A stretch of DNA of 60,833 nt, the filler included, from Asterionella formosa (taxonomy: Eukaryota), in NCBI GenBank assembly GCA_002256025.1. It is 15 parts of 15 records of this genome, joined end to end, with 100 filler letters (N's around TTAATTAATTAA, not from the genome) between each part and the next. Parts side by side here need not be neighbours in the genome. Positions count along the whole stretch, not along the records: positions 24,416 to 28,382 come from NKIB01013800.1; 14 more parts are not named here. One strand, 5' to 3'. Below the pieces are notes generated by a model. The model was not told the origin of the DNA. It saw only the letters and a list, made by a program, of their open reading frames with translations, and did no database searches. Below are positions 1 to 60,833 of the stretch, piece by piece. How positions within the stretch are numbered: position 1 is the first letter of the stretch; each line of letters opens with the position of its first letter. A program made the translations under genes and the position numbers.

Positions 1-1003
1 TGCATGATGTACGTGAATTCACACAATATCTAGTGGAATTCATTGCTTGCCATTCAAATGTTGTTGTTGCTTTTCATCGTCATGGCCAACGAAAAATTAA
101 CGCTTGAGTCAGAGCTAAACTTGTTAACATCTACGTATGGTATTCCATATGCGCAACATACAAAACATACCGGCGTAACCACCAGATTAGATACATGCAT
201 GAGTGCTAACAACAATGCACTCATGACAGCAATAGAATAGCCATAATATTGTAACTCACATTTATTCACAATGAGGTTCCCCTCAACAGAGTTACAATAG
301 CTGTTCTCTCCATTTTCTGAACTCGTGCTATTGCAGCCTACATTGGCGGAGCCATCACTGTTTTCACGCACCTGTACACCACTGATTGCCTGCGTTTGCT
401 CGATCTGACTGGATATGTTTACAACAATGTACAATTAGGATATTGTTGGACTCATGGTCTCTCCAAGCACCCTGACCACACCAGTGCCACCTGTAACCAT
501 CCCTTTTCTGGCCATCAGCTTAATGCCACACTTGATTGACGCATGGGCGGCAGCGTCTGTATCTTCGGAGATTGTACCCTTACCAACCGCTCACCCTGTG
601 TCCCCCCCCCCCCCCACTGCCTATGCCACCTGCATCTGCAAATAAAAATATCGTACTTATAAGATCAGGGGTATCATACAATAACTGGCAAAGAAGTTTT
701 CTGTGCATGATACATATTTTATTATATGTATGATAAATTCATACTATGAAAGTGAACAGGCTAGCTAAGCTTACTCATAATAATCAAACCACAATATAAT
801 TATCAAAATATTGTCCTATGATGTAAATTCTTTTATCATATACTACCTATCTTTATATATGATGGTAACTCTAATCGAAATAGCTGTTAAAAATTGGTTG
901 AAATGGATTGTAATTTTACTGTTATATCAAGAAATCATTTTTATGTTTCTACATTTTGTGTGATTAAACAGCCAATGTTCCCCTTTTCTATTGTCTCAAT
1001 GGT

Positions 1004-1166
1004 CTTGATGCATGCCTCCCGCCTCCCTTCAATGCTCTTGATACATACCTCTTCCTCCCCTTCAATGCTCTTGAGGATGCCTGCCTCTCTCCCGCTTCCC
1101 TGCAATGCTCTTGAGGATGCATTGCCTCCTCCCTGTCTCCTGCCTTCAAATCTCTCGATGCATGCT
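1004..1166 (+). repeat. Degenerate ~30-40 bp tandem repeat
   Basis: About four imperfect units of cttga(gga)tgcatgcctc...ccttcaatgct. Confidence 0.7.
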
Positions 1167-1175
1167 CGGGATTAC

Positions 1176-1447
1176 TAGTAATAGGTACTTTTCACAGTAG
1201 CCATGTCATGTTCCTACTGGGTATTGAAACAAGGGGAAGAAGGGAATGCTGGTAGGGCAAACCAACAGTTTCACAGTACTAGCGTAGTAATAGATACAGT
1301 TTCACAGTAGCTACGTCATGTTCCTGCCAGGTATTGAAACAAGGGGAAGACGGGAATGCTGGTAGGGCAAATCTACAGTTTCACAGTACCAGCGTAGTAA
1401 TAGGTACAGTTTCACAGTAGCTACGTCATGTTCCTACCGGGTATTGG
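1176..1447 (+). repeat. ~109-bp tandem repeat, 2.5 copies
   Basis: Units starting tagtaatag at 1176, 1285 and 1395, with a shared core gtattgaaacaaggggaaga.gggaatgctggtagggcaaa. Confidence 0.92.
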
Positions 1448-1507
1448 TTGGCGTTTTGGTCCACCGTTAGCAACAGCCTTATTAACTTAAATTAACGTCG
1501 CTCCTCC

Positions 1508-2638
1508 ATGTTGAGACGAAACTTGTTTACATCCCGACCCAGTGGTTTGAAAACCACTGGGATGGAAGATATCTCAGACGAAAGCGAAGAAATGGCTGAC
1601 GAAGATGACAGTCACAGCAACAGTGACAGTTCTGATACTATCGAGAAACAGCCTGAATTTGAAGAGGGTAACAAGGATGACTTCAACAGCTGTGATATCG
1701 AAGAAATCCAGGGTGGAATGGGTACTGTCACAGAACAGCCTGGGATCTTGGAAAGCGAGGTTCTTTTAGCACTCGATGACGGTGTTCTCGTCAATCCACC
1801 AAATGAAACAAAAGTCGAGGTGTGGGTGAATAATTATTTTGCTACGGATGTCAAGACTGGAGAGGTTGAAGGTATTTTTTTGCGATTTGGGACAACGGAA
1901 TTTTGGAGGTGGCGGGAGTCTCATGTGGTTAGCAAAAGGTCGTCCATACTTTAGAGCTGATGGCATTCGAGTTACAAAGAAAAGATGCACATTTTTTCAT
2001 TCCTGTAAGTGTCCCTTTGTAATTCGGGAATTATTCAATACCAAAACAAATTTGACCATAATTGAGATTGGTGATTTAAAACACACACAACATAATGTTG
2101 TCAAGGATGGCATAAGAAAGCGTATTCAAAAATAATATCAGTCTGTGTCAATTACTTCCCCAAATAAATTGAACAGTTAATGAAAAATAGAAAAAGTGCA
2201 TGAAACAACAACTCACTTGCTTACGCAATAGATCAGCTGGGCTAACAAATGGTCAAGGGCTGTCCTTGAATTGTACAAGAAGGAAAATATCTTTAATTTC
2301 ACGCAACATTCGATGTACCTACTTGGTATAGACTGCTGACCAGAAGACAACTCTTTGGTAGCTGTACTGACAACTGAGAATTGTTGCTGAATGCGTACAG
2401 ACAGCAATGCTGGGTCAATCCAATCTTCTTTGCTGCTGATGCATCTTACAGACTGACACAAGAAGGAAACGGCGTTTTTCCAGTGATTACAACCAGCTTG
2501 GCTCAACAAACGAAAACGATTGCATATGGAGTGATAAGCCATGAACACCACAAAGCGCAAAGATTCATATTTGCATCGATTAAGTCTGCCTTGGAAGAGC
2601 TCGTTAGATATAGGAAAAATAATGATATTCCTACCTAG
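1508..2638 (+). pseudogene. MULE/Mutator-like transposase, N-terminal half (frameshifted)
   Basis: Acidic N-terminus, then a C/H-rich segment (CTFFHSCKCPF...HTQH) resembling a WRKY/FLYWCH-type finger, then the first catalytic Asp motif FFAADASYRLTQEG and helix SHEHHKAQRFIFASIK. Several frameshifts. Confidence 0.75.
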
Positions 2639-2683
2639 TAATGACAACTATAATAATCAATACTAGTTCTTTTCTAAATATAG

Positions 2684-3934
2684 TCATCCTTTAATATCTA
2701 AGTTACCTCCACGTTTCGCATGTTTGATTCGTCCAGAACCTTTATTCTTAATAGTAGGCTTTGGATGCATTGTCTTTGGAAAGGTTGAAATAATTCCACG
2801 GTAAAATGCAAAAGCACAAGCATGTTTACACCACGCTTTTGCTAAATACGTGTGACAATGGCAAGATATGAGGCCTTCATTTCCCATTGCTTTCAAGCTA
2901 TTAATTTTCAATGGGTCCCAATCCACACGCTCCCCAAATTCCTAAAATGTTAGTTACAGCATCATCATCGTTTTCACTCTTGGACACAATAGGTTCAATA
3001 AGGTGAAACTTGCGGGTGAGGGAAAGGACATCATCAAATGTGTGGTTAGCAGAATACTATTCAGGATTTTGGAGAAGGCGCTTGTAGTCATCATGCATTT
3101 TGTTCTTCTTTATCAATTGCATAACAATTAGTGCAGTAACTGATTCTGTGTTCCCGATATAAAGATATCTCTTTCGAGATTGGGATATTTGACTGTGCTG
3201 TGACAATGCAGATGCAGTATTCTGGGACTGCATTGTTTGCATAGAGGACATAATATTTAGGTCCACAAATGACGATGTCGTAATCAACAATGAACCCTGT
3301 CCGATTCTAATTGCATCACACTTGAAATCAAATGTCATTATGAGAAATATAGCTTCTCCATTTCGGCTTTTCTCAAGAAGCTTATAAATCGACTTGTAGA
3401 AATTGATCAAGTGTATCGATAAGTGTAAAGTGGAGCAAAATGATAAATCCCCTTTGGAACGATCCTCTAACATGTAAGACATGCTATGAATGAATTTAGC
3501 CATTAAAGGCTTCCTGTGGTCAAAGAATGATGTATCACCACTGTTGATGCCCTCTGAATTGTTGTGTGCAGGCAAACCACCACGAAGTAGATTGGAACTG
3601 TTCAATTCAACTCTGGTGTGAATGGTGGGACCCCATTGTTTCAATCATGCAGTTGCAACTTTCTTTTCTTTGTATGTGTTAGTCCACTTGAAAATAATCA
3701 AATCGCGAAGGATTGGAACTAGCTGTATCCAGGGACTTCTTTTATATGCCTCGAAGTCTTCAGCCATTCTCTTCTTGTTTTTGTCGTATTCCTTGATCTT
3801 TCATCTATGCTTCTTTACCCATGCATTCCAGGCATGATACCACTAAGAGCACATACCAAATGTAAATTTGGCATTTGGCCAAATCTTCTTGACAGCCTTG
3901 TGACAAGCTAAAGTATAATCAGTCATTGTCTGCA
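2684..3934 (-). pseudogene. MULE/Mutator-like transposase, C-terminal half with SWIM finger
   Basis: Minus strand reads MTDYTLACHKAVKKIWPNAKFTFGMCS*WYHAW (second Asp and CxxH-like motif), HNNSEGIN (catalytic Glu motif) and ISCHCHTYLAKAWCKHA (SWIM CxC...CxH). Contains stops and frameshifts. Confidence 0.8.
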
Positions 3935-3971
3935 TTATAAAGTCTCAGACTTTATAAAACGTAATCACGTA

Positions 3972-4071
3972 NNNNNNNNNNNNNNNNNNNNNNNNNNNNN
4001 NNNNNNNNNNNNNNNTTAATTAATTAANNNNNNNNNNNNNNNNNNNNNNNNNNNNNNNNNNNNNNNNNNNN
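3972..4071. other. Artificial contig linker (N44-TTAATTAATTAA-N44), first of 14
   Basis: Identical 100-nt spacer with stops in all six frames at 3972, 8043, 12112, 16180, 20247, 24316, 28383, 32452, 36515, 40561, 44618, 48676, 52731 and 56784. Intervening segments are 3946-3971 bp, roughly descending in size. Plain N gaps at 10220-10616 and 18016-18486 are within-scaffold gaps. Confidence 0.98.
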
Positions 4072-4434
4072 TGTTGATGAGGTTTTAATCCTATTGGATA
4101 ATCCTACTACCTTGGATAACCATGGACGAGGTCCTTATTCTATTTATTCAAGTATATGCCAATGGTACAGTTACTTTTCAACAAACTATGCATACTACGG
4201 AACGAATTAATATCCATTACATCAAACCTTTTCAAAGGTATAAGGTTTTCCCTTGGTGTGGGAGAGTGAGCGATCTTGCGCATCAATACAGATGTATATA
4301 GGGTTAGTGTTATATCATATATGTATGAGAACTCAATAATGAGAGAACTCGACTAACCCTCATTGTATACTTTGGTGTCGACTTGGAGAACGAGTTACAC
4401 ACAAGGATTAACAAATAAGCTCATATATTCAACA
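4072..4434 (+). mobile_element. Ty3/Gypsy 3' remnant: integrase C-terminus, PPT and probable short LTR (~4267-4434)
   Basis: Frameshifted GRGPYS-IQVYANGTVTFQ...ERINIHYIKPF (GPY/F module), purine tract gggagag followed by TG at 4267, possible LTR end ttcaaca at 4434. Confidence 0.6.
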
Positions 4435-5475
4435 AATACTACTACTTCTAGTTAGATACTTCACCTGGTAGTGTGCATGTTTACATTGGGATGTCGCACA
4501 CAATCGCGCCGTAATTATAATCCACCTCAAGAAAAGCGTTAAAGGAAGCTATATTAATTTGGAGTATAAAACATTATATAATATCGTATATGAATATAAA
4601 ATGTCGGCCCAGCTAAACGAGGTAATTTTATTTTCTTCCGATGTGCCTCACTCAACATTTTCGAAGTCGTTTATCTCACCAACTGGAACACAACATCGAT
4701 CGGGCGTTAAGCCATCCTAAATGTAGATGCGTGAAACAAATGACTTGTTCATAGTAAATATTGTCGTATTGCTAAAATTGAAAAAGTTTGTAGTACAAAA
4801 TGTAAGATTACCCCGTTATAGTGGTCTAAGCAGTTCATAGTGGTCTTAAGCAGTTTTTGACTGGTACCAGGTACCTAATTTCACCACGGTAAAATATTGT
4901 CGATACTGGTACCGGTAGTCGATACTGTCAAGGTACCAGGTACCAGGTACCATAATGTCCCGAGTAGGACAATACTAGTGGTCTACAGGAAAATACAACT
5001 TGGGTTGAATTTTACCAATTACAGGGAGGTACGGGAAACTCCATACTTCCTACGTGCAGAGACCTCGCTTTCTTTTTTTAAAAATCTTGCAAAAATCTAG
5101 TCTAGCGTTCGTCTGCGAAGTTCGCGAAGAAGGATGAAACTACTGGCATTACTGATTTTACCTACCGGTACACAGTACATCTAATACGTGCGGTTCAAGT
5201 TTGGCTGGCGTGACTTTACAAGACCGGAATACCGGTACTTCAGCCAATCTTGAGCCGGTAAGTAAATTCAATTCAACCAATCAGAATATGTGTAGTGACG
5301 CGGCAACGTACCCAGGAGTCTTTTCGGACTGAGAATTATGCAGCAAAACATACCTACGCAAGACTCCAAGCATACGAGAACGTTTTCGCACGCACACCTC
5401 GCAATGTGTTACAGCGGGGCCGCAACCTTACTCCCATGTCTTCGATGGACTCTAAACTCTTACAAACTCTCTTGA

Positions 5476-7513
5476 ATGAGTCGAGTAGCTAGGATACAGC
5501 TGAGGCGGGGACGCTTCAGAACTTTGAAAAAGTTGCAGCTGCTTTCTTGTTTCTCGCTTGTCATTTTGCTCGGTCAGCTTTTCCTAATCAAAATAGAATT
5601 TTAGTAAAACCATTTTTTTTGAAGCACAAAATCATTTTAATCCGCTTAGTAATGACGTTACCACGCCTGACTCCTCCGTGCTGGTAGTCGTTCCCGGTAT
5701 CGGTGACGTGAGCAGACTCAGGATCCTGAAAGCTTCACTCCTACAGCTTCGGAAAACTTCTTCTGCCGATTGTTTGGTTTTTGTGTGGAATGCTTCGGCG
5801 ATGGAGCAAGTTAAAGAAGAACTCCAATTTTGCCATGTCCAGTATAATTCTGGAATGTGGACTGATCATATTAAATTGGCAACCAGTGATCACCCCTCAA
5901 TAAACTTTGGTCGTTTGACACACGTTGCCATTTTAATTGATGATATTGATGTCAGCAACGTTCACTTCACCCAATTTTTGAATCTGATGACAATTTCCGG
6001 ATATGATATGGCCTCCGCTTCCTTTTCTCAGTGGCACTATCCTGTAATGCATAGAAGAAGCGTGTGCACTAGTCATCGATCGGATTATGCCGACATTCTC
6101 TTTTCCGTTTTCACAATACCCAAGTGGCTTTGTTGGCTAAGCTTGATAACTGAAGACAACAGAATAGGGTGGGGTTACGATCTTGTTCTTTCAGGAAATT
6201 GCAATGTAACTGTTGGTGTGATCGACGAGTTTGAGGCATTTCATGATGGGCAGTGTGAACATGGTGGTGACTGCACTCGGTCATATAATGAAACACTTGC
6301 ATTATCACAGCTCTGGAAGTTTATTATCGACTCAACCACAGCCACTAATGAAGACGAAGCACGTACTTTTCTTGTTGAAATCACCGCTAATCGTCCCAAG
6401 AACTATATGCTCTGTGACTTTTGGAATCCTAATTTTGTCAAGACGCTAAAGGAAAGTAACGCCATGAAATTTCATTTGGCAGATATCAGTTATTTTAAAA
6501 CAAAGAGCCATCGAAGTGGATGGGGACGCGTGATACAGTATTTGATTGATTCGAATCGTATGGTTGCGAATTCTGAAAAGATCGATATTGATCGAAAAGG
6601 TGGTAACCTGACCGACATATTTTTTCTGGATTTCGTAGAGAAATATTTTGAATGGGACAAGAAAGAGACAGTGAGAATGCCATGGGTTGGTATCATGCAT
6701 CTCGCTATGAATCTTCCCGTACACATTCATCAAGCATTACGCCTAGAGAGTGCATTACAAAACAGTAATTTTCTGGCAAGTCTTGAGCACTGCCTCGCTT
6801 TGTTTGTTCTGTCTGATGATGTCCGAACATTCTTGACAAAATATCTGAATTCTAATGGGTTTGAGAAAGTAGCTGTTTACACAATTCGACATCCAGTGAC
6901 AGTGGAAAGCAGTGCTGAAAAATTCACTTTGCAAGATCTTGACATTTTGATTGAGTCTTCAAGTGCAGGAGTTATCTTGCTTGGACAACAGTATAGACGA
7001 CTAGCCACAATACACACTTTAAAGACAACACGACAGAAGTTATGGCTACCAGGGGCACCAAAAGGCAGTGCTGAGGTAGAGATGATGAAAAATGAATTGC
7101 CTTCTGAGTTGGCAATAGATAATTCAACAACAATTGACCCCTCTGTGACGATGCTTTACACTTCGAACTTTACAGATTATGACAATTTGATAAAGCACAA
7201 CATTGTCATTATAGACCTTTGGGGGGCCACAGCCAATAATGCAATTCTGGAAATAATGGCTTTAACTATTCCTGCATACGTGAGAAGAATCCCATCAACA
7301 ATTGAGTATCTTGGTGAAGACTATCCCATGTTCTTTGACAATAAAGCATATATTGAGCATGGACTTAATCAAGACCCAGTTCTTTTGATGAATCGATTAA
7401 AAAGAGCACACTACTACCTCCAAAATATAAAAATGGAAAAACTGACACTCGAATATTTTTTGCGTTCTCTTCAAGAGAATACCCTTTCATCTTTTAAAGT
7501 CTCTGGTGTTTGA
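5476..7513 (+). CDS. Type II membrane glycosyltransferase-like fusion: DUF707-like domain plus HRSGW-type GT-B-like domain; 1-nt frameshift at 5599-5602
   Basis: ATG 5476 gives a basic tail and TM anchor (LQLLSCFSLVILLGQLFLI). Removing one T in the run at 5599-5602 joins it to the 611-aa ORF. DUF707-like motifs: ILIDDIDV, W.CW..I, GWGYD..L..C..VGVID. C-terminal motifs: HRSGW, PWVGIMH, NIVIIDL..ATANNAILE, EYLGEDYP. Confidence 0.7.
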
Positions 7514-7996
7514 ATCTCAAAAGTAATATATATATTTCTGCATACATGAGAAGACTGCCATCAACAATTGAGCATCATGGTGAAGACTATCCCATGTTCT
7601 TTGACAATAAAGCAGATATTGAGCATGGACTTAATCAAGACCCAGTTCTTTTGATGAATCAATTAAAAAGAGCACACTACTACCTCCAAAATATAAAAAT
7701 GGAAAAACTGACACTCGAATATTTTTTGCGTTCTCTTCAAGATAATACCCTTTCATCTTTTAAAGTTTCTGGTGTTTGAATCTCAAAAGAAATATTTTTT
7801 CTTGCATATGTGAGAAGACTACCATCAACAACTGAGCATCTTGGTGAAGACTATCCCATATTCTTTTGACAATAAAGCAGGTATTGAACATGAAATCAAT
7901 CAAGACCCAGCTATCCTGATGAATCAATTAACAACAGCAAAAATGGAAAATTTGACACTTGAATGCTTTTTGTGTTCTCTTAAAGATGATACTCTC
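7271..7996 (+). repeat. Tandem triplication (~265 bp) of the 3' end of the GT-like gene
   Basis: Units at 7271, 7537 and 7801. Copy 2 is near-identical (ORF 7510-7779); copy 3 is more diverged and internally deleted. Confidence 0.93.
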
Positions 7997-8234
7997 TTTG
8001 TTATATAATTATTACAACTCATCAGGCATTTTTCTGTGACAANNNNNNNNNNNNNNNNNNNNNNNNNNNNNNNNNNNNNNNNNNNNTTAATTAATTAANN
8101 NNNNNNNNNNNNNNNNNNNNNNNNNNNNNNNNNNNNNNNNNNTCTGGGACAAGTGCAAGGAGGTAATTCGCTCAGTTTGGATATGTTCATTTGATTTTAG
8201 ATTACAAAGTGCATGCACGAATACAGCATCTCAT

Positions 8235-9638
8235 ATGAGGCTACTCTATGGCCTTGTTTTCCAACTTTTGTCTGTAAACCATGGTCTCATCGCTGGATTT
8301 ATTGCCGGGCCGTCATCGCTGCATGACAGGGCTAATCATTGCCTCCATGCGAGCATTAGTCCGATCTCGTTCGAGTCACTGATAGACAAGCGAGTCCTAG
8401 TGGTGGGAGGATCTGGTAGAGTTGGCGGTAGTGTCGTGACACAGCTCATCAAAAGAGGAAGTCGTGTGACTGTTGGGGGCACCAGCAAAGATTCATTCCT
8501 TCGTTCACAAGCCAGATGGGCCGATGTCTTTCCGGACCTTGCTGACGCAATGGGGACTGTGTCTTTTCACGCATTGAATCGGGAGAGTGCGGAGAGTGTA
8601 GCCAAGGTATTGGATGCTGATTATTTTGATTTGGTGGTTCATACAGCTGGACCCTTCCAAGGAAAAGTTAATGTTCCGAATGGTGTACTCGCTGCAGCAG
8701 TCGATGCAAAGGTCCCATATGTGGATGTGTGCGATGACTACTGCACTGCAATGGCAGCCAAATCCAAATATGCAGCTGACGCACAAGTCCCCTGTATAGT
8801 GAGTACAGGATGTTGGCCCGGAGTTTCATCCCTCATGGCTAAACAACTCATTCAGAAAACCATTCAAAGAAATCCATCTTTAACACCTCAAGAACTAACT
8901 GTGGACTTTAGTTTCTTTACTGCCGGGAGTGGTGGTGCTGGATCAACTCTGTTAGTGGCCACCTTTTTGATTTTGGCTGAACAAGCACTGACAATTGTCA
9001 ATGGCCGCAGAAGAACCGTTCAACCCATGCGAGACTATAGCAAAGTTAATTTTGGCCCAATTGTTGGCGATAAGGATATTGCGCATCTCAATCTACTTGA
9101 AACAGCATCTGTACATGACGTCTTGGGAGTTGGGAATGTGAAATCGCTCTTTGGAACAGCACCAGGCTATTGGAATACTCTACTGGGAATCATGGCTCAA
9201 TTTCCTTCATCTGTGTTGTCCAATCAAGATCTCATGAGCAAGCTTGCGATATTTTCCTTGCCCATTGTACGAGTCGTAGACTATTTTGCAGGTGCTACAA
9301 ATGCAATGCGTTGTGATGTCACGTCATCCCAAGATGCAACGTTGAAAGTAACAGCCATTTACGCACATGAAAATCTAGAACCATGTGTCGGCGAATGTGT
9401 CGTAGCCTTTTGTTCGGCCATTTTGAGTGGAGTGGTCCAGCCGGGAGTGTGGTTCCCGGAAGAAGCTATTGAAGGAGGAGTAGATGCTGCCGCTGTGTTG
9501 AACCTGGCCAGTGTCGGAGCTCACACCGTTCAAGTGGAAGGAAGCATAGATTTTACTTGTGAAGAAGTTTGGGGCAAGACGAGTCCACTTATTGGGGGGC
9601 AGTCAGTACCTTGTATCAATAAGAATCTCATCGAGTAA
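8235..9638 (+). CDS. Plastid-targeted saccharopine dehydrogenase-like oxidoreductase (CPLD49/At1g50450-like)
   Basis: Rossmann motif VLVVGGSGRVGG, plus DLVVHTAGPF, YVDVCDD, TGCWPGVS and FTAGSGGAG. Signal peptide followed by IAG-F, an ASAFAP-like cleavage site. Intronless, 467 aa. Confidence 0.85.
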   Translation: MRLLYGLVFQLLSVNHGLIAGFIAGPSSLHDRANHCLHASISPISFESLIDKRVLVVGGSGRVGGSVVTQLIKRGSRVTVGGTSKDSFLRSQARWADVFPDLADAMGTVSFHALNRESAESVAKVLDADYFDLVVHTAGPFQGKVNVPNGVLAAAVDAKVPYVDVCDDYCTAMAAKSKYAADAQVPCIVSTGCWPGVSSLMAKQLIQKTIQRNPSLTPQELTVDFSFFTAGSGGAGSTLLVATFLILAEQALTIVNGRRRTVQPMRDYSKVNFGPIVGDKDIAHLNLLETASVHDVLGVGNVKSLFGTAPGYWNTLLGIMAQFPSSVLSNQDLMSKLAIFSLPIVRVVDYFAGATNAMRCDVTSSQDATLKVTAIYAHENLEPCVGECVVAFCSAILSGVVQPGVWFPEEAIEGGVDAAAVLNLASVGAHTVQVEGSIDFTCEEVWGKTSPLIGGQSVPCINKNLIE

Positions 9639-10616
9639 TAGAACAAACATGCTGCATCCTCCTTTTGAAATCATTTACTGTTATCACATGAGGTCGACAG
9701 TACTGCTTGAATTATGAATACAAAATCATCATTCGAACGATACAGCAGCTACCGGCATACCGGTAGTACAAGTAGTCTACCGGTACCTGGTATTGTTTCA
9801 ATAGCATGTATCTATTCTTTTATCTATGTACATATCGTGCGAGTTTCTGGCATATCGGTTACAACCCAACATTATAGAACGTATGATAGAATAATGATAA
9901 CGGTATTCTATCGACTAAATGATACTATCGTTTGTATGTATTGTTATCTATGATACATTTTTCCTTGGGTGTCAACAGGCATTTAGCTACAAGTGCAGTT
10001 TTGCTTTGTCACATACATATGCCGGTATGTATGTTCAAGGGGCGCATATGACCATGTGGTTATATGATATTTTGCGAGAGCAAGGACCAGGTGCAGTGCA
10101 CAACCCAAACAAAATTTCCCCCCATGACACTGGTATCTATGTTTTGCTCTGACTGCTCTCACTCGTTTGCCAAGTTGGGGTCTCCCTTCATGGCATGATC
10201 AGTTGTTGCATGGCTTCCCNNNNNNNNNNNNNNNNNNNNNNNNNNNNNNNNNNNNNNNNNNNNNNNNNNNNNNNNNNNNNNNNNNNNNNNNNNNNNNNNN
10301 NNNNNNNNNNNNNNNNNNNNNNNNNNNNNNNNNNNNNNNNNNNNNNNNNNNNNNNNNNNNNNNNNNNNNNNNNNNNNNNNNNNNNNNNNNNNNNNNNNNN
10401 NNNNNNNNNNNNNNNNNNNNNNNNNNNNNNNNNNNNNNNNNNNNNNNNNNNNNNNNNNNNNNNNNNNNNNNNNNNNNNNNNNNNNNNNNNNNNNNNNNNN
10501 NNNNNNNNNNNNNNNNNNNNNNNNNNNNNNNNNNNNNNNNNNNNNNNNNNNNNNNNNNNNNNNNNNNNNNNNNNNNNNNNNNNNNNNNNNNNNNNNNNNN
10601 NNNNNNNNNNNNNNNN

Positions 10617-11119
10617 TATGGTGCATTAAGGAACTTTTGCTGAAGACACAATGAGAGGAGCAGCATGGCAGTGAAGGCGAGGCTTGAATGCCCAGAAGGA
10701 AATGACATGTAAGCATTCTGTTCATCGATCGTAACCATGTCGTAAAAGTTAGGCCTAGGTTGGCGACAGGATAACTTGAGAAAATCGGTGACAAAACCTG
10801 TCATTCCGATGGCTAGAAACAGAGTGCAGCATCTCGGAAGGGCGTCAACATCATCGGGACGGACGAACCAATCAAAGACAGCAAAGCACAGAATTGGTAA
10901 TATGCCGCAAAGGACCAACAAAGCCCAGTTTGGGACCGTTTCCTGTTCGATGAATGGATGATTTAGATGGTTTTGTTCTGATAGGATTGCTTTCGTCGAA
11001 ATTAGTGGACAACTCAGTGATACAAGCTTGAAGAAAATATTCCCAACCAAACAAAAGCAAAAACAGGTGAAAGCAGAGGAAATCAATCGAGATCTGGTGG
11101 AGACGTTGGGAACAAGCAA
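10617..11119 (-). CDS. PAP2-family lipid phosphate phosphatase (partial; 3' end in gap, start uncertain)
   Basis: Motif 1 KLSCRQPRP, motif 2 SFPSGHSS, an ETVP motif and several TM segments. Confidence 0.8.
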
Positions 11120-11392
11120 CAGTTTTAGTTAGTTACATTATTGGAGAAGCGAAGAGTCTCTGTAACTGGTAGCACCCATTGCTCACGACCGTATACCACA
11201 CAGGGGCTTCCTCATAAGATTTGATAACGTACCGCATTCCAACAGCCGTCGTCATGGCGAATTCCATTCGGGTTTTGTGAGAAAGAATCTGAGAAAATTT
11301 GCACCGGACGATTTTGGTTCGTGGTACCAGGTACTAACAGTGCCAATCAATACCTGTCCTACCGATAGTAGCTGCTTGTGCGAGCCATTACC

Positions 11393-11496
11393 GGTACCTG
11401 GTACCATGTAGCTGATGTTGCAACCCTCGTCGGGCACCTGGTACCTGGTACCACGTAGCTGATGTTGCAACCCTCGTCGGGCACCTGGTACCTGGT
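11393..11496 (+). repeat. 47-bp direct tandem duplication bounded by GGTACCTGG
   Basis: ggtacctggtaccaYgtagctgatgttgcaaccctcgtcgggcacct at 11393 and 11440, with a partial third unit at 11487. Confidence 0.95.
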
Positions 11497-12278
11497 TCCG
11501 GTAAACCCAGTATCAGGTCCACCTAAAACACTGAGAGTCATCCAGTTACTGGTTGTTTGGGAGGAGTTTGAAAACGAAGTCGAGAACAGGAGTGAGGAGG
11601 AGATCTTCAAATGTTGTTAGCGTGACATACATACCGGTAGTAGTGAAGGCATACGCCCGATGTGGTCTCATTATACCTGCGAGCATACCGTACATGTGTT
11701 CGAGGCTGGGTGGCTCGAGTAATCAAGACGATAGCCAGGGTGGGATTGCTGTAGGCAATTCCCGCTCCAGCTATCGTCTTGCCATTCGGGTACTTCTAAG
11801 TAAATTTTAGGCTTTAAGCAATTATTATTTAGGGGCAATATGGGGCACATAAAAATTTTCGGGATTAAAATTGCCGATTTCAGCATGACAGCCAGAATAA
11901 CGGTAATTCCGGTATGCATGGAGATGGTACCACCTCAAAACTGCTTTGAACGAACCTTTTTCACCGCCTTGAACCTCTATACGTAGAATAACACGTTTTG
12001 TCACGAATTTTTGATACCGGTAGTTTACAAATCTGAAACAATCCATCTGTAGCTGAGCATGTAGCGCTCCTCTATGAATGAATGAGCTAAATTGAACATT
12101 CATTTGTGTAANNNNNNNNNNNNNNNNNNNNNNNNNNNNNNNNNNNNNNNNNNNNTTAATTAATTAANNNNNNNNNNNNNNNNNNNNNNNNNNNNNNNNN
12201 NNNNNNNNNNNCCGGTATGTATCCGAAACCCATCTCCACTGGACATCACATCCAATCTTCCCCACCTCCACCGTTACA

Positions 12279-13131
12279 ATGAAATCAATTGTCCTCGTCC
12301 TCCTGGCTGCCTTGACGCATGATCATGTCTCGGCCTTTGCACCGACTGTAGCCTTTTCCAGGGGCACTAAGGTAACAAAAACAACCACCGAACTTCCCAT
12401 GATTGGAGGAATGTTTCAAGGTCTCTTTGGAAAGAAAGATGCGGCTGTTACCGACTCGGTCTATTTTGACGTATCCATTGGAGACAAGCCTGCTGGTCGC
12501 ATTACCATTGGTCTGTACGGTGACGTTGTTCCCAAGACGGTGGAAAATTTCAAACAGTTGTGCACTGGAAAACCTGGATTTGGGTACAAGGGATCAATCT
12601 TTCATCGAGTCATTCCAGGCTTCATGTGTCAAGGAGGTGACTTTACGAACTTTAATGGGACGGGAGGTGCGTTATGAATACAGACACAATAGATAGAAGA
12701 TGTTAGACTTTCTAATTTCTTAACAATCCACCCCTTCACGTTCCACAGGCAAGTCCATCTATGGACGTGTGTTTAACGATGAAAACTTTGATCTTGTTCA
12801 CAACGGACCAGGAACACTTTCCATGGCCAATGCTGGTCCCAATACCAATGGTACGTACCTTCGTGTCTATGTGTATGTTGGGATAGTCTCTCGTTTGTCA
12901 AGGCAACTGTGGTTCGCTCGCACTCTCGCTCACACACACACATCTATATTTCCATGTATAGGTTCCCAATTCTTCATCTGCACTGCCGACACACCATGGT
13001 TGAATGGCAAACACACTGTCTTTGGAAAAGTTACAAATGGAATGGATATTGTTCGAACCATTGAGTCATATGGAAATGATCGTGGACAACCAGCTCAAGA
13101 GATTAAAATCACATCCTGTGGATCCTTGTAA
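12279..13131 (+). CDS. Plastid-targeted cyclophilin (PPIase); exons 12279-12666, 12749-12850, 12962-13131
   Basis: Signal peptide plus VSAFAP. Motifs [38 protein letters not shown] and [10 protein letters not shown]. Two GT-AG introns restore the frame. Confidence 0.95.
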
Positions 13132-14368
13132 ACCAACAACAACATTGACTCATTCCATATGATGATGATTTTATTATGATGTATGGATCCAACCATTATG
13201 AAAAATGTGTTATTGTAGTTAGTCTGCCAGGTACCAGTAAAACTTCCTTGACCATTGAGTTTGGGTGTTTGTTGGACTCCACCAACTAGCAGTTTATTAT
13301 TTCCAATTTTAGGCCCATTTGATCATTAATGTCAGAGGTTCATCTATCAAGTCAGCGTTTTGTTCTGATTGAAAGAGTTTATCAGAAGATACAATAATAA
13401 TAAAACAGCTAAAAAGTCAACTCAATGTGTCTATGCTGTTATATAGATTTTCTTTTTCTTGATAAGTAGGTATAAATTTGGTACATTTACGATGATGGAT
13501 TAGATTAGGTGTCAAATTACTGGTAATGCATGTTATTACCGGTATAGACATTTTGACTACCGCTATACCAGTAGCCATAAATGCATCATATGCATGATGC
13601 CACACTGTGTTCACTGATCTGCGATTTATAATTTACAGTCGCTGTAGAGTCAATACCACGACAAAAAAATTATTGTTCTTGTCCAATTGAAATAAAGGTT
13701 CGAATCACTTTCGAATACTAATCATTGTATATATTATGTGTGATCATGTAATGAGGAGACCTACTAAACTTACCCGAATTCATGTTCTCCATGATTTTTG
13801 TTGATTGACTTTTTCAGACAATTCATCGAAACTCACTCCAAATCTCATAATAATAACATAGCTGAAAAGCCCACATTCTCCGAAAGGAGACGGTATTCTC
13901 AGAATCACAGTTTCATAAGTTTTAATTGCAAAACAGCATGTTATGCTCAAAAATATTCTCAATGAGTCAAGGCAGTTTTGATTTCGGTAAAATTAAGTGC
14001 TGTGGGGTGTGCTAATAAATAATTGCATGTTGATTTAGCCATGTATATACCAGTCATCGATATCTATATAATATATATCATTCTGACATGCTGGCAACAT
14101 CAGCAATCGATCGAGAGCAACAGCTCATCATGATCGAGCATCAAGGATGGAGGAATTGAAGAGATGACTGATATAGCTCGAGCTTACAGTTTCAGATCCC
14201 TATGCTCGTTTGGACTGATGCTACATCTCGACTTGGTTTAATGCTGGTAAAAGAGCAAGTGCTCATAGTATCCTCGAAGTTCTCCAATGCTTGAGAACAT
14301 CAGTTGTCTATCAAAATAGTCGCAACAGCGTCAAAGATGGTAAGGATAGTGGAGACAGGTCATAACTA

Positions 14369-15721
14369 CTACAATAGTTGCCACCAAAACGAATCATCAT
14401 CGCGATCGGTCAACTCAATCAGGAATCCCTTAAGCAAGCTGTACCCATCAGGATCATTTGAAATCAAATCACTCTTGAGCCTAAAGTTCACTTCCCCTTT
14501 GCCAGGAGGCAATTCCTGATGTGGTGCAAAGCTACAAACACCTGATTCTGCCTTGGAACACTCGTAGCACCCATTTAAAAAATTATATGGGTAGCAACCA
14601 ACAAACAGTGTACAAATTTCTGCCAAGTACTCGTGCCGGTTGGCTGCTGCATACGCCTTTTGAAAGACAGGACGAGCCGTCTGAAAGCAGACATCGACCT
14701 CTTGCATAAAGTAAGGATCTAATTGCTGTCGGATGACCATGTCAAGGGCATGTGTCATCTCATGCACTGTCAAACTTCCTTGCGATTCATCATTACTTTT
14801 ATTGTTGGAAAGCAATGGAAAATCGTCAGCGGATGTGAAACATCCAGGATTGGCAGTACCATTGCGACCAGGCCAGGAGTTGGGAAAGTCAGGACAGTCC
14901 CCTGCTTGTTGGTTTGTCTTGTGGTCCAAAATCACCAAACGAAACGGCCCCTGAGGCATGTTCCTCGGTGCTCGCCATTGAAGGAACAAGCGCCTTATTT
15001 CAATCGGTATGAAGTTGCGCATGAGGTCGGCAGCTCGTTGCAGGACGCGTTCGTCCACTTGTTTGGATGCCAGAATCCACAATCCGTCGGCATTGATGGC
15101 ATTGTAAAAGGTTGGATCCGGCGAAAAATCAGGATTTGGCTCTTGTGTTGTTTCAACAAAACAGAAATCTTGCAGGCTACGCATAAGTTCATCATGAAGT
15201 GGTTGTGAGGGAGGGACAATCCATGTGAAATGGTTTTCCGGAGTGGACTGATCGGAAACGTCGGCACCTGCCCCCTCGGCATCGACGACCCTGATTTCGC
15301 CAAGATGAGGAAAATATCCACCGCTAGTAGAGACAGTCAATTTTGTTGTGGCGTTTGGAGCAATTGTGAAGGGCCCGTACCGCTCATTAACGAATTCAGC
15401 AGGCCCGTAACCCCCCGTTTGGGCGGAACAGAAGTCATATCCAATGACCACATCGCCAATAGTGAAGATGACAGGCCGCGAGTCTCCTGAGCAGTACGTG
15501 ACATCCAGGAAAACCTTTTCAGCAGTGTGTTCAAAGTTGAAAGAATAGAATCCCTTGGTTCCCTCCACAAAGATCAGGTTGTCCCGAACGATGACGAATT
15601 CAGTTGTCTCTGAGGGCTTTTGCAGAACCACTGACCTCGATTTCTGGCGTTTCTGGGCCAATCGACGCGCACCGATGCTGGCCAACTTCTTCGCTATTCC
15701 ATCATGATTGCTGCCGGTCAT
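14369..15721 (-). CDS. Zinc metalloprotease (HExxH; anthrax-lethal-factor/MtfA-like zincin) with N-terminal CBM6/35-like beta domain
   Basis: LTVHEMTHALD and a downstream YAAANRHEYLAE motif. N-terminal beta-rich YCSGDSRP...TGGY...FPHLGEIRV. First in-frame ATG at 15721; intronless. Confidence 0.75.
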   Translation of the reverse strand: MTGSNHDGIAKKLASIGARRLAQKRQKSRSVVLQKPSETTEFVIVRDNLIFVEGTKGFYSFNFEHTAEKVFLDVTYCSGDSRPVIFTIGDVVIGYDFCSAQTGGYGPAEFVNERYGPFTIAPNATTKLTVSTSGGYFPHLGEIRVVDAEGAGADVSDQSTPENHFTWIVPPSQPLHDELMRSLQDFCFVETTQEPNPDFSPDPTFYNAINADGLWILASKQVDERVLQRAADLMRNFIPIEIRRLFLQWRAPRNMPQGPFRLVILDHKTNQQAGDCPDFPNSWPGRNGTANPGCFTSADDFPLLSNNKSNDESQGSLTVHEMTHALDMVIRQQLDPYFMQEVDVCFQTARPVFQKAYAAANRHEYLAEICTLFVGCYPYNFLNGCYECSKAESGVCSFAPHQELPPGKGEVNFRLKSDLISNDPDGYSLLKGFLIELTDRDDDSFWWQLL

Positions 15722-16291
15722 GGTGCTCGCGGTTCCTTGTGTTCTTACGAGAGAGAGAGAGCAAAGCAACGAAATGATGGCAATGGTTGGACCCAAACTA
15801 TCACGGGTTATGATGAACGGGGTTAATTTGATTGCTCGTCAAAAATGTTACAACGCACTGGAGTATGTTATAGGAGTCGTGGCTGAGGCATTTATTGTTG
15901 GATGGGGCATCCAGAAACGACGAAAGCAATCCTACCAGTAGTTGGTTTTGGGTATACCGGGATTTTTACTCCTTTGACGGTGAAAATCCGTTCTTTTCTG
16001 AAGCATCACAAAACTATCAAGATACCGGTACCGGTACGTGGTATTTGATGAGTAGAAAAAAGACAGCCATCAAGGCAACTGAAAACAGGTACCTGGTACC
16101 ACCAGGATACCAGGGTACCTGTACCAGGTACCGTACATCAGAAAATGTGGTGCCAATGCATTTATGCCCCCCAAGCAAANNNNNNNNNNNNNNNNNNNNN
16201 NNNNNNNNNNNNNNNNNNNNNNNTTAATTAATTAANNNNNNNNNNNNNNNNNNNNNNNNNNNNNNNNNNNNNNNNNNNNTACCATCCCACA

Positions 16292-17992
16292 ATGGAGCCT
16301 TCCGCACGCTTCCCTACACCCGAGAGCGCCCTCCAAGATGCCCTCTCCCATCTCCAAATACGAACCGTTGTACAGGAAACTATCCAATCAATGCTTGTAG
16401 ATGTGGAACTTGCAGTCACGCTTTCAAAAGATCTACTTGCGATGGAACGCCAAAACGACTTACAGAAGCGAGCAAAAGCCAGTGAGATAGCTCTGCAAGA
16501 AGCAAGGTTATTGGAGGAAGTGCATGTGCAAAAAACCCGACTGCTTGCTGATGAACTAGTCAAGGAATTGTGGTCGCTTTCGAAAGATATTGGAGCTCTG
16601 AAACAGTGGAAGGATCAACACCAACCCGTTGTAGATCAACGTGATGAATTGATTGCCAAACTGATGTATGCAGAAGATGAAAATGAAATGCTCAAGTCCA
16701 AAGCAGTGGCAGCGCCAGCTCAAGGGATGAAACAGCAAACAAGGTCTGAGGACGCACGATTTCCCTCACAAGGGCCACGGGAAACAGACGAGAATCCAGT
16801 ATCAGACACGAAAGGCACTGCATCGAAAGAGGTTTTGTCAACACTTGAGAATAAATCTCTATCTGGAGAAGAAAAAATATCTGCGACTGAACAGTCCACT
16901 GGAATCGAATTCCTGGAAGATACACCTCTGGTTATGATGCTGTCCGACGACGAGGACACCCCTGCCCTCGAAACGCTCGAAGTTCAAATCTTGATGAAAG
17001 TTTTTACGTTCCTTGACGCTGTTGAAATTTTGAATCTTGCCCAAGTCAACGTTGCCTTTTTCTCGCGCGTTGACTCTTTGTTTGGTAGCAGTGGCGAGGG
17101 AGTTCAAGACCCGCCCATTCCGACTGTAATAGAAACAACTTTCATGACACCCACTCCAACAATAGTACAAATTCCACCAAATTCATCTGAAACCAGTACA
17201 ACAAAAAGTAATACACCATCAGCAATCCTTGCGGCTGATCCAGGTGAAACGACAATGCAGTCACCCGGAGGACAAGGAAAACGAGGCATTTTTGCTTTGC
17301 TTCAAAGTCGATCAGGCAATACTCCCCGTATTCGAGGACGAACTCCTCCTAGAGCGCCGAAAAAGCCCCAACCAATTACAGACGCCATGATATCGAAGCT
17401 TTCTGATGTCGAAGTAGGTGCCATTATCACAATGCGTGATCAACTCATTCAACGAGACAGAGAAGTTGCTGTTCTGTTAAGGGAAAAGGAGGATTTGTTT
17501 GGAAAGTTGGAAGGTACTGAGGCAGTCAAGCAGTTCTTGATCGGCAAGGTCCGAGAAGTTGAACAAGCCCTGTCGAAATCTCAAGAAGACGAATCAAGAG
17601 TAACACAACAGATTGCAAGTGACCAAGAAGTAATTGCCTTTCTCGACGGTCGCGTCAATGAATTGGAACGAAATTTGCGGAAGTTATCCACGGACTTCAA
17701 GGCTACCCAAGATGAGTTGAACAGAACAAAGAATCAAAATTCCAAGAAAATTACAGTTCTAGGTGATATGTTACAGTTTGAACGTGAACAGTCGACGGAG
17801 AACGACAGGGAATGGAAAGCAACCAAAAAACTTCTTGTTAAGGAAGTAAAAAATTGCCGGTCACAGATCACAGCCCTTCAAGCGGAGCGTGATGGTTATC
17901 GAGAACAAAATGCAAGGTTACGAAAGGCGGTACTTTCCAACGGTGTTAGCAATGGGTCTCCCAGTAAAAGCGAACGAGATGACCGTTACTAA
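16292..17992 (+). CDS. F-box-like motif plus long coiled-coil protein
   Basis: 566-aa open frame. LEVQILMKVFTFLDAVEILNLAQVN resembles an F-box; heptad-rich N- and C-terminal regions. Confidence 0.7.
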   Translation: MEPSARFPTPESALQDALSHLQIRTVVQETIQSMLVDVELAVTLSKDLLAMERQNDLQKRAKASEIALQEARLLEEVHVQKTRLLADELVKELWSLSKDIGALKQWKDQHQPVVDQRDELIAKLMYAEDENEMLKSKAVAAPAQGMKQQTRSEDARFPSQGPRETDENPVSDTKGTASKEVLSTLENKSLSGEEKISATEQSTGIEFLEDTPLVMMLSDDEDTPALETLEVQILMKVFTFLDAVEILNLAQVNVAFFSRVDSLFGSSGEGVQDPPIPTVIETTFMTPTPTIVQIPPNSSETSTTKSNTPSAILAADPGETTMQSPGGQGKRGIFALLQSRSGNTPRIRGRTPPRAPKKPQPITDAMISKLSDVEVGAIITMRDQLIQRDREVAVLLREKEDLFGKLEGTEAVKQFLIGKVREVEQALSKSQEDESRVTQQIASDQEVIAFLDGRVNELERNLRKLSTDFKATQDELNRTKNQNSKKITVLGDMLQFEREQSTENDREWKATKKLLVKEVKNCRSQITALQAERDGYREQNARLRKAVLSNGVSNGSPSKSERDDRY

Positions 17993-18486
17993 GCCTCTGT
18001 ATCACTCAAGTGTAGNNNNNNNNNNNNNNNNNNNNNNNNNNNNNNNNNNNNNNNNNNNNNNNNNNNNNNNNNNNNNNNNNNNNNNNNNNNNNNNNNNNNN
18101 NNNNNNNNNNNNNNNNNNNNNNNNNNNNNNNNNNNNNNNNNNNNNNNNNNNNNNNNNNNNNNNNNNNNNNNNNNNNNNNNNNNNNNNNNNNNNNNNNNNN
18201 NNNNNNNNNNNNNNNNNNNNNNNNNNNNNNNNNNNNNNNNNNNNNNNNNNNNNNNNNNNNNNNNNNNNNNNNNNNNNNNNNNNNNNNNNNNNNNNNNNNN
18301 NNNNNNNNNNNNNNNNNNNNNNNNNNNNNNNNNNNNNNNNNNNNNNNNNNNNNNNNNNNNNNNNNNNNNNNNNNNNNNNNNNNNNNNNNNNNNNNNNNNN
18401 NNNNNNNNNNNNNNNNNNNNNNNNNNNNNNNNNNNNNNNNNNNNNNNNNNNNNNNNNNNNNNNNNNNNNNNNNNNNNNNNNNNNNN

Positions 18487-19230
18487 GATCTGAGGGATGC
18501 CATCGTCCCATGGAAACTGCGACAGCCGCGTATGTAACAACACAATGTTCAGGATGGAAAGTGACTGGTTTCGTAAAGCACGGTTGATGGTGTCTGCCTC
18601 ACATCGTTGAAGCAATATGGCAAGGATTCCGTTTTCCATTATTATTACACGCAATTGCAAAGGCGATTGCTCCTGTGCCCATTTATGGAACCAAATGACA
18701 GTGGGGTCCAATATAGCCAGATAAGTTGCCACTTGATGGTTTGATTTCAGAAGCACTAGCAACGCTGTCCCAATATGGTCAACTCGACGTGGATCCAACG
18801 ACTTCTCCAATATCTGAATCCACATATATCGCCATGCTTGCAACAGTCGAACAACACTCACGTTGTCATTCGCTTCGCTTGCGATGATTACTGTATCTGT
18901 TAGTAGCTCTGTCAGCTGCACCCGCATCATTCCATCCGCTTGATCGAACCATGTTGTGCAAATATCCAGATACTGTCTACGCTCTGATATAGTTGTGGCC
19001 AGTAGTCCTTGGCTTAACAAACCTTGCACGTAATCCCAGTCCATGCTGATGTCATCAACATGATCGACTTGTTGCAATGTCGATAGCTTCTCTGTAGCAT
19101 TTATAATATCTTCCACAAATATTCGATTCGGAAGTTCCCCGTGAAAGTCCAAAAGTGAAAAGGAAGACGCACTCGGAGTTGAATCAGTTGTCGCCATGTG
19201 CTCACGCCTTGTAGTCATGGCATCTGACAT
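18487..19230 (-). CDS. Hypothetical alpha-helical protein (3' end in gap)
   Basis: ~250 codons open from ATG 19230, with helical-repeat-like composition; convergent with the F-box gene. Confidence 0.65.
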
Positions 19231-19265
19231 TAGTCCCTCCACGTTGTGTCGTTCGTCCACCAGCT

Positions 19266-20246
19266 TGTGAATGCAATGCTGTAGTGCAATATCAAAAGAT
19301 GAAATGCAAAATTATCGTGATTTATAATGCTTCTGTAGGTAGGACAGACGGTCGAGCTGTACATCACCCTGACACCCCACTCACTCACTATAATCGTATG
19401 TCTCGTCATCTCTCACACTTGCTTCTTCCCTCAAACCTGTCCTTTGAGCGAAGGGGGGAGGGGGGCTGGATGCCCAGTGACGTCGTCAAGAAGCCGGGCA
19501 AAAAGAATTCCACCAGTTTACTTCATGATGGCATCTGCTGCATTTAGAACAGACACAACATCTTCAAGAGCAACCAGATTACGTTCAACCCAGTCAGTGA
19601 GAGCATAATGTCATATATCAATATGACAAGATTGCTTAGTGGGTTGACCAGCATGGGCCATAAGCAAGTTACCACAGTTATCTTCATATAGGAGGGTAGC
19701 AAATGTCTGGGGAACATGGAGTTCATCAAGGATGAACCGGAGGTAGCTAGTACTAAAGGGCCATTTTTCCAGCATCACTAGCAGCCAAAAATTCAGGGGC
19801 TTCATTGGAACTCAATGAAATTGTGGGTTGCATATGGCATTTCCAGGAAATGGCAGCAACAGCAAGTTAAAAAAACACAGGAGATTGATTGTCGGTGTCA
19901 TATGTCAGCAGCCCAATCAGAGTCAACAAAGCCAAAAACAGAAAAAGGGTAATAGCGTTCACTGGCATCAGAGACATCATGATGGGGTGTTGATCAGCTG
20001 GGTTGGCAAGCCGAGGAGAAGGGGGCAAGATGCTAGGGAGTATGGGATGAGATAAAGGGCACCAGTATGTCAGACCATGGTCCAGAGTGCTAGTAAGATA
20101 TTTGAAGTCCTGTTCTTTGACTGCTGGATTGTGAAGGGCAACATGGTGCTGGGTGGAGAATTGACTCAATTTAACAAGAGGAAAACTGAGTTCAGGACAA
20201 CAGGTAATCATGGCCCATATAAGTTCACCAATGGCCCCCCAATATC
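19266..20246 (-). mobile_element. Highly decayed Copia RT/RNase H 3' remnant with possible PPT and short LTR
   Basis: Motifs MITCCPELSFPLVKLSQFS and LYEDNCG...PTKQSCHIDI. Minus-strand gagtgggg followed by TG at 19374. Confidence 0.7.
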
Positions 20247-20346
20247 NNNNNNNNNNNNNNNNNNNNNNNNNNNNNNNNNNNNNNNNNNNNTTAATTAATT
20301 AANNNNNNNNNNNNNNNNNNNNNNNNNNNNNNNNNNNNNNNNNNNN

Positions 20347-23300
20347 GGGAACGATTGGGCAATACAAGCTCCGCCGTTTTGGATGGTGCCTATGTGGCAC
20401 ACATGATCAACAACCTACCTGAAAGCTACAAGAGTTTGGTAGTAGGAAGGTTCGGCCTGGCGCGCAACACGCTAACGGTCGAAGAGATTAAGACAGACAT
20501 CCGGGACTACTACGATCTATATGTCCGGGATGACGTCAAAACGACTAACAAGAACAAGAGTGAACAGGCCTTCTACACGAAAGGGAAGTTCAAAGGTGAC
20601 TGTTGTACGTGTGGCAAGTATGGCCACAAGGCGGCTGACTGTCGCAGCAAGGGCAATAGTGCCGACAAGAAGGAGCTCATTCCTGAGCAGAAAGAAAGGT
20701 GGAAAACGATTAAGTGTTTCAAGTGCCAACGCATGGGACACTAAGCAAGTGAGTGCACTAGTAACAGTGCATCTAAATATAATAAAAACGAAGAGAACAA
20801 CACGACTACATCTACCCAGCAAGGAATGTTCGTCGCCATGTGCGTCGTAATTAGTTACAACGAGGAAGTAAACCTCGCTCGTGACGTCAGAAATCGCTGG
20901 TTGTTAGACAGCGGTGCTACCGTTCACATCTGCACGGACGTGCGCATGATGGAAGACAAGAAACAAGTGAGTGAAACGGTCGTGGTAGGGAATGGAACTG
21001 AGATAGTATCAACTGTCTCTGGTACCATGACCCTGACGACTACAGACGAAGGAAAACGCTTGAAACTCACCGATGTGCTTTATGCACCGGAATTCAAGCA
21101 GAACATCATCAGTGTCTCTAGAATGATCGACAAGGGTAATCAAGTGATCTTAGAGGACGATAGGATGACTATACGAAACAAGAGCGGCTTTCTGACCTGC
21201 AAAAGAGATAAAACTCGAAAACTCGGAGCAATGTATCATTCGAAGGTAATCCGATCATCAAGCAAACGGTGATGGAAATCGAGCAACTACAAGAGAACAC
21301 TACACAACAATCGATCGACGACTACAACGAAAACGATTGGACGAAAGTTGAAGCAAAGAAAACGAACAAGGGAAAGAACAAATGGAATAATCAAAATGGT
21401 GAGTTTGAAAATAATTTTGTGATTGTCGACATCAATGAAGCGCATGCAATGCTTGGTCATGTGGGCGAGAAATGTTTGCACGATTACGGCGAAATTATTT
21501 GGATGGAAGTTGAGCGGCATCATGACAGTGTGCGCAGTCTGTGCGGCAGCGAAAGCGAAAGCACGAGCCGTCCCAAAAACAATGCAAGAAAAATCGACGG
21601 TACCTGGAGAGAGACTGTTTGTGGACATCAGCGGACCCTACGAGAAATCCGCTGTAGGTAATCAGTACTGGGTCATGGCAGTGGACGATTACACAAGAAA
21701 GCGCTGGAGCTATTTCATTAAAAAGAAGAAGGATATCGGAACAGTCATTGAAGTTTTACTATCAAGTTTAGCCGGAGCCGGTCACAAGACAAAGTAGCTA
21801 TGTCCGTTGCGATGACGCAGGCGAGAATACTAAACAATTGAGAAATGTATGTGAAAATCGCGGTATTAAAATGGAATTTACTGCCCCGCACACTCCACAA
21901 CACAATGGTGTAGTGGAGCGCGGTTTTGTCATCGTGCGACAGAGGGCACTAGCACAACACAATGGTGTAGTGGAACACGGTTTTGTCATTGTGCGACAGA
22001 GGGCACTAGCAATGATGCTAAGTGCAAAACTAACAGATAAGTACAAAGGGCTATTATGGGCAGAGGCGGTACATACAGCTACACGTTTAACAAATAGTAC
22101 AGTTAACTCAGTAACTAAAAGAAGTCCCGACGACATGTTCTACGGTGAAATGAATCCAAGAAGGCCCTACAAGTTATACAAGCAATTTGGGCGTGTAGGC
22201 TGGGTTACTGCAAGACACAACATTAAGAAATTAGACGCACGTTCTTTCAAGTGTGTCTTTTAGGGTTATTTGGAGGACCACTCCCAAGATACGTATCGTA
22301 TGTATAATCATGAGACTAACACCGTAATCAATACATGCGATGTTAAGTGGAGCAAGTGGCATGGATCAAACACACCTACGGACGGACTAGGAAAAATCTA
22401 CAAGGACAATGCTAAAGAGAAAGTAGCAGTTCAACCAGAAGCTGAAGTTAATAATGATGGATTAGATGATGATTTCTACAATGAAGATTTACTACCAGAA
22501 GTTTCAGACAATGAGGAAGATGACGACGACGACAAGGATAAATCAACCGCAGACACTAAAAAAGGAAAATCTACCTCAAGGAGTGATGAAATCTCTGACC
22601 TAGAAAAGAGAAAGGCTGTGAAGCAACAAGCAAAGCCTAAATACCCAACTACGCTCCTATCTAAACAGGCAAAGTTGGAACGAGAAATGAAGAAGTTGGA
22701 CTCATCGTATAATCCAACTAAAAGTGTTAAATTCACTCCAGACACTTCACTACCAAATGTGATTGAGGAGGAAGCTTCTTCAAATAAGGAAACTGAAGTA
22801 AATTTCGTATTCAATGCAAGTCTTGCATTGGACCCAGCTTTACCAAATAGTTATAATGAGGCAAGAGGAGTGTGGAAAATAGTTAAGAGAAATGACGTGA
22901 ACAAGCAAGCTCTTAAGACAAGGTGGGTCTTCCATATTAGTAAGGAGGACATGATAACCGGAAAGACAGTATACAAGGCATGGTTGGTTGTAAAGGGATA
23001 TGAACAGATCCCAGGAGTTGATTTTACTGAAACATTCGCTCCTGTTGCAAGTGATGCTACAATAAAAACTGTTCTGGCTGTTACTTTGTACTACGGTTGG
23101 ATAGCGGAAGCAATCGACGTTGAAGCAGCGTTTTCAAATGCTGACGTCGACAAAGACATTTATATTCTTGAGCCCCCAGAAGGATTGACAGGGAATGATC
23201 AGAATACACACATCTGCAAACTAATTAAGACTATGTATGGAATTGTACAAGCTCCAAGATGCTGGTCCAAGACATTCACGAAATGCGTCACCAGCAAGAC

Positions 23301-24315
23301 AGGTATAACGAAAAGCGAAATAGACCCAATTTTGTTTATCTACCGTAACAACAAAGGACAAATTGAAGGGCTGTTGGCAAACTATGTGGATGATGGAATT
23401 ATTTGTGGTACCAGGAATGCAGTGGACTTCATGAAAAATATGATCAAGGAGGATTTTAATATCACAGAACAAGGTCCCCTACGAAAACACTTAGGTGTGG
23501 AATATATGCACAAGCATGACAAATTTAGAGAATACTGGGAAGTACAGCTGAAGAAATTTCGTACTGAAATGCTACTGGAATATGAGATGCGTACTGGTAA
23601 GAAGATAAAGTCTTATGTGACACCAGGAGCACCAGGAAAAACATTAGGAGCCAATAATGGAGAAACTATTAGTATGGAGGCGGAATATCGCAAGATTGTT
23701 GGGAAATTATTATGGTCTACTACTAAGAAAGATTCCCCGGACTGTGCCAATGCAGTACGTGAATTATCTTCGTATTTAAGCTGTCCAGGCGAAGAACACT
23801 GGGATGGAATTTCACGAGTTGTTGGATTCTTATCAAGCAAATTGGACAGAGTTCTCAAGATTCGAAAACCTAAGGAATTACGGGTTATTGCATATGTTGA
23901 TAGTGACTGGGCTGCTAACAATAAGGTAAGCCGGAAAAGTACTACAGGTTTTCTGGTTACCATTGGTGGTGCGTTGATCAGTTGGCAATCAAAGGGCCAG
24001 TCATCCGTTATGCTGTCAAGCACAGAAGCAGACTTTGTTGCGATGTCGCAATGTGCTCAAGAGATCAAATTTATTACAATGTTACTCAACGAAGTGACAG
24101 GTGGCAAAAATATCCTATCAAGCATTTTACATGAGGATAATACAGGTGCAATATTCACAGCAAAGAATCAACAACTTGGAACAAGAACAAAACACATTGA
24201 TATTAAGTTTCATCATGTCAAGAACATGATAGATGAGGGTGAGTTGCATATTGTTTTTCTAAGATCAGAAAACAATCCAGCAGACATTTTGATGAAGAAT
24301 GTCAAAGAGCAGATT
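20347..24315 (+). mobile_element. Ty1/Copia internal region (gag-PR-INT-RT-RH), frameshifted
   Basis: Zinc knuckles CGKYGHKAADC and CFKCQRMGH; PR WLLDSGAT; INT H..GH..C..C, VDISGP, VDD and NGVVER; RT IDVEAAF and YVDD; RH YVDSDWA, HEDNTGA and NNPAD. Copia domain order. Confidence 0.95.
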
Positions 24316-24415
24316 NNNNNNNNNNNNNNNNNNNNNNNNNNNNNNNNNNNNNNNNNNNNTTAATTAATTAANNNNNNNNNNNNNNNNNNNNNNNNNNNNN
24401 NNNNNNNNNNNNNNN

Positions 24416-25440
24416 GTTCTGTTGAGGAGTATGGGGGGCAGTATACTCAATCTGAATACCCTGCGTGGTGCAGACGATACTTAGACTGGTCATGTTTTCA
24501 CCGGCATTTTCCAGCGTAGGAAGCGTACTACATAGCCCGCTGACTTGAGTGTAGTCAATAGGGCATCTGCGATGCTCGCCAAAAGACTTTTCTTGTTAAC
24601 AAAATAACTCCATGCCTTGCCTGTGTACTGATCCACGAATAGAATCCAGTAGTTGCTTCCAATTAGAGATTTCTCGTAGGGACCTGAAATGTCCACGTAC
24701 AATCGTTCAGCAGGAGTAGAGGCCTTGAGGGTCGTGACTTTAGGTACCGCTTTGGCCTTTGCCTTAGCTAGTGCGCAGCCTTCACACGACTGAATCTTGC
24801 CCGTAGGTTCAATACCGAGGGACTTTAGCGTTGCGCGAAGGGATGCCTCGCTGATGTGGCCGTATTTGTCGTGGGCCTCGTTGATGTCAATTTGCGTTGG
24901 TTTCTTGGTAGTTTATGCCGTAGGAAGTTGCGTCACTGTCTTGGTATTCGTTGGAGTAGGATCAGGTGTACGGTTTGTTGTCGAGTCGTGAATAGACAAG
25001 ACCGTTTCGGACTGTAGGGTACGTTTTCCCTTGAAGTAGTAAAGGACGCCTTGATCCTCACAAGAAAAGGTTAGTTCGTTGTCGTACCCTTCCTTATGTA
25101 GACTCAACTCAGACCCCTTCATGCGTGCCTCGCACCCTCCGTTCTTGACAAATTGCCCGATGCTGACGATATTCTTGTGGAAGTGAGGAGTGTAGAGTAC
25201 CTTGCGTAGTAACATGGAACACGTCTTGTTGGTAATCAGAATATCACCTCGTTTCGTGCATACCACCTCTTTACCGTCACCGACAATGACCGAGACGTTT
25301 ACATTTTCGACGTTTGTCATGTATTTGTCAGTCTAGTGATGTGCGTGGTAGCCCCAGTGTCCGCAAGCCAGCGCTCCGTTCCGTTGCTTGATGCGCAGTA
25401 TTGGTCTTCGTACCACTCGTCTTCCATTGTAGGGACGAAA
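24416..25440 (-). mobile_element. Copia PR-INT fragment
   Basis: Motifs WLADTGATTH, VLYTPHFHKNIVS, YVDISGPY..S..GSNYW and IEYTAP..PQQN; same lineage as the elements at 20347 and 36615. Confidence 0.9.
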
Positions 25441-26387
25441 CACACGCGTACCGGTACAGGTATACAGCTAGCTTTCCAGCATTCTAATGATAAGAGGTTT
25501 AAAAATTGCTTACCGTTATGTTCATTATGTAGCAATAGAGCGTTGTTGCACTGGTAGGTAACTTTTGTTCAAATTGTGTACATACCATCGTACTGGGTAC
25601 CTGGTACCGGTCGTCAGTATCCATACGTATTCAGTATGCAAGGTAAAAATCACATGATATACCGGGACTTACTACCGGTAAATTAAAAATATTTATTACT
25701 CTGGGGTATCATGATAAACCCTCACATAGATCACCACCCCTACCTCCAAACCAAACCACCAACTGAAACATGGTCAAATGCATATGAATATGGCGACATA
25801 TGACTGTGCCAGTTACCATACCAGGTACCGTGTGATGTCGGCAAGATAGTCTACGGTACCGAGGTATTTATCATGGTCCTCTTGTCCTTGTCATGATGAT
25901 TTTATTATTATATTATATTGTACACACTTATCTGCTACAGGAGGTATTCTTGATTCACAAGGCATGATGGTTGATAACAATACAATGGAAAGAATTTTCG
26001 CCCTGTAAAATATCAATGTTAACCCTAACCTCGTTATAATGATGAGGTAGAATGTACTCCCCAAACGAGGAAAAAAATTCTACCGGTTTGATTAAATATT
26101 TACGGACAAATATTCGCAATATTCGGACTTTCCCGGAAATCCCAGGGAAATGAGCGGAGTGCATTATGTATACTGGTAGAAGTCCACGATGACAAGAGTA
26201 CCATGACAGCAACGAAAGCAAATACCGGTAGAAGAATGCCGGTACCGGTATCATGATGTTTCAAATCAGTCACAACATTCCTCACCCTTGTTGAATGATT
26301 GACAGAAGGTTCTCCTCTTCTCTTCTCCTCTCCTCTCACTTTCATTGTCTTGTACTCCCAACCAGGTACCCACCACCATCAGTTAGA

Positions 26388-27356
26388 AAACAATGAAGGT
26401 TTGGTTCCAGTTGTTTCTTGGAAACGCAGCCCTAGATCCCTTTAAAGTTACTTTGAATCAGAATGATGACATTGCTGACTTGAAGAAAGCTGTGAAGATT
26501 GAATGTGGTGACAATCTTCAAGGTGTTTCCTCAGCGCAGCTCCGTGTGTACCCACCTGGAACTCAAGTGCCGGTCTCTGAGGGAGCTGATGATCCAACCC
26601 TGAGATCTGGAGGTCCGGTTGTTCATCTGAATTGGGGGACTAGCGACGACACTGCGTTTGTGATCGTGGTCATCCAACCTGATATTGGTACGTGTTTTGA
26701 TCTCATGGAATACCTTCTATTGTATTGTAGGTCACAGCTCCTAATACTCACGTATCATTTCGTATCATTTATCCCATACAAATACTCGCTACTGTTGAAA
26801 AGACCAAGGAACGACGAAACGCCAGAAACGAAATGATGAGCAGGAGGAAGTCTCCTTAATGGTACCCACAACCATCATGTCGACAACAATGAAGGTTTGG
26901 TTCCAGTTGTTCCGTGGAAACGCAGGACTATTGCCAGTTTATGTCACGTTGAAGAAGAATGATGTCATTTCTGACTTGATGAAAGCTGTGAAGATTGAAT
27001 GTGGTGACAATCTTCAAGGTGCTTCCTCAGCGCAGCTCCGTGTGTACCCACCTGGAACTCAAGTGCCGGTCTCTGAGGGAGCTGATGATCCAACCCTGAG
27101 ATCTGGAGGTCCGGTTGTTCATCTGAATTGGGGGACTAGCGACGACACTGCGTTTGTGATCGTGGTCATCCAACCTGATATTGGTACGTGTTTTGATCTC
27201 ATGGAATACCTTCTATTGTATTGTAGGTCACAGCTCCTAATACTCACGTATCATTTCGTATCATTTATCCCATACAAATACTCGCTACTGTTGAAAAGAC
27301 CAAGGAACGACGAAACGCCAGAAACAAAATGATGAGCAGAAGGAAGCCTCCTTAAT
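26388..27356 (+). repeat. 496-bp tandem duplication (header exon plus intron)
   Basis: Donor sites at 26688 and 27184 are 496 bp apart; the copies are near-identical after the first ~90 nt. Confidence 0.95.
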
Positions 27357-28382
27357 AAAGGTTTTAGACGAAAGGCTCAAACTTCAATTTGATGACTTGA
27401 AGAAGGAGCGGAATCAAGATTTTGACCAGGAGGAAGCCTCGTCCTTAATATTTCTTATAAAGGAGAAGCTCTACGTTCATTTCAAGCGCTTGGAGGCGGA
27501 TCAGCAAGTGCGAAGAATTCCCAAGACAATGCATATCTACATGATTGATCCGAAAAAAAGTCCTTCTATTCCTACTTTACCTCCTTCTGACCCTACCTTA
27601 CCTCTTTCTGCTCCTACTTTACCTCCTCCTGATCCTACTTTACCCGCTTTTTCCCCAACTGAAAGTTACTGGATTGAAAATGTCCAACCGGTGCGGTTCG
27701 ACGACTGCGAAAGTAGGGGAATCTTATATCGCCCTAAAATTGTAGAGGAAATGATGAAAGTGGTTGAAGATGCCTTCAAGAAAAAGCGTCGGACTGGAAT
27801 CATGATCAAAGGACCGCATGGAATTGGCAAGTCGCACTCACTTGTCAACTTGGTTCGTACGCTGCAATATAACAGCAGCTGCAAGTACCTCGTAACTTTC
27901 ATTCCAGACTGTCAAAAATGGAATGATGTTAACGAGTTGTACACTGCAATCTGTAGATCATTTGGTACTTCCTTACCGGCTCTCAAGTGGAAGATCTGTT
28001 CAAATGATATCGAAAATTCGAGAGATCTGAAAACGTTTGTCGATGCCATTGACTTGATTCTTCAAGATATGAACAAGAAATGGGTCCTAGTTTTCGATCA
28101 GATCAACAGATTGTTTGCTCGACCAGAGCTAAACAAATCTGTTGATCTGGGTTCGCTTCCCTTTCCTTTTAGTGTAATTGACAGTATAATGAAGGGAAAT
28201 CGCATTGTCTCCATCATTTCAGCTTCCGCAAACAACGAGATTGCCTACAGGGAAAGGCATCCAGGGTTTGTTGAGTACAATCACCCATGCCACATGTATT
28301 TGGCAGAACTAAAGCTCGCCTTTAAGGAAGTCGCAGAACGAAGTGACGGCAAAGAAATATTAAAGGTGACTGGTGGGGTGCC
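26393..28382 (+). CDS. Crinkler (CRN/CR)-like protein: two tandem Ubl header domains, Pro-rich linker and P-loop NTPase; exons 26393-26687, 26803-27183, 27299->28382 (3' truncated)
   Basis: Header MKVWFQL...DLKKAVK..C...L..VSSAQLRVY matches the CRN N-terminal Ubl pattern. Walker A GPHGIGKS and Walker B WVLVFDQIN. Two identical 115-nt GT-AG introns fuse the three ORFs in frame. Confidence 0.78.
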
Positions 28383-28822
28383 NNNNNNNNNNNNNNNNNN
28401 NNNNNNNNNNNNNNNNNNNNNNNNNNTTAATTAATTAANNNNNNNNNNNNNNNNNNNNNNNNNNNNNNNNNNNNNNNNNNNNATGCCATGGCTGCTCTTG
28501 GCTGACAGCTGCCAAGTCAAGTACAAACACCACAATGGTGCACAAAAGACAGTCCAATTTTAATCGACTGGCTGATACTTAGTCGTTGTGAGACTCATCT
28601 TTCTGCAATTGGGTGGACTTTGATCATTGCTTCGTTCAAAGCACAATCAATTCAAATGCTATCCAGTGAAACAGCCAATGAAAACAGTTGTGGCGAAAAA
28701 GCTCAGAACAGATCAAGAGATCTCATAGGAATTAAAATAACAACAGCAGGGCATATATGATGCACTGCTCCTTGTGTCGACTAGCTATATTTGATCATTA
28801 TCATATTTCATACTATACAGGT

Positions 28823-29203
28823 ACTTGAAAGTGTTATGGAAACTGAAGATAATTGAAGAATAGTAACTTAAATGAAGGCTTGTAGACTCTGTGTTTCGGA
28901 ATAAAGTGAGCTAAATGTTAAATGATAAAAGTAGAACAAGCTAGGAGTTGTCGCCAGTTGACAACAGTCAAGTTGGAGAGACAGCAAATTATTAATAGTG
29001 GAGTTACCACGATGGACATGACTGTTGTGGGACCGGAACTTGTTAATAGGGTGCGGAGTAATCACGATGGACAGGACTGTTGTGGGACAAGAAAATAGTA
29101 ATAGAGGAGAAACAACAGTCTTGGCAGGACTGTCAAGAGACAGGAAGTTAGTAGTAGGTGGAGTATCCACGATGGGCAGAGAGGTATAAGTTGGTATTTA
29201 ACT
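28823..29203 (-). repeat. 3' LTR of the full-length Copia (381 bp)
   Basis: Matches 35747-36057 apart from a ~70-bp indel and point changes. Abuts the PPT on one side and CAGGT (28818-28822) on the other. Confidence 0.92.
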
Positions 29204-32200
29204 CTCCCTCTCAGCTGAGCAAGGGAGGCAAAATGTCACCAACCACAGACGAGTTTGCGAATAGCTGTAAATTTCTCAGCAACAAGACCTTTAGTAAAAA
29301 TGTCGGCGGGGTTGACTGCAGTGTCAATTTTTAGGATGCGTAGCACGCCAGATAGGACATATTCACGGAACCAATGGTAAGAAACAGCAATGTGCTTGGT
29401 ACGGGGAGTCATTTTTGGAAGATTGGCTTGGGAAAGATATGCACTGTTGTCTTCATAAATGGTAGCCGGCCATGTAAAGTGCAGTGGAAGCCTCAGTAAT
29501 GATGTGGCGAAGGGGAATGAGGTCACGGCAGCTACTGGAGAGCGCCTGGTATTCAGCCTGCATGGTAGAAACGGCGATTGTGGTTTGTAGTTTAGAAACC
29601 TATAAAACGGCACAGCCAGCAAGAGTAATGACATAGCCAGTGCGGGATTTGGCGCAAACAGGATCATTCGAGTTTTCAGTTCCAAAAAGACCAGCAAAGT
29701 CACTATCGACAAAACAGTCGATTTTAAACTCCGATGTAGGTGTAAACATGATACCCTCGTTTAAACTACCACACAAATAACGGCAAATTTTCTTAAGAGC
29801 CACTTCATGTGAGGCACGCGGACAGTGAGAAAATCGAGCACACTGGTGCACAGCGAAGGCAATGTCTGGGCGAGAGTTTGTTGATAAGTAGAGGAGCATG
29901 CCCACAACAGAGCGGTAGTTCCATTTTTCACGGGCAAGAAGACCATTAGAATCAATACCTAAAGGTTCTCGTGTTGCAGGAGTAGGCGAGGAAGACCCGT
30001 GAACAAGACCAGTTTGTTTCTAAGATCCGTGTGATAAGTCCCAGTTGTGTTAACTTGAGGGAACCAGTAAGAGATGACCTGTCAATTTGGATGCCCAAAA
30101 ACGAGGCAAGGTCGCCCTCACGAGTAAGTTCAAGCTCGAGGGACAAATTGGTAATCATGGCATCAATAAGGGACTTGTCCCGACCGATGAGAATGGAGTC
30201 ATCGACATAGTTAAGGTATACCATATCAGCATGGATAAAAAAACAGGGGTCAAGCTCAGATTGGCGGAACCTGCAATGTCCAAGAAACTCTTTAAGTTTA
30301 AGAAACCAGGTACGCAGGGCCTGTTTTGTAGTACCATAGAGAGATTTATTCAGCTTCATGACCATAAGGTCACCGAAGTCTTTGGGCGTCGTCTCAACAT
30401 AGAGTTCTTCTGTAATGTCGGCCTGACAAAATGCATTCGAAAAATCAATTTGTTGTGTCTCAAGGCACAGAACCACGGACATGACCAAAAGCGCACGGAC
30501 AGTAGACCACTGGACCACAGGAGCATAGGTTTCAAAATAGTCAATATCTGTAGATCCCCGCTTACACAAAACCTTGCTTTGCATTTGCGAACACGACCAT
30601 CTGGAAAGAGCTTGCGCTTGAAGGCCCACGTGCCTGGTAGAACCTTATGGTTAATAACCGATGAACGGGGCACAAGCGTCCAAGTATTCTTTTTGGTTAA
30701 AGTAGTGACTTCAGTGACCATAGCTTCACGAAACAATTCGGAATCAGACCCAGACATAGCCTCGTGATAGCGAGGATTATCAGGATCCATTTTACGTGCC
30801 ATGGCGGCGTAGATAAGAGGATCAGAACACTCAAGAAGTCCAGTGACAGGGTCGGTCATTACAGCACACATATAGGCCATTGCAGAATCAGACGCACTGA
30901 CTTCAGAACATTCAACAAGACCAGCAAAGAATGCATTGGAAAGGTATCCTCCTGGTACAAAACGAGTGGGCCCGATTCCACGTGTAGAACGAGTACTGCG
31001 GCGGAAAGAGAGAAGGGATGTTTGGAGGGAAAATTGCAATTTTAGGAGATGCAGGCTTTTCTGGTGGAAAAATAGGAATGGATGCTGGAAGTGGCGGTGG
31101 CGGCATCGTAGCTGGAATTATGATGGGAACAGGAGGAGGAACAAAAGGAAGAGAAACAAATTTGGACTCTCTCTGATTCGGTAGTTCATCAGGAGGTAGG
31201 TTCAAACGGGGAAAGATGTTAGACTCTTTTAGTAGGAGCCGGCGATGGGAAATGTCATCTGGTTCTAGCCACTCATCAGCAAGTGTGAAGTTTGTGTGTT
31301 TGTCAAATTTGGTCTCAAACCGGGACTCATGAAAGATAGTTTCCCAATTTTCCGGAGGGTCGTCGGATATATTTAGCGAGGAAACGGTCGAGAAAAGATC
31401 ATCAAAGATGACATGAAATTGCGGAGAAATATGTCCTGTTGTCAGATTAAGTACCAAGGGAACATTGGTACTATGAACATGGGAGATGCCAACAAAGATG
31501 GCGCGGTGGGAGCGAGATTGCCAGCGTGGAAGCTTTTGTCCATTTTGTAATTTTGGGTCAAGGACATAACAAGGACAACCCCAAACGTGTAAGTCCTTCA
31601 ATCCGTGACGTGGAAGGATGGATTTCGTAAATAAGTCCATGGGAGATTGTCCAGTCTTGGAACTGGGCACATGGTTGTACAAATGTACTGCATAGTCCAC
31701 CACCATAGGCCAGAGAGCAGGGTCAGCTGTAGAAGGCCAACGAATGGAAGCATGTAGCATCATGACACGGGCCATGTTGGAAACAGTGCGAATACTGCGT
31801 TCTGCAACAACATTTTGATGGTGAGCTCCAACACCACAAAATTTTATAATTTGCCCTTTAGTTTGAATGACATCGACAAATTCACTGGCTCCAAAGCTGC
31901 CATTGTCAGTAGTATATTTACCAATCAAAACTCCAGAATTACTATAGCTCCAATTTTCAAAAGCCATTTTAGCTTGCAGAGTTTCTAGGACAGTGAATCC
32001 AACTTGATGCTGAATGAAAAGTAGGCCAGATGAGTGATCAGTAAATATGCATCCCCCTTTGTACATATCGGTTGGTGAAGTCTTTCCTCTAGAAGTGTAC
32101 AACGACCAGGGACCTTAGAAACAAAATGGTCAACAGAAACACCGGAGCCGGGATAAAGGTCATTTGCTTTCACTCCCCCTTCTTTTTCCGGTGTCGGGGT

Positions 32201-35200
32201 GGACATGGATGCCTGTAAGGGTTTACGGTGCGCCTTCCCGTATTCACAGGCAGCGCATTTTGGAGGAGTGCAACGCGAAGCCGCTCGAATTTTCTGGGAT
32301 GTACCAAATGATGGCTGACATAGAAGAAATTGAATGGTGTCTGAGCAGAGGTGGCCAAGACGGAAGTGCCAGTGAAGATATTCCTTTTGAGCCTCAGTAA
32401 GGTTTTGGTTTGTTTCGTCTGTGACACATAAATTAAGGGAGGCTTCTTTGTNNNNNNNNNNNNNNNNNNNNNNNNNNNNNNNNNNNNNNNNNNNNTTAAT
32501 TAATTAANNNNNNNNNNNNNNNNNNNNNNNNNNNNNNNNNNNNNNNNNNNNAGAAATTGAATGGTGTCTGAGCAGAGGTGGCCAAGACGGAAGTGCCAGT
32601 GAAGATATTCCTTTTGAGCCTCAGTAAGGTTTTGGTTTGTTTCGTCTGTGACACATAAATTAAGGGAGGCTTCTTTGTTGCACACAGATGAAGCACGAAT
32701 GCCATGACTGGTAGGAAGAGAGTTTACGGGATCATAGGGAATAGTCAAGGTGGGTGATCCATCAATTACAAGGCGTGTGCAATCAGCGGTTACCTCGAAA
32801 ATTCCCACATGGCCATTTTCTTTGTCGAAGATACGTTGAGGAGATAAAAGGCGTTGTTTGCATTGAGGCACATAATATGCAGTAAGATGAAGTGTCAAGA
32901 GGCGACCAGAGTCAGAAAGGAAATTCCCCTGTAAAGTGCCGATGCCAGCAACTGTGAGACCAGAAGCAATGCCACCAAGATGAAGGGGAATGGAGGGTTG
33001 AAGAATGGGACCAACAAAATCGGTGGAATAGGCAGAAACAGGACGTGAGGCACCACTGTCCCAAATGACGGTGAAATGCTGTTCAAGGCCACCAAACAAA
33101 GAGATGGGGTCCATTTCAATGGGACGAAAGAAGGATGAAGGCAAAGGTGGGGATGTGGGAAGAATGTTGATGGCGGGAGTGCAGATGGAGTCAAGAATGA
33201 CAGAAAGAGGTGAAAAATCAAGAAATGAATCTTGGAAGATGGTGTAGGCAAAGAGTGATGGGGCCATGATGGGAGGACTAGAACGTAGAATACTTTGTGT
33301 ACCAGTGGGGAGAAAAATGCATAAGGAAGACAGAAAAGGAGTAGAATAAGGGATGGTAGAAAAAGAAAAAGAAATCCCAGGTGACCCAGGCGAAGGATCA
33401 GGAGGTTTAGGAGGAAAGAAAAAAGAAAGAAGGGAGCAATATCCGACAACAATGGAGAACAAGGACTATGCAAGGTCACCATGTTATCATATGCGCCACC
33501 AAGAAACATTGCAGTAAACCACATGTTAGTGATGATCCCACCAATAATCAACCATACTGTCGGGTAGCCCTGTAATTTACTGTCGGTGACACGCCGACAA
33601 CCAAAGATATCAAACATTGGGAAAATACCAACAGAGACGCATCGCTGTTGGCAAGTCTGTCAAAAGAAGCAAGGAGCACCAACCTTGTGAGAACAATTAG
33701 ACGGATTCATAGGACTGGTAGCCAAAGGGGTAGTAGGGGTAGTAGGGTTCAATGATAAGTCAATGGACAAAGTCAAAGGAACAAGAAAGTGCGAGTCAGT
33801 GAGATGAGGATCGGAAGGCGACATAGTAATGGTGGTAGAGTTGGAAAGGTCTGGCACAGTACCACCAGTCCAACAGAGGGCATCTGCATGAGTGTTATGC
33901 CCAAGGGGCGATATAAAATCATTATTAACAATCAGAGACAATTTTTTATCGGCCGACCAAGTGACATGAGAGTCATCACAAGTAGCAATAAATCCAAAAC
34001 TTCTAAATTTAGGAACAAGAGCATTGTTTTCATTTTGAGAGACGGTTTCGCAAGCCAACTTCGCTGTAGGACTCTTAGTGTCCTCAGTGAATTTCACAGT
34101 GGGTGAAATGGCAACAGTGTTGGGATCACGAGCAATGTGAGTAGCATCAGTATGCGTTTTGACCCAATGATTGCACTTGGTACACCAGTAAAAATGTGAC
34201 ACATGGTGGAAGATCGTTGTTGGAGCACAAGAAGGTGGAGGAAGGTGTGTCCACTTACTAGGACTTGGACAATTGTTTTTCATGTGCCGTTTCTTTCCAC
34301 AATGATAGCAGATGCTATTAGAAAGTTTCAAGGTGACAGAATCATCGGGAACTGCAGTGCCAGGTTTGATTGAGTTGCGGAGGGACTTCAACTCTGCAAC
34401 AATGGCTTGATATGCAGCATTGGAAGAAGCCTGGAAAGCGGCGGGTAGGGAGTCTGGCTGAGACTTGGGAAGACTTAAGCCAGCAATCCAGCAACCATCG
34501 TCAAGTAGACGCTTGTAGTTGCGGAGAGCGATGTTACACAATGCATTTACACCAAGATCTGTTGATTGGAAGCGAAGCATTTCAGCATTGTCTTTTCCAA
34601 TGAGGCGTTTTCCTTGGATGTCAATTTCTCCAGAGAGAACATGGAATGCACTGCAAAAACCCTCAGTGCTGCAATATAGAAACTTGTTAACAAGAATAAT
34701 TGAAGCAGTTTGATGAATGGAACCACCACCAGCCATTAGATTGTAGTTAGTTTGCACATCCTCAATGAGGAGTCGAACATTTTCCCCTAGATAATCCGAC
34801 AATTTGATGTTCTGAAACTTGGAGTGAATATCGACCATGACTTGAGCAGATCCAGAAGTATCATCATCAACCAGAGCAAAAAATGACAATAAACCAGGAC
34901 CTCGATTTCCATATGATGCAAGACGTGCCCGAAGTCCAAATAGAATTGATTCATCAATATGGGACACAATTATATTCTACAAATGTGAAGAGTCTTCATG
35001 AGCTTGTTCATCGAAAACTTGATCACGAGAAAGGGCAGAGGCAGTAGTTTCAACGCCTAATGCATCAAGAATAGGAGCAGGTTCTGGCGCAAGGCAGTGA
35101 TCAATGTAAGCCTTCGCTTCAGCAAATGAGATGCGTGTGTAGTTTGTACTCATATCCCACACATTTCCTTCATAGTCTGGAGCATGGAAGAACGTGTCAA

Positions 35201-35746
35201 CTCCATAGTTTTGAGCAGCAAGGAGAAGAGCTTGACAGAGTCCACTGAGAGTGTAGTCCTTGAGGGGATCATTAGCATTGGGTCCCCGGTAGAGCCGTTT
35301 AGGTTCTTTATTGCAGTATTCAAACAGACTGAGTCGTTCCATAGCATCACCAAGCCGAGCTTGATAAGGTGACCACTGAGGGCAGCGGGCGACAGAAAAG
35401 TCATTGTTAAGGGTTCCACCAGAGTAACCAGAACCGAGGCGATCAACATGTCCGAGCTTGGTAGCCATTGTAACAGAAGATAAAAAAGGAAGTTTTCAGA
35501 AGGAAAGAAAGAAAGAAAGGGCTAGTCGAAGAAGACTACCGAGGGAAGTAATGGAAATGAAAGAAGGAAGTATTCAGAAAGAATGGAAGGGCCAGTCGAA
35601 GAATAACACCAATGGAGGTAAAGTAAATGGGAGAAGGAAGCAATTAGAAAGAGAGGAAGGGCTAGTCAAAGAAGACTACCGATAAAATTAACATAAAAGA
35701 GAAGAATAAAAGAAATATGATGTTGGAAGGTTTGGGCTCAATAACC

Positions 35747-36057
35747 ACTTGAAAGTGTTATGGAAACTGGAGATAATTGAAGAATAGTAATTTAAATGAA
35801 GGCTTGTAGACTCTATGTTTCGGAATAAAGTGAGCTAAATGTTAAATGATGGAGTTACCACGATGGACATGACTGTTGTGGGACCGAAACTTGTTAATAG
35901 GGGGTGGAGTAACCACGATGGACAGGACTGTTGTAGGACAAGAAAATAGTAATAGAGGAGAAACAACAGTCTTGGCAGGACTGTTAAGAGACAGGAAGTT
36001 AGTAGTACTAGGTGGAGTATCCACGATGGGCAGAGAGGTATAAGTTGGTATTTAACT
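35747..36057 (-). repeat. 5' LTR of the full-length Copia (311 bp)
   Basis: Followed on the minus strand by PBS-like GGTTATTGAGCCC; flanked by CAGGT (36058-36062). Confidence 0.92.
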
Positions 36058-36614
36058 CAGGTGCATGGATGACTCAATCCGCCCTTTCATTAGATATGCA
36101 GCCATGTTGCGATAATTCTACAGGACCTATAGGACTGGTAGTCTGTTGGTCATCATTCCCGCATTGTATATACCAGTAGGAGTCATGTATGCAAGCATGC
36201 TGCGATAATTCTTACAAGACATAAAAATTTGGGACCTTGGGGGTTACACTTCCGTACTGTGTACAGGGGGGGAAGGGGTTGCATGCATGAGCAACTACTC
36301 CGGTATAAACTATGATCTTTAATCAATCAATTTTGATTTGTTTATCCTATAACTTTGATCATAACATATTGATCATATGATGAACGGTGTCGTTGATGAG
36401 AAAATGAACAATCAACATTTATTTTCAAGAATCAGGATTAATTGATCTTAAAAATATGATCAAATGATCCTAAGCACATGAGCATATTCAGTTTTTCGCT
36501 GCAATATTGTGGTANNNNNNNNNNNNNNNNNNNNNNNNNNNNNNNNNNNNNNNNNNNNTTAATTAATTAANNNNNNNNNNNNNNNNNNNNNNNNNNNNNN
36601 NNNNNNNNNNNNNN

Positions 36615-39600
36615 CGACATGCATTGGCACAAATTGGAGATATCTTCTTTACAAAGTATAAGATTTTTCCAACCATGGATCTGTATTCACTATGTAGAAC
36701 AGTGTGGGCATCATTCTTGGACAAACTTGTACCTGGCAATCCGGGAGTTGGTGCAATTGCGGGATAACGTCCAAAGAGATTCTTATAGTCTTCAAACATT
36801 CCTTCAACGAAATCCTCCATAGTAGATTCAAGAAATCTTCCATCAGCATCCTCTCCCCAGTCATACCAAACTCCTAAATGTTTCTTGATTGGTCCGAGTT
36901 CCTTTATGGTGAAATGCTTCTTGGCTTCAGCCTTAAGCCAGTCAACATCGGCTTGTTCTCCTGCAACAATGCAGTCATCAACATAGATACAAACAATTAG
37001 AACCAATTTCAAATCACGTTTCAAGAAGAAAATGCATGGATCCACTTTGCTCTGTTTCATTCCAATGAGAATCAGACGCTCCACAAGTTTCTTGTACCAC
37101 TGTCGCGCAGCCTGCACCGTTCCATACATGGCTTTACTTAGAAGAATACAATTTTCTGAGACAACCTTGTTGTCTTCAAAGCCAAACTTAGCAACGCCTT
37201 CAGGCCATTCAAGGTAGATGTCTTCCTCTAAGTCTCCTTCAAGAAAGGATGCTTCGACGTCAATGACCTCCAAAGTCCATGTCTTCTTGTGCATGGTGAT
37301 TGCAAAGACAACTCTGATACTTGTATCCGTAGCCACAGGTGCAAACGAGTCGGTAAAATCAACACTGGGACCACACGTGCCTTATAGCGTGTAGTCAAGT
37401 CTTGTTCCTACTTTTTCTTGAAGACCCATCGACTCCCAAGCGGCTTCTTGCGTCCATGCAATTCTGATCTTGGGAATTTTGACCAGACTTTTCGTTTTAT
37501 AAAATTATTAATTTCACTTTTGATTGCTGGAATCCATTTTTCTCTGTCATCTGCTTTCAGTGCCGCACTGTAGGTCTTGGGTTCACCTGGATCTGATGCA
37601 AGTGTAGAGCTATAGATGTAATGAACTTCCATGGATGAAGTAGGCTTAGAATCCAGATCATCATCATCATCTACAATAGCTAGTATGCAATCTTCCAGAA
37701 CGTAGTAGTGTAGACATCGTTGGAGCAGTTTCATGACCAAGTTTCTTGAGCTCTCGTTCAGCTCTTGTAATAGCAGGTTTTGAAGTATTTGAAGCTTCAT
37801 TCCTCCCTGCTTCAGAGACCTGCAAGTCATTAAGAGTCGAAAGTGATCCAGTCTCATCATCTGGTGGGATGACAGTCGGAGTTGGTGCAACAGGTTGGTC
37901 AAGTTCCTCCTCAAACTCAATTTCATCAATCCCAGTCTTGAACATGGTCAGATCATTAGTAGGTTTCGTTTCTCCATGCCATTCAATCCATTTTACATCA
38001 CGGCTCTGAATCACCTTCTTGGTTATAGGGTTAAATAGTCGGTAGGTATCACCTGAGTGGTTTTCAGAGTATCCAATCATGACACATTTAATTGCTTTAT
38101 CATCAAGCTTGTTCACAGGAGTTCTTATGGCGACATATCCAATTCGTCCAAATGGGATCAAGTGTTCATAGATTGTAGGTTGTTTCCCATACCATAGCCA
38201 ATCAGGGCACTTGATATTTCTTGAATTCAAAACCACATTTGTCACTCGAGTCATTGTGTTGGCACATTCTGCCCAAAGAAGTCCTTGAAACTCATCATTT
38301 AGCTTTGTATTGATCATAGCAGCACAGCTTCTATCACGTATGGTGACAAACTTGCGCTCAACAACACCGTTCTGATGAGGTGTATTTGGTGCTGTGTATT
38401 CAATCTGAATACCATGCTTGTTTCATACAGATGACAAATTTTCGAGATTTTCACCTGCATTATCACATCGTAGGTACTTGATGACATATTTTGCTGCAAA
38501 TAGCTTGATAAGTAGCTCGTCCACAATTTTGGATAGTAAATTCTTCTTCTTAACAAAAAACTCCATGACTTTCCAGAGAATTGATCGACCACAAGTATCC
38601 AGTAATTGCTTCCCACAATGGACTTTTTGTACGGCCCTGAAGTGTCCACGAAAATCCGTTCACCGGGTAGTACAGCCTGTACAGTCAACACTTTTGAAAC
38701 TGCCTTTGATTTCTTCTTTGCCTTAGAGCATCCGTCACAGGACCGGAGGGTACCAGCAAGTTCTATCTTCAGTTCTGTGAACGTAGCATGTAGTGCAGCT
38801 TCCCCAGCAATACGCCCGTAGACATCGTGTGCCTCGTTGATATCCTGTGACTTCATTTTGTCCTCCCCACTCATAACTCTATGGGTGTTTGTAGACAAGT
38901 TTTTGGTACTATCGGCCCCCTGGGACAATGGGGCAAGAACCATGGATACGACATCGGCATAACTTGCGCGACTTGCTTCCTTTAAAATAATAGAGAACTC
39001 CATTGGTCTCTCTGTTAAATGAAATATGTCCTCCACGACCTTTCTTAACTGTCATTGTAGACCCTGTGACTGAAAGGTCAAAACAGTCACGGATTAGGAC
39101 GCCAAAACTGACGATGTTCTTGTGAAACTTAGGCGTGTACAGGACATCCTTCAATGTCATAGTCTTCTCTCCGTTGGTGAGCTTGATGTCACCGCGTTTT
39201 GTGCATTTAATTTCCGAGCCATCGCCGACGACAACTGTGACACTGACTGGGCGTACATTTGTCATACCGACGTCACTCATTGTGATATGGGCGGTAGCTC
39301 CAGTATCAGCGAGCCAATTCTCCTGTGGGGCAATAGAGCGAGGAGCAACAGCAGAGGCACAAAACTCTTTATTATTAAATTTTACATCACAATCATCAAT
39401 AATTTCCTCGCAAATACTGACAAAAGTCCACTCTTTATCGTCGTTCTCGTTGTACTTGTCATTCATATCTTGTTTCTTTTCGTTTGCTTCGATGTCTTCG
39501 TAGTCAATTGTACACATGCCAACAAACATGCCGGTCTCTTTCGTTGTAGTACGTTCTCGTTTGGGTTCAGGGCAATCTTTTGCGATATGTCCCGCATGCT

Positions 39601-40560
39601 TGTTGCAATTGAAACACTTGACGCCTTTCGGAGGAGGCCTGTTTCCTTCGCCGTGTGTCTTGTTCTTGACTCGACAATCGGCTGCCTTGTGTCCTTGCTT
39701 GCCGCAAGAGCGGCAGAGTCCTTTGAACTTAGTTCCAAAGGCAGCAAGAGCAAGTTCGCCATCCGACTTTTCGTTCTTAAACTTGCGTTTGAAGAACGCA
39801 CGTATCTTGGCCTTAAGGTCTTCTAGTGTTAGGGAGGGCATAGCCTCAACCATTGTCACCACTTCTGAGTACTCCTTAGGTAGTTTGTCAAGTATGTGGG
39901 CAATCATCTCGAGATCCTTCTTTTCGTAAGCAGAATCAATCGTCGCCATTCGATTCCTCAACAACTCGAGTTGGATGAACCACTCATCTGGGTCTTGCGT
40001 CTTCCCCTCACAGATGCACTTGTTGAATTGTCCTGAAAGTTGGATTAAGTCGCTTGTAGCATTAGGAACATAGCGAGCCTTGAGGTAGGTCCAAGCAAGG
40101 AATGCATCGCCGTCTTGATGATTCTTTGTCTTGGCTTGGTTAACCAAACCAAACGCAATCCCAGTGCAACTCATAATTAGGAGCTGGTATGCGCGATCGT
40201 TCATCTCGTAGATCTTCTTGACATCGTCTTTGTCTGTAGTTTCGTAGACAGCATCGCTGCATGGATTGGTATCCTTCATGTAGGCATTCTTGAATCCTCT
40301 TGTCTTGGCTAGTGCAAGTGTCTTCACACTCCACTCATGCCAATTGGCGTCCTCGCCATCAAACTTCACAAGGCGAATGGTCTCACCTTTGTCTTCAGTC
40401 ATGTTGCAAAACGAAGTTGATCCGCTTGCAAGCGTGTTAAATTCTTCTGCAGTCTGACTGCAATGCTAGCTCTTTCTAGACAAGCTCAGTGTATTAAAAC
40501 CTTCTGTTCTAATCCCACCTTATTGTGAGCTTATTTGATCTATCTTGTAATCGTTCACAT
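36615..40560 (-). mobile_element. Copia 5' leader-gag-PR-INT-RT, decayed
   Basis: ORF 38909-40402 has two zinc knuckles and WLADTGAT. INT FVDTSGP and WAECANT; RT IDVEASF and YVDD. Frameshifts and a small deletion in RT near 37370. Confidence 0.95.
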
Positions 40561-40660
40561 NNNNNNNNNNNNNNNNNNNNNNNNNNNNNNNNNNNNNNNN
40601 NNNNTTAATTAATTAANNNNNNNNNNNNNNNNNNNNNNNNNNNNNNNNNNNNNNNNNNNN

Positions 40661-43600
40661 ATGATGAAAAACTTCTTACATTCAATGTTCGCCTACCTAC
40701 AATCGAAGAAGCAAACTCCCACACAATTCATTGGTTGACACCACGAATTCCCAGCAACTCATCTGAGTTGTTGAAGCAGTCATCTAGAAGGGGACGCGGA
40801 AGCATTGTTAAAGAGGAGCCAACTCTATGGGAGAAACGTCTTGGAAATTCAACTGAGATTGTAACCAAGAAGACACTCGAAGCAACAACACAGCTCTGCA
40901 CCCAGACAGTTGAAATGGAGAATAGAGAAGCACCCAGACAGCATCGAAAGAAGCGTCTAATTCCTCTTCATCCTAATCGACTTGATGGCAGGACAGATTC
41001 GGATACGTTTTTCTCATCTATCAAGTCCATCCGGAACTACTCATGTGTGCAACTCTTCATTCATATTCCATCGCAATTTCTGTTTGCACGTTGTATGTTT
41101 AGAGAGGCACATTCACATGGAGCATACCAGGATTTTGTAAGTGAGGTTGGAGCTCCCAACATTTTGTTGACTGATAACTCTCAAACTCAGTCTGGCACAT
41201 TGTGGATCAAAACAAGCCAGGAAAACATCACAAAAGAAATCCATTCTGTCCCACACACAACCAAAACCAGAACCAGGCAGAGCTCAAGATCCGGGACATT
41301 ATTCCTGAACCTCTAGATGAACCAGAGGATCACAATCTTATTCGTCTAGTTCATTTTGCTCCTACTCCTCAGATCATTGTTCATTTTGCTCCTACTCCTC
41401 AGATCATTGAAACATCAAAGGGTCTAGAGGAGCAGGGGGGGAAAGAGGAGCAATGCACTACAACAGAAGTATACAACAAGCAATGCACTACAACAGAAGT
41501 AGACAACAAGCAATGCACTACAACAGAAGTAGACAACAACATATCAAAAAATCCACCATCCAACACCGATGATGTTCAGTTCGACTTTGATCCACTTGAC
41601 GCAACACACGACATTGAAATGTGTGATGAGATCAATAATGAGCTAGCTGAAGAGCATACAGAGGCAACAAAGATGAATGGTTCCAGGGTAACTGATATTC
41701 GAGCGCATTGCTGGAAGGCCGGGCAACTTGAGTTGGAGGTGCACTGGGATACTGAAAATGTCTCCTGGGAATCATTTCAGGACTTGAAGCTTGACCATCC
41801 AAACATGACAGCACAATACATTGTAGACAATAATGTCAGTCGTTCCAAACGCCTGGATAGAGTCATGCAATGGGCAAAGAAAATAGTTCGAGACATCAAA
41901 CGAGCTGTCCGAAGAATTGCAAGGTTATATGAGCTTCATTTTGATGGATGTGATCAGGTGTACACAGTGAGGCGTGCCGACATAAGAAAGAAGAAGCATC
42001 CTAAGATTAGGAAGCAAATTCTCAAGTATGGCGTTGAGGTCCCACGAAATGTCACCCATGCAATGGAATTGGACAAGCAAAGTGGAAACACATTCTGGCA
42101 AGAGGCAATCAAACATGAAATCTCCTCACTTGTCAAAATGGAATGTTTTGAAGTTAAGAAGCCAGATTTTAACCCTGGAGTCGGATATCAATGGACAACA
42201 CTGACAGTGATCTTTGACGTCAAACAAGATCTACGGCGCAAGGCAAGACTTGTGGCTGGCGGACATCTAGCTAGTTGACGCACTTGACAACAATATTTAC
42301 TCTTCAACTGTGAAAGGCATAAGTGTTAGAATGCTACATGTGATTGCACACAAGCAGAACTTGAAGCTGCTTTGTGGCGATGTTGGAAATGCTTACGTCA
42401 ATGCATACACTAATGAGCTAGTATACTCCCGTGCTGGACCAGAATTTGGAGAGGAGTTGAGGGGATTGATCATTCTCATCCGAAAAGCACTATATGGTTT
42501 GAGATCAAGCTCTGAGCGTTGGTGGGCGCATTTTGCGGACACGATCCGGGGAATGGGGTTCCAGCCAACTAGGTACGACAAAGATGTGTGGTACAAGATG
42601 AGAAATGATACTTCACACTATGAATATATCTGCACCCACTCAGTTGACTTCATGATAGTGTCAAAAACTCCTGAAGTAATTATGGAAGGACTCAAGCAGG
42701 TCTATACAATCAAGTCTGAAGGTCCTCCAGAATATTATCTTGGGAACGACTTCAAGAAGGACAAGAAGGGCAGGTGGTGTTTTGGATGCAAGAAATACAT
42801 ACAAGAGTCAATTGCAAGAATTGAGGTGATGTTTGGTGTGCAACCCAAAAGTACAATTCCAATGAGTGCAAATGATCATCCAGAACTCAATGACACCACA
42901 CTACTTAGTGATGACGAACATCGAAAGTTTCAGATGTTAATTGGCACGTTGAATTGGGTAGTAACAATTGGGAGATTTGATGTCGCACACGCCACAATGT
43001 CATTGTCAAGATTCTCTGCATGTCCAAGAAAAGGACACCTTGAGCGGGTATTGAAAGTGTTTGGCTACCTCAAGAGGAGGCCAAATAGGCGAATTGTTGT
43101 GGATTCTAGGTCGCCTGACTTCTCAGGATTTGAGGAAGATTTTTCTAAAGACTACGCAAGTATTCTTGGTGAGGACTACCCTGAAGCATCTGAGGAGGTT
43201 GACTGCAACCTACCAAAGCCATTGGTCAATGAGTTGGACATAACTGTGTTTGTTGACTCAGATCATGCCCATGAAAAGATCACACGCAGGTCAGTGACCG
43301 GTTTGATTATATTCGTTGGAAGAACACCAGTATTCTTTATGAGTAGGCAACAAGGAGCAGTGGAGACATCAACATACGGCGCTGAGTTTTGTGCTATGCG
43401 CATTGCAGTTGAAGAAACCATAGCTATTTGTTATATGCTACGCTCAATGGGAGTGCGGGTGGCTCATGCCTCATACCTGTTCGGTGACAATCTTGGAGTA
43501 GTTCAGAATGTTACTATCAAGGATAGTTTGTTGAAGAAGAAACATGTTGCCATCTCATATCACAAGGTGAGGGAGGCGGCGGCATGCGGAATTGTACATC

Positions 43601-44028
43601 CAGTCAAGATTGATGGAAGGTATAATTTCGCAGATGTGCTCACCAAGGCCCAGACTAACAAGGTGTTTGCCATGTTAGTTGGGGAGGTGATGCATGGATA
43701 GGGATTAGGGATTTGCATATTCTATGCAAGTATTATTATGGTCAATCAAACTATTGGATTATTGATTCAAGAGGAGTGATAAATACGGGAACGAGATTGC
43801 TCGGGTTCTCCGGGTAATTGGTGACTTACTGCTTAGTAATGCAACTGATGAATCAGATATCCACAGTATTGATGGGTACTGGTACAACGTGGTTGTACCA
43901 TCTATGTAGATACATACTACTAACCTAGTAAAAAGTACTGCTGGAACGGCCTCAAGTCACAACTTGTTGGACCTACCATTACAGCAGGGCACTAACAGGC
44001 CAATTCGTCTTTAGATAGCATCTTATCA
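40661..44028 (+). mobile_element. CoDi-type Copia 3' half (partial INT, chromodomain-like module, RT, RH, PPT, 3' LTR)
   Basis: Motifs TDSDTFFS, LLTDNS, KYGVEVPR, FDVKQDLRRKARLVAGGH, DVGNAYVNA, FVDSDHA...RRSVTG and NFADVLTK. PPT aagaggag. Internal ~30-bp tandem repeats at 41349-41409 and 41448-41540. Confidence 0.93.
43777..44028 (+). repeat. 3' LTR (252 bp) with TGATAA...TTATCA termini
   Basis: Starts immediately after the PPT; 6-bp terminal inverted repeat. Confidence 0.75.
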
Positions 44029-45326
44029 CTCTCGCCAGGCGACTGGTTCACAAAACGGTCTTGCGTCTGGTCAGCTCATTAATTTATTTACCAGCTTGGT
44101 CATTCGACGAAGGCTTTCTTGCTGAGAGGGTTTGGAGGACATGGTAGCAACAGAAACGAGTGAGCGATGCTGTGGTGTCGTGTTTTGTTATATAAAATGG
44201 TTCAGATTTTATACATGATGGATCAGACATGGTTTTATTGTATATATCATATGTATAATTTACAATATGCTAGTGAACGAATATTGCAAAACAGTGTGGG
44301 CGCGTGGGTGAACGTACCGTGTCATACGGTACAGAGTACTAACTAGCCGTTAGAGTGCTTTAGCGATAGTGCAGCATAAGAGCTTGGAGCAGCAAATGCG
44401 CTAGAATGGTGTAGGTGTATATCTTTACGACTATGTTTTTCAACCTTTATCTTTCTTTCCTTGTGCACCATGTAAGTTGTTCTGCCGACCACACTAGCGT
44501 ATTTATTCGGTTTATCAGACCCAACGCTCTACCAATGACCACTTGAGATATCTTTGAATCGGAGAAGAGCGTACAGTGCGAGCGAATAGGAGCGTCGAAT
44601 TCGAACCATCGAGACAANNNNNNNNNNNNNNNNNNNNNNNNNNNNNNNNNNNNNNNNNNNNTTAATTAATTAANNNNNNNNNNNNNNNNNNNNNNNNNNN
44701 NNNNNNNNNNNNNNNNNTTTTCGCTCAATCAGGATTCCATTTAAAAAATTAGCCTTCACTAGAGAGCAACTGCAAGCTAGTACTAGATATTTACCGGACA
44801 ATCGTCCAGTATAACGCCGTGAAGGTGGTCTTCACTAAACTTCAACCGAAAATCACTAGCTTCACCGTGTTCGTCTTGATGAACAACAGTTCGATCATTT
44901 TCTCAAATACCGGACGATTGTCCGGTGGAGGTACACAGAATCCTGGTACTTTGTCCGGTAGAACTGAACTGATGATTGCAGCATGATTGCTTTCGGCAAC
45001 GCCAACATCTTGTTGTTTACAGTACGGTACCCTGGTACATACATATATGTACCGGTACTTACTGCCTTGTACGATAGCTTTGCTTACTACCGGTCTATTG
45101 AAAATTGGCATATGGAATGCTTGACGATGGAATAGTATTATTGGTTTCTGAACAAATTTGATGTGAGCGAAGAGCGCGGAAACAAAGAAGTATGGCTAAA
45201 ACTCACTTACCAGTAGACTCATCCGAGTAACTTTTGATTTACCTCTTACTCTCTGTACTGAATTTTCCCACCTCGATCCTGCCGAAGCATCTATTACCGT
45301 ATTTAGCACCTTCTTGAAATTTGACA

Positions 45327-45945
45327 ATGGCAGGCGCAGGTACGGAATTAGAATTCGCAACATTGTAATGATGATAAAGGAGGTCACTGATAGACAGCAG
45401 TGTCCCCGGTTTATCCGAAAATCTGTTGAAGTGATCGAAAAGGGACAAGACAATAAGTGCTCACCATGGCGGACGCATTTGATGTCGTACATTAATGAAT
45501 GGATCTAACCTTCTCCCCTTTATTGACTGTAGATAAGGCATCGCAGGTCGCCAAGGCCTTGAAGAAGGGAGTTTCCAAGAAGGGAACTCGCATTCACACA
45601 AAGGTCCACTTTTACAAACCCAAGACACTGACGGTGGACCGCAAGCCAAAGTACGCAAGAAAATCGACACCAAAGAAAAATACGCTGGACAAGCATTCCA
45701 TCATCAAATACCCTTTGACAACTGAGTCCTCCATGAAGCTCATTGAGGATTCCAACACTCTTGTCTTTATTGTCGATATCAAGGCCAACAAGCGCCAAAT
45801 CAAGGCCGCCGTGAAGGAATTGTACAACATCGAATGCGAGAAGGTCAACACCCTTATTACCCCACGAGGATTGAAGAAGTCATACGTGCGATTGAGCAAG
45901 GACTTCGATGCACTTGATGTTGCGAACAGAGTTGGTGTCATTTAA
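45327..45945 (+). CDS. RPL23A: 60S ribosomal protein L23a (uL23); exons 45327-45339 and 45533-45945
   Basis: Motifs [29 protein letters not shown] and LDVANRVG. Micro-exon ATG GCA GGC GCA G|gtacgg, branch ctaac, acceptor tag|AT. Confidence 0.96.
45362..45494 (+). ncRNA. Candidate intron-encoded snoRNA in the RPL23a intron
   Basis: C box ATGATGA at 45368 and CTGA at 45387. Also hairpin tgtccc..gggaca followed by AGACAA (H-box-like) and a second hairpin followed by ACA. Confidence 0.35.
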
Positions 45946-46058
45946 GCGAATTCAAGAAAGTAACAAATATTATCAGCCTACACTTCTAGCATCCTTAGTC
46001 GCTTAGTTAAGTCCATCTTTTTAACGCATTTATTCGCAGTAACACGTGTCAAGCCAAG

Positions 46059-48078
46059 CTAGGATATGACACATCGTTCTCCCTTGTACACCTCGCGACA
46101 AGTCTCGATTTTATCCAGGGCGTACCCACGCATTGCAATCGCTTCGTCTTCACCGCCTTTTAAAGCAACACGCTTCCACCCAAGATTCGAGATAAAAGCG
46201 TCAGTAATGGTTTCATCAGCACCCTCTTTACATTCAATTTCAAGGGCACCATCCAATTGCAACGATTCAATCACAATAGTACCAGGACCCTTGATAACCA
46301 AGGAAGAACGTTTGGAGATGTGCACTTTTTCAGGAGTGGGAAACATGGATTTATAATCACCAGGACAGATTAATGCATTCGGTGCGATCACAACTTGAGG
46401 TCCACCAACAATCGAGATGCCATTGTACGTCTCGAGGTCATCGTCTTCAATTTTCACTCCAATCGATCGTAGGAAAATGCGTTGAGCAGCATATTGATCT
46501 GCTTCGCCTGTGGCTGCGACTTGAGGATGAAGTCCTGCTTCTTGCAGCTTGACACCGTCGGCAGTGGAATTCTTGACGGGAGAATAACAGATTGCTGCCT
46601 CTACCATGGTGAATCCAACCTTTTTGTCGTCCGCCAATAACCATGGGACGTCCTGCATCATGCATTCGAGCCGAGCGGGCCTGATAAACGTGGTTTTGGA
46701 CTTGTCCGTGTACTTCGGGTTAATGAATTCGGGCATGATTCCTTTTGACTTTTCCAGGAACTCCAGGTACGAGTCAGTTCGAACGAGAAGTTGATTGGTA
46801 TTGCCAGGAAATGGCGAGTATCCAGTCTCAGTGTCTTCGACATCACCCTTGGAATATCTAGAGGCTCTGAGGAGAGGATCAAGCTGATTGTACTCCACAT
46901 TGACAGTTCTGCAATGGCAGGGAGAAAATGTGAGAACGCAGAATGGAGAATCACATTTAACACGGTTGGTTCGCCGCTCAGAAAAATTAGAGTGATTATA
47001 TCAACTCATGTGATTTATCAGAAGTTTGAATGTAGTCCGCAAAGCAGCAGCATCTAACGGATATGGTACGTAGACCATCTTCTTACCTTTCTGCCCCTGT
47101 AACCTTATTGGTGAGTTTAGTGATGGCACCGACGGCTTCTTTTGCTTTATGAGGAATGGCCAAGGAATTCATTGCAAGATCTAAAGAAAGCGATACACCC
47201 AATTTCAGGGGAAGTGTGTGAAATGCAAGCCCATTGGTGTCTTGAAAAAATGTCATCCACTTGATTCCGTTGCTGGCCCACTTCTTCGCGACGTCATGGG
47301 TGTATAGTAAGGCATGAATATCCCCATGACCGTGAGGTTTGGTCATGATCTTATAAGGAGCTTCCAAGGCAATCATTGCGTCATTGTTCAACAAAGCAGG
47401 GACACCCTTGCCTTGCAGAACAATTGTAATTTGTTCCTTGTCCATTCCAAAATAATCATTCTCTACTAGTCCCAAGACAGTGCCATCATTGGTTTCATGA
47501 CTTGTCATGATGCAGAGCGGAAGTTTCGTCTTCTTTCCGGCGTATTTCTTCTGAACAGCCAAAATGTACTCAATATAATACTGTAGATAGCACATCTCCG
47601 TTGCCAATTCAGTGGGCAGTCCAACCTTGACTTGGCTATAACCCAGTCTTTCCCCAAGTCCGCCAGCCACTAAGACAAATCCAACAGAGCCAAGTTCAGC
47701 CTTCCCCAACGCTTCGGTATCCTCGTACTCTTTTGTACCAACGGTAAATGTTTTACCAATAGGCACGCTAGGCTTCCAATCATCCAGGGGATTTAAACCC
47801 TTTGCACTCTTTCCGAGCAGCTCTCTGGATCGCTCAATATATCCAGCGAGACCAGTGGGATAGGATTCATCTAGCTCTTCCAATTGTTCGAGAAAGATTT
47901 TCTTGAGTGCATCTTGTTCGTCACTGTCTGGCCAGTCTTCGAACAAATGGTCCTGACAAAGATCATCTGAACAAAGCGCCGTCACCAATTCTCGCTGCTT
48001 TTCGGTACAGCATTCTGGCAGACAAGGCAAATTCACGGGGAGATTCGCGTTGCTACCACTGCCAAGGATATTCCACAT
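46059..48078 (-). CDS. USP: UDP-sugar pyrophosphorylase; exons 48078-47087 and 46908-46059
   Basis: Motifs LVAGGLGERLG, TKPHGHGDIH, FFQDTN, NVEYNQLDPLL, FPGNTN, PEFINPKY and RLECMMQD. A 178-nt GT-AG intron joins the two ORFs. Confidence 0.94.
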
Positions 48079-48789
48079 TGTGTTTGCCTTATCTTGCAGC
48101 CAATGCTCGGCAACAATCTACCGGTAATCTATCGTGAGCAATATAAGATTGTGGGCACTTATTTAGAACTTGTTTCCGGAGGCGGCCCCGATGCATCAGA
48201 TGAAACCGACCAGTAAAACATGATGGTACGACCTGGTACCAGGTACCAGGGTACCGGTACTGGTACCTGGTCTTACCTTGTTATTGAAAGCATGCATATT
48301 ATGGCTTCCCGTAGACTAAAGTCTACATACCTGCAGTACCAGGTAACTGTACCTTTGATGCAGAAGTTTTTACGAGGTCCCTCGCAAAAAGTTGCCATTT
48401 GCACAACGAGGTATCCGGTACGGTACCTGATTCTCAACCTGGTACCGCAAGAGCTCACACGACTCCAACTCGCAGCATTTTGCATTCTTTGGATTTCATT
48501 CCTAAAAAAACCTTTCCGAGTGCGTGTGGTGGAGCCAGCCGACTTCTGAATTTTTTGAGAGGCAGCGGGCACCTGTATGATACCGGTACTCTTGGTACCA
48601 GGTATGTCGATACTGCCTATTAATATCTGAGTACCGGGTACCGGTAGGTAGCTATTGTGCACCGAATATGCGCCGNNNNNNNNNNNNNNNNNNNNNNNNN
48701 NNNNNNNNNNNNNNNNNNNTTAATTAATTAANNNNNNNNNNNNNNNNNNNNNNNNNNNNNNNNNNNNNNNNNNNNTATACTGATCAAAG

Positions 48790-49200
48790 AAGGCATCCGG
48801 ATGTGTAAAATTTTCGGATGCTTGTGGACTGATCATCAGTGCTGTGGCAGCAAAAATTCCAAACCATCATCTTTCTCCACCAATTTAAGGCCGATTTATA
48901 TCTAGCATAGTATTCGATGTACACGAGATCAATGTCGTCATTGCGAATGTTGATTTTCTGAGAACGAACATAAAAGGAGGTATCAGGATGTGTAAATTTT
49001 GTAATTTTTCGATGTTGGTGGACTGATAGTATGATCAATGCTGTAGAAACGAAAATTCAAAACCATCTTTCTCCACCAATTTAAGGCTGATTTCTATCCA
49101 GCATAGTATTCGATGTACAAAAGATCAATGCAGCCAAGGCAAATGTCGACATACTCGTAATGAACATATATTGATCAGATGAGGCATCAGGATGTGTAGA
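48790..49200 (+). repeat. Degenerate ~190-200 bp tandem repeat (2+ copies)
   Basis: Shared tctccaccaatttaaggc.gattt.tatc.agcatagtattcgatgtaca..agatcaatg in two copies; a third unit starts near 49181. Confidence 0.85.
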
Positions 49201-49843
49201 TGGCGATTGTGGCACTTCTCAGTTTTGATTTACTACAATAGGATGTGCTAGTAGTATGCCGTGATGATAGTTAGTACATCAGCAGGGGCGCACCAAAACT
49301 CGAAGCTATTATTTTTTACCAAATTGCATCCATCTAATAAACTGCTAAGATTTTTATTGGTCAAATCAGACATCAGAAAATATTTTTGGAGTGCATTGAC
49401 TGGTGGTGTACGGAACAATTGCGAAATAATGCGAAAAATACAGGTTAGCTATGGAGTGGTTGTTGAATTCAATGAAGTTGATAGTCCTCATCTCCTTGGC
49501 CCTTGCCTTTACAACCAATTTGTTATTGCTACAGTTATCAATATAGATATAATCTAGCCGATCGGAAAAAAAAGAATGTCATGGCGGCATATCTCAATTT
49601 TGACTCACTATGGCGACATACAATGAATGTTAAAATATGCAATAGCTGTTTCTTAACATATTTACGAATACTAATGAATCAAGGAGATTAATGATTTCTA
49701 TAAAAATTGATAGTTGTTTGTTACCTTACTTCTCCTGTTTGTTGGTTTTGTACTAATATTAATCGTTTCCACATCATCAACTACAAATTTTTTCTTAACA
49801 TTTCTTTCATAGATTGCTTTATGCAATCGCATCATCCAGCAAA

Positions 49844-60833: not shown

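Follow-up and report, generated by a model that had tools for sequence, protein, structure and literature searches.

A probable Crinkler-type gene with a tandemly duplicated ubiquitin-like header on a contig of a presumed diatom

The window, the whole 60,833-nt stretch of DNA analysed here, is a chain of ~4-kb contigs joined by artificial N44-TTAATTAATTAA-N44 spacers, as seen in the list of N runs. The gene under study lies on the contig at 24416..28382 (no strand assigned), which has such a spacer on either side; the downstream one (28383..28482, likewise without strand; N-run/linker list) is artificial and not biology. The gene is truncated by the contig end at 28382, and the sequence beyond this position is unrelated. 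Upstream of the gene, on the minus strand, a Ty1/copia-type retrotransposon fragment occupies 24416..25568, with gag-pre-integrase, protease, and integrase-like ORFs whose translations were judged by eye.

The gene lies on the plus strand and is composed of three exons and two introns. Exon 1 (26393..26687; 295 nt, 98 codons plus one base, with the ATG at 26393) encodes the first ubiquitin-like (Ubl) header and is followed by intron 1 (26688..26802; 115 nt, phase 1), which has GT..AG ends (GTACGT..AAAG). Exon 2 (26803..27183; 381 nt, phase 1-1) encodes a linker and the second Ubl header, whose own ATG is at 26889. Intron 2 (27184..27298; 115 nt, GTACGT..AAAG, phase 1) is identical to intron 1 letter for letter. 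The preliminary description had proposed that three apparent ORFs become one frame when these introns are removed; removing both gives one conceptual frame of 586 codons with 0 stops, cut at 28382, and the product ends ..TGGV. The contig 24416-28382 has no Rfam match at E<=1, indicating that the conserved intron is no snoRNA or other known RNA.

Exon 3 (27299..28382, plus strand), which is cut by the contig end, encodes a linker, helical repeats, PTLP repeats, and a P-loop NTPase. A repeat search places a 90-nt (30-residue) tandem repeat of the helical linker at 27321..27440; this repeat is missing from the relatives L001 and P0198 and from some RNA contigs. Proline-rich repeats with a 21-nt period, PTLP four times or (PTLPxxx)4, follow at 27561..27665. 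Walker A (GPHGIGKS, 27811..27834) and Walker B (WVLVFDQ, 28081..28101) were read by hand, the former within the match to the Pfam model AAA_22 and the latter with its D and Q nearly invariant in family alignment A4. The order proposed earlier, Ubl-linker-Ubl-helical repeats-(PTLPxxx)4-P-loop NTPase, thus holds in that the repeats are real, the ubiquitin fold is modelled, and AAA_22 scores above its cut-off.

The two headers and introns lie within two tandem 496-nt units on the plus strand. Unit 1 (26365..26860) opens with 28 nt of 5' flanking sequence and runs through the header exon and the intron into the following exon, of which it includes 58 nt; unit 2 (26861..27356) is the second copy, with five changes in its 28-nt flank. 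Between the units there are 27 differences, of which 24 fall within unit positions 10-162 and three within 466-487, and the 303 nt between these variable parts contain no difference at all; the likeness is far beyond chance. The flank of copy 1 is identical to that of the single-header relative L001 (28/28 positions) and the flank of copy 2 matches at 23/28. In particular, an in-frame stop, TAG at 26384-26386, is TCG at 26880-26882 in unit 2. The units bear out the earlier proposal that the header was doubled by duplication of an exon-intron cassette, as does P0198, a spliced two-header relative. For header 1 against header 2 (codons 1-45), dN/dS is 0.14/0.21, a ratio below 1, so positive selection is not claimed from this pair.

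Splicing was examined in assembled contigs of public runs. A skip of 115 nt with GT..AG ends is found in one contig of the polyA-RNA run X17 and in one contig of the metatranscriptome run X2, which belongs to a different study, and it is absent from the DNA runs X1 and X4. X1 is possibly the sample behind the window assembly and is therefore not counted as independent. The spliced reads expected by the preliminary description thus exist at the level of contigs, but the joints fit intron 1 and intron 2 equally, since the exons end alike and each intron is followed by the same 27 nt. No record joins exons 1, 2, and 3 of the exact gene. Two further joints, 26840>27427 and 27336>27427, were rejected as separate events: they are one form without the 90-nt repeat, placed twice, and come from paralogs. 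The variable patch of header 1 (bin 26419-26491) has an RNA contig cover of 175 in X17 and 0 in X2 and that of header 2 a cover of thousands, but contig cover cannot rank the parts of a gene, and nothing is drawn from this difference.

The AlphaFold2 model of the header (pLDDT 84.7, pTM 0.77) has the strand and helix order beta-beta-alpha-beta..beta of a beta-grasp. The Foldseek PDB matches listed for it are all ubiquitin, ISG15, NEDD8, SUMO, or Ubl domains, the best listed being ISG15 (E 1.8e-4, TMq 0.58). The header is therefore predicted, on the basis of this model, to adopt a ubiquitin-like beta-grasp fold. At the sequence level, header 1 reaches 24.0 bits (E 6.7e-5) with the Pfam Crinkler family PF20147, 0.6 bits short of the cut-off of 24.6, and header 2 has no Pfam match at E<=1. 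Among 31 header relatives, 12 match the Crinkler model at E<=0.01 and seven exceed the cut-off. The Crinkler profile match anticipated by the preliminary description thus exceeds the cut-off in these seven relatives and falls just short of it in header 1; Crinkler membership therefore rests on transitive homology (phmmer). Alignment A3 contains a nearly invariant L-x-V-Y-P-P-G-T and a terminal (I/V)VxP. In oomycete Crinklers, according to a review, the header motifs are LxLFLAK in strand 3 and HVLVVVP at the header end, the latter being a recombination hot spot (PMC5289972). The A3 motifs appear to sit where these two would, which is a resemblance, not an identity.

The exon-3 product matches AAA_22 with 28.5 bits (cut-off 27), as foreseen for the C-terminal NTPase; this generic model is the only one passed. 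STAND and ORC-Cdc6-like profiles stay under their cut-offs (NACHT, 17.3 vs 26.7 bits; nSTAND_NTPase5, 15.2 vs 34; orc1/cdc6 TIGR02928, 24.3 vs 181.3), and PADLOC and NCBIfam give weak generic P-loop matches only, including orc1/cdc6 and DnaI. The closest full-length relative, L001, has a single header and 81% protein identity, and continues past the NTPase with a winged helix and then a restriction-endonuclease (REase) fold. In the model of its C-terminal part (pLDDT 90.3), residues 1-93 resemble the winged helix of archaeal AAA+ ATPases (2fna, Z 5.5; 2qen, Z 4.9) and residues 94-275 resemble REase-fold nucleases (R.BspD6I small subunit, Z 7.5; McrC, 6.5; LlaBIII, 6.3; FokI, 6.0), although the REase-fold matches are of middling strength (Z<=7.5; Foldseek E>=0.013). 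The 605-residue L001 product matched no PDB sequence at E<=1.

In alignment A5, residue D190 is invariant and residues E127, Q203, and H205 are nearly so; the four are positioned on or near helix 119-136 and strands 191-195 and 198-204 of the model. The preliminary description had suggested looking for a PD-(D/E)xK nuclease. The REase fold is indeed found after the winged helix in L001, but the conserved triad is D..Q-x-H, not (D/E)-x-K; the nuclease could be an unusual or an inactive one. L001 alone shows the winged helix and REase part, as the contig of the present gene ends before it. With its C-terminal part known from L001, the combination of NTPase, winged helix, and REase fold would, on the models, correspond to the canonical and most frequent Crinkler module, NTPase+HTH+REase, a class of CRN/CR C-terminus defined by Zhang et al. 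2016 as summarised in a review (PMC5289972).

The two-header relative P0198 (376 aa) is fully spliced and 78% identical to residues 16-421 of the conceptual product, with a single gap that corresponds to the 90-nt repeat. Its order is header-PDI-D-QG..linker..MVPTTIMSTT-header-PDI-D-QG..NTPase, and its junction motifs are 127 residues apart, as in the window product. P0198 derives from a 1508-nt contig, of DNA or RNA, and short-read assembly of a multi-paralog family can make chimeras. The start MVPTTIMSTT, which requires the junction-specific AT|GGTACC together with the frame-opening changes, is present in four of the 46 ORFs listed. The two-header subfamily is present in several public data sets, and a metagenome scan gave two loci.

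Among more distant relatives, two to eight header stretches are found in five of 42 phmmer matches (P0127, P0133, P0150, P0145, and P0125), with arrays of up to eight in P0125. P0127 from Cylindrotheca and P0133 from Nitzschia, both diatoms, are the nearest named header relatives. For the two-header P0133, hhalign against A4 gives a probability of 3.4% and E 0.013, which does not suffice to place its NTPase in the same family. In P0245 and P0246, two of six 'longer' matches, the header recurs (70% identity) in front of an unrelated tail with repeats, so that one header is combined with more than one kind of C-terminus. The family as a whole is a large mosaic, and the intron is better conserved than the header exon.

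Assembly of a highly repeated family could have produced the duplication, for example by stitching alleles or paralogs head to tail; the gene is on an unplaced 4-kb contig that ends inside it, and the 303-nt perfect identity between the units would suit such an artefact. However, the duplication junction is covered by a polyA-RNA contig of X17 (26804-26944, 0 mismatches) and by a DNA contig of X4, from an independent study (26821-26911, one mismatch), and the junction-specific peptide is present in five database proteins, including the two-header P0198. We consider an artefact highly improbable. If the duplication is real, each protein might still carry one header, with an alternative first exon or promoter, or skipping of exon 2, giving single-header isoforms that differ in their hypervariable patches. 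Header 2 has its own ATG, exon 2 is symmetric, and skipping it leaves a conceptual frame of 459 codons with 0 stops. There are also spliced single-header products, P0016 and P0017, with 165 downstream residues identical to those of P0198, but their headers differ from both P0198 headers, and they are therefore probably other paralogs, not isoforms. The flank-derived segment of unit 2 was rid of its in-frame stop by the five changes, and the changed segment recurs in the five database proteins, the pattern expected if it is translated; moreover, P0198 has both headers in a single spliced frame. One header per protein is accordingly judged unlikely.

A further question is whether the family consists chiefly of selfish multicopy elements associated with transposons and does not serve the host as a weapon or immune effector; its NTPase and REase would then be derived from transposons and its doubled headers by-products of rapid turnover. 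We regard this as doubtful, though several observations are in its favour. The 2.2-kb gene stretch is hit by 4892 X1 contigs, but summed contig depth is no measure of copy number. On its unplaced 4-kb contig the gene has the copia fragment as a neighbour, L001 includes a second copy that is degenerate, and IstB_IS21 occurs in 12-14% of the members of the nearest protein-atlas clusters. In addition, a Crinkler-like gene was reported in 2026 as a genomic parasite in fish (PMC12957317). On the other hand, no terminal repeats, transposase, or target-site duplication were found around the gene, many members of the family are intact and have transcripts in polyA RNA, and the reuse of the header on another C-terminus fits the pattern of effectors.

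Taken as a whole, the data are best explained, with good though not full confidence, by a eukaryotic, probably diatom, Crinkler/CR-type gene whose header was doubled by exon-intron cassette duplication. The protein would start with the ubiquitin-like header, continue with an alpha-helical linker and the PTLP repeats, and then have an AAA+/STAND-like P-loop NTPase, to which full-length relatives add the winged helix and REase-fold domain that the contig end removes here. A 496-nt tandem duplication copied the 28-nt flank, the header exon, and the phase-1 intron together with the following 58 nt of exon sequence, and the five substitutions in the copied flank abolished its in-frame stop. With the stop removed, the copy became the symmetric 381-nt exon, which inserts a linker and another header without breaking the frame, and the exact gene would then make a two-header protein. 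By analogy with known Crinklers, the header may act in delivery or regulation, and the NTPase-wHTH-REase module may be a nucleic-acid-targeting toxin or an immune effector. Header doubling and mosaic header patches would be modes of family diversification.

A bolder extension of the cassette duplication, quite unlikely in our view, is a dedicated system for header variation. The 115-nt intron, far more conserved than its neighbouring exons, and the conserved linker would serve as a homology anchor at the header/effector boundary, gene conversion would exchange discrete hypervariable patches of the header between paralogs numbering a hundred or more, and phase 1-1 exons would be stacked (two here, up to eight in relatives) or skipped, giving combinatorial proteins with one to many headers. 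This would be the logic of contingency genes in a free-living alga, possibly at subtelomeric sites. The header/effector boundary of such a system is also the site of the HVLVVVP hot spot in the intron-poor oomycetes. A search of the window for telomere repeats gave none.

Crinkler/CR proteins have become known chiefly from pathogens of crops and animals, where they are effectors; in free-living eukaryotes, where they also occur, they may act in conflict or immunity. The locus belongs to a CR family that is expressed and very large in what is probably a diatom, and it shows a concrete mechanism of header remodelling, in which an exon-intron cassette is duplicated and frame-opening changes follow. 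Should the header serve in delivery or regulation, its stacking and its mosaic hypervariable patches would point to an arms race with parasites, viruses, or competitors. No description of tandem CR headers was found in the literature searched, and the founding paper, Zhang et al. 2016, may mention them. Among the conflict proteins of this known class, the two-header gene stands out as unusual.

Like the oomycete and fungal Crinkler effectors, the gene has a Ubl header in front; the conserved hydrophobic-VVxP motif that closes it resembles HVLVVVP and would take its place (PMC5289972). The C-terminal P-loop NTPase, winged helix, and REase fold (here through L001), the combination of the header with further C-termini, and the abundance of mosaic paralogs are shared as well. 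In contrast, the present gene has two tandem headers, a conserved phase-1 intron exactly at the header/effector boundary, a helical linker and PTLP repeats between header and NTPase, and the D..QxH triad, and it comes from an alga, not a known pathogen; strand 3 reads LRVYPPGT here and LxLFLAK in oomycetes (PMC5289972). Crinkler-like proteins from free-living eukaryotes, such as AACRN(L), likewise join a Ubl header to a toxin-type domain outside pathogens and are multicopy and TE-associated, but they have an ADP-ribosyltransferase toxin and a degenerate header, where the present gene has NTPase-REase and an intact, doubled header (PMC12957317). ISG15, the top structural match, and polyubiquitin also arrange beta-grasp domains head to tail; identity to them is 8-22%, and the present product lacks a C-terminal GG and has a ~28-residue linker between its headers and a fused enzyme module. 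Prokaryotic AAA+ proteins (ORC/Cdc6, ATPase_2, IstB/DnaC-like) with PD-(D/E)xK domains, for example McrBC, share the NTPase, the C-terminal winged helix, and the REase fold (McrC, Z 6.5), whereas sequence matches are far under the family cut-offs and the present gene is eukaryotic, intron-bearing, and fused to Ubl domains.

Elsewhere in the window, other contigs have Pfam matches to RVT_2 and copia gag, and another carries a UDP-glucose pyrophosphorylase fragment whose protein-atlas matches are bacterial clusters.

The Crinkler-like gene begins with an ATG at 26393 (+) and is composed of three exons on the plus strand (exon 1, 26393–26687, 295 nt; exon 2, 26803–27183, 381 nt; exon 3, 27299 to the contig end at 28382), separated by two phase-1 introns of 115 nt (26688–26802 and 27184–27298, +). 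The introns read GTACGT..AAAG and are completely identical to each other; their 20-mers are absent from the remainder of the window. Removal of both introns joins the apparent ORFs into one open frame of 586 codons, as the preliminary description proposed. The two-header layout results from a 496-nt tandem duplication (unit 1, 26365–26860; unit 2, 26861–27356), in each unit of which the header exon and its intron are preceded by 28 nt of 5′ flank and followed by 58 nt of the next exon. The two copies differ at 27 positions, which are distributed very unevenly: 24 fall at unit positions 10–162 and three at 466–487, with none in the 303 nt between positions 162 and 466. Three separate tandem duplications (496, 90, and 21 nt) are present in the N-terminal half of the gene.

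The predicted exon junction is read exactly (..QPDI-D-QG..) in two single-header database relatives, P0016 and P0017. P0198 (376 aa), encoded on a 1508-nt contig and sharing a 90% cluster with P0016, reads as a fully spliced two-header product. Its first header is followed by PDI-D-QG, a linker, and MVPTTIMSTT, and its second by PDI-D-QG, a helical linker, PTLP (proline-rich) repeats, and the NTPase. P0198 is 78% identical to residues 16–421 of the window's conceptual product, with a single gap corresponding to the window's extra 90-nt repeat, and the two junction motifs are 127 residues apart in both, which supports the proposal that the header was doubled by duplication of an exon–intron cassette. 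The MVPTTIMSTT start, found in four of the 46 ORFs retrieved with exon 2, requires an AT|GGTACC junction and five substitutions particular to the unit 2 flank. In unit 1, the flank agrees at 28 of 28 positions with that of L001, a single-header relative from a metagenome locus, and contains an in-frame TAG at 26384–26386. The flank of unit 2 matches L001 at 23 of 28 positions and has TCG at the place of the TAG. P0198, the recurring junction peptide, and the flank changes indicate that the two-header form is an established subfamily, in which the duplicated 5′ flank has turned into coding sequence, and not a one-off or an assembly slip.

Logan contigs from two DNA runs (X1 and X4), a metatranscriptome run (X2), and a polyA-RNA run (X17) were aligned to 26200–28382. 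The sample labels of the runs include 'algae metagenome' and freshwater; X1 is possibly the source sample of the window assembly, and hence is not counted as independent. A skip of exactly 115 nt with GT..AG ends occurs in one contig of X17 and one of X2, from different studies, and the joint is found in neither DNA run. Introns of this type are thus removed by splicing, as had been anticipated. The joints are not assignable to intron 1 or intron 2, because the two introns share identical exon ends and are followed by the same 27 nt. We infer that this very gene yields a two-header protein. Less probably, a single header could be used by way of alternative first exons or exon skipping; skipping of exon 2 as well as the introns leaves a frame of 459 codons open. 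That the duplication is an assembly artefact, a concern raised in the preliminary description, is very unlikely. The junction 26860|26861 is crossed by an X17 RNA contig (26804–26944, no mismatches), which begins 1 base past the predicted acceptor, and by a DNA contig of X4, an independent study (26821–26911, one mismatch). Together with the recurrence of the two-header form as a subfamily, including P0198, these contigs argue against an artefact and for a genuine duplication.

By analogy with Crinkler-type (CR) proteins, as a review recounts Zhang et al. 2016 (PMC5289972), the header would serve delivery or regulation, a restriction endonuclease (REase) part would be toxic, and the NTPase would modulate the REase. 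A less probable rival reading takes the gene to be mainly a selfish multicopy element. CR proteins outside pathogens are already described in two papers (PMC5289972; PMC12957317). Our literature full-text search returned no description of tandem CR headers and no account of a diatom CR family; in the one diatom paper examined, the Crinklers are those of the parasite. As Zhang et al. 2016, the founding paper, lies outside the coverage of the search, the novelty of tandem headers may be smaller than it seems.

Header 1 scores 24.0 bits (E 6.7e-5) against the Pfam Crinkler profile (PF20147), below the cut-off of 24.6, and header 2, 89% identical to header 1, gives no Pfam Crinkler match. With header 1 as query, a full HMMER search across 1.84 billion representatives returns 42 proteins at E ≤ 0.001. 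When 31 of these were scanned against Pfam, 12 matched Crinkler at E ≤ 0.01 and seven scored above the cut-off; one Crinkler-matching relative is annotated at source as Crinkler N-terminal domain. The AlphaFold2 model of the header (29-row alignment; pLDDT 84.7) has the element order of a beta-grasp, and the PDB entries listed by Foldseek are all ubiquitin, ISG15, NEDD8, SUMO, or ubiquitin-like (top E 1.8e-4, TMq 0.58). The ubiquitin-like fold proposed earlier therefore holds for the model, and the Crinkler assignment is carried by the relatives rather than by the window's own headers; profile matches and predicted fold together place the header in this family. In the family consensus, L-x-V-Y-P-P-G-T is nearly invariant and the terminal motif is (I/V)VxP, with the phase-1 intron 2–3 residues past it. 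By resemblance rather than identity, these motifs lie at the places that a review gives for LxLFLAK and HVLVVVP of oomycete headers, the latter described as a recombination hot spot (PMC5289972).

A 30-residue repeat lies in the helical linker of the exon 3 product, which also has four PTLP repeats and a P-loop NTPase with Walker A at 27811–27834 (+) and Walker B at 28081–28101 (+). The NTPase named in the preliminary description is recovered by the generic AAA_22 profile, the sole model above cut-off (28.5 versus 27); the NACHT, nSTAND, orc1/cdc6, and DnaI profiles all score far under theirs. The family numbers at least 124 relatives at E ≤ 0.001, with full-length members of 570–620 aa. L001 is the nearest relative of full length, with 81% protein identity and, in exon 3, 91% nucleotide identity; it has a single header, shares the intron, and its ORF extends to residue 743. 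Its last 281 residues are precisely the portion absent from the window (model pLDDT 90.3; 46-row alignment). Residues 1–93 of this model resemble the winged helix (HTH) that follows archaeal AAA+ ATPases (2fna, Z 5.5; 2qen, Z 4.9), and residues 94–275 resemble REase-fold nucleases (R.BspD6I small subunit, Z 7.5; McrC, 6.5; LlaBIII, 6.3; BstEII, 6.2; Card1, 6.1; SgrAI and FokI, 6.0). Foldseek matches are weak (E 0.013–0.4), mostly to FokI, Nt.BspD6I, Can2, and type II enzymes. The conserved residues of the REase part are E..D..Q-x-H in place of the (D/E)-x-K motif that had been expected. The fold scores are middling; with this motif, the REase fold is likely and nuclease activity putative. With the HTH and REase parts taken from the L001 model, the combined module is NTPase+HTH+REase. 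According to a review, this is the majority architecture among Phytophthora CRN C-termini, and roughly one in four of all CR C-termini has the NTPase+REase pairing (PMC5289972).

P0245 and P0246 carry the same header in front of an unrelated C-terminus, a modularity typical of the CR class. In these two proteins, the header (70% identity) is joined to a serine/asparagine-rich tail with three V-x-V-P..PGQ.F....G.....V.CP motifs. In P0129 (186 aa), the first 27 residues are exactly those of header 1, whereas the rest is an unrelated protein for which a PF06862 match is precomputed; P0129 arose either as a chimera in assembly or by exon shuffling. Several headers are present in five of the 42 header relatives. 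P0127 (Cylindrotheca fusiformis; Pfam Crinkler, 47.6 bits), P0133 (Nitzschia sp.; with a P-loop region), and P0150 have two each, the first two from named diatoms. These diatoms and the sample labels of the runs make it likely that the organism of the window is itself a diatom. P0145 has at least three tandem copies of a header-like unit of ~108 residues, and P0125, a protein of 1094 aa encoded on a 70-kb contig, has eight such units of ~108 residues each, with no recognisable toxin domain after the repeats. We refer to P0125 and P0145 as 'poly-header' proteins.

The 2.2-kb gene stretch is matched by 4892 X1 contigs (1928 at ≥99% identity, 1945 at 95–99%, and 1019 at 90–95%), indicating a large family, with summed depth not equal to copy number. 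Header variants (header 1, header 2, L001, P0016, P0123, and P0198) are mosaics of discrete patches. Between the window and L001, the intron is identical at 112 of 115 positions (97.4%) and the header exon at 87–91%, falling to 78%, with a 6-nt indel, in its last 23 codons; the aligned sequences thus indicate that the intron is conserved better than the preceding exon. Among 44 intron-readthrough ORFs, mean pairwise amino-acid identity is 77% for the header and 84% for the conceptual intron translation. The dN/dS between headers 1 and 2 is below 1 (0.14/0.21 for codons 1–45); therefore, we claim fast mosaic evolution of the header but not proven positive selection.

In L001 (786–905), the intron is 117 nt long and has lost its AG (an A-run for ..AAAAG), and the unspliced sequence is a single in-frame ORF of 743 codons; an AG 6 nt downstream would also allow in-frame splicing. 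A headerless, frameshifted second NTPase–REase copy (L001 3010–4530), directly downstream of the intact gene, is a tandem pseudogene. TTAGGG-type telomere repeats are absent from the window; two X17 RNA contigs of family members (loose ends at 27802 and 28003) enter such repeats, which hints that chromosome ends harbour or truncate some copies.

The window (1–60833) is a chain of ~4-kb contigs, ordered roughly by size and joined by artificial N44-TTAATTAATTAA-N44 spacers (3972–4071, 8043–8142, and so on), so that genes on either side of a spacer are not genomic neighbours. The two-header gene, truncated at 28382, lies on the contig at 24416–28382, the upstream part of which (24416–25568, minus) encodes a copia-type gag/protease/integrase fragment, judged by eye from ORF translations. 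A tblastn search with five family members found no second family copy in the whole window. Copia-type retrotransposon pieces (RVT_2, copia gag, Pol beta-barrel, and retroviral SH3-like domain) occur on several contigs, at 22264–24315 (+), 30915–32114 (−), 38912–40465 (−), and 42271–43698 (+). Other contigs carry fragments of ordinary genes at 47086–48117 (−), 8091–9635 (+), and 10202–11128 (−), namely UDP-glucose pyrophosphorylase, a saccharopine dehydrogenase-like NADP-binding domain, and PAP2 phosphatase.

What the first reader, a model, noticed from the sequence alone, without database searches (positions are those of the whole stretch)
28818..36062. Full-length Copia whose TSD implies non-canonical AG...GT LTR termini and a half-tRNA-type PBS
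Seen: the LTR copies share sequence out to ACTTGAAAG on the left and TTTAACT on the right. Exactly outside those ends lies a perfect 5-bp duplication, CAGGT (28818-28822 and 36058-36062). In element orientation the LTR is therefore 5'-AGTTAAA...TTTCAAGT-3'. The PPT (GAGAGGGAG) abuts the AG, and GGTTATTGAGCCC abuts the GT. Forcing TG...CA ends gives mismatched flanks (GTACT vs GGTGC). Established: LTR integrases nearly always process CA ends, AG-starting LTRs are mainly known from insect errantiviruses, and GGTTATGRGCCC is the hemivirus internal-tRNA-iMet PBS. Inference: a diatom Copia lineage with altered integrase end specificity, which TG..CA-based LTR finders would miss.
Basis: partly seen in the sequence, partly recalled or inferred. 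Interest (0 to 1): 0.72.

Follow-up and report, generated by a model that had tools for sequence, protein, structure and literature searches.

The report
Diatom Copia clade with AG-starting LTRs
This is a decayed Copia-type jumping gene of a diatom whose end repeats read AG...GT instead of the usual TG...CA, a trait shared by at least six related families in the same genome and likely due to an integrase that prefers DNA ends finishing in T.

Summary
Observation confirmed. The LTRs are 28823-29203 and 35747-36057 (minus strand), 5'-AGTTAAA...TTTCAAGT-3', flanked by CAGGT. The element is split over two contigs. Uninterrupted copies of the host repeat carry one CAGGT, so the halves are one insertion with a 5-bp duplication. 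Of 26 family copies, 25 start AGT and 25 end AGT; 4 of 6 solo LTRs have perfect TSDs, and 7 of 8 3' LTRs pair by TSD with a 5' LTR. Five more families start AG and end GT or CT (14 of 16 assessable solo LTRs with TSD in one). AG-starting elements group together on the integrase tree; the RT tree is unresolved. The host is a diatom. The PBS matches the anticodon half of host tRNA-iMet, with one extra base. PBS and PPT abut the LTRs, which implies blunt, unprocessed ends as in Ty1. Published non-TGCA Copia ends that I saw all start with T; AGT...AnT is known from errantiviruses. The integrase preference is inferred, not shown. This scan noted AG...CT diatom Copia twice before, on other DNA. New variant of a known kind.

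The parts
28818..28822 (.). Target-site duplication CAGGT (ACCTG in element orientation), left copy
28823..29203 (-). 3' LTR, 381 bp, AGTTAAA...TTTCAAGT
29204..29212 (-). Polypurine tract GAGAGGGAG, abutting the LTR's first A
   Evidence: same register in AG- and TG-starting relatives
29236..29760 (-). RNase H piece (IYEDN, ADIFTK motifs read by eye; no Pfam hit)
29600..31117 (-). Reverse transcriptase in three frame-shifted pieces, YVDD motif
   Evidence: RVT_2 E=2.7e-28 on 29955-30644
30912..32451 (-). Integrase: HHCC finger and first catalytic D in one frame, TDNG...AERS core and SH3-like domain in another
   Evidence: gag_pre-integrs E=2.9e-5 (below cut-off), SH3_retrovirus E=3.5e-9
32452..32551 (.). 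Artificial spacer between two contigs; 32325-32451 equals 32552-32678 (127-nt assembly overlap)
32552..33465 (-). Protease region (WDSGAS motif)
   Evidence: Pol_BBD E=0.0064, below cut-off
33660..35495 (-). gag-like region with a CX2CX4HX4C knuckle, broken by an in-frame stop; no Pfam hit
35732..35746 (-). PBS GGTTATTGAGCCCAA: 14-nt complement of the host tRNA-iMet anticodon arm plus one extra T, abutting the LTR's last T
35747..36057 (-). 5' LTR, 311 bp (73-bp internal deletion), AGTTAAA...TTTCAAGT
36058..36062 (.). Target-site duplication CAGGT, right copy

Best explanation
A decayed Ty1/Copia retrotransposon of a diatom with genuine 5'-AG...GT-3' LTR ends and a 5-bp target duplication, one of at least six related families with AG...CT or AG...GT ends, whose integrase likely joins blunt cDNA ends that finish in T rather than CA. 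Shown: the termini, TSDs, empty sites, domain order, complementarity of the PBS to host tRNA-iMet, and zero spacer at PBS and PPT. Inferred: (1) minus-strand synthesis is primed by the 5' half of tRNA-iMet ending in the anticodon stem, as in hemiviruses; (2) primer removal and PPT cleavage give a blunt cDNA already ending at AG...GT, so no 3' processing is needed, as in Ty1; (3) the terminal base pair was flipped from T:A to A:T at both ends (TGTTGAAA...CCAACA-like to AGTTGAAA...CCAACT) without any shift of register, and some families then changed the U5 penultimate C to G; (4) integrase preference co-evolved and holds the 3'-terminal T in place, convergently with errantivirus AGT...AnT ends.
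For: Family A: 25 of 26 start AGT, 25 of 26 end AGT; empty sites. Family E, AGTTG...CAACT: 14 perfect TSDs among 20 fetched copies (3 were 3' LTRs, 1 lay at a contig edge, 2 missed). Whole elements with perfect TSD: family C CCATG (AG...GT) and family G CCAGG (AG...CT). Family D AGTCAG...CTGACT: one solo LTR with TSD. Family F AGTAACG...ACAAGT: one cross-contig pair and one whole element at 4 of 5. The PPT ends ...GGGAG in both AG- and TG/TA-starting relatives, and the PBS abuts the LTR in both CA- and GT/CT-ending families, so the register is unchanged. The constraint is symmetric (3'-T at both ends), which points to integrase rather than RT. Integrase tree: 8 AG rows fall on one side against 10 rows that start with T or end in CA, SH-aLRT 96, quick LG+G4; within the own genome the split has support 100. 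Ty1 needs no 3' processing, and an earlier study cited there found specificity limited to A:T ends on either strand (PMC8487063, passages).
Against: No biochemical test. RT and RNase H trees do not recover the AG group; the AU test neither rejects nor shows it (p=0.25). One origin means one independent contrast: the 10 integrase columns that separate AG from T rows may only reflect descent. L190 reads AG...CA inside the AG group and single copies deviate (L017 ACT start, L035 ACT end, L208 TG start), so tolerance may be broad. Termini of the MAG-derived relatives rest on PPT/PBS register in single contigs, without TSD, and TG-called L175/L185 could be read in another register. Under physiological metal, Ty1 integrase needed CA for concerted integration.
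Confidence: 0.68

Rival explanations
1. The integrase is simply permissive (any terminal A:T pair, either way round). The AG...YT/GT ends are kept by inheritance and by RT/RNase H constraints at PPT cleavage and primer removal, not by a new integrase preference.
For: Ty1 specificity reported as A:T ends on either strand (PMC8487063 passage citing earlier work); penultimate base varies C/G at U5; AG...CA (L190) and TG...GA (L192) occur; diatom and plant Copia ends are labile.
Against: Six families with integrases about 45-70% identical to the query family's keep AG and a terminal T. Relatives use the same PPT with a TG start, and other families the same PBS with a CA end, so RT does not need A or T there. 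RT would not impose the same base on both ends.
Confidence: 0.24
2. The ends arose by a register shift or loss of 3' processing: an ancestral TG...CA cDNA with extra terminal bases (CA+AGT) is now integrated untrimmed.
For: U5 reads TTTCA-AGT in families A and C and ACA-AGT in F; the PPT ends in AG, so a shifted cut would give an AG start (L175 could be read so).
Against: AG families have the full GAGAGGGAG and then a further AG; families D and G have no CA at that register; CAACA-type ends already contain an internal CA, so one terminal substitution explains the pattern; Copia-type ends abut the PBS in CA families too.
Confidence: 0.06
3. Assembly artefact or chance: two unrelated contig halves, or TG...CA ends mutated after insertion.
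For: The halves are separate contigs in a roughly size-ordered concatenation.
Against: Empty host-repeat sites with one CAGGT; 127-nt overlap and four colinear copies; dozens of independent insertions share the ends; a contig from another run spans the flank-LTR junction (X2 record 14).
Confidence: 0.01

Closest known systems
CoDi elements (Ty1/copia-like elements of diatoms; Maumus et al. 2009, PMC2806351; Filloramo et al. 2021, PMC8147415)
   Same: Diatom host, PR-IN-RT-RH order, about 7.1 kb (published range 5.2-8.1 kb), 5-bp TSD as in CoDi1/2; non-TGCA ends occur in CoDi3.2, 4.2 and 4.3.
   Different: Every terminal motif listed in supplementary tables 10 and 11 of PMC8147415 begins with T (TGCA, TACA, TGTA, TATA, TTCG, TGAG, TGGA, TGAT). 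None is AG...GT or AG...CT. Placement in a CoDi group was not tested.
Insect errantiviruses (gypsy, ZAM, Idefix subgroups; Metaviridae)
   Same: AGT/AnT terminal trinucleotides (PMC5408687, PMC3601003, passages).
   Different: Gypsy superfamily with integrase after RT and often env; sequence-specific targets. Here the order is Copia, no env was seen, and target preference is weak. The likeness is convergent.
Hemiviruses (Drosophila copia, 1731, yeast Ty5, Volvox Osser)
   Same: PBS complementary to the anticodon stem-loop of initiator tRNA, with the primer end at nucleotide 40 (PMC1181622 passages).
   Different: Non-CA ends; a recurrent extra base in the PBS; kinship to copia or Ty5 not tested.
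Plant non-TGCA Copia (Tos17 TG...GA, TARE1 TA...CA, AtRE1 TA...TA, lotus TGCT/TGGT/TACT/TGTT)
   Same: Copia elements with non-CA 3' ends, including CT and GT.
   Different: All start with T; the 50-genome survey calls the first T the only invariable base. Here that T is replaced by A.

Membership tests
Ty1/Copia (Pseudoviridae) | gag-PR-IN-RT-RH order between two LTRs | tested here: met
   Pol_BBD (weak), gag_pre-integrs, SH3_retrovirus, RVT_2 in that order on the minus strand
Ty1/Copia (Pseudoviridae) | PBS after the 5' LTR, PPT before the 3' LTR, short TSD | tested here: met
Canonical TG...CA LTR elements | 5'-TG...CA-3' termini | tested here: not met
   0 of 26 family-A LTRs; forced TG...CA register gives 0 TSDs
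CoDi (CoDiI/CoDiII, groups 1-7) | diatom host | tested here: met
   silicon transporter PF03842, 7 matches over cut-off, best 575 bits
CoDi (CoDiI/CoDiII, groups 1-7) | RT clusters with a named CoDi group | not testable with these tools
   no named CoDi reference came from any call; the Maumus supplement was not readable
Hemivirus | PBS complementary to the anticodon arm of tRNA-iMet, ending at nucleotide 40 | tested here: met
   14 nt with a one-base bulge here, 20 nt in family E copy L039, against tRNA L056/L072
Hemivirus | half-tRNA actually used as primer | not testable with these tools
   needs strong-stop cDNA mapping
Errantivirus | Gypsy domain order (RT-RH-IN) | tested here: not met
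Errantivirus | AGT...AnT termini | tested here: met
   families A, C, D, E, F; family G is AGC...GCT

The most novel reading that the evidence does not exclude
A widespread, overlooked Copia clade of diatoms made one ancient integrase specificity switch from CA-3' to T-3' ends, convergent with errantiviruses and traceable to a few core residues. Most of the 114 metagenomic homologues that fall in the smallest clade holding all AG rows (their ends are unknown) would share it, giving a natural comparative system for how integrases read DNA ends.
Probability: 0.35. Interest if true: 0.62.

Novelty: new variant of a known kind. Interest (0 to 1): 0.45.

Why it matters
The terminal CA is among the most conserved features of LTR elements. 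In Copia surveys that list exceptions, the first T was the one base that never changed. A multi-family Copia clade with the terminal pair flipped, living beside TG...CA relatives in one genome, gives matched integrase/end pairs for testing what reads the terminal base, and a second origin of errantivirus-like ends. In practice, motif-filtered LTR finders would likely under-call these families in diatom genomes (inference, not run); one family alone gave 157 first-look candidates in this assembly.

Tried and rejected
Single-sequence fold of the integrase core: pLDDT 34.5, unusable. PDB sequence search: no integrase hit, so no residue could be mapped onto an intasome. IMG/VR: 8 pattern hits, none with a pol match, and no relatives by alignment. 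The one metagenome scan, made with a single protein, returned only 5 near-identical loci. U5/PBS RNA folding: nothing beyond shuffles (z=-0.46). The census collapsed 3' LTRs by a faulty key and was redone; the end-overlap list is valid only for the 127-nt row. The tree is the quick one, as the careful search did not finish; 3 short rows and the loci without an integrase hit were left out. Literature searches: 'AG...CT', 'AG..CT', 'AGT...ACT', 'AG...GT' with LTR and retrotransposon gave 0 papers; searches gave no listing of AG-starting Copia. Repbase, GyDB and most subscription papers were not searchable, and the Maumus 2009 and bioRxiv supplements could not be seen, so prior description is not excluded. 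The RNA run X15 covers the LTR but does not show transcription.

Full report
Observation. The sequence is as described. The window is a chain of roughly 3.95-kb contigs joined by N44-TTAATTAATTAA-N44 spacers, and the element spans two of them, which share an exact 127-nt end overlap. That made chance pairing a live concern. Three tests remove it. First, the element sits in a multicopy host repeat (about 300 first-look candidates), and uninterrupted copies read straight through one CAGGT (13 examined: 11 in clean register, 2 printed off-register but with the same single CAGGT). Contigs from three other sequencing runs show the same empty junction at 28822, three show the LTR-PBS junction at 28823 (one prints a variant at 28825), and one spans flank and LTR. 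Second, two metagenome copies and two older genomic copies are colinear across the gap. Third, among 26 family copies with both ends, 25 start AGT and 25 end AGT; 4 of 6 solo LTRs have perfect 5-bp TSDs (a further one, L018); and 7 of 8 3' LTRs match exactly one of 12 5' LTRs by TSD, ours included, against about 0.09 expected. No other offset gives a solo TSD.

The copy itself. Domain order is Copia. It is decayed: gag has stops, pol lies in seven ORF pieces, and the LTRs are 97% identical with a 73-bp deletion in the 5' LTR. The host is a diatom: 7 silicon-transporter matches over cut-off. The best-sharing public runs include algal, freshwater and riverine samples.

A clade, not a one-off. 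A genome-wide PBS search gave 65 matches against 5 for the reversed control. The bases before the PBS sort into families ending CA and families ending GT or CT. Multi-copy alignment and PPT register give the 5' ends: A AGTTAAA...TTTCAAGT, C AGTTGAAA...TTTCAAGT, E AGTTGAAA...CCAACT, D AGTCAG...CTGACT, F AGTAACG...ACAAGT, G AGCCG...TTCGCT. TSD support: E 14 of 20 fetched (16 assessable); C and G one whole element each; D one solo LTR; F one cross-contig pair and one whole element at 4 of 5. A TG...CA relative in the same genome has a perfect TSD too (L149). In the own-genome integrase tree, 31 rows including all AG-labelled ones split from 12 rows including all T-starting ones with support 100 (quick tree). 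Nineteen loci from prokaryotic MAG records, presumably eukaryotic contaminant contigs, add AG-starting relatives (L178, L180, L190) and TG-starting ones, called by register only. With them, 8 AG rows remain on one side against 10 others in the integrase tree (96), but RT and RNase H trees mix L175, L176 and L185 into the group at weak support (AU p=0.25). The smallest clade holding all AG rows contains 114 of the 120 listed metagenomic homologues (FastTree 92); these were chosen by similarity to the query and their ends are unknown.

Priming. The nuclear tRNA-iMet (L056, L072; three G-C pairs in the anticodon stem and a GATCGAAA T-loop, signatures recalled) has the arm TTGGG-CTCATAA-CCCAA. The PBS is its complement starting at nucleotide 40, the hemivirus arrangement (PMC1181622, passages; ICTV profile PMC8515867, whole text). 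Our copy has an extra T after the sixth base, as do 11 of 13 distinct family-A 5' LTRs; 7 of 8 family-E copies have an extra T or A at the same place.

Mechanism. PBS and PPT touch the LTRs with no spacer, so the cDNA is predicted to be blunt and to end at the integrated termini, as for Ty1, which needs no 3' processing (PMC8487063 and PMC2939329, passages). The PPT ends GGGAG in AG- and TG-starting relatives alike and the PBS register is the same in CA- and GT/CT-ending families, so the change is a substitution of the terminal pair, not a shift. The joined 3' ends are ...CT (U3) and ...CT or ...GT (U5). A symmetric, conserved terminal T points to integrase. Ten integrase columns separate AG rows from the others, one of them seven residues after the catalytic glutamate (S/M against Q/T, C in one row). 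From memory, that position matches HIV-1 K159 near the viral DNA end, but I could not map it structurally and it is confounded with descent. A merely permissive integrase is the main rival. Target choice is weak, with some excess of C at position 2 and G at position 4 among 27 TSDs.

Comparison and novelty. Maumus 2009 (outline, part 1 of 3 of the results, passages; supplement unavailable) reports TG/CA missing in three CoDi families. Filloramo 2021 (passages; supplementary tables 10 and 11 read whole) lists them as TACA/TGTA and TATA (one TTCG), and every motif there starts with T. LTR_retriever (bioRxiv 137141, passages) calls the first T invariable in 50 plant genomes, and lotus (PMC9804982, passages) lists eight Copia variants, all T-starting. 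AGT/AnT ends are described for errantiviruses (PMC5408687, PMC3601003, passages). Passages of PMC2774666, PMC5445492, PMC12477816 and bioRxiv 2025.10.24.684338 added nothing on AG ends. I found no AG-starting Copia in the searches named under Tried and rejected, but Repbase and GyDB were out of reach. Earlier notes of this scan report AG...CT diatom Copia in this genome and in another; they are leads, not support.

Verdict. Real, lineage-wide, and apparently outside the published range of Copia termini, but a variant of a well-known kind of element with an untested mechanism. Interest 0.45.

Noticed in passing
window 35732-35746; L005, L044, L047, L135 and others: A one-base insertion recurs at the same PBS position (after GGTTAT, opposite the anticodon) in several families, with different bases (T, A, C, G). 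Its persistence suggests that plus-strand synthesis copies only about six primer bases and may add an untemplated base.
   Followed up: partly
L149:2034-2052 (G000:C13250); L181, L188, L192: The TG-starting sister group has a different PBS, CGCTTCC(C/T/A)CTGCGC, complementary to the D-arm of the same tRNA-iMet, which would imply a still shorter 5' tRNA fragment as primer.
   Followed up: partly
L190 (MAG contig): Apparent AG...CA termini inside the AG integrase group; single collapsed copy, no TSD.
   Followed up: partly
window 28483-28822 and 36058-36514: The host of the insertion is an unidentified repeat at least 3 kb long, with about 300 first-look candidates and 90-94% identity between copies.
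   Followed up: partly
L150, L162 (G000): A related family starts TA after the PPT; L031/L070/L076 end in TA before a PBS variant.
   Followed up: no
L039 (G000:C1872): A family-E LTR with a PPT-like tract before it and a PBS after it, suggesting tandem elements sharing one LTR.
   Followed up: no
window 21772-24315, 36617-40465, 41178-43701: Three other Copia fragments on separate contigs (RVT_2, rve_3, gag and protease hits); termini not examined.
   Followed up: no
L175-L193: Nineteen loci in bacterial or archaeal MAG records encode Copia pol, presumably eukaryotic contamination of those bins.
   Followed up: partly
window, every ~4.06 kb: Artificial N44-TTAATTAATTAA-N44 spacers join separate contigs; ORFs and repeats that cross them are artefacts.
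   Followed up: yes
window 8145-9635, 27295-28380, 47086-48117: Ordinary host-like fragments: saccharopine dehydrogenase/epimerase-type, AAA domain, UDP-glucose pyrophosphorylase.
   Followed up: no
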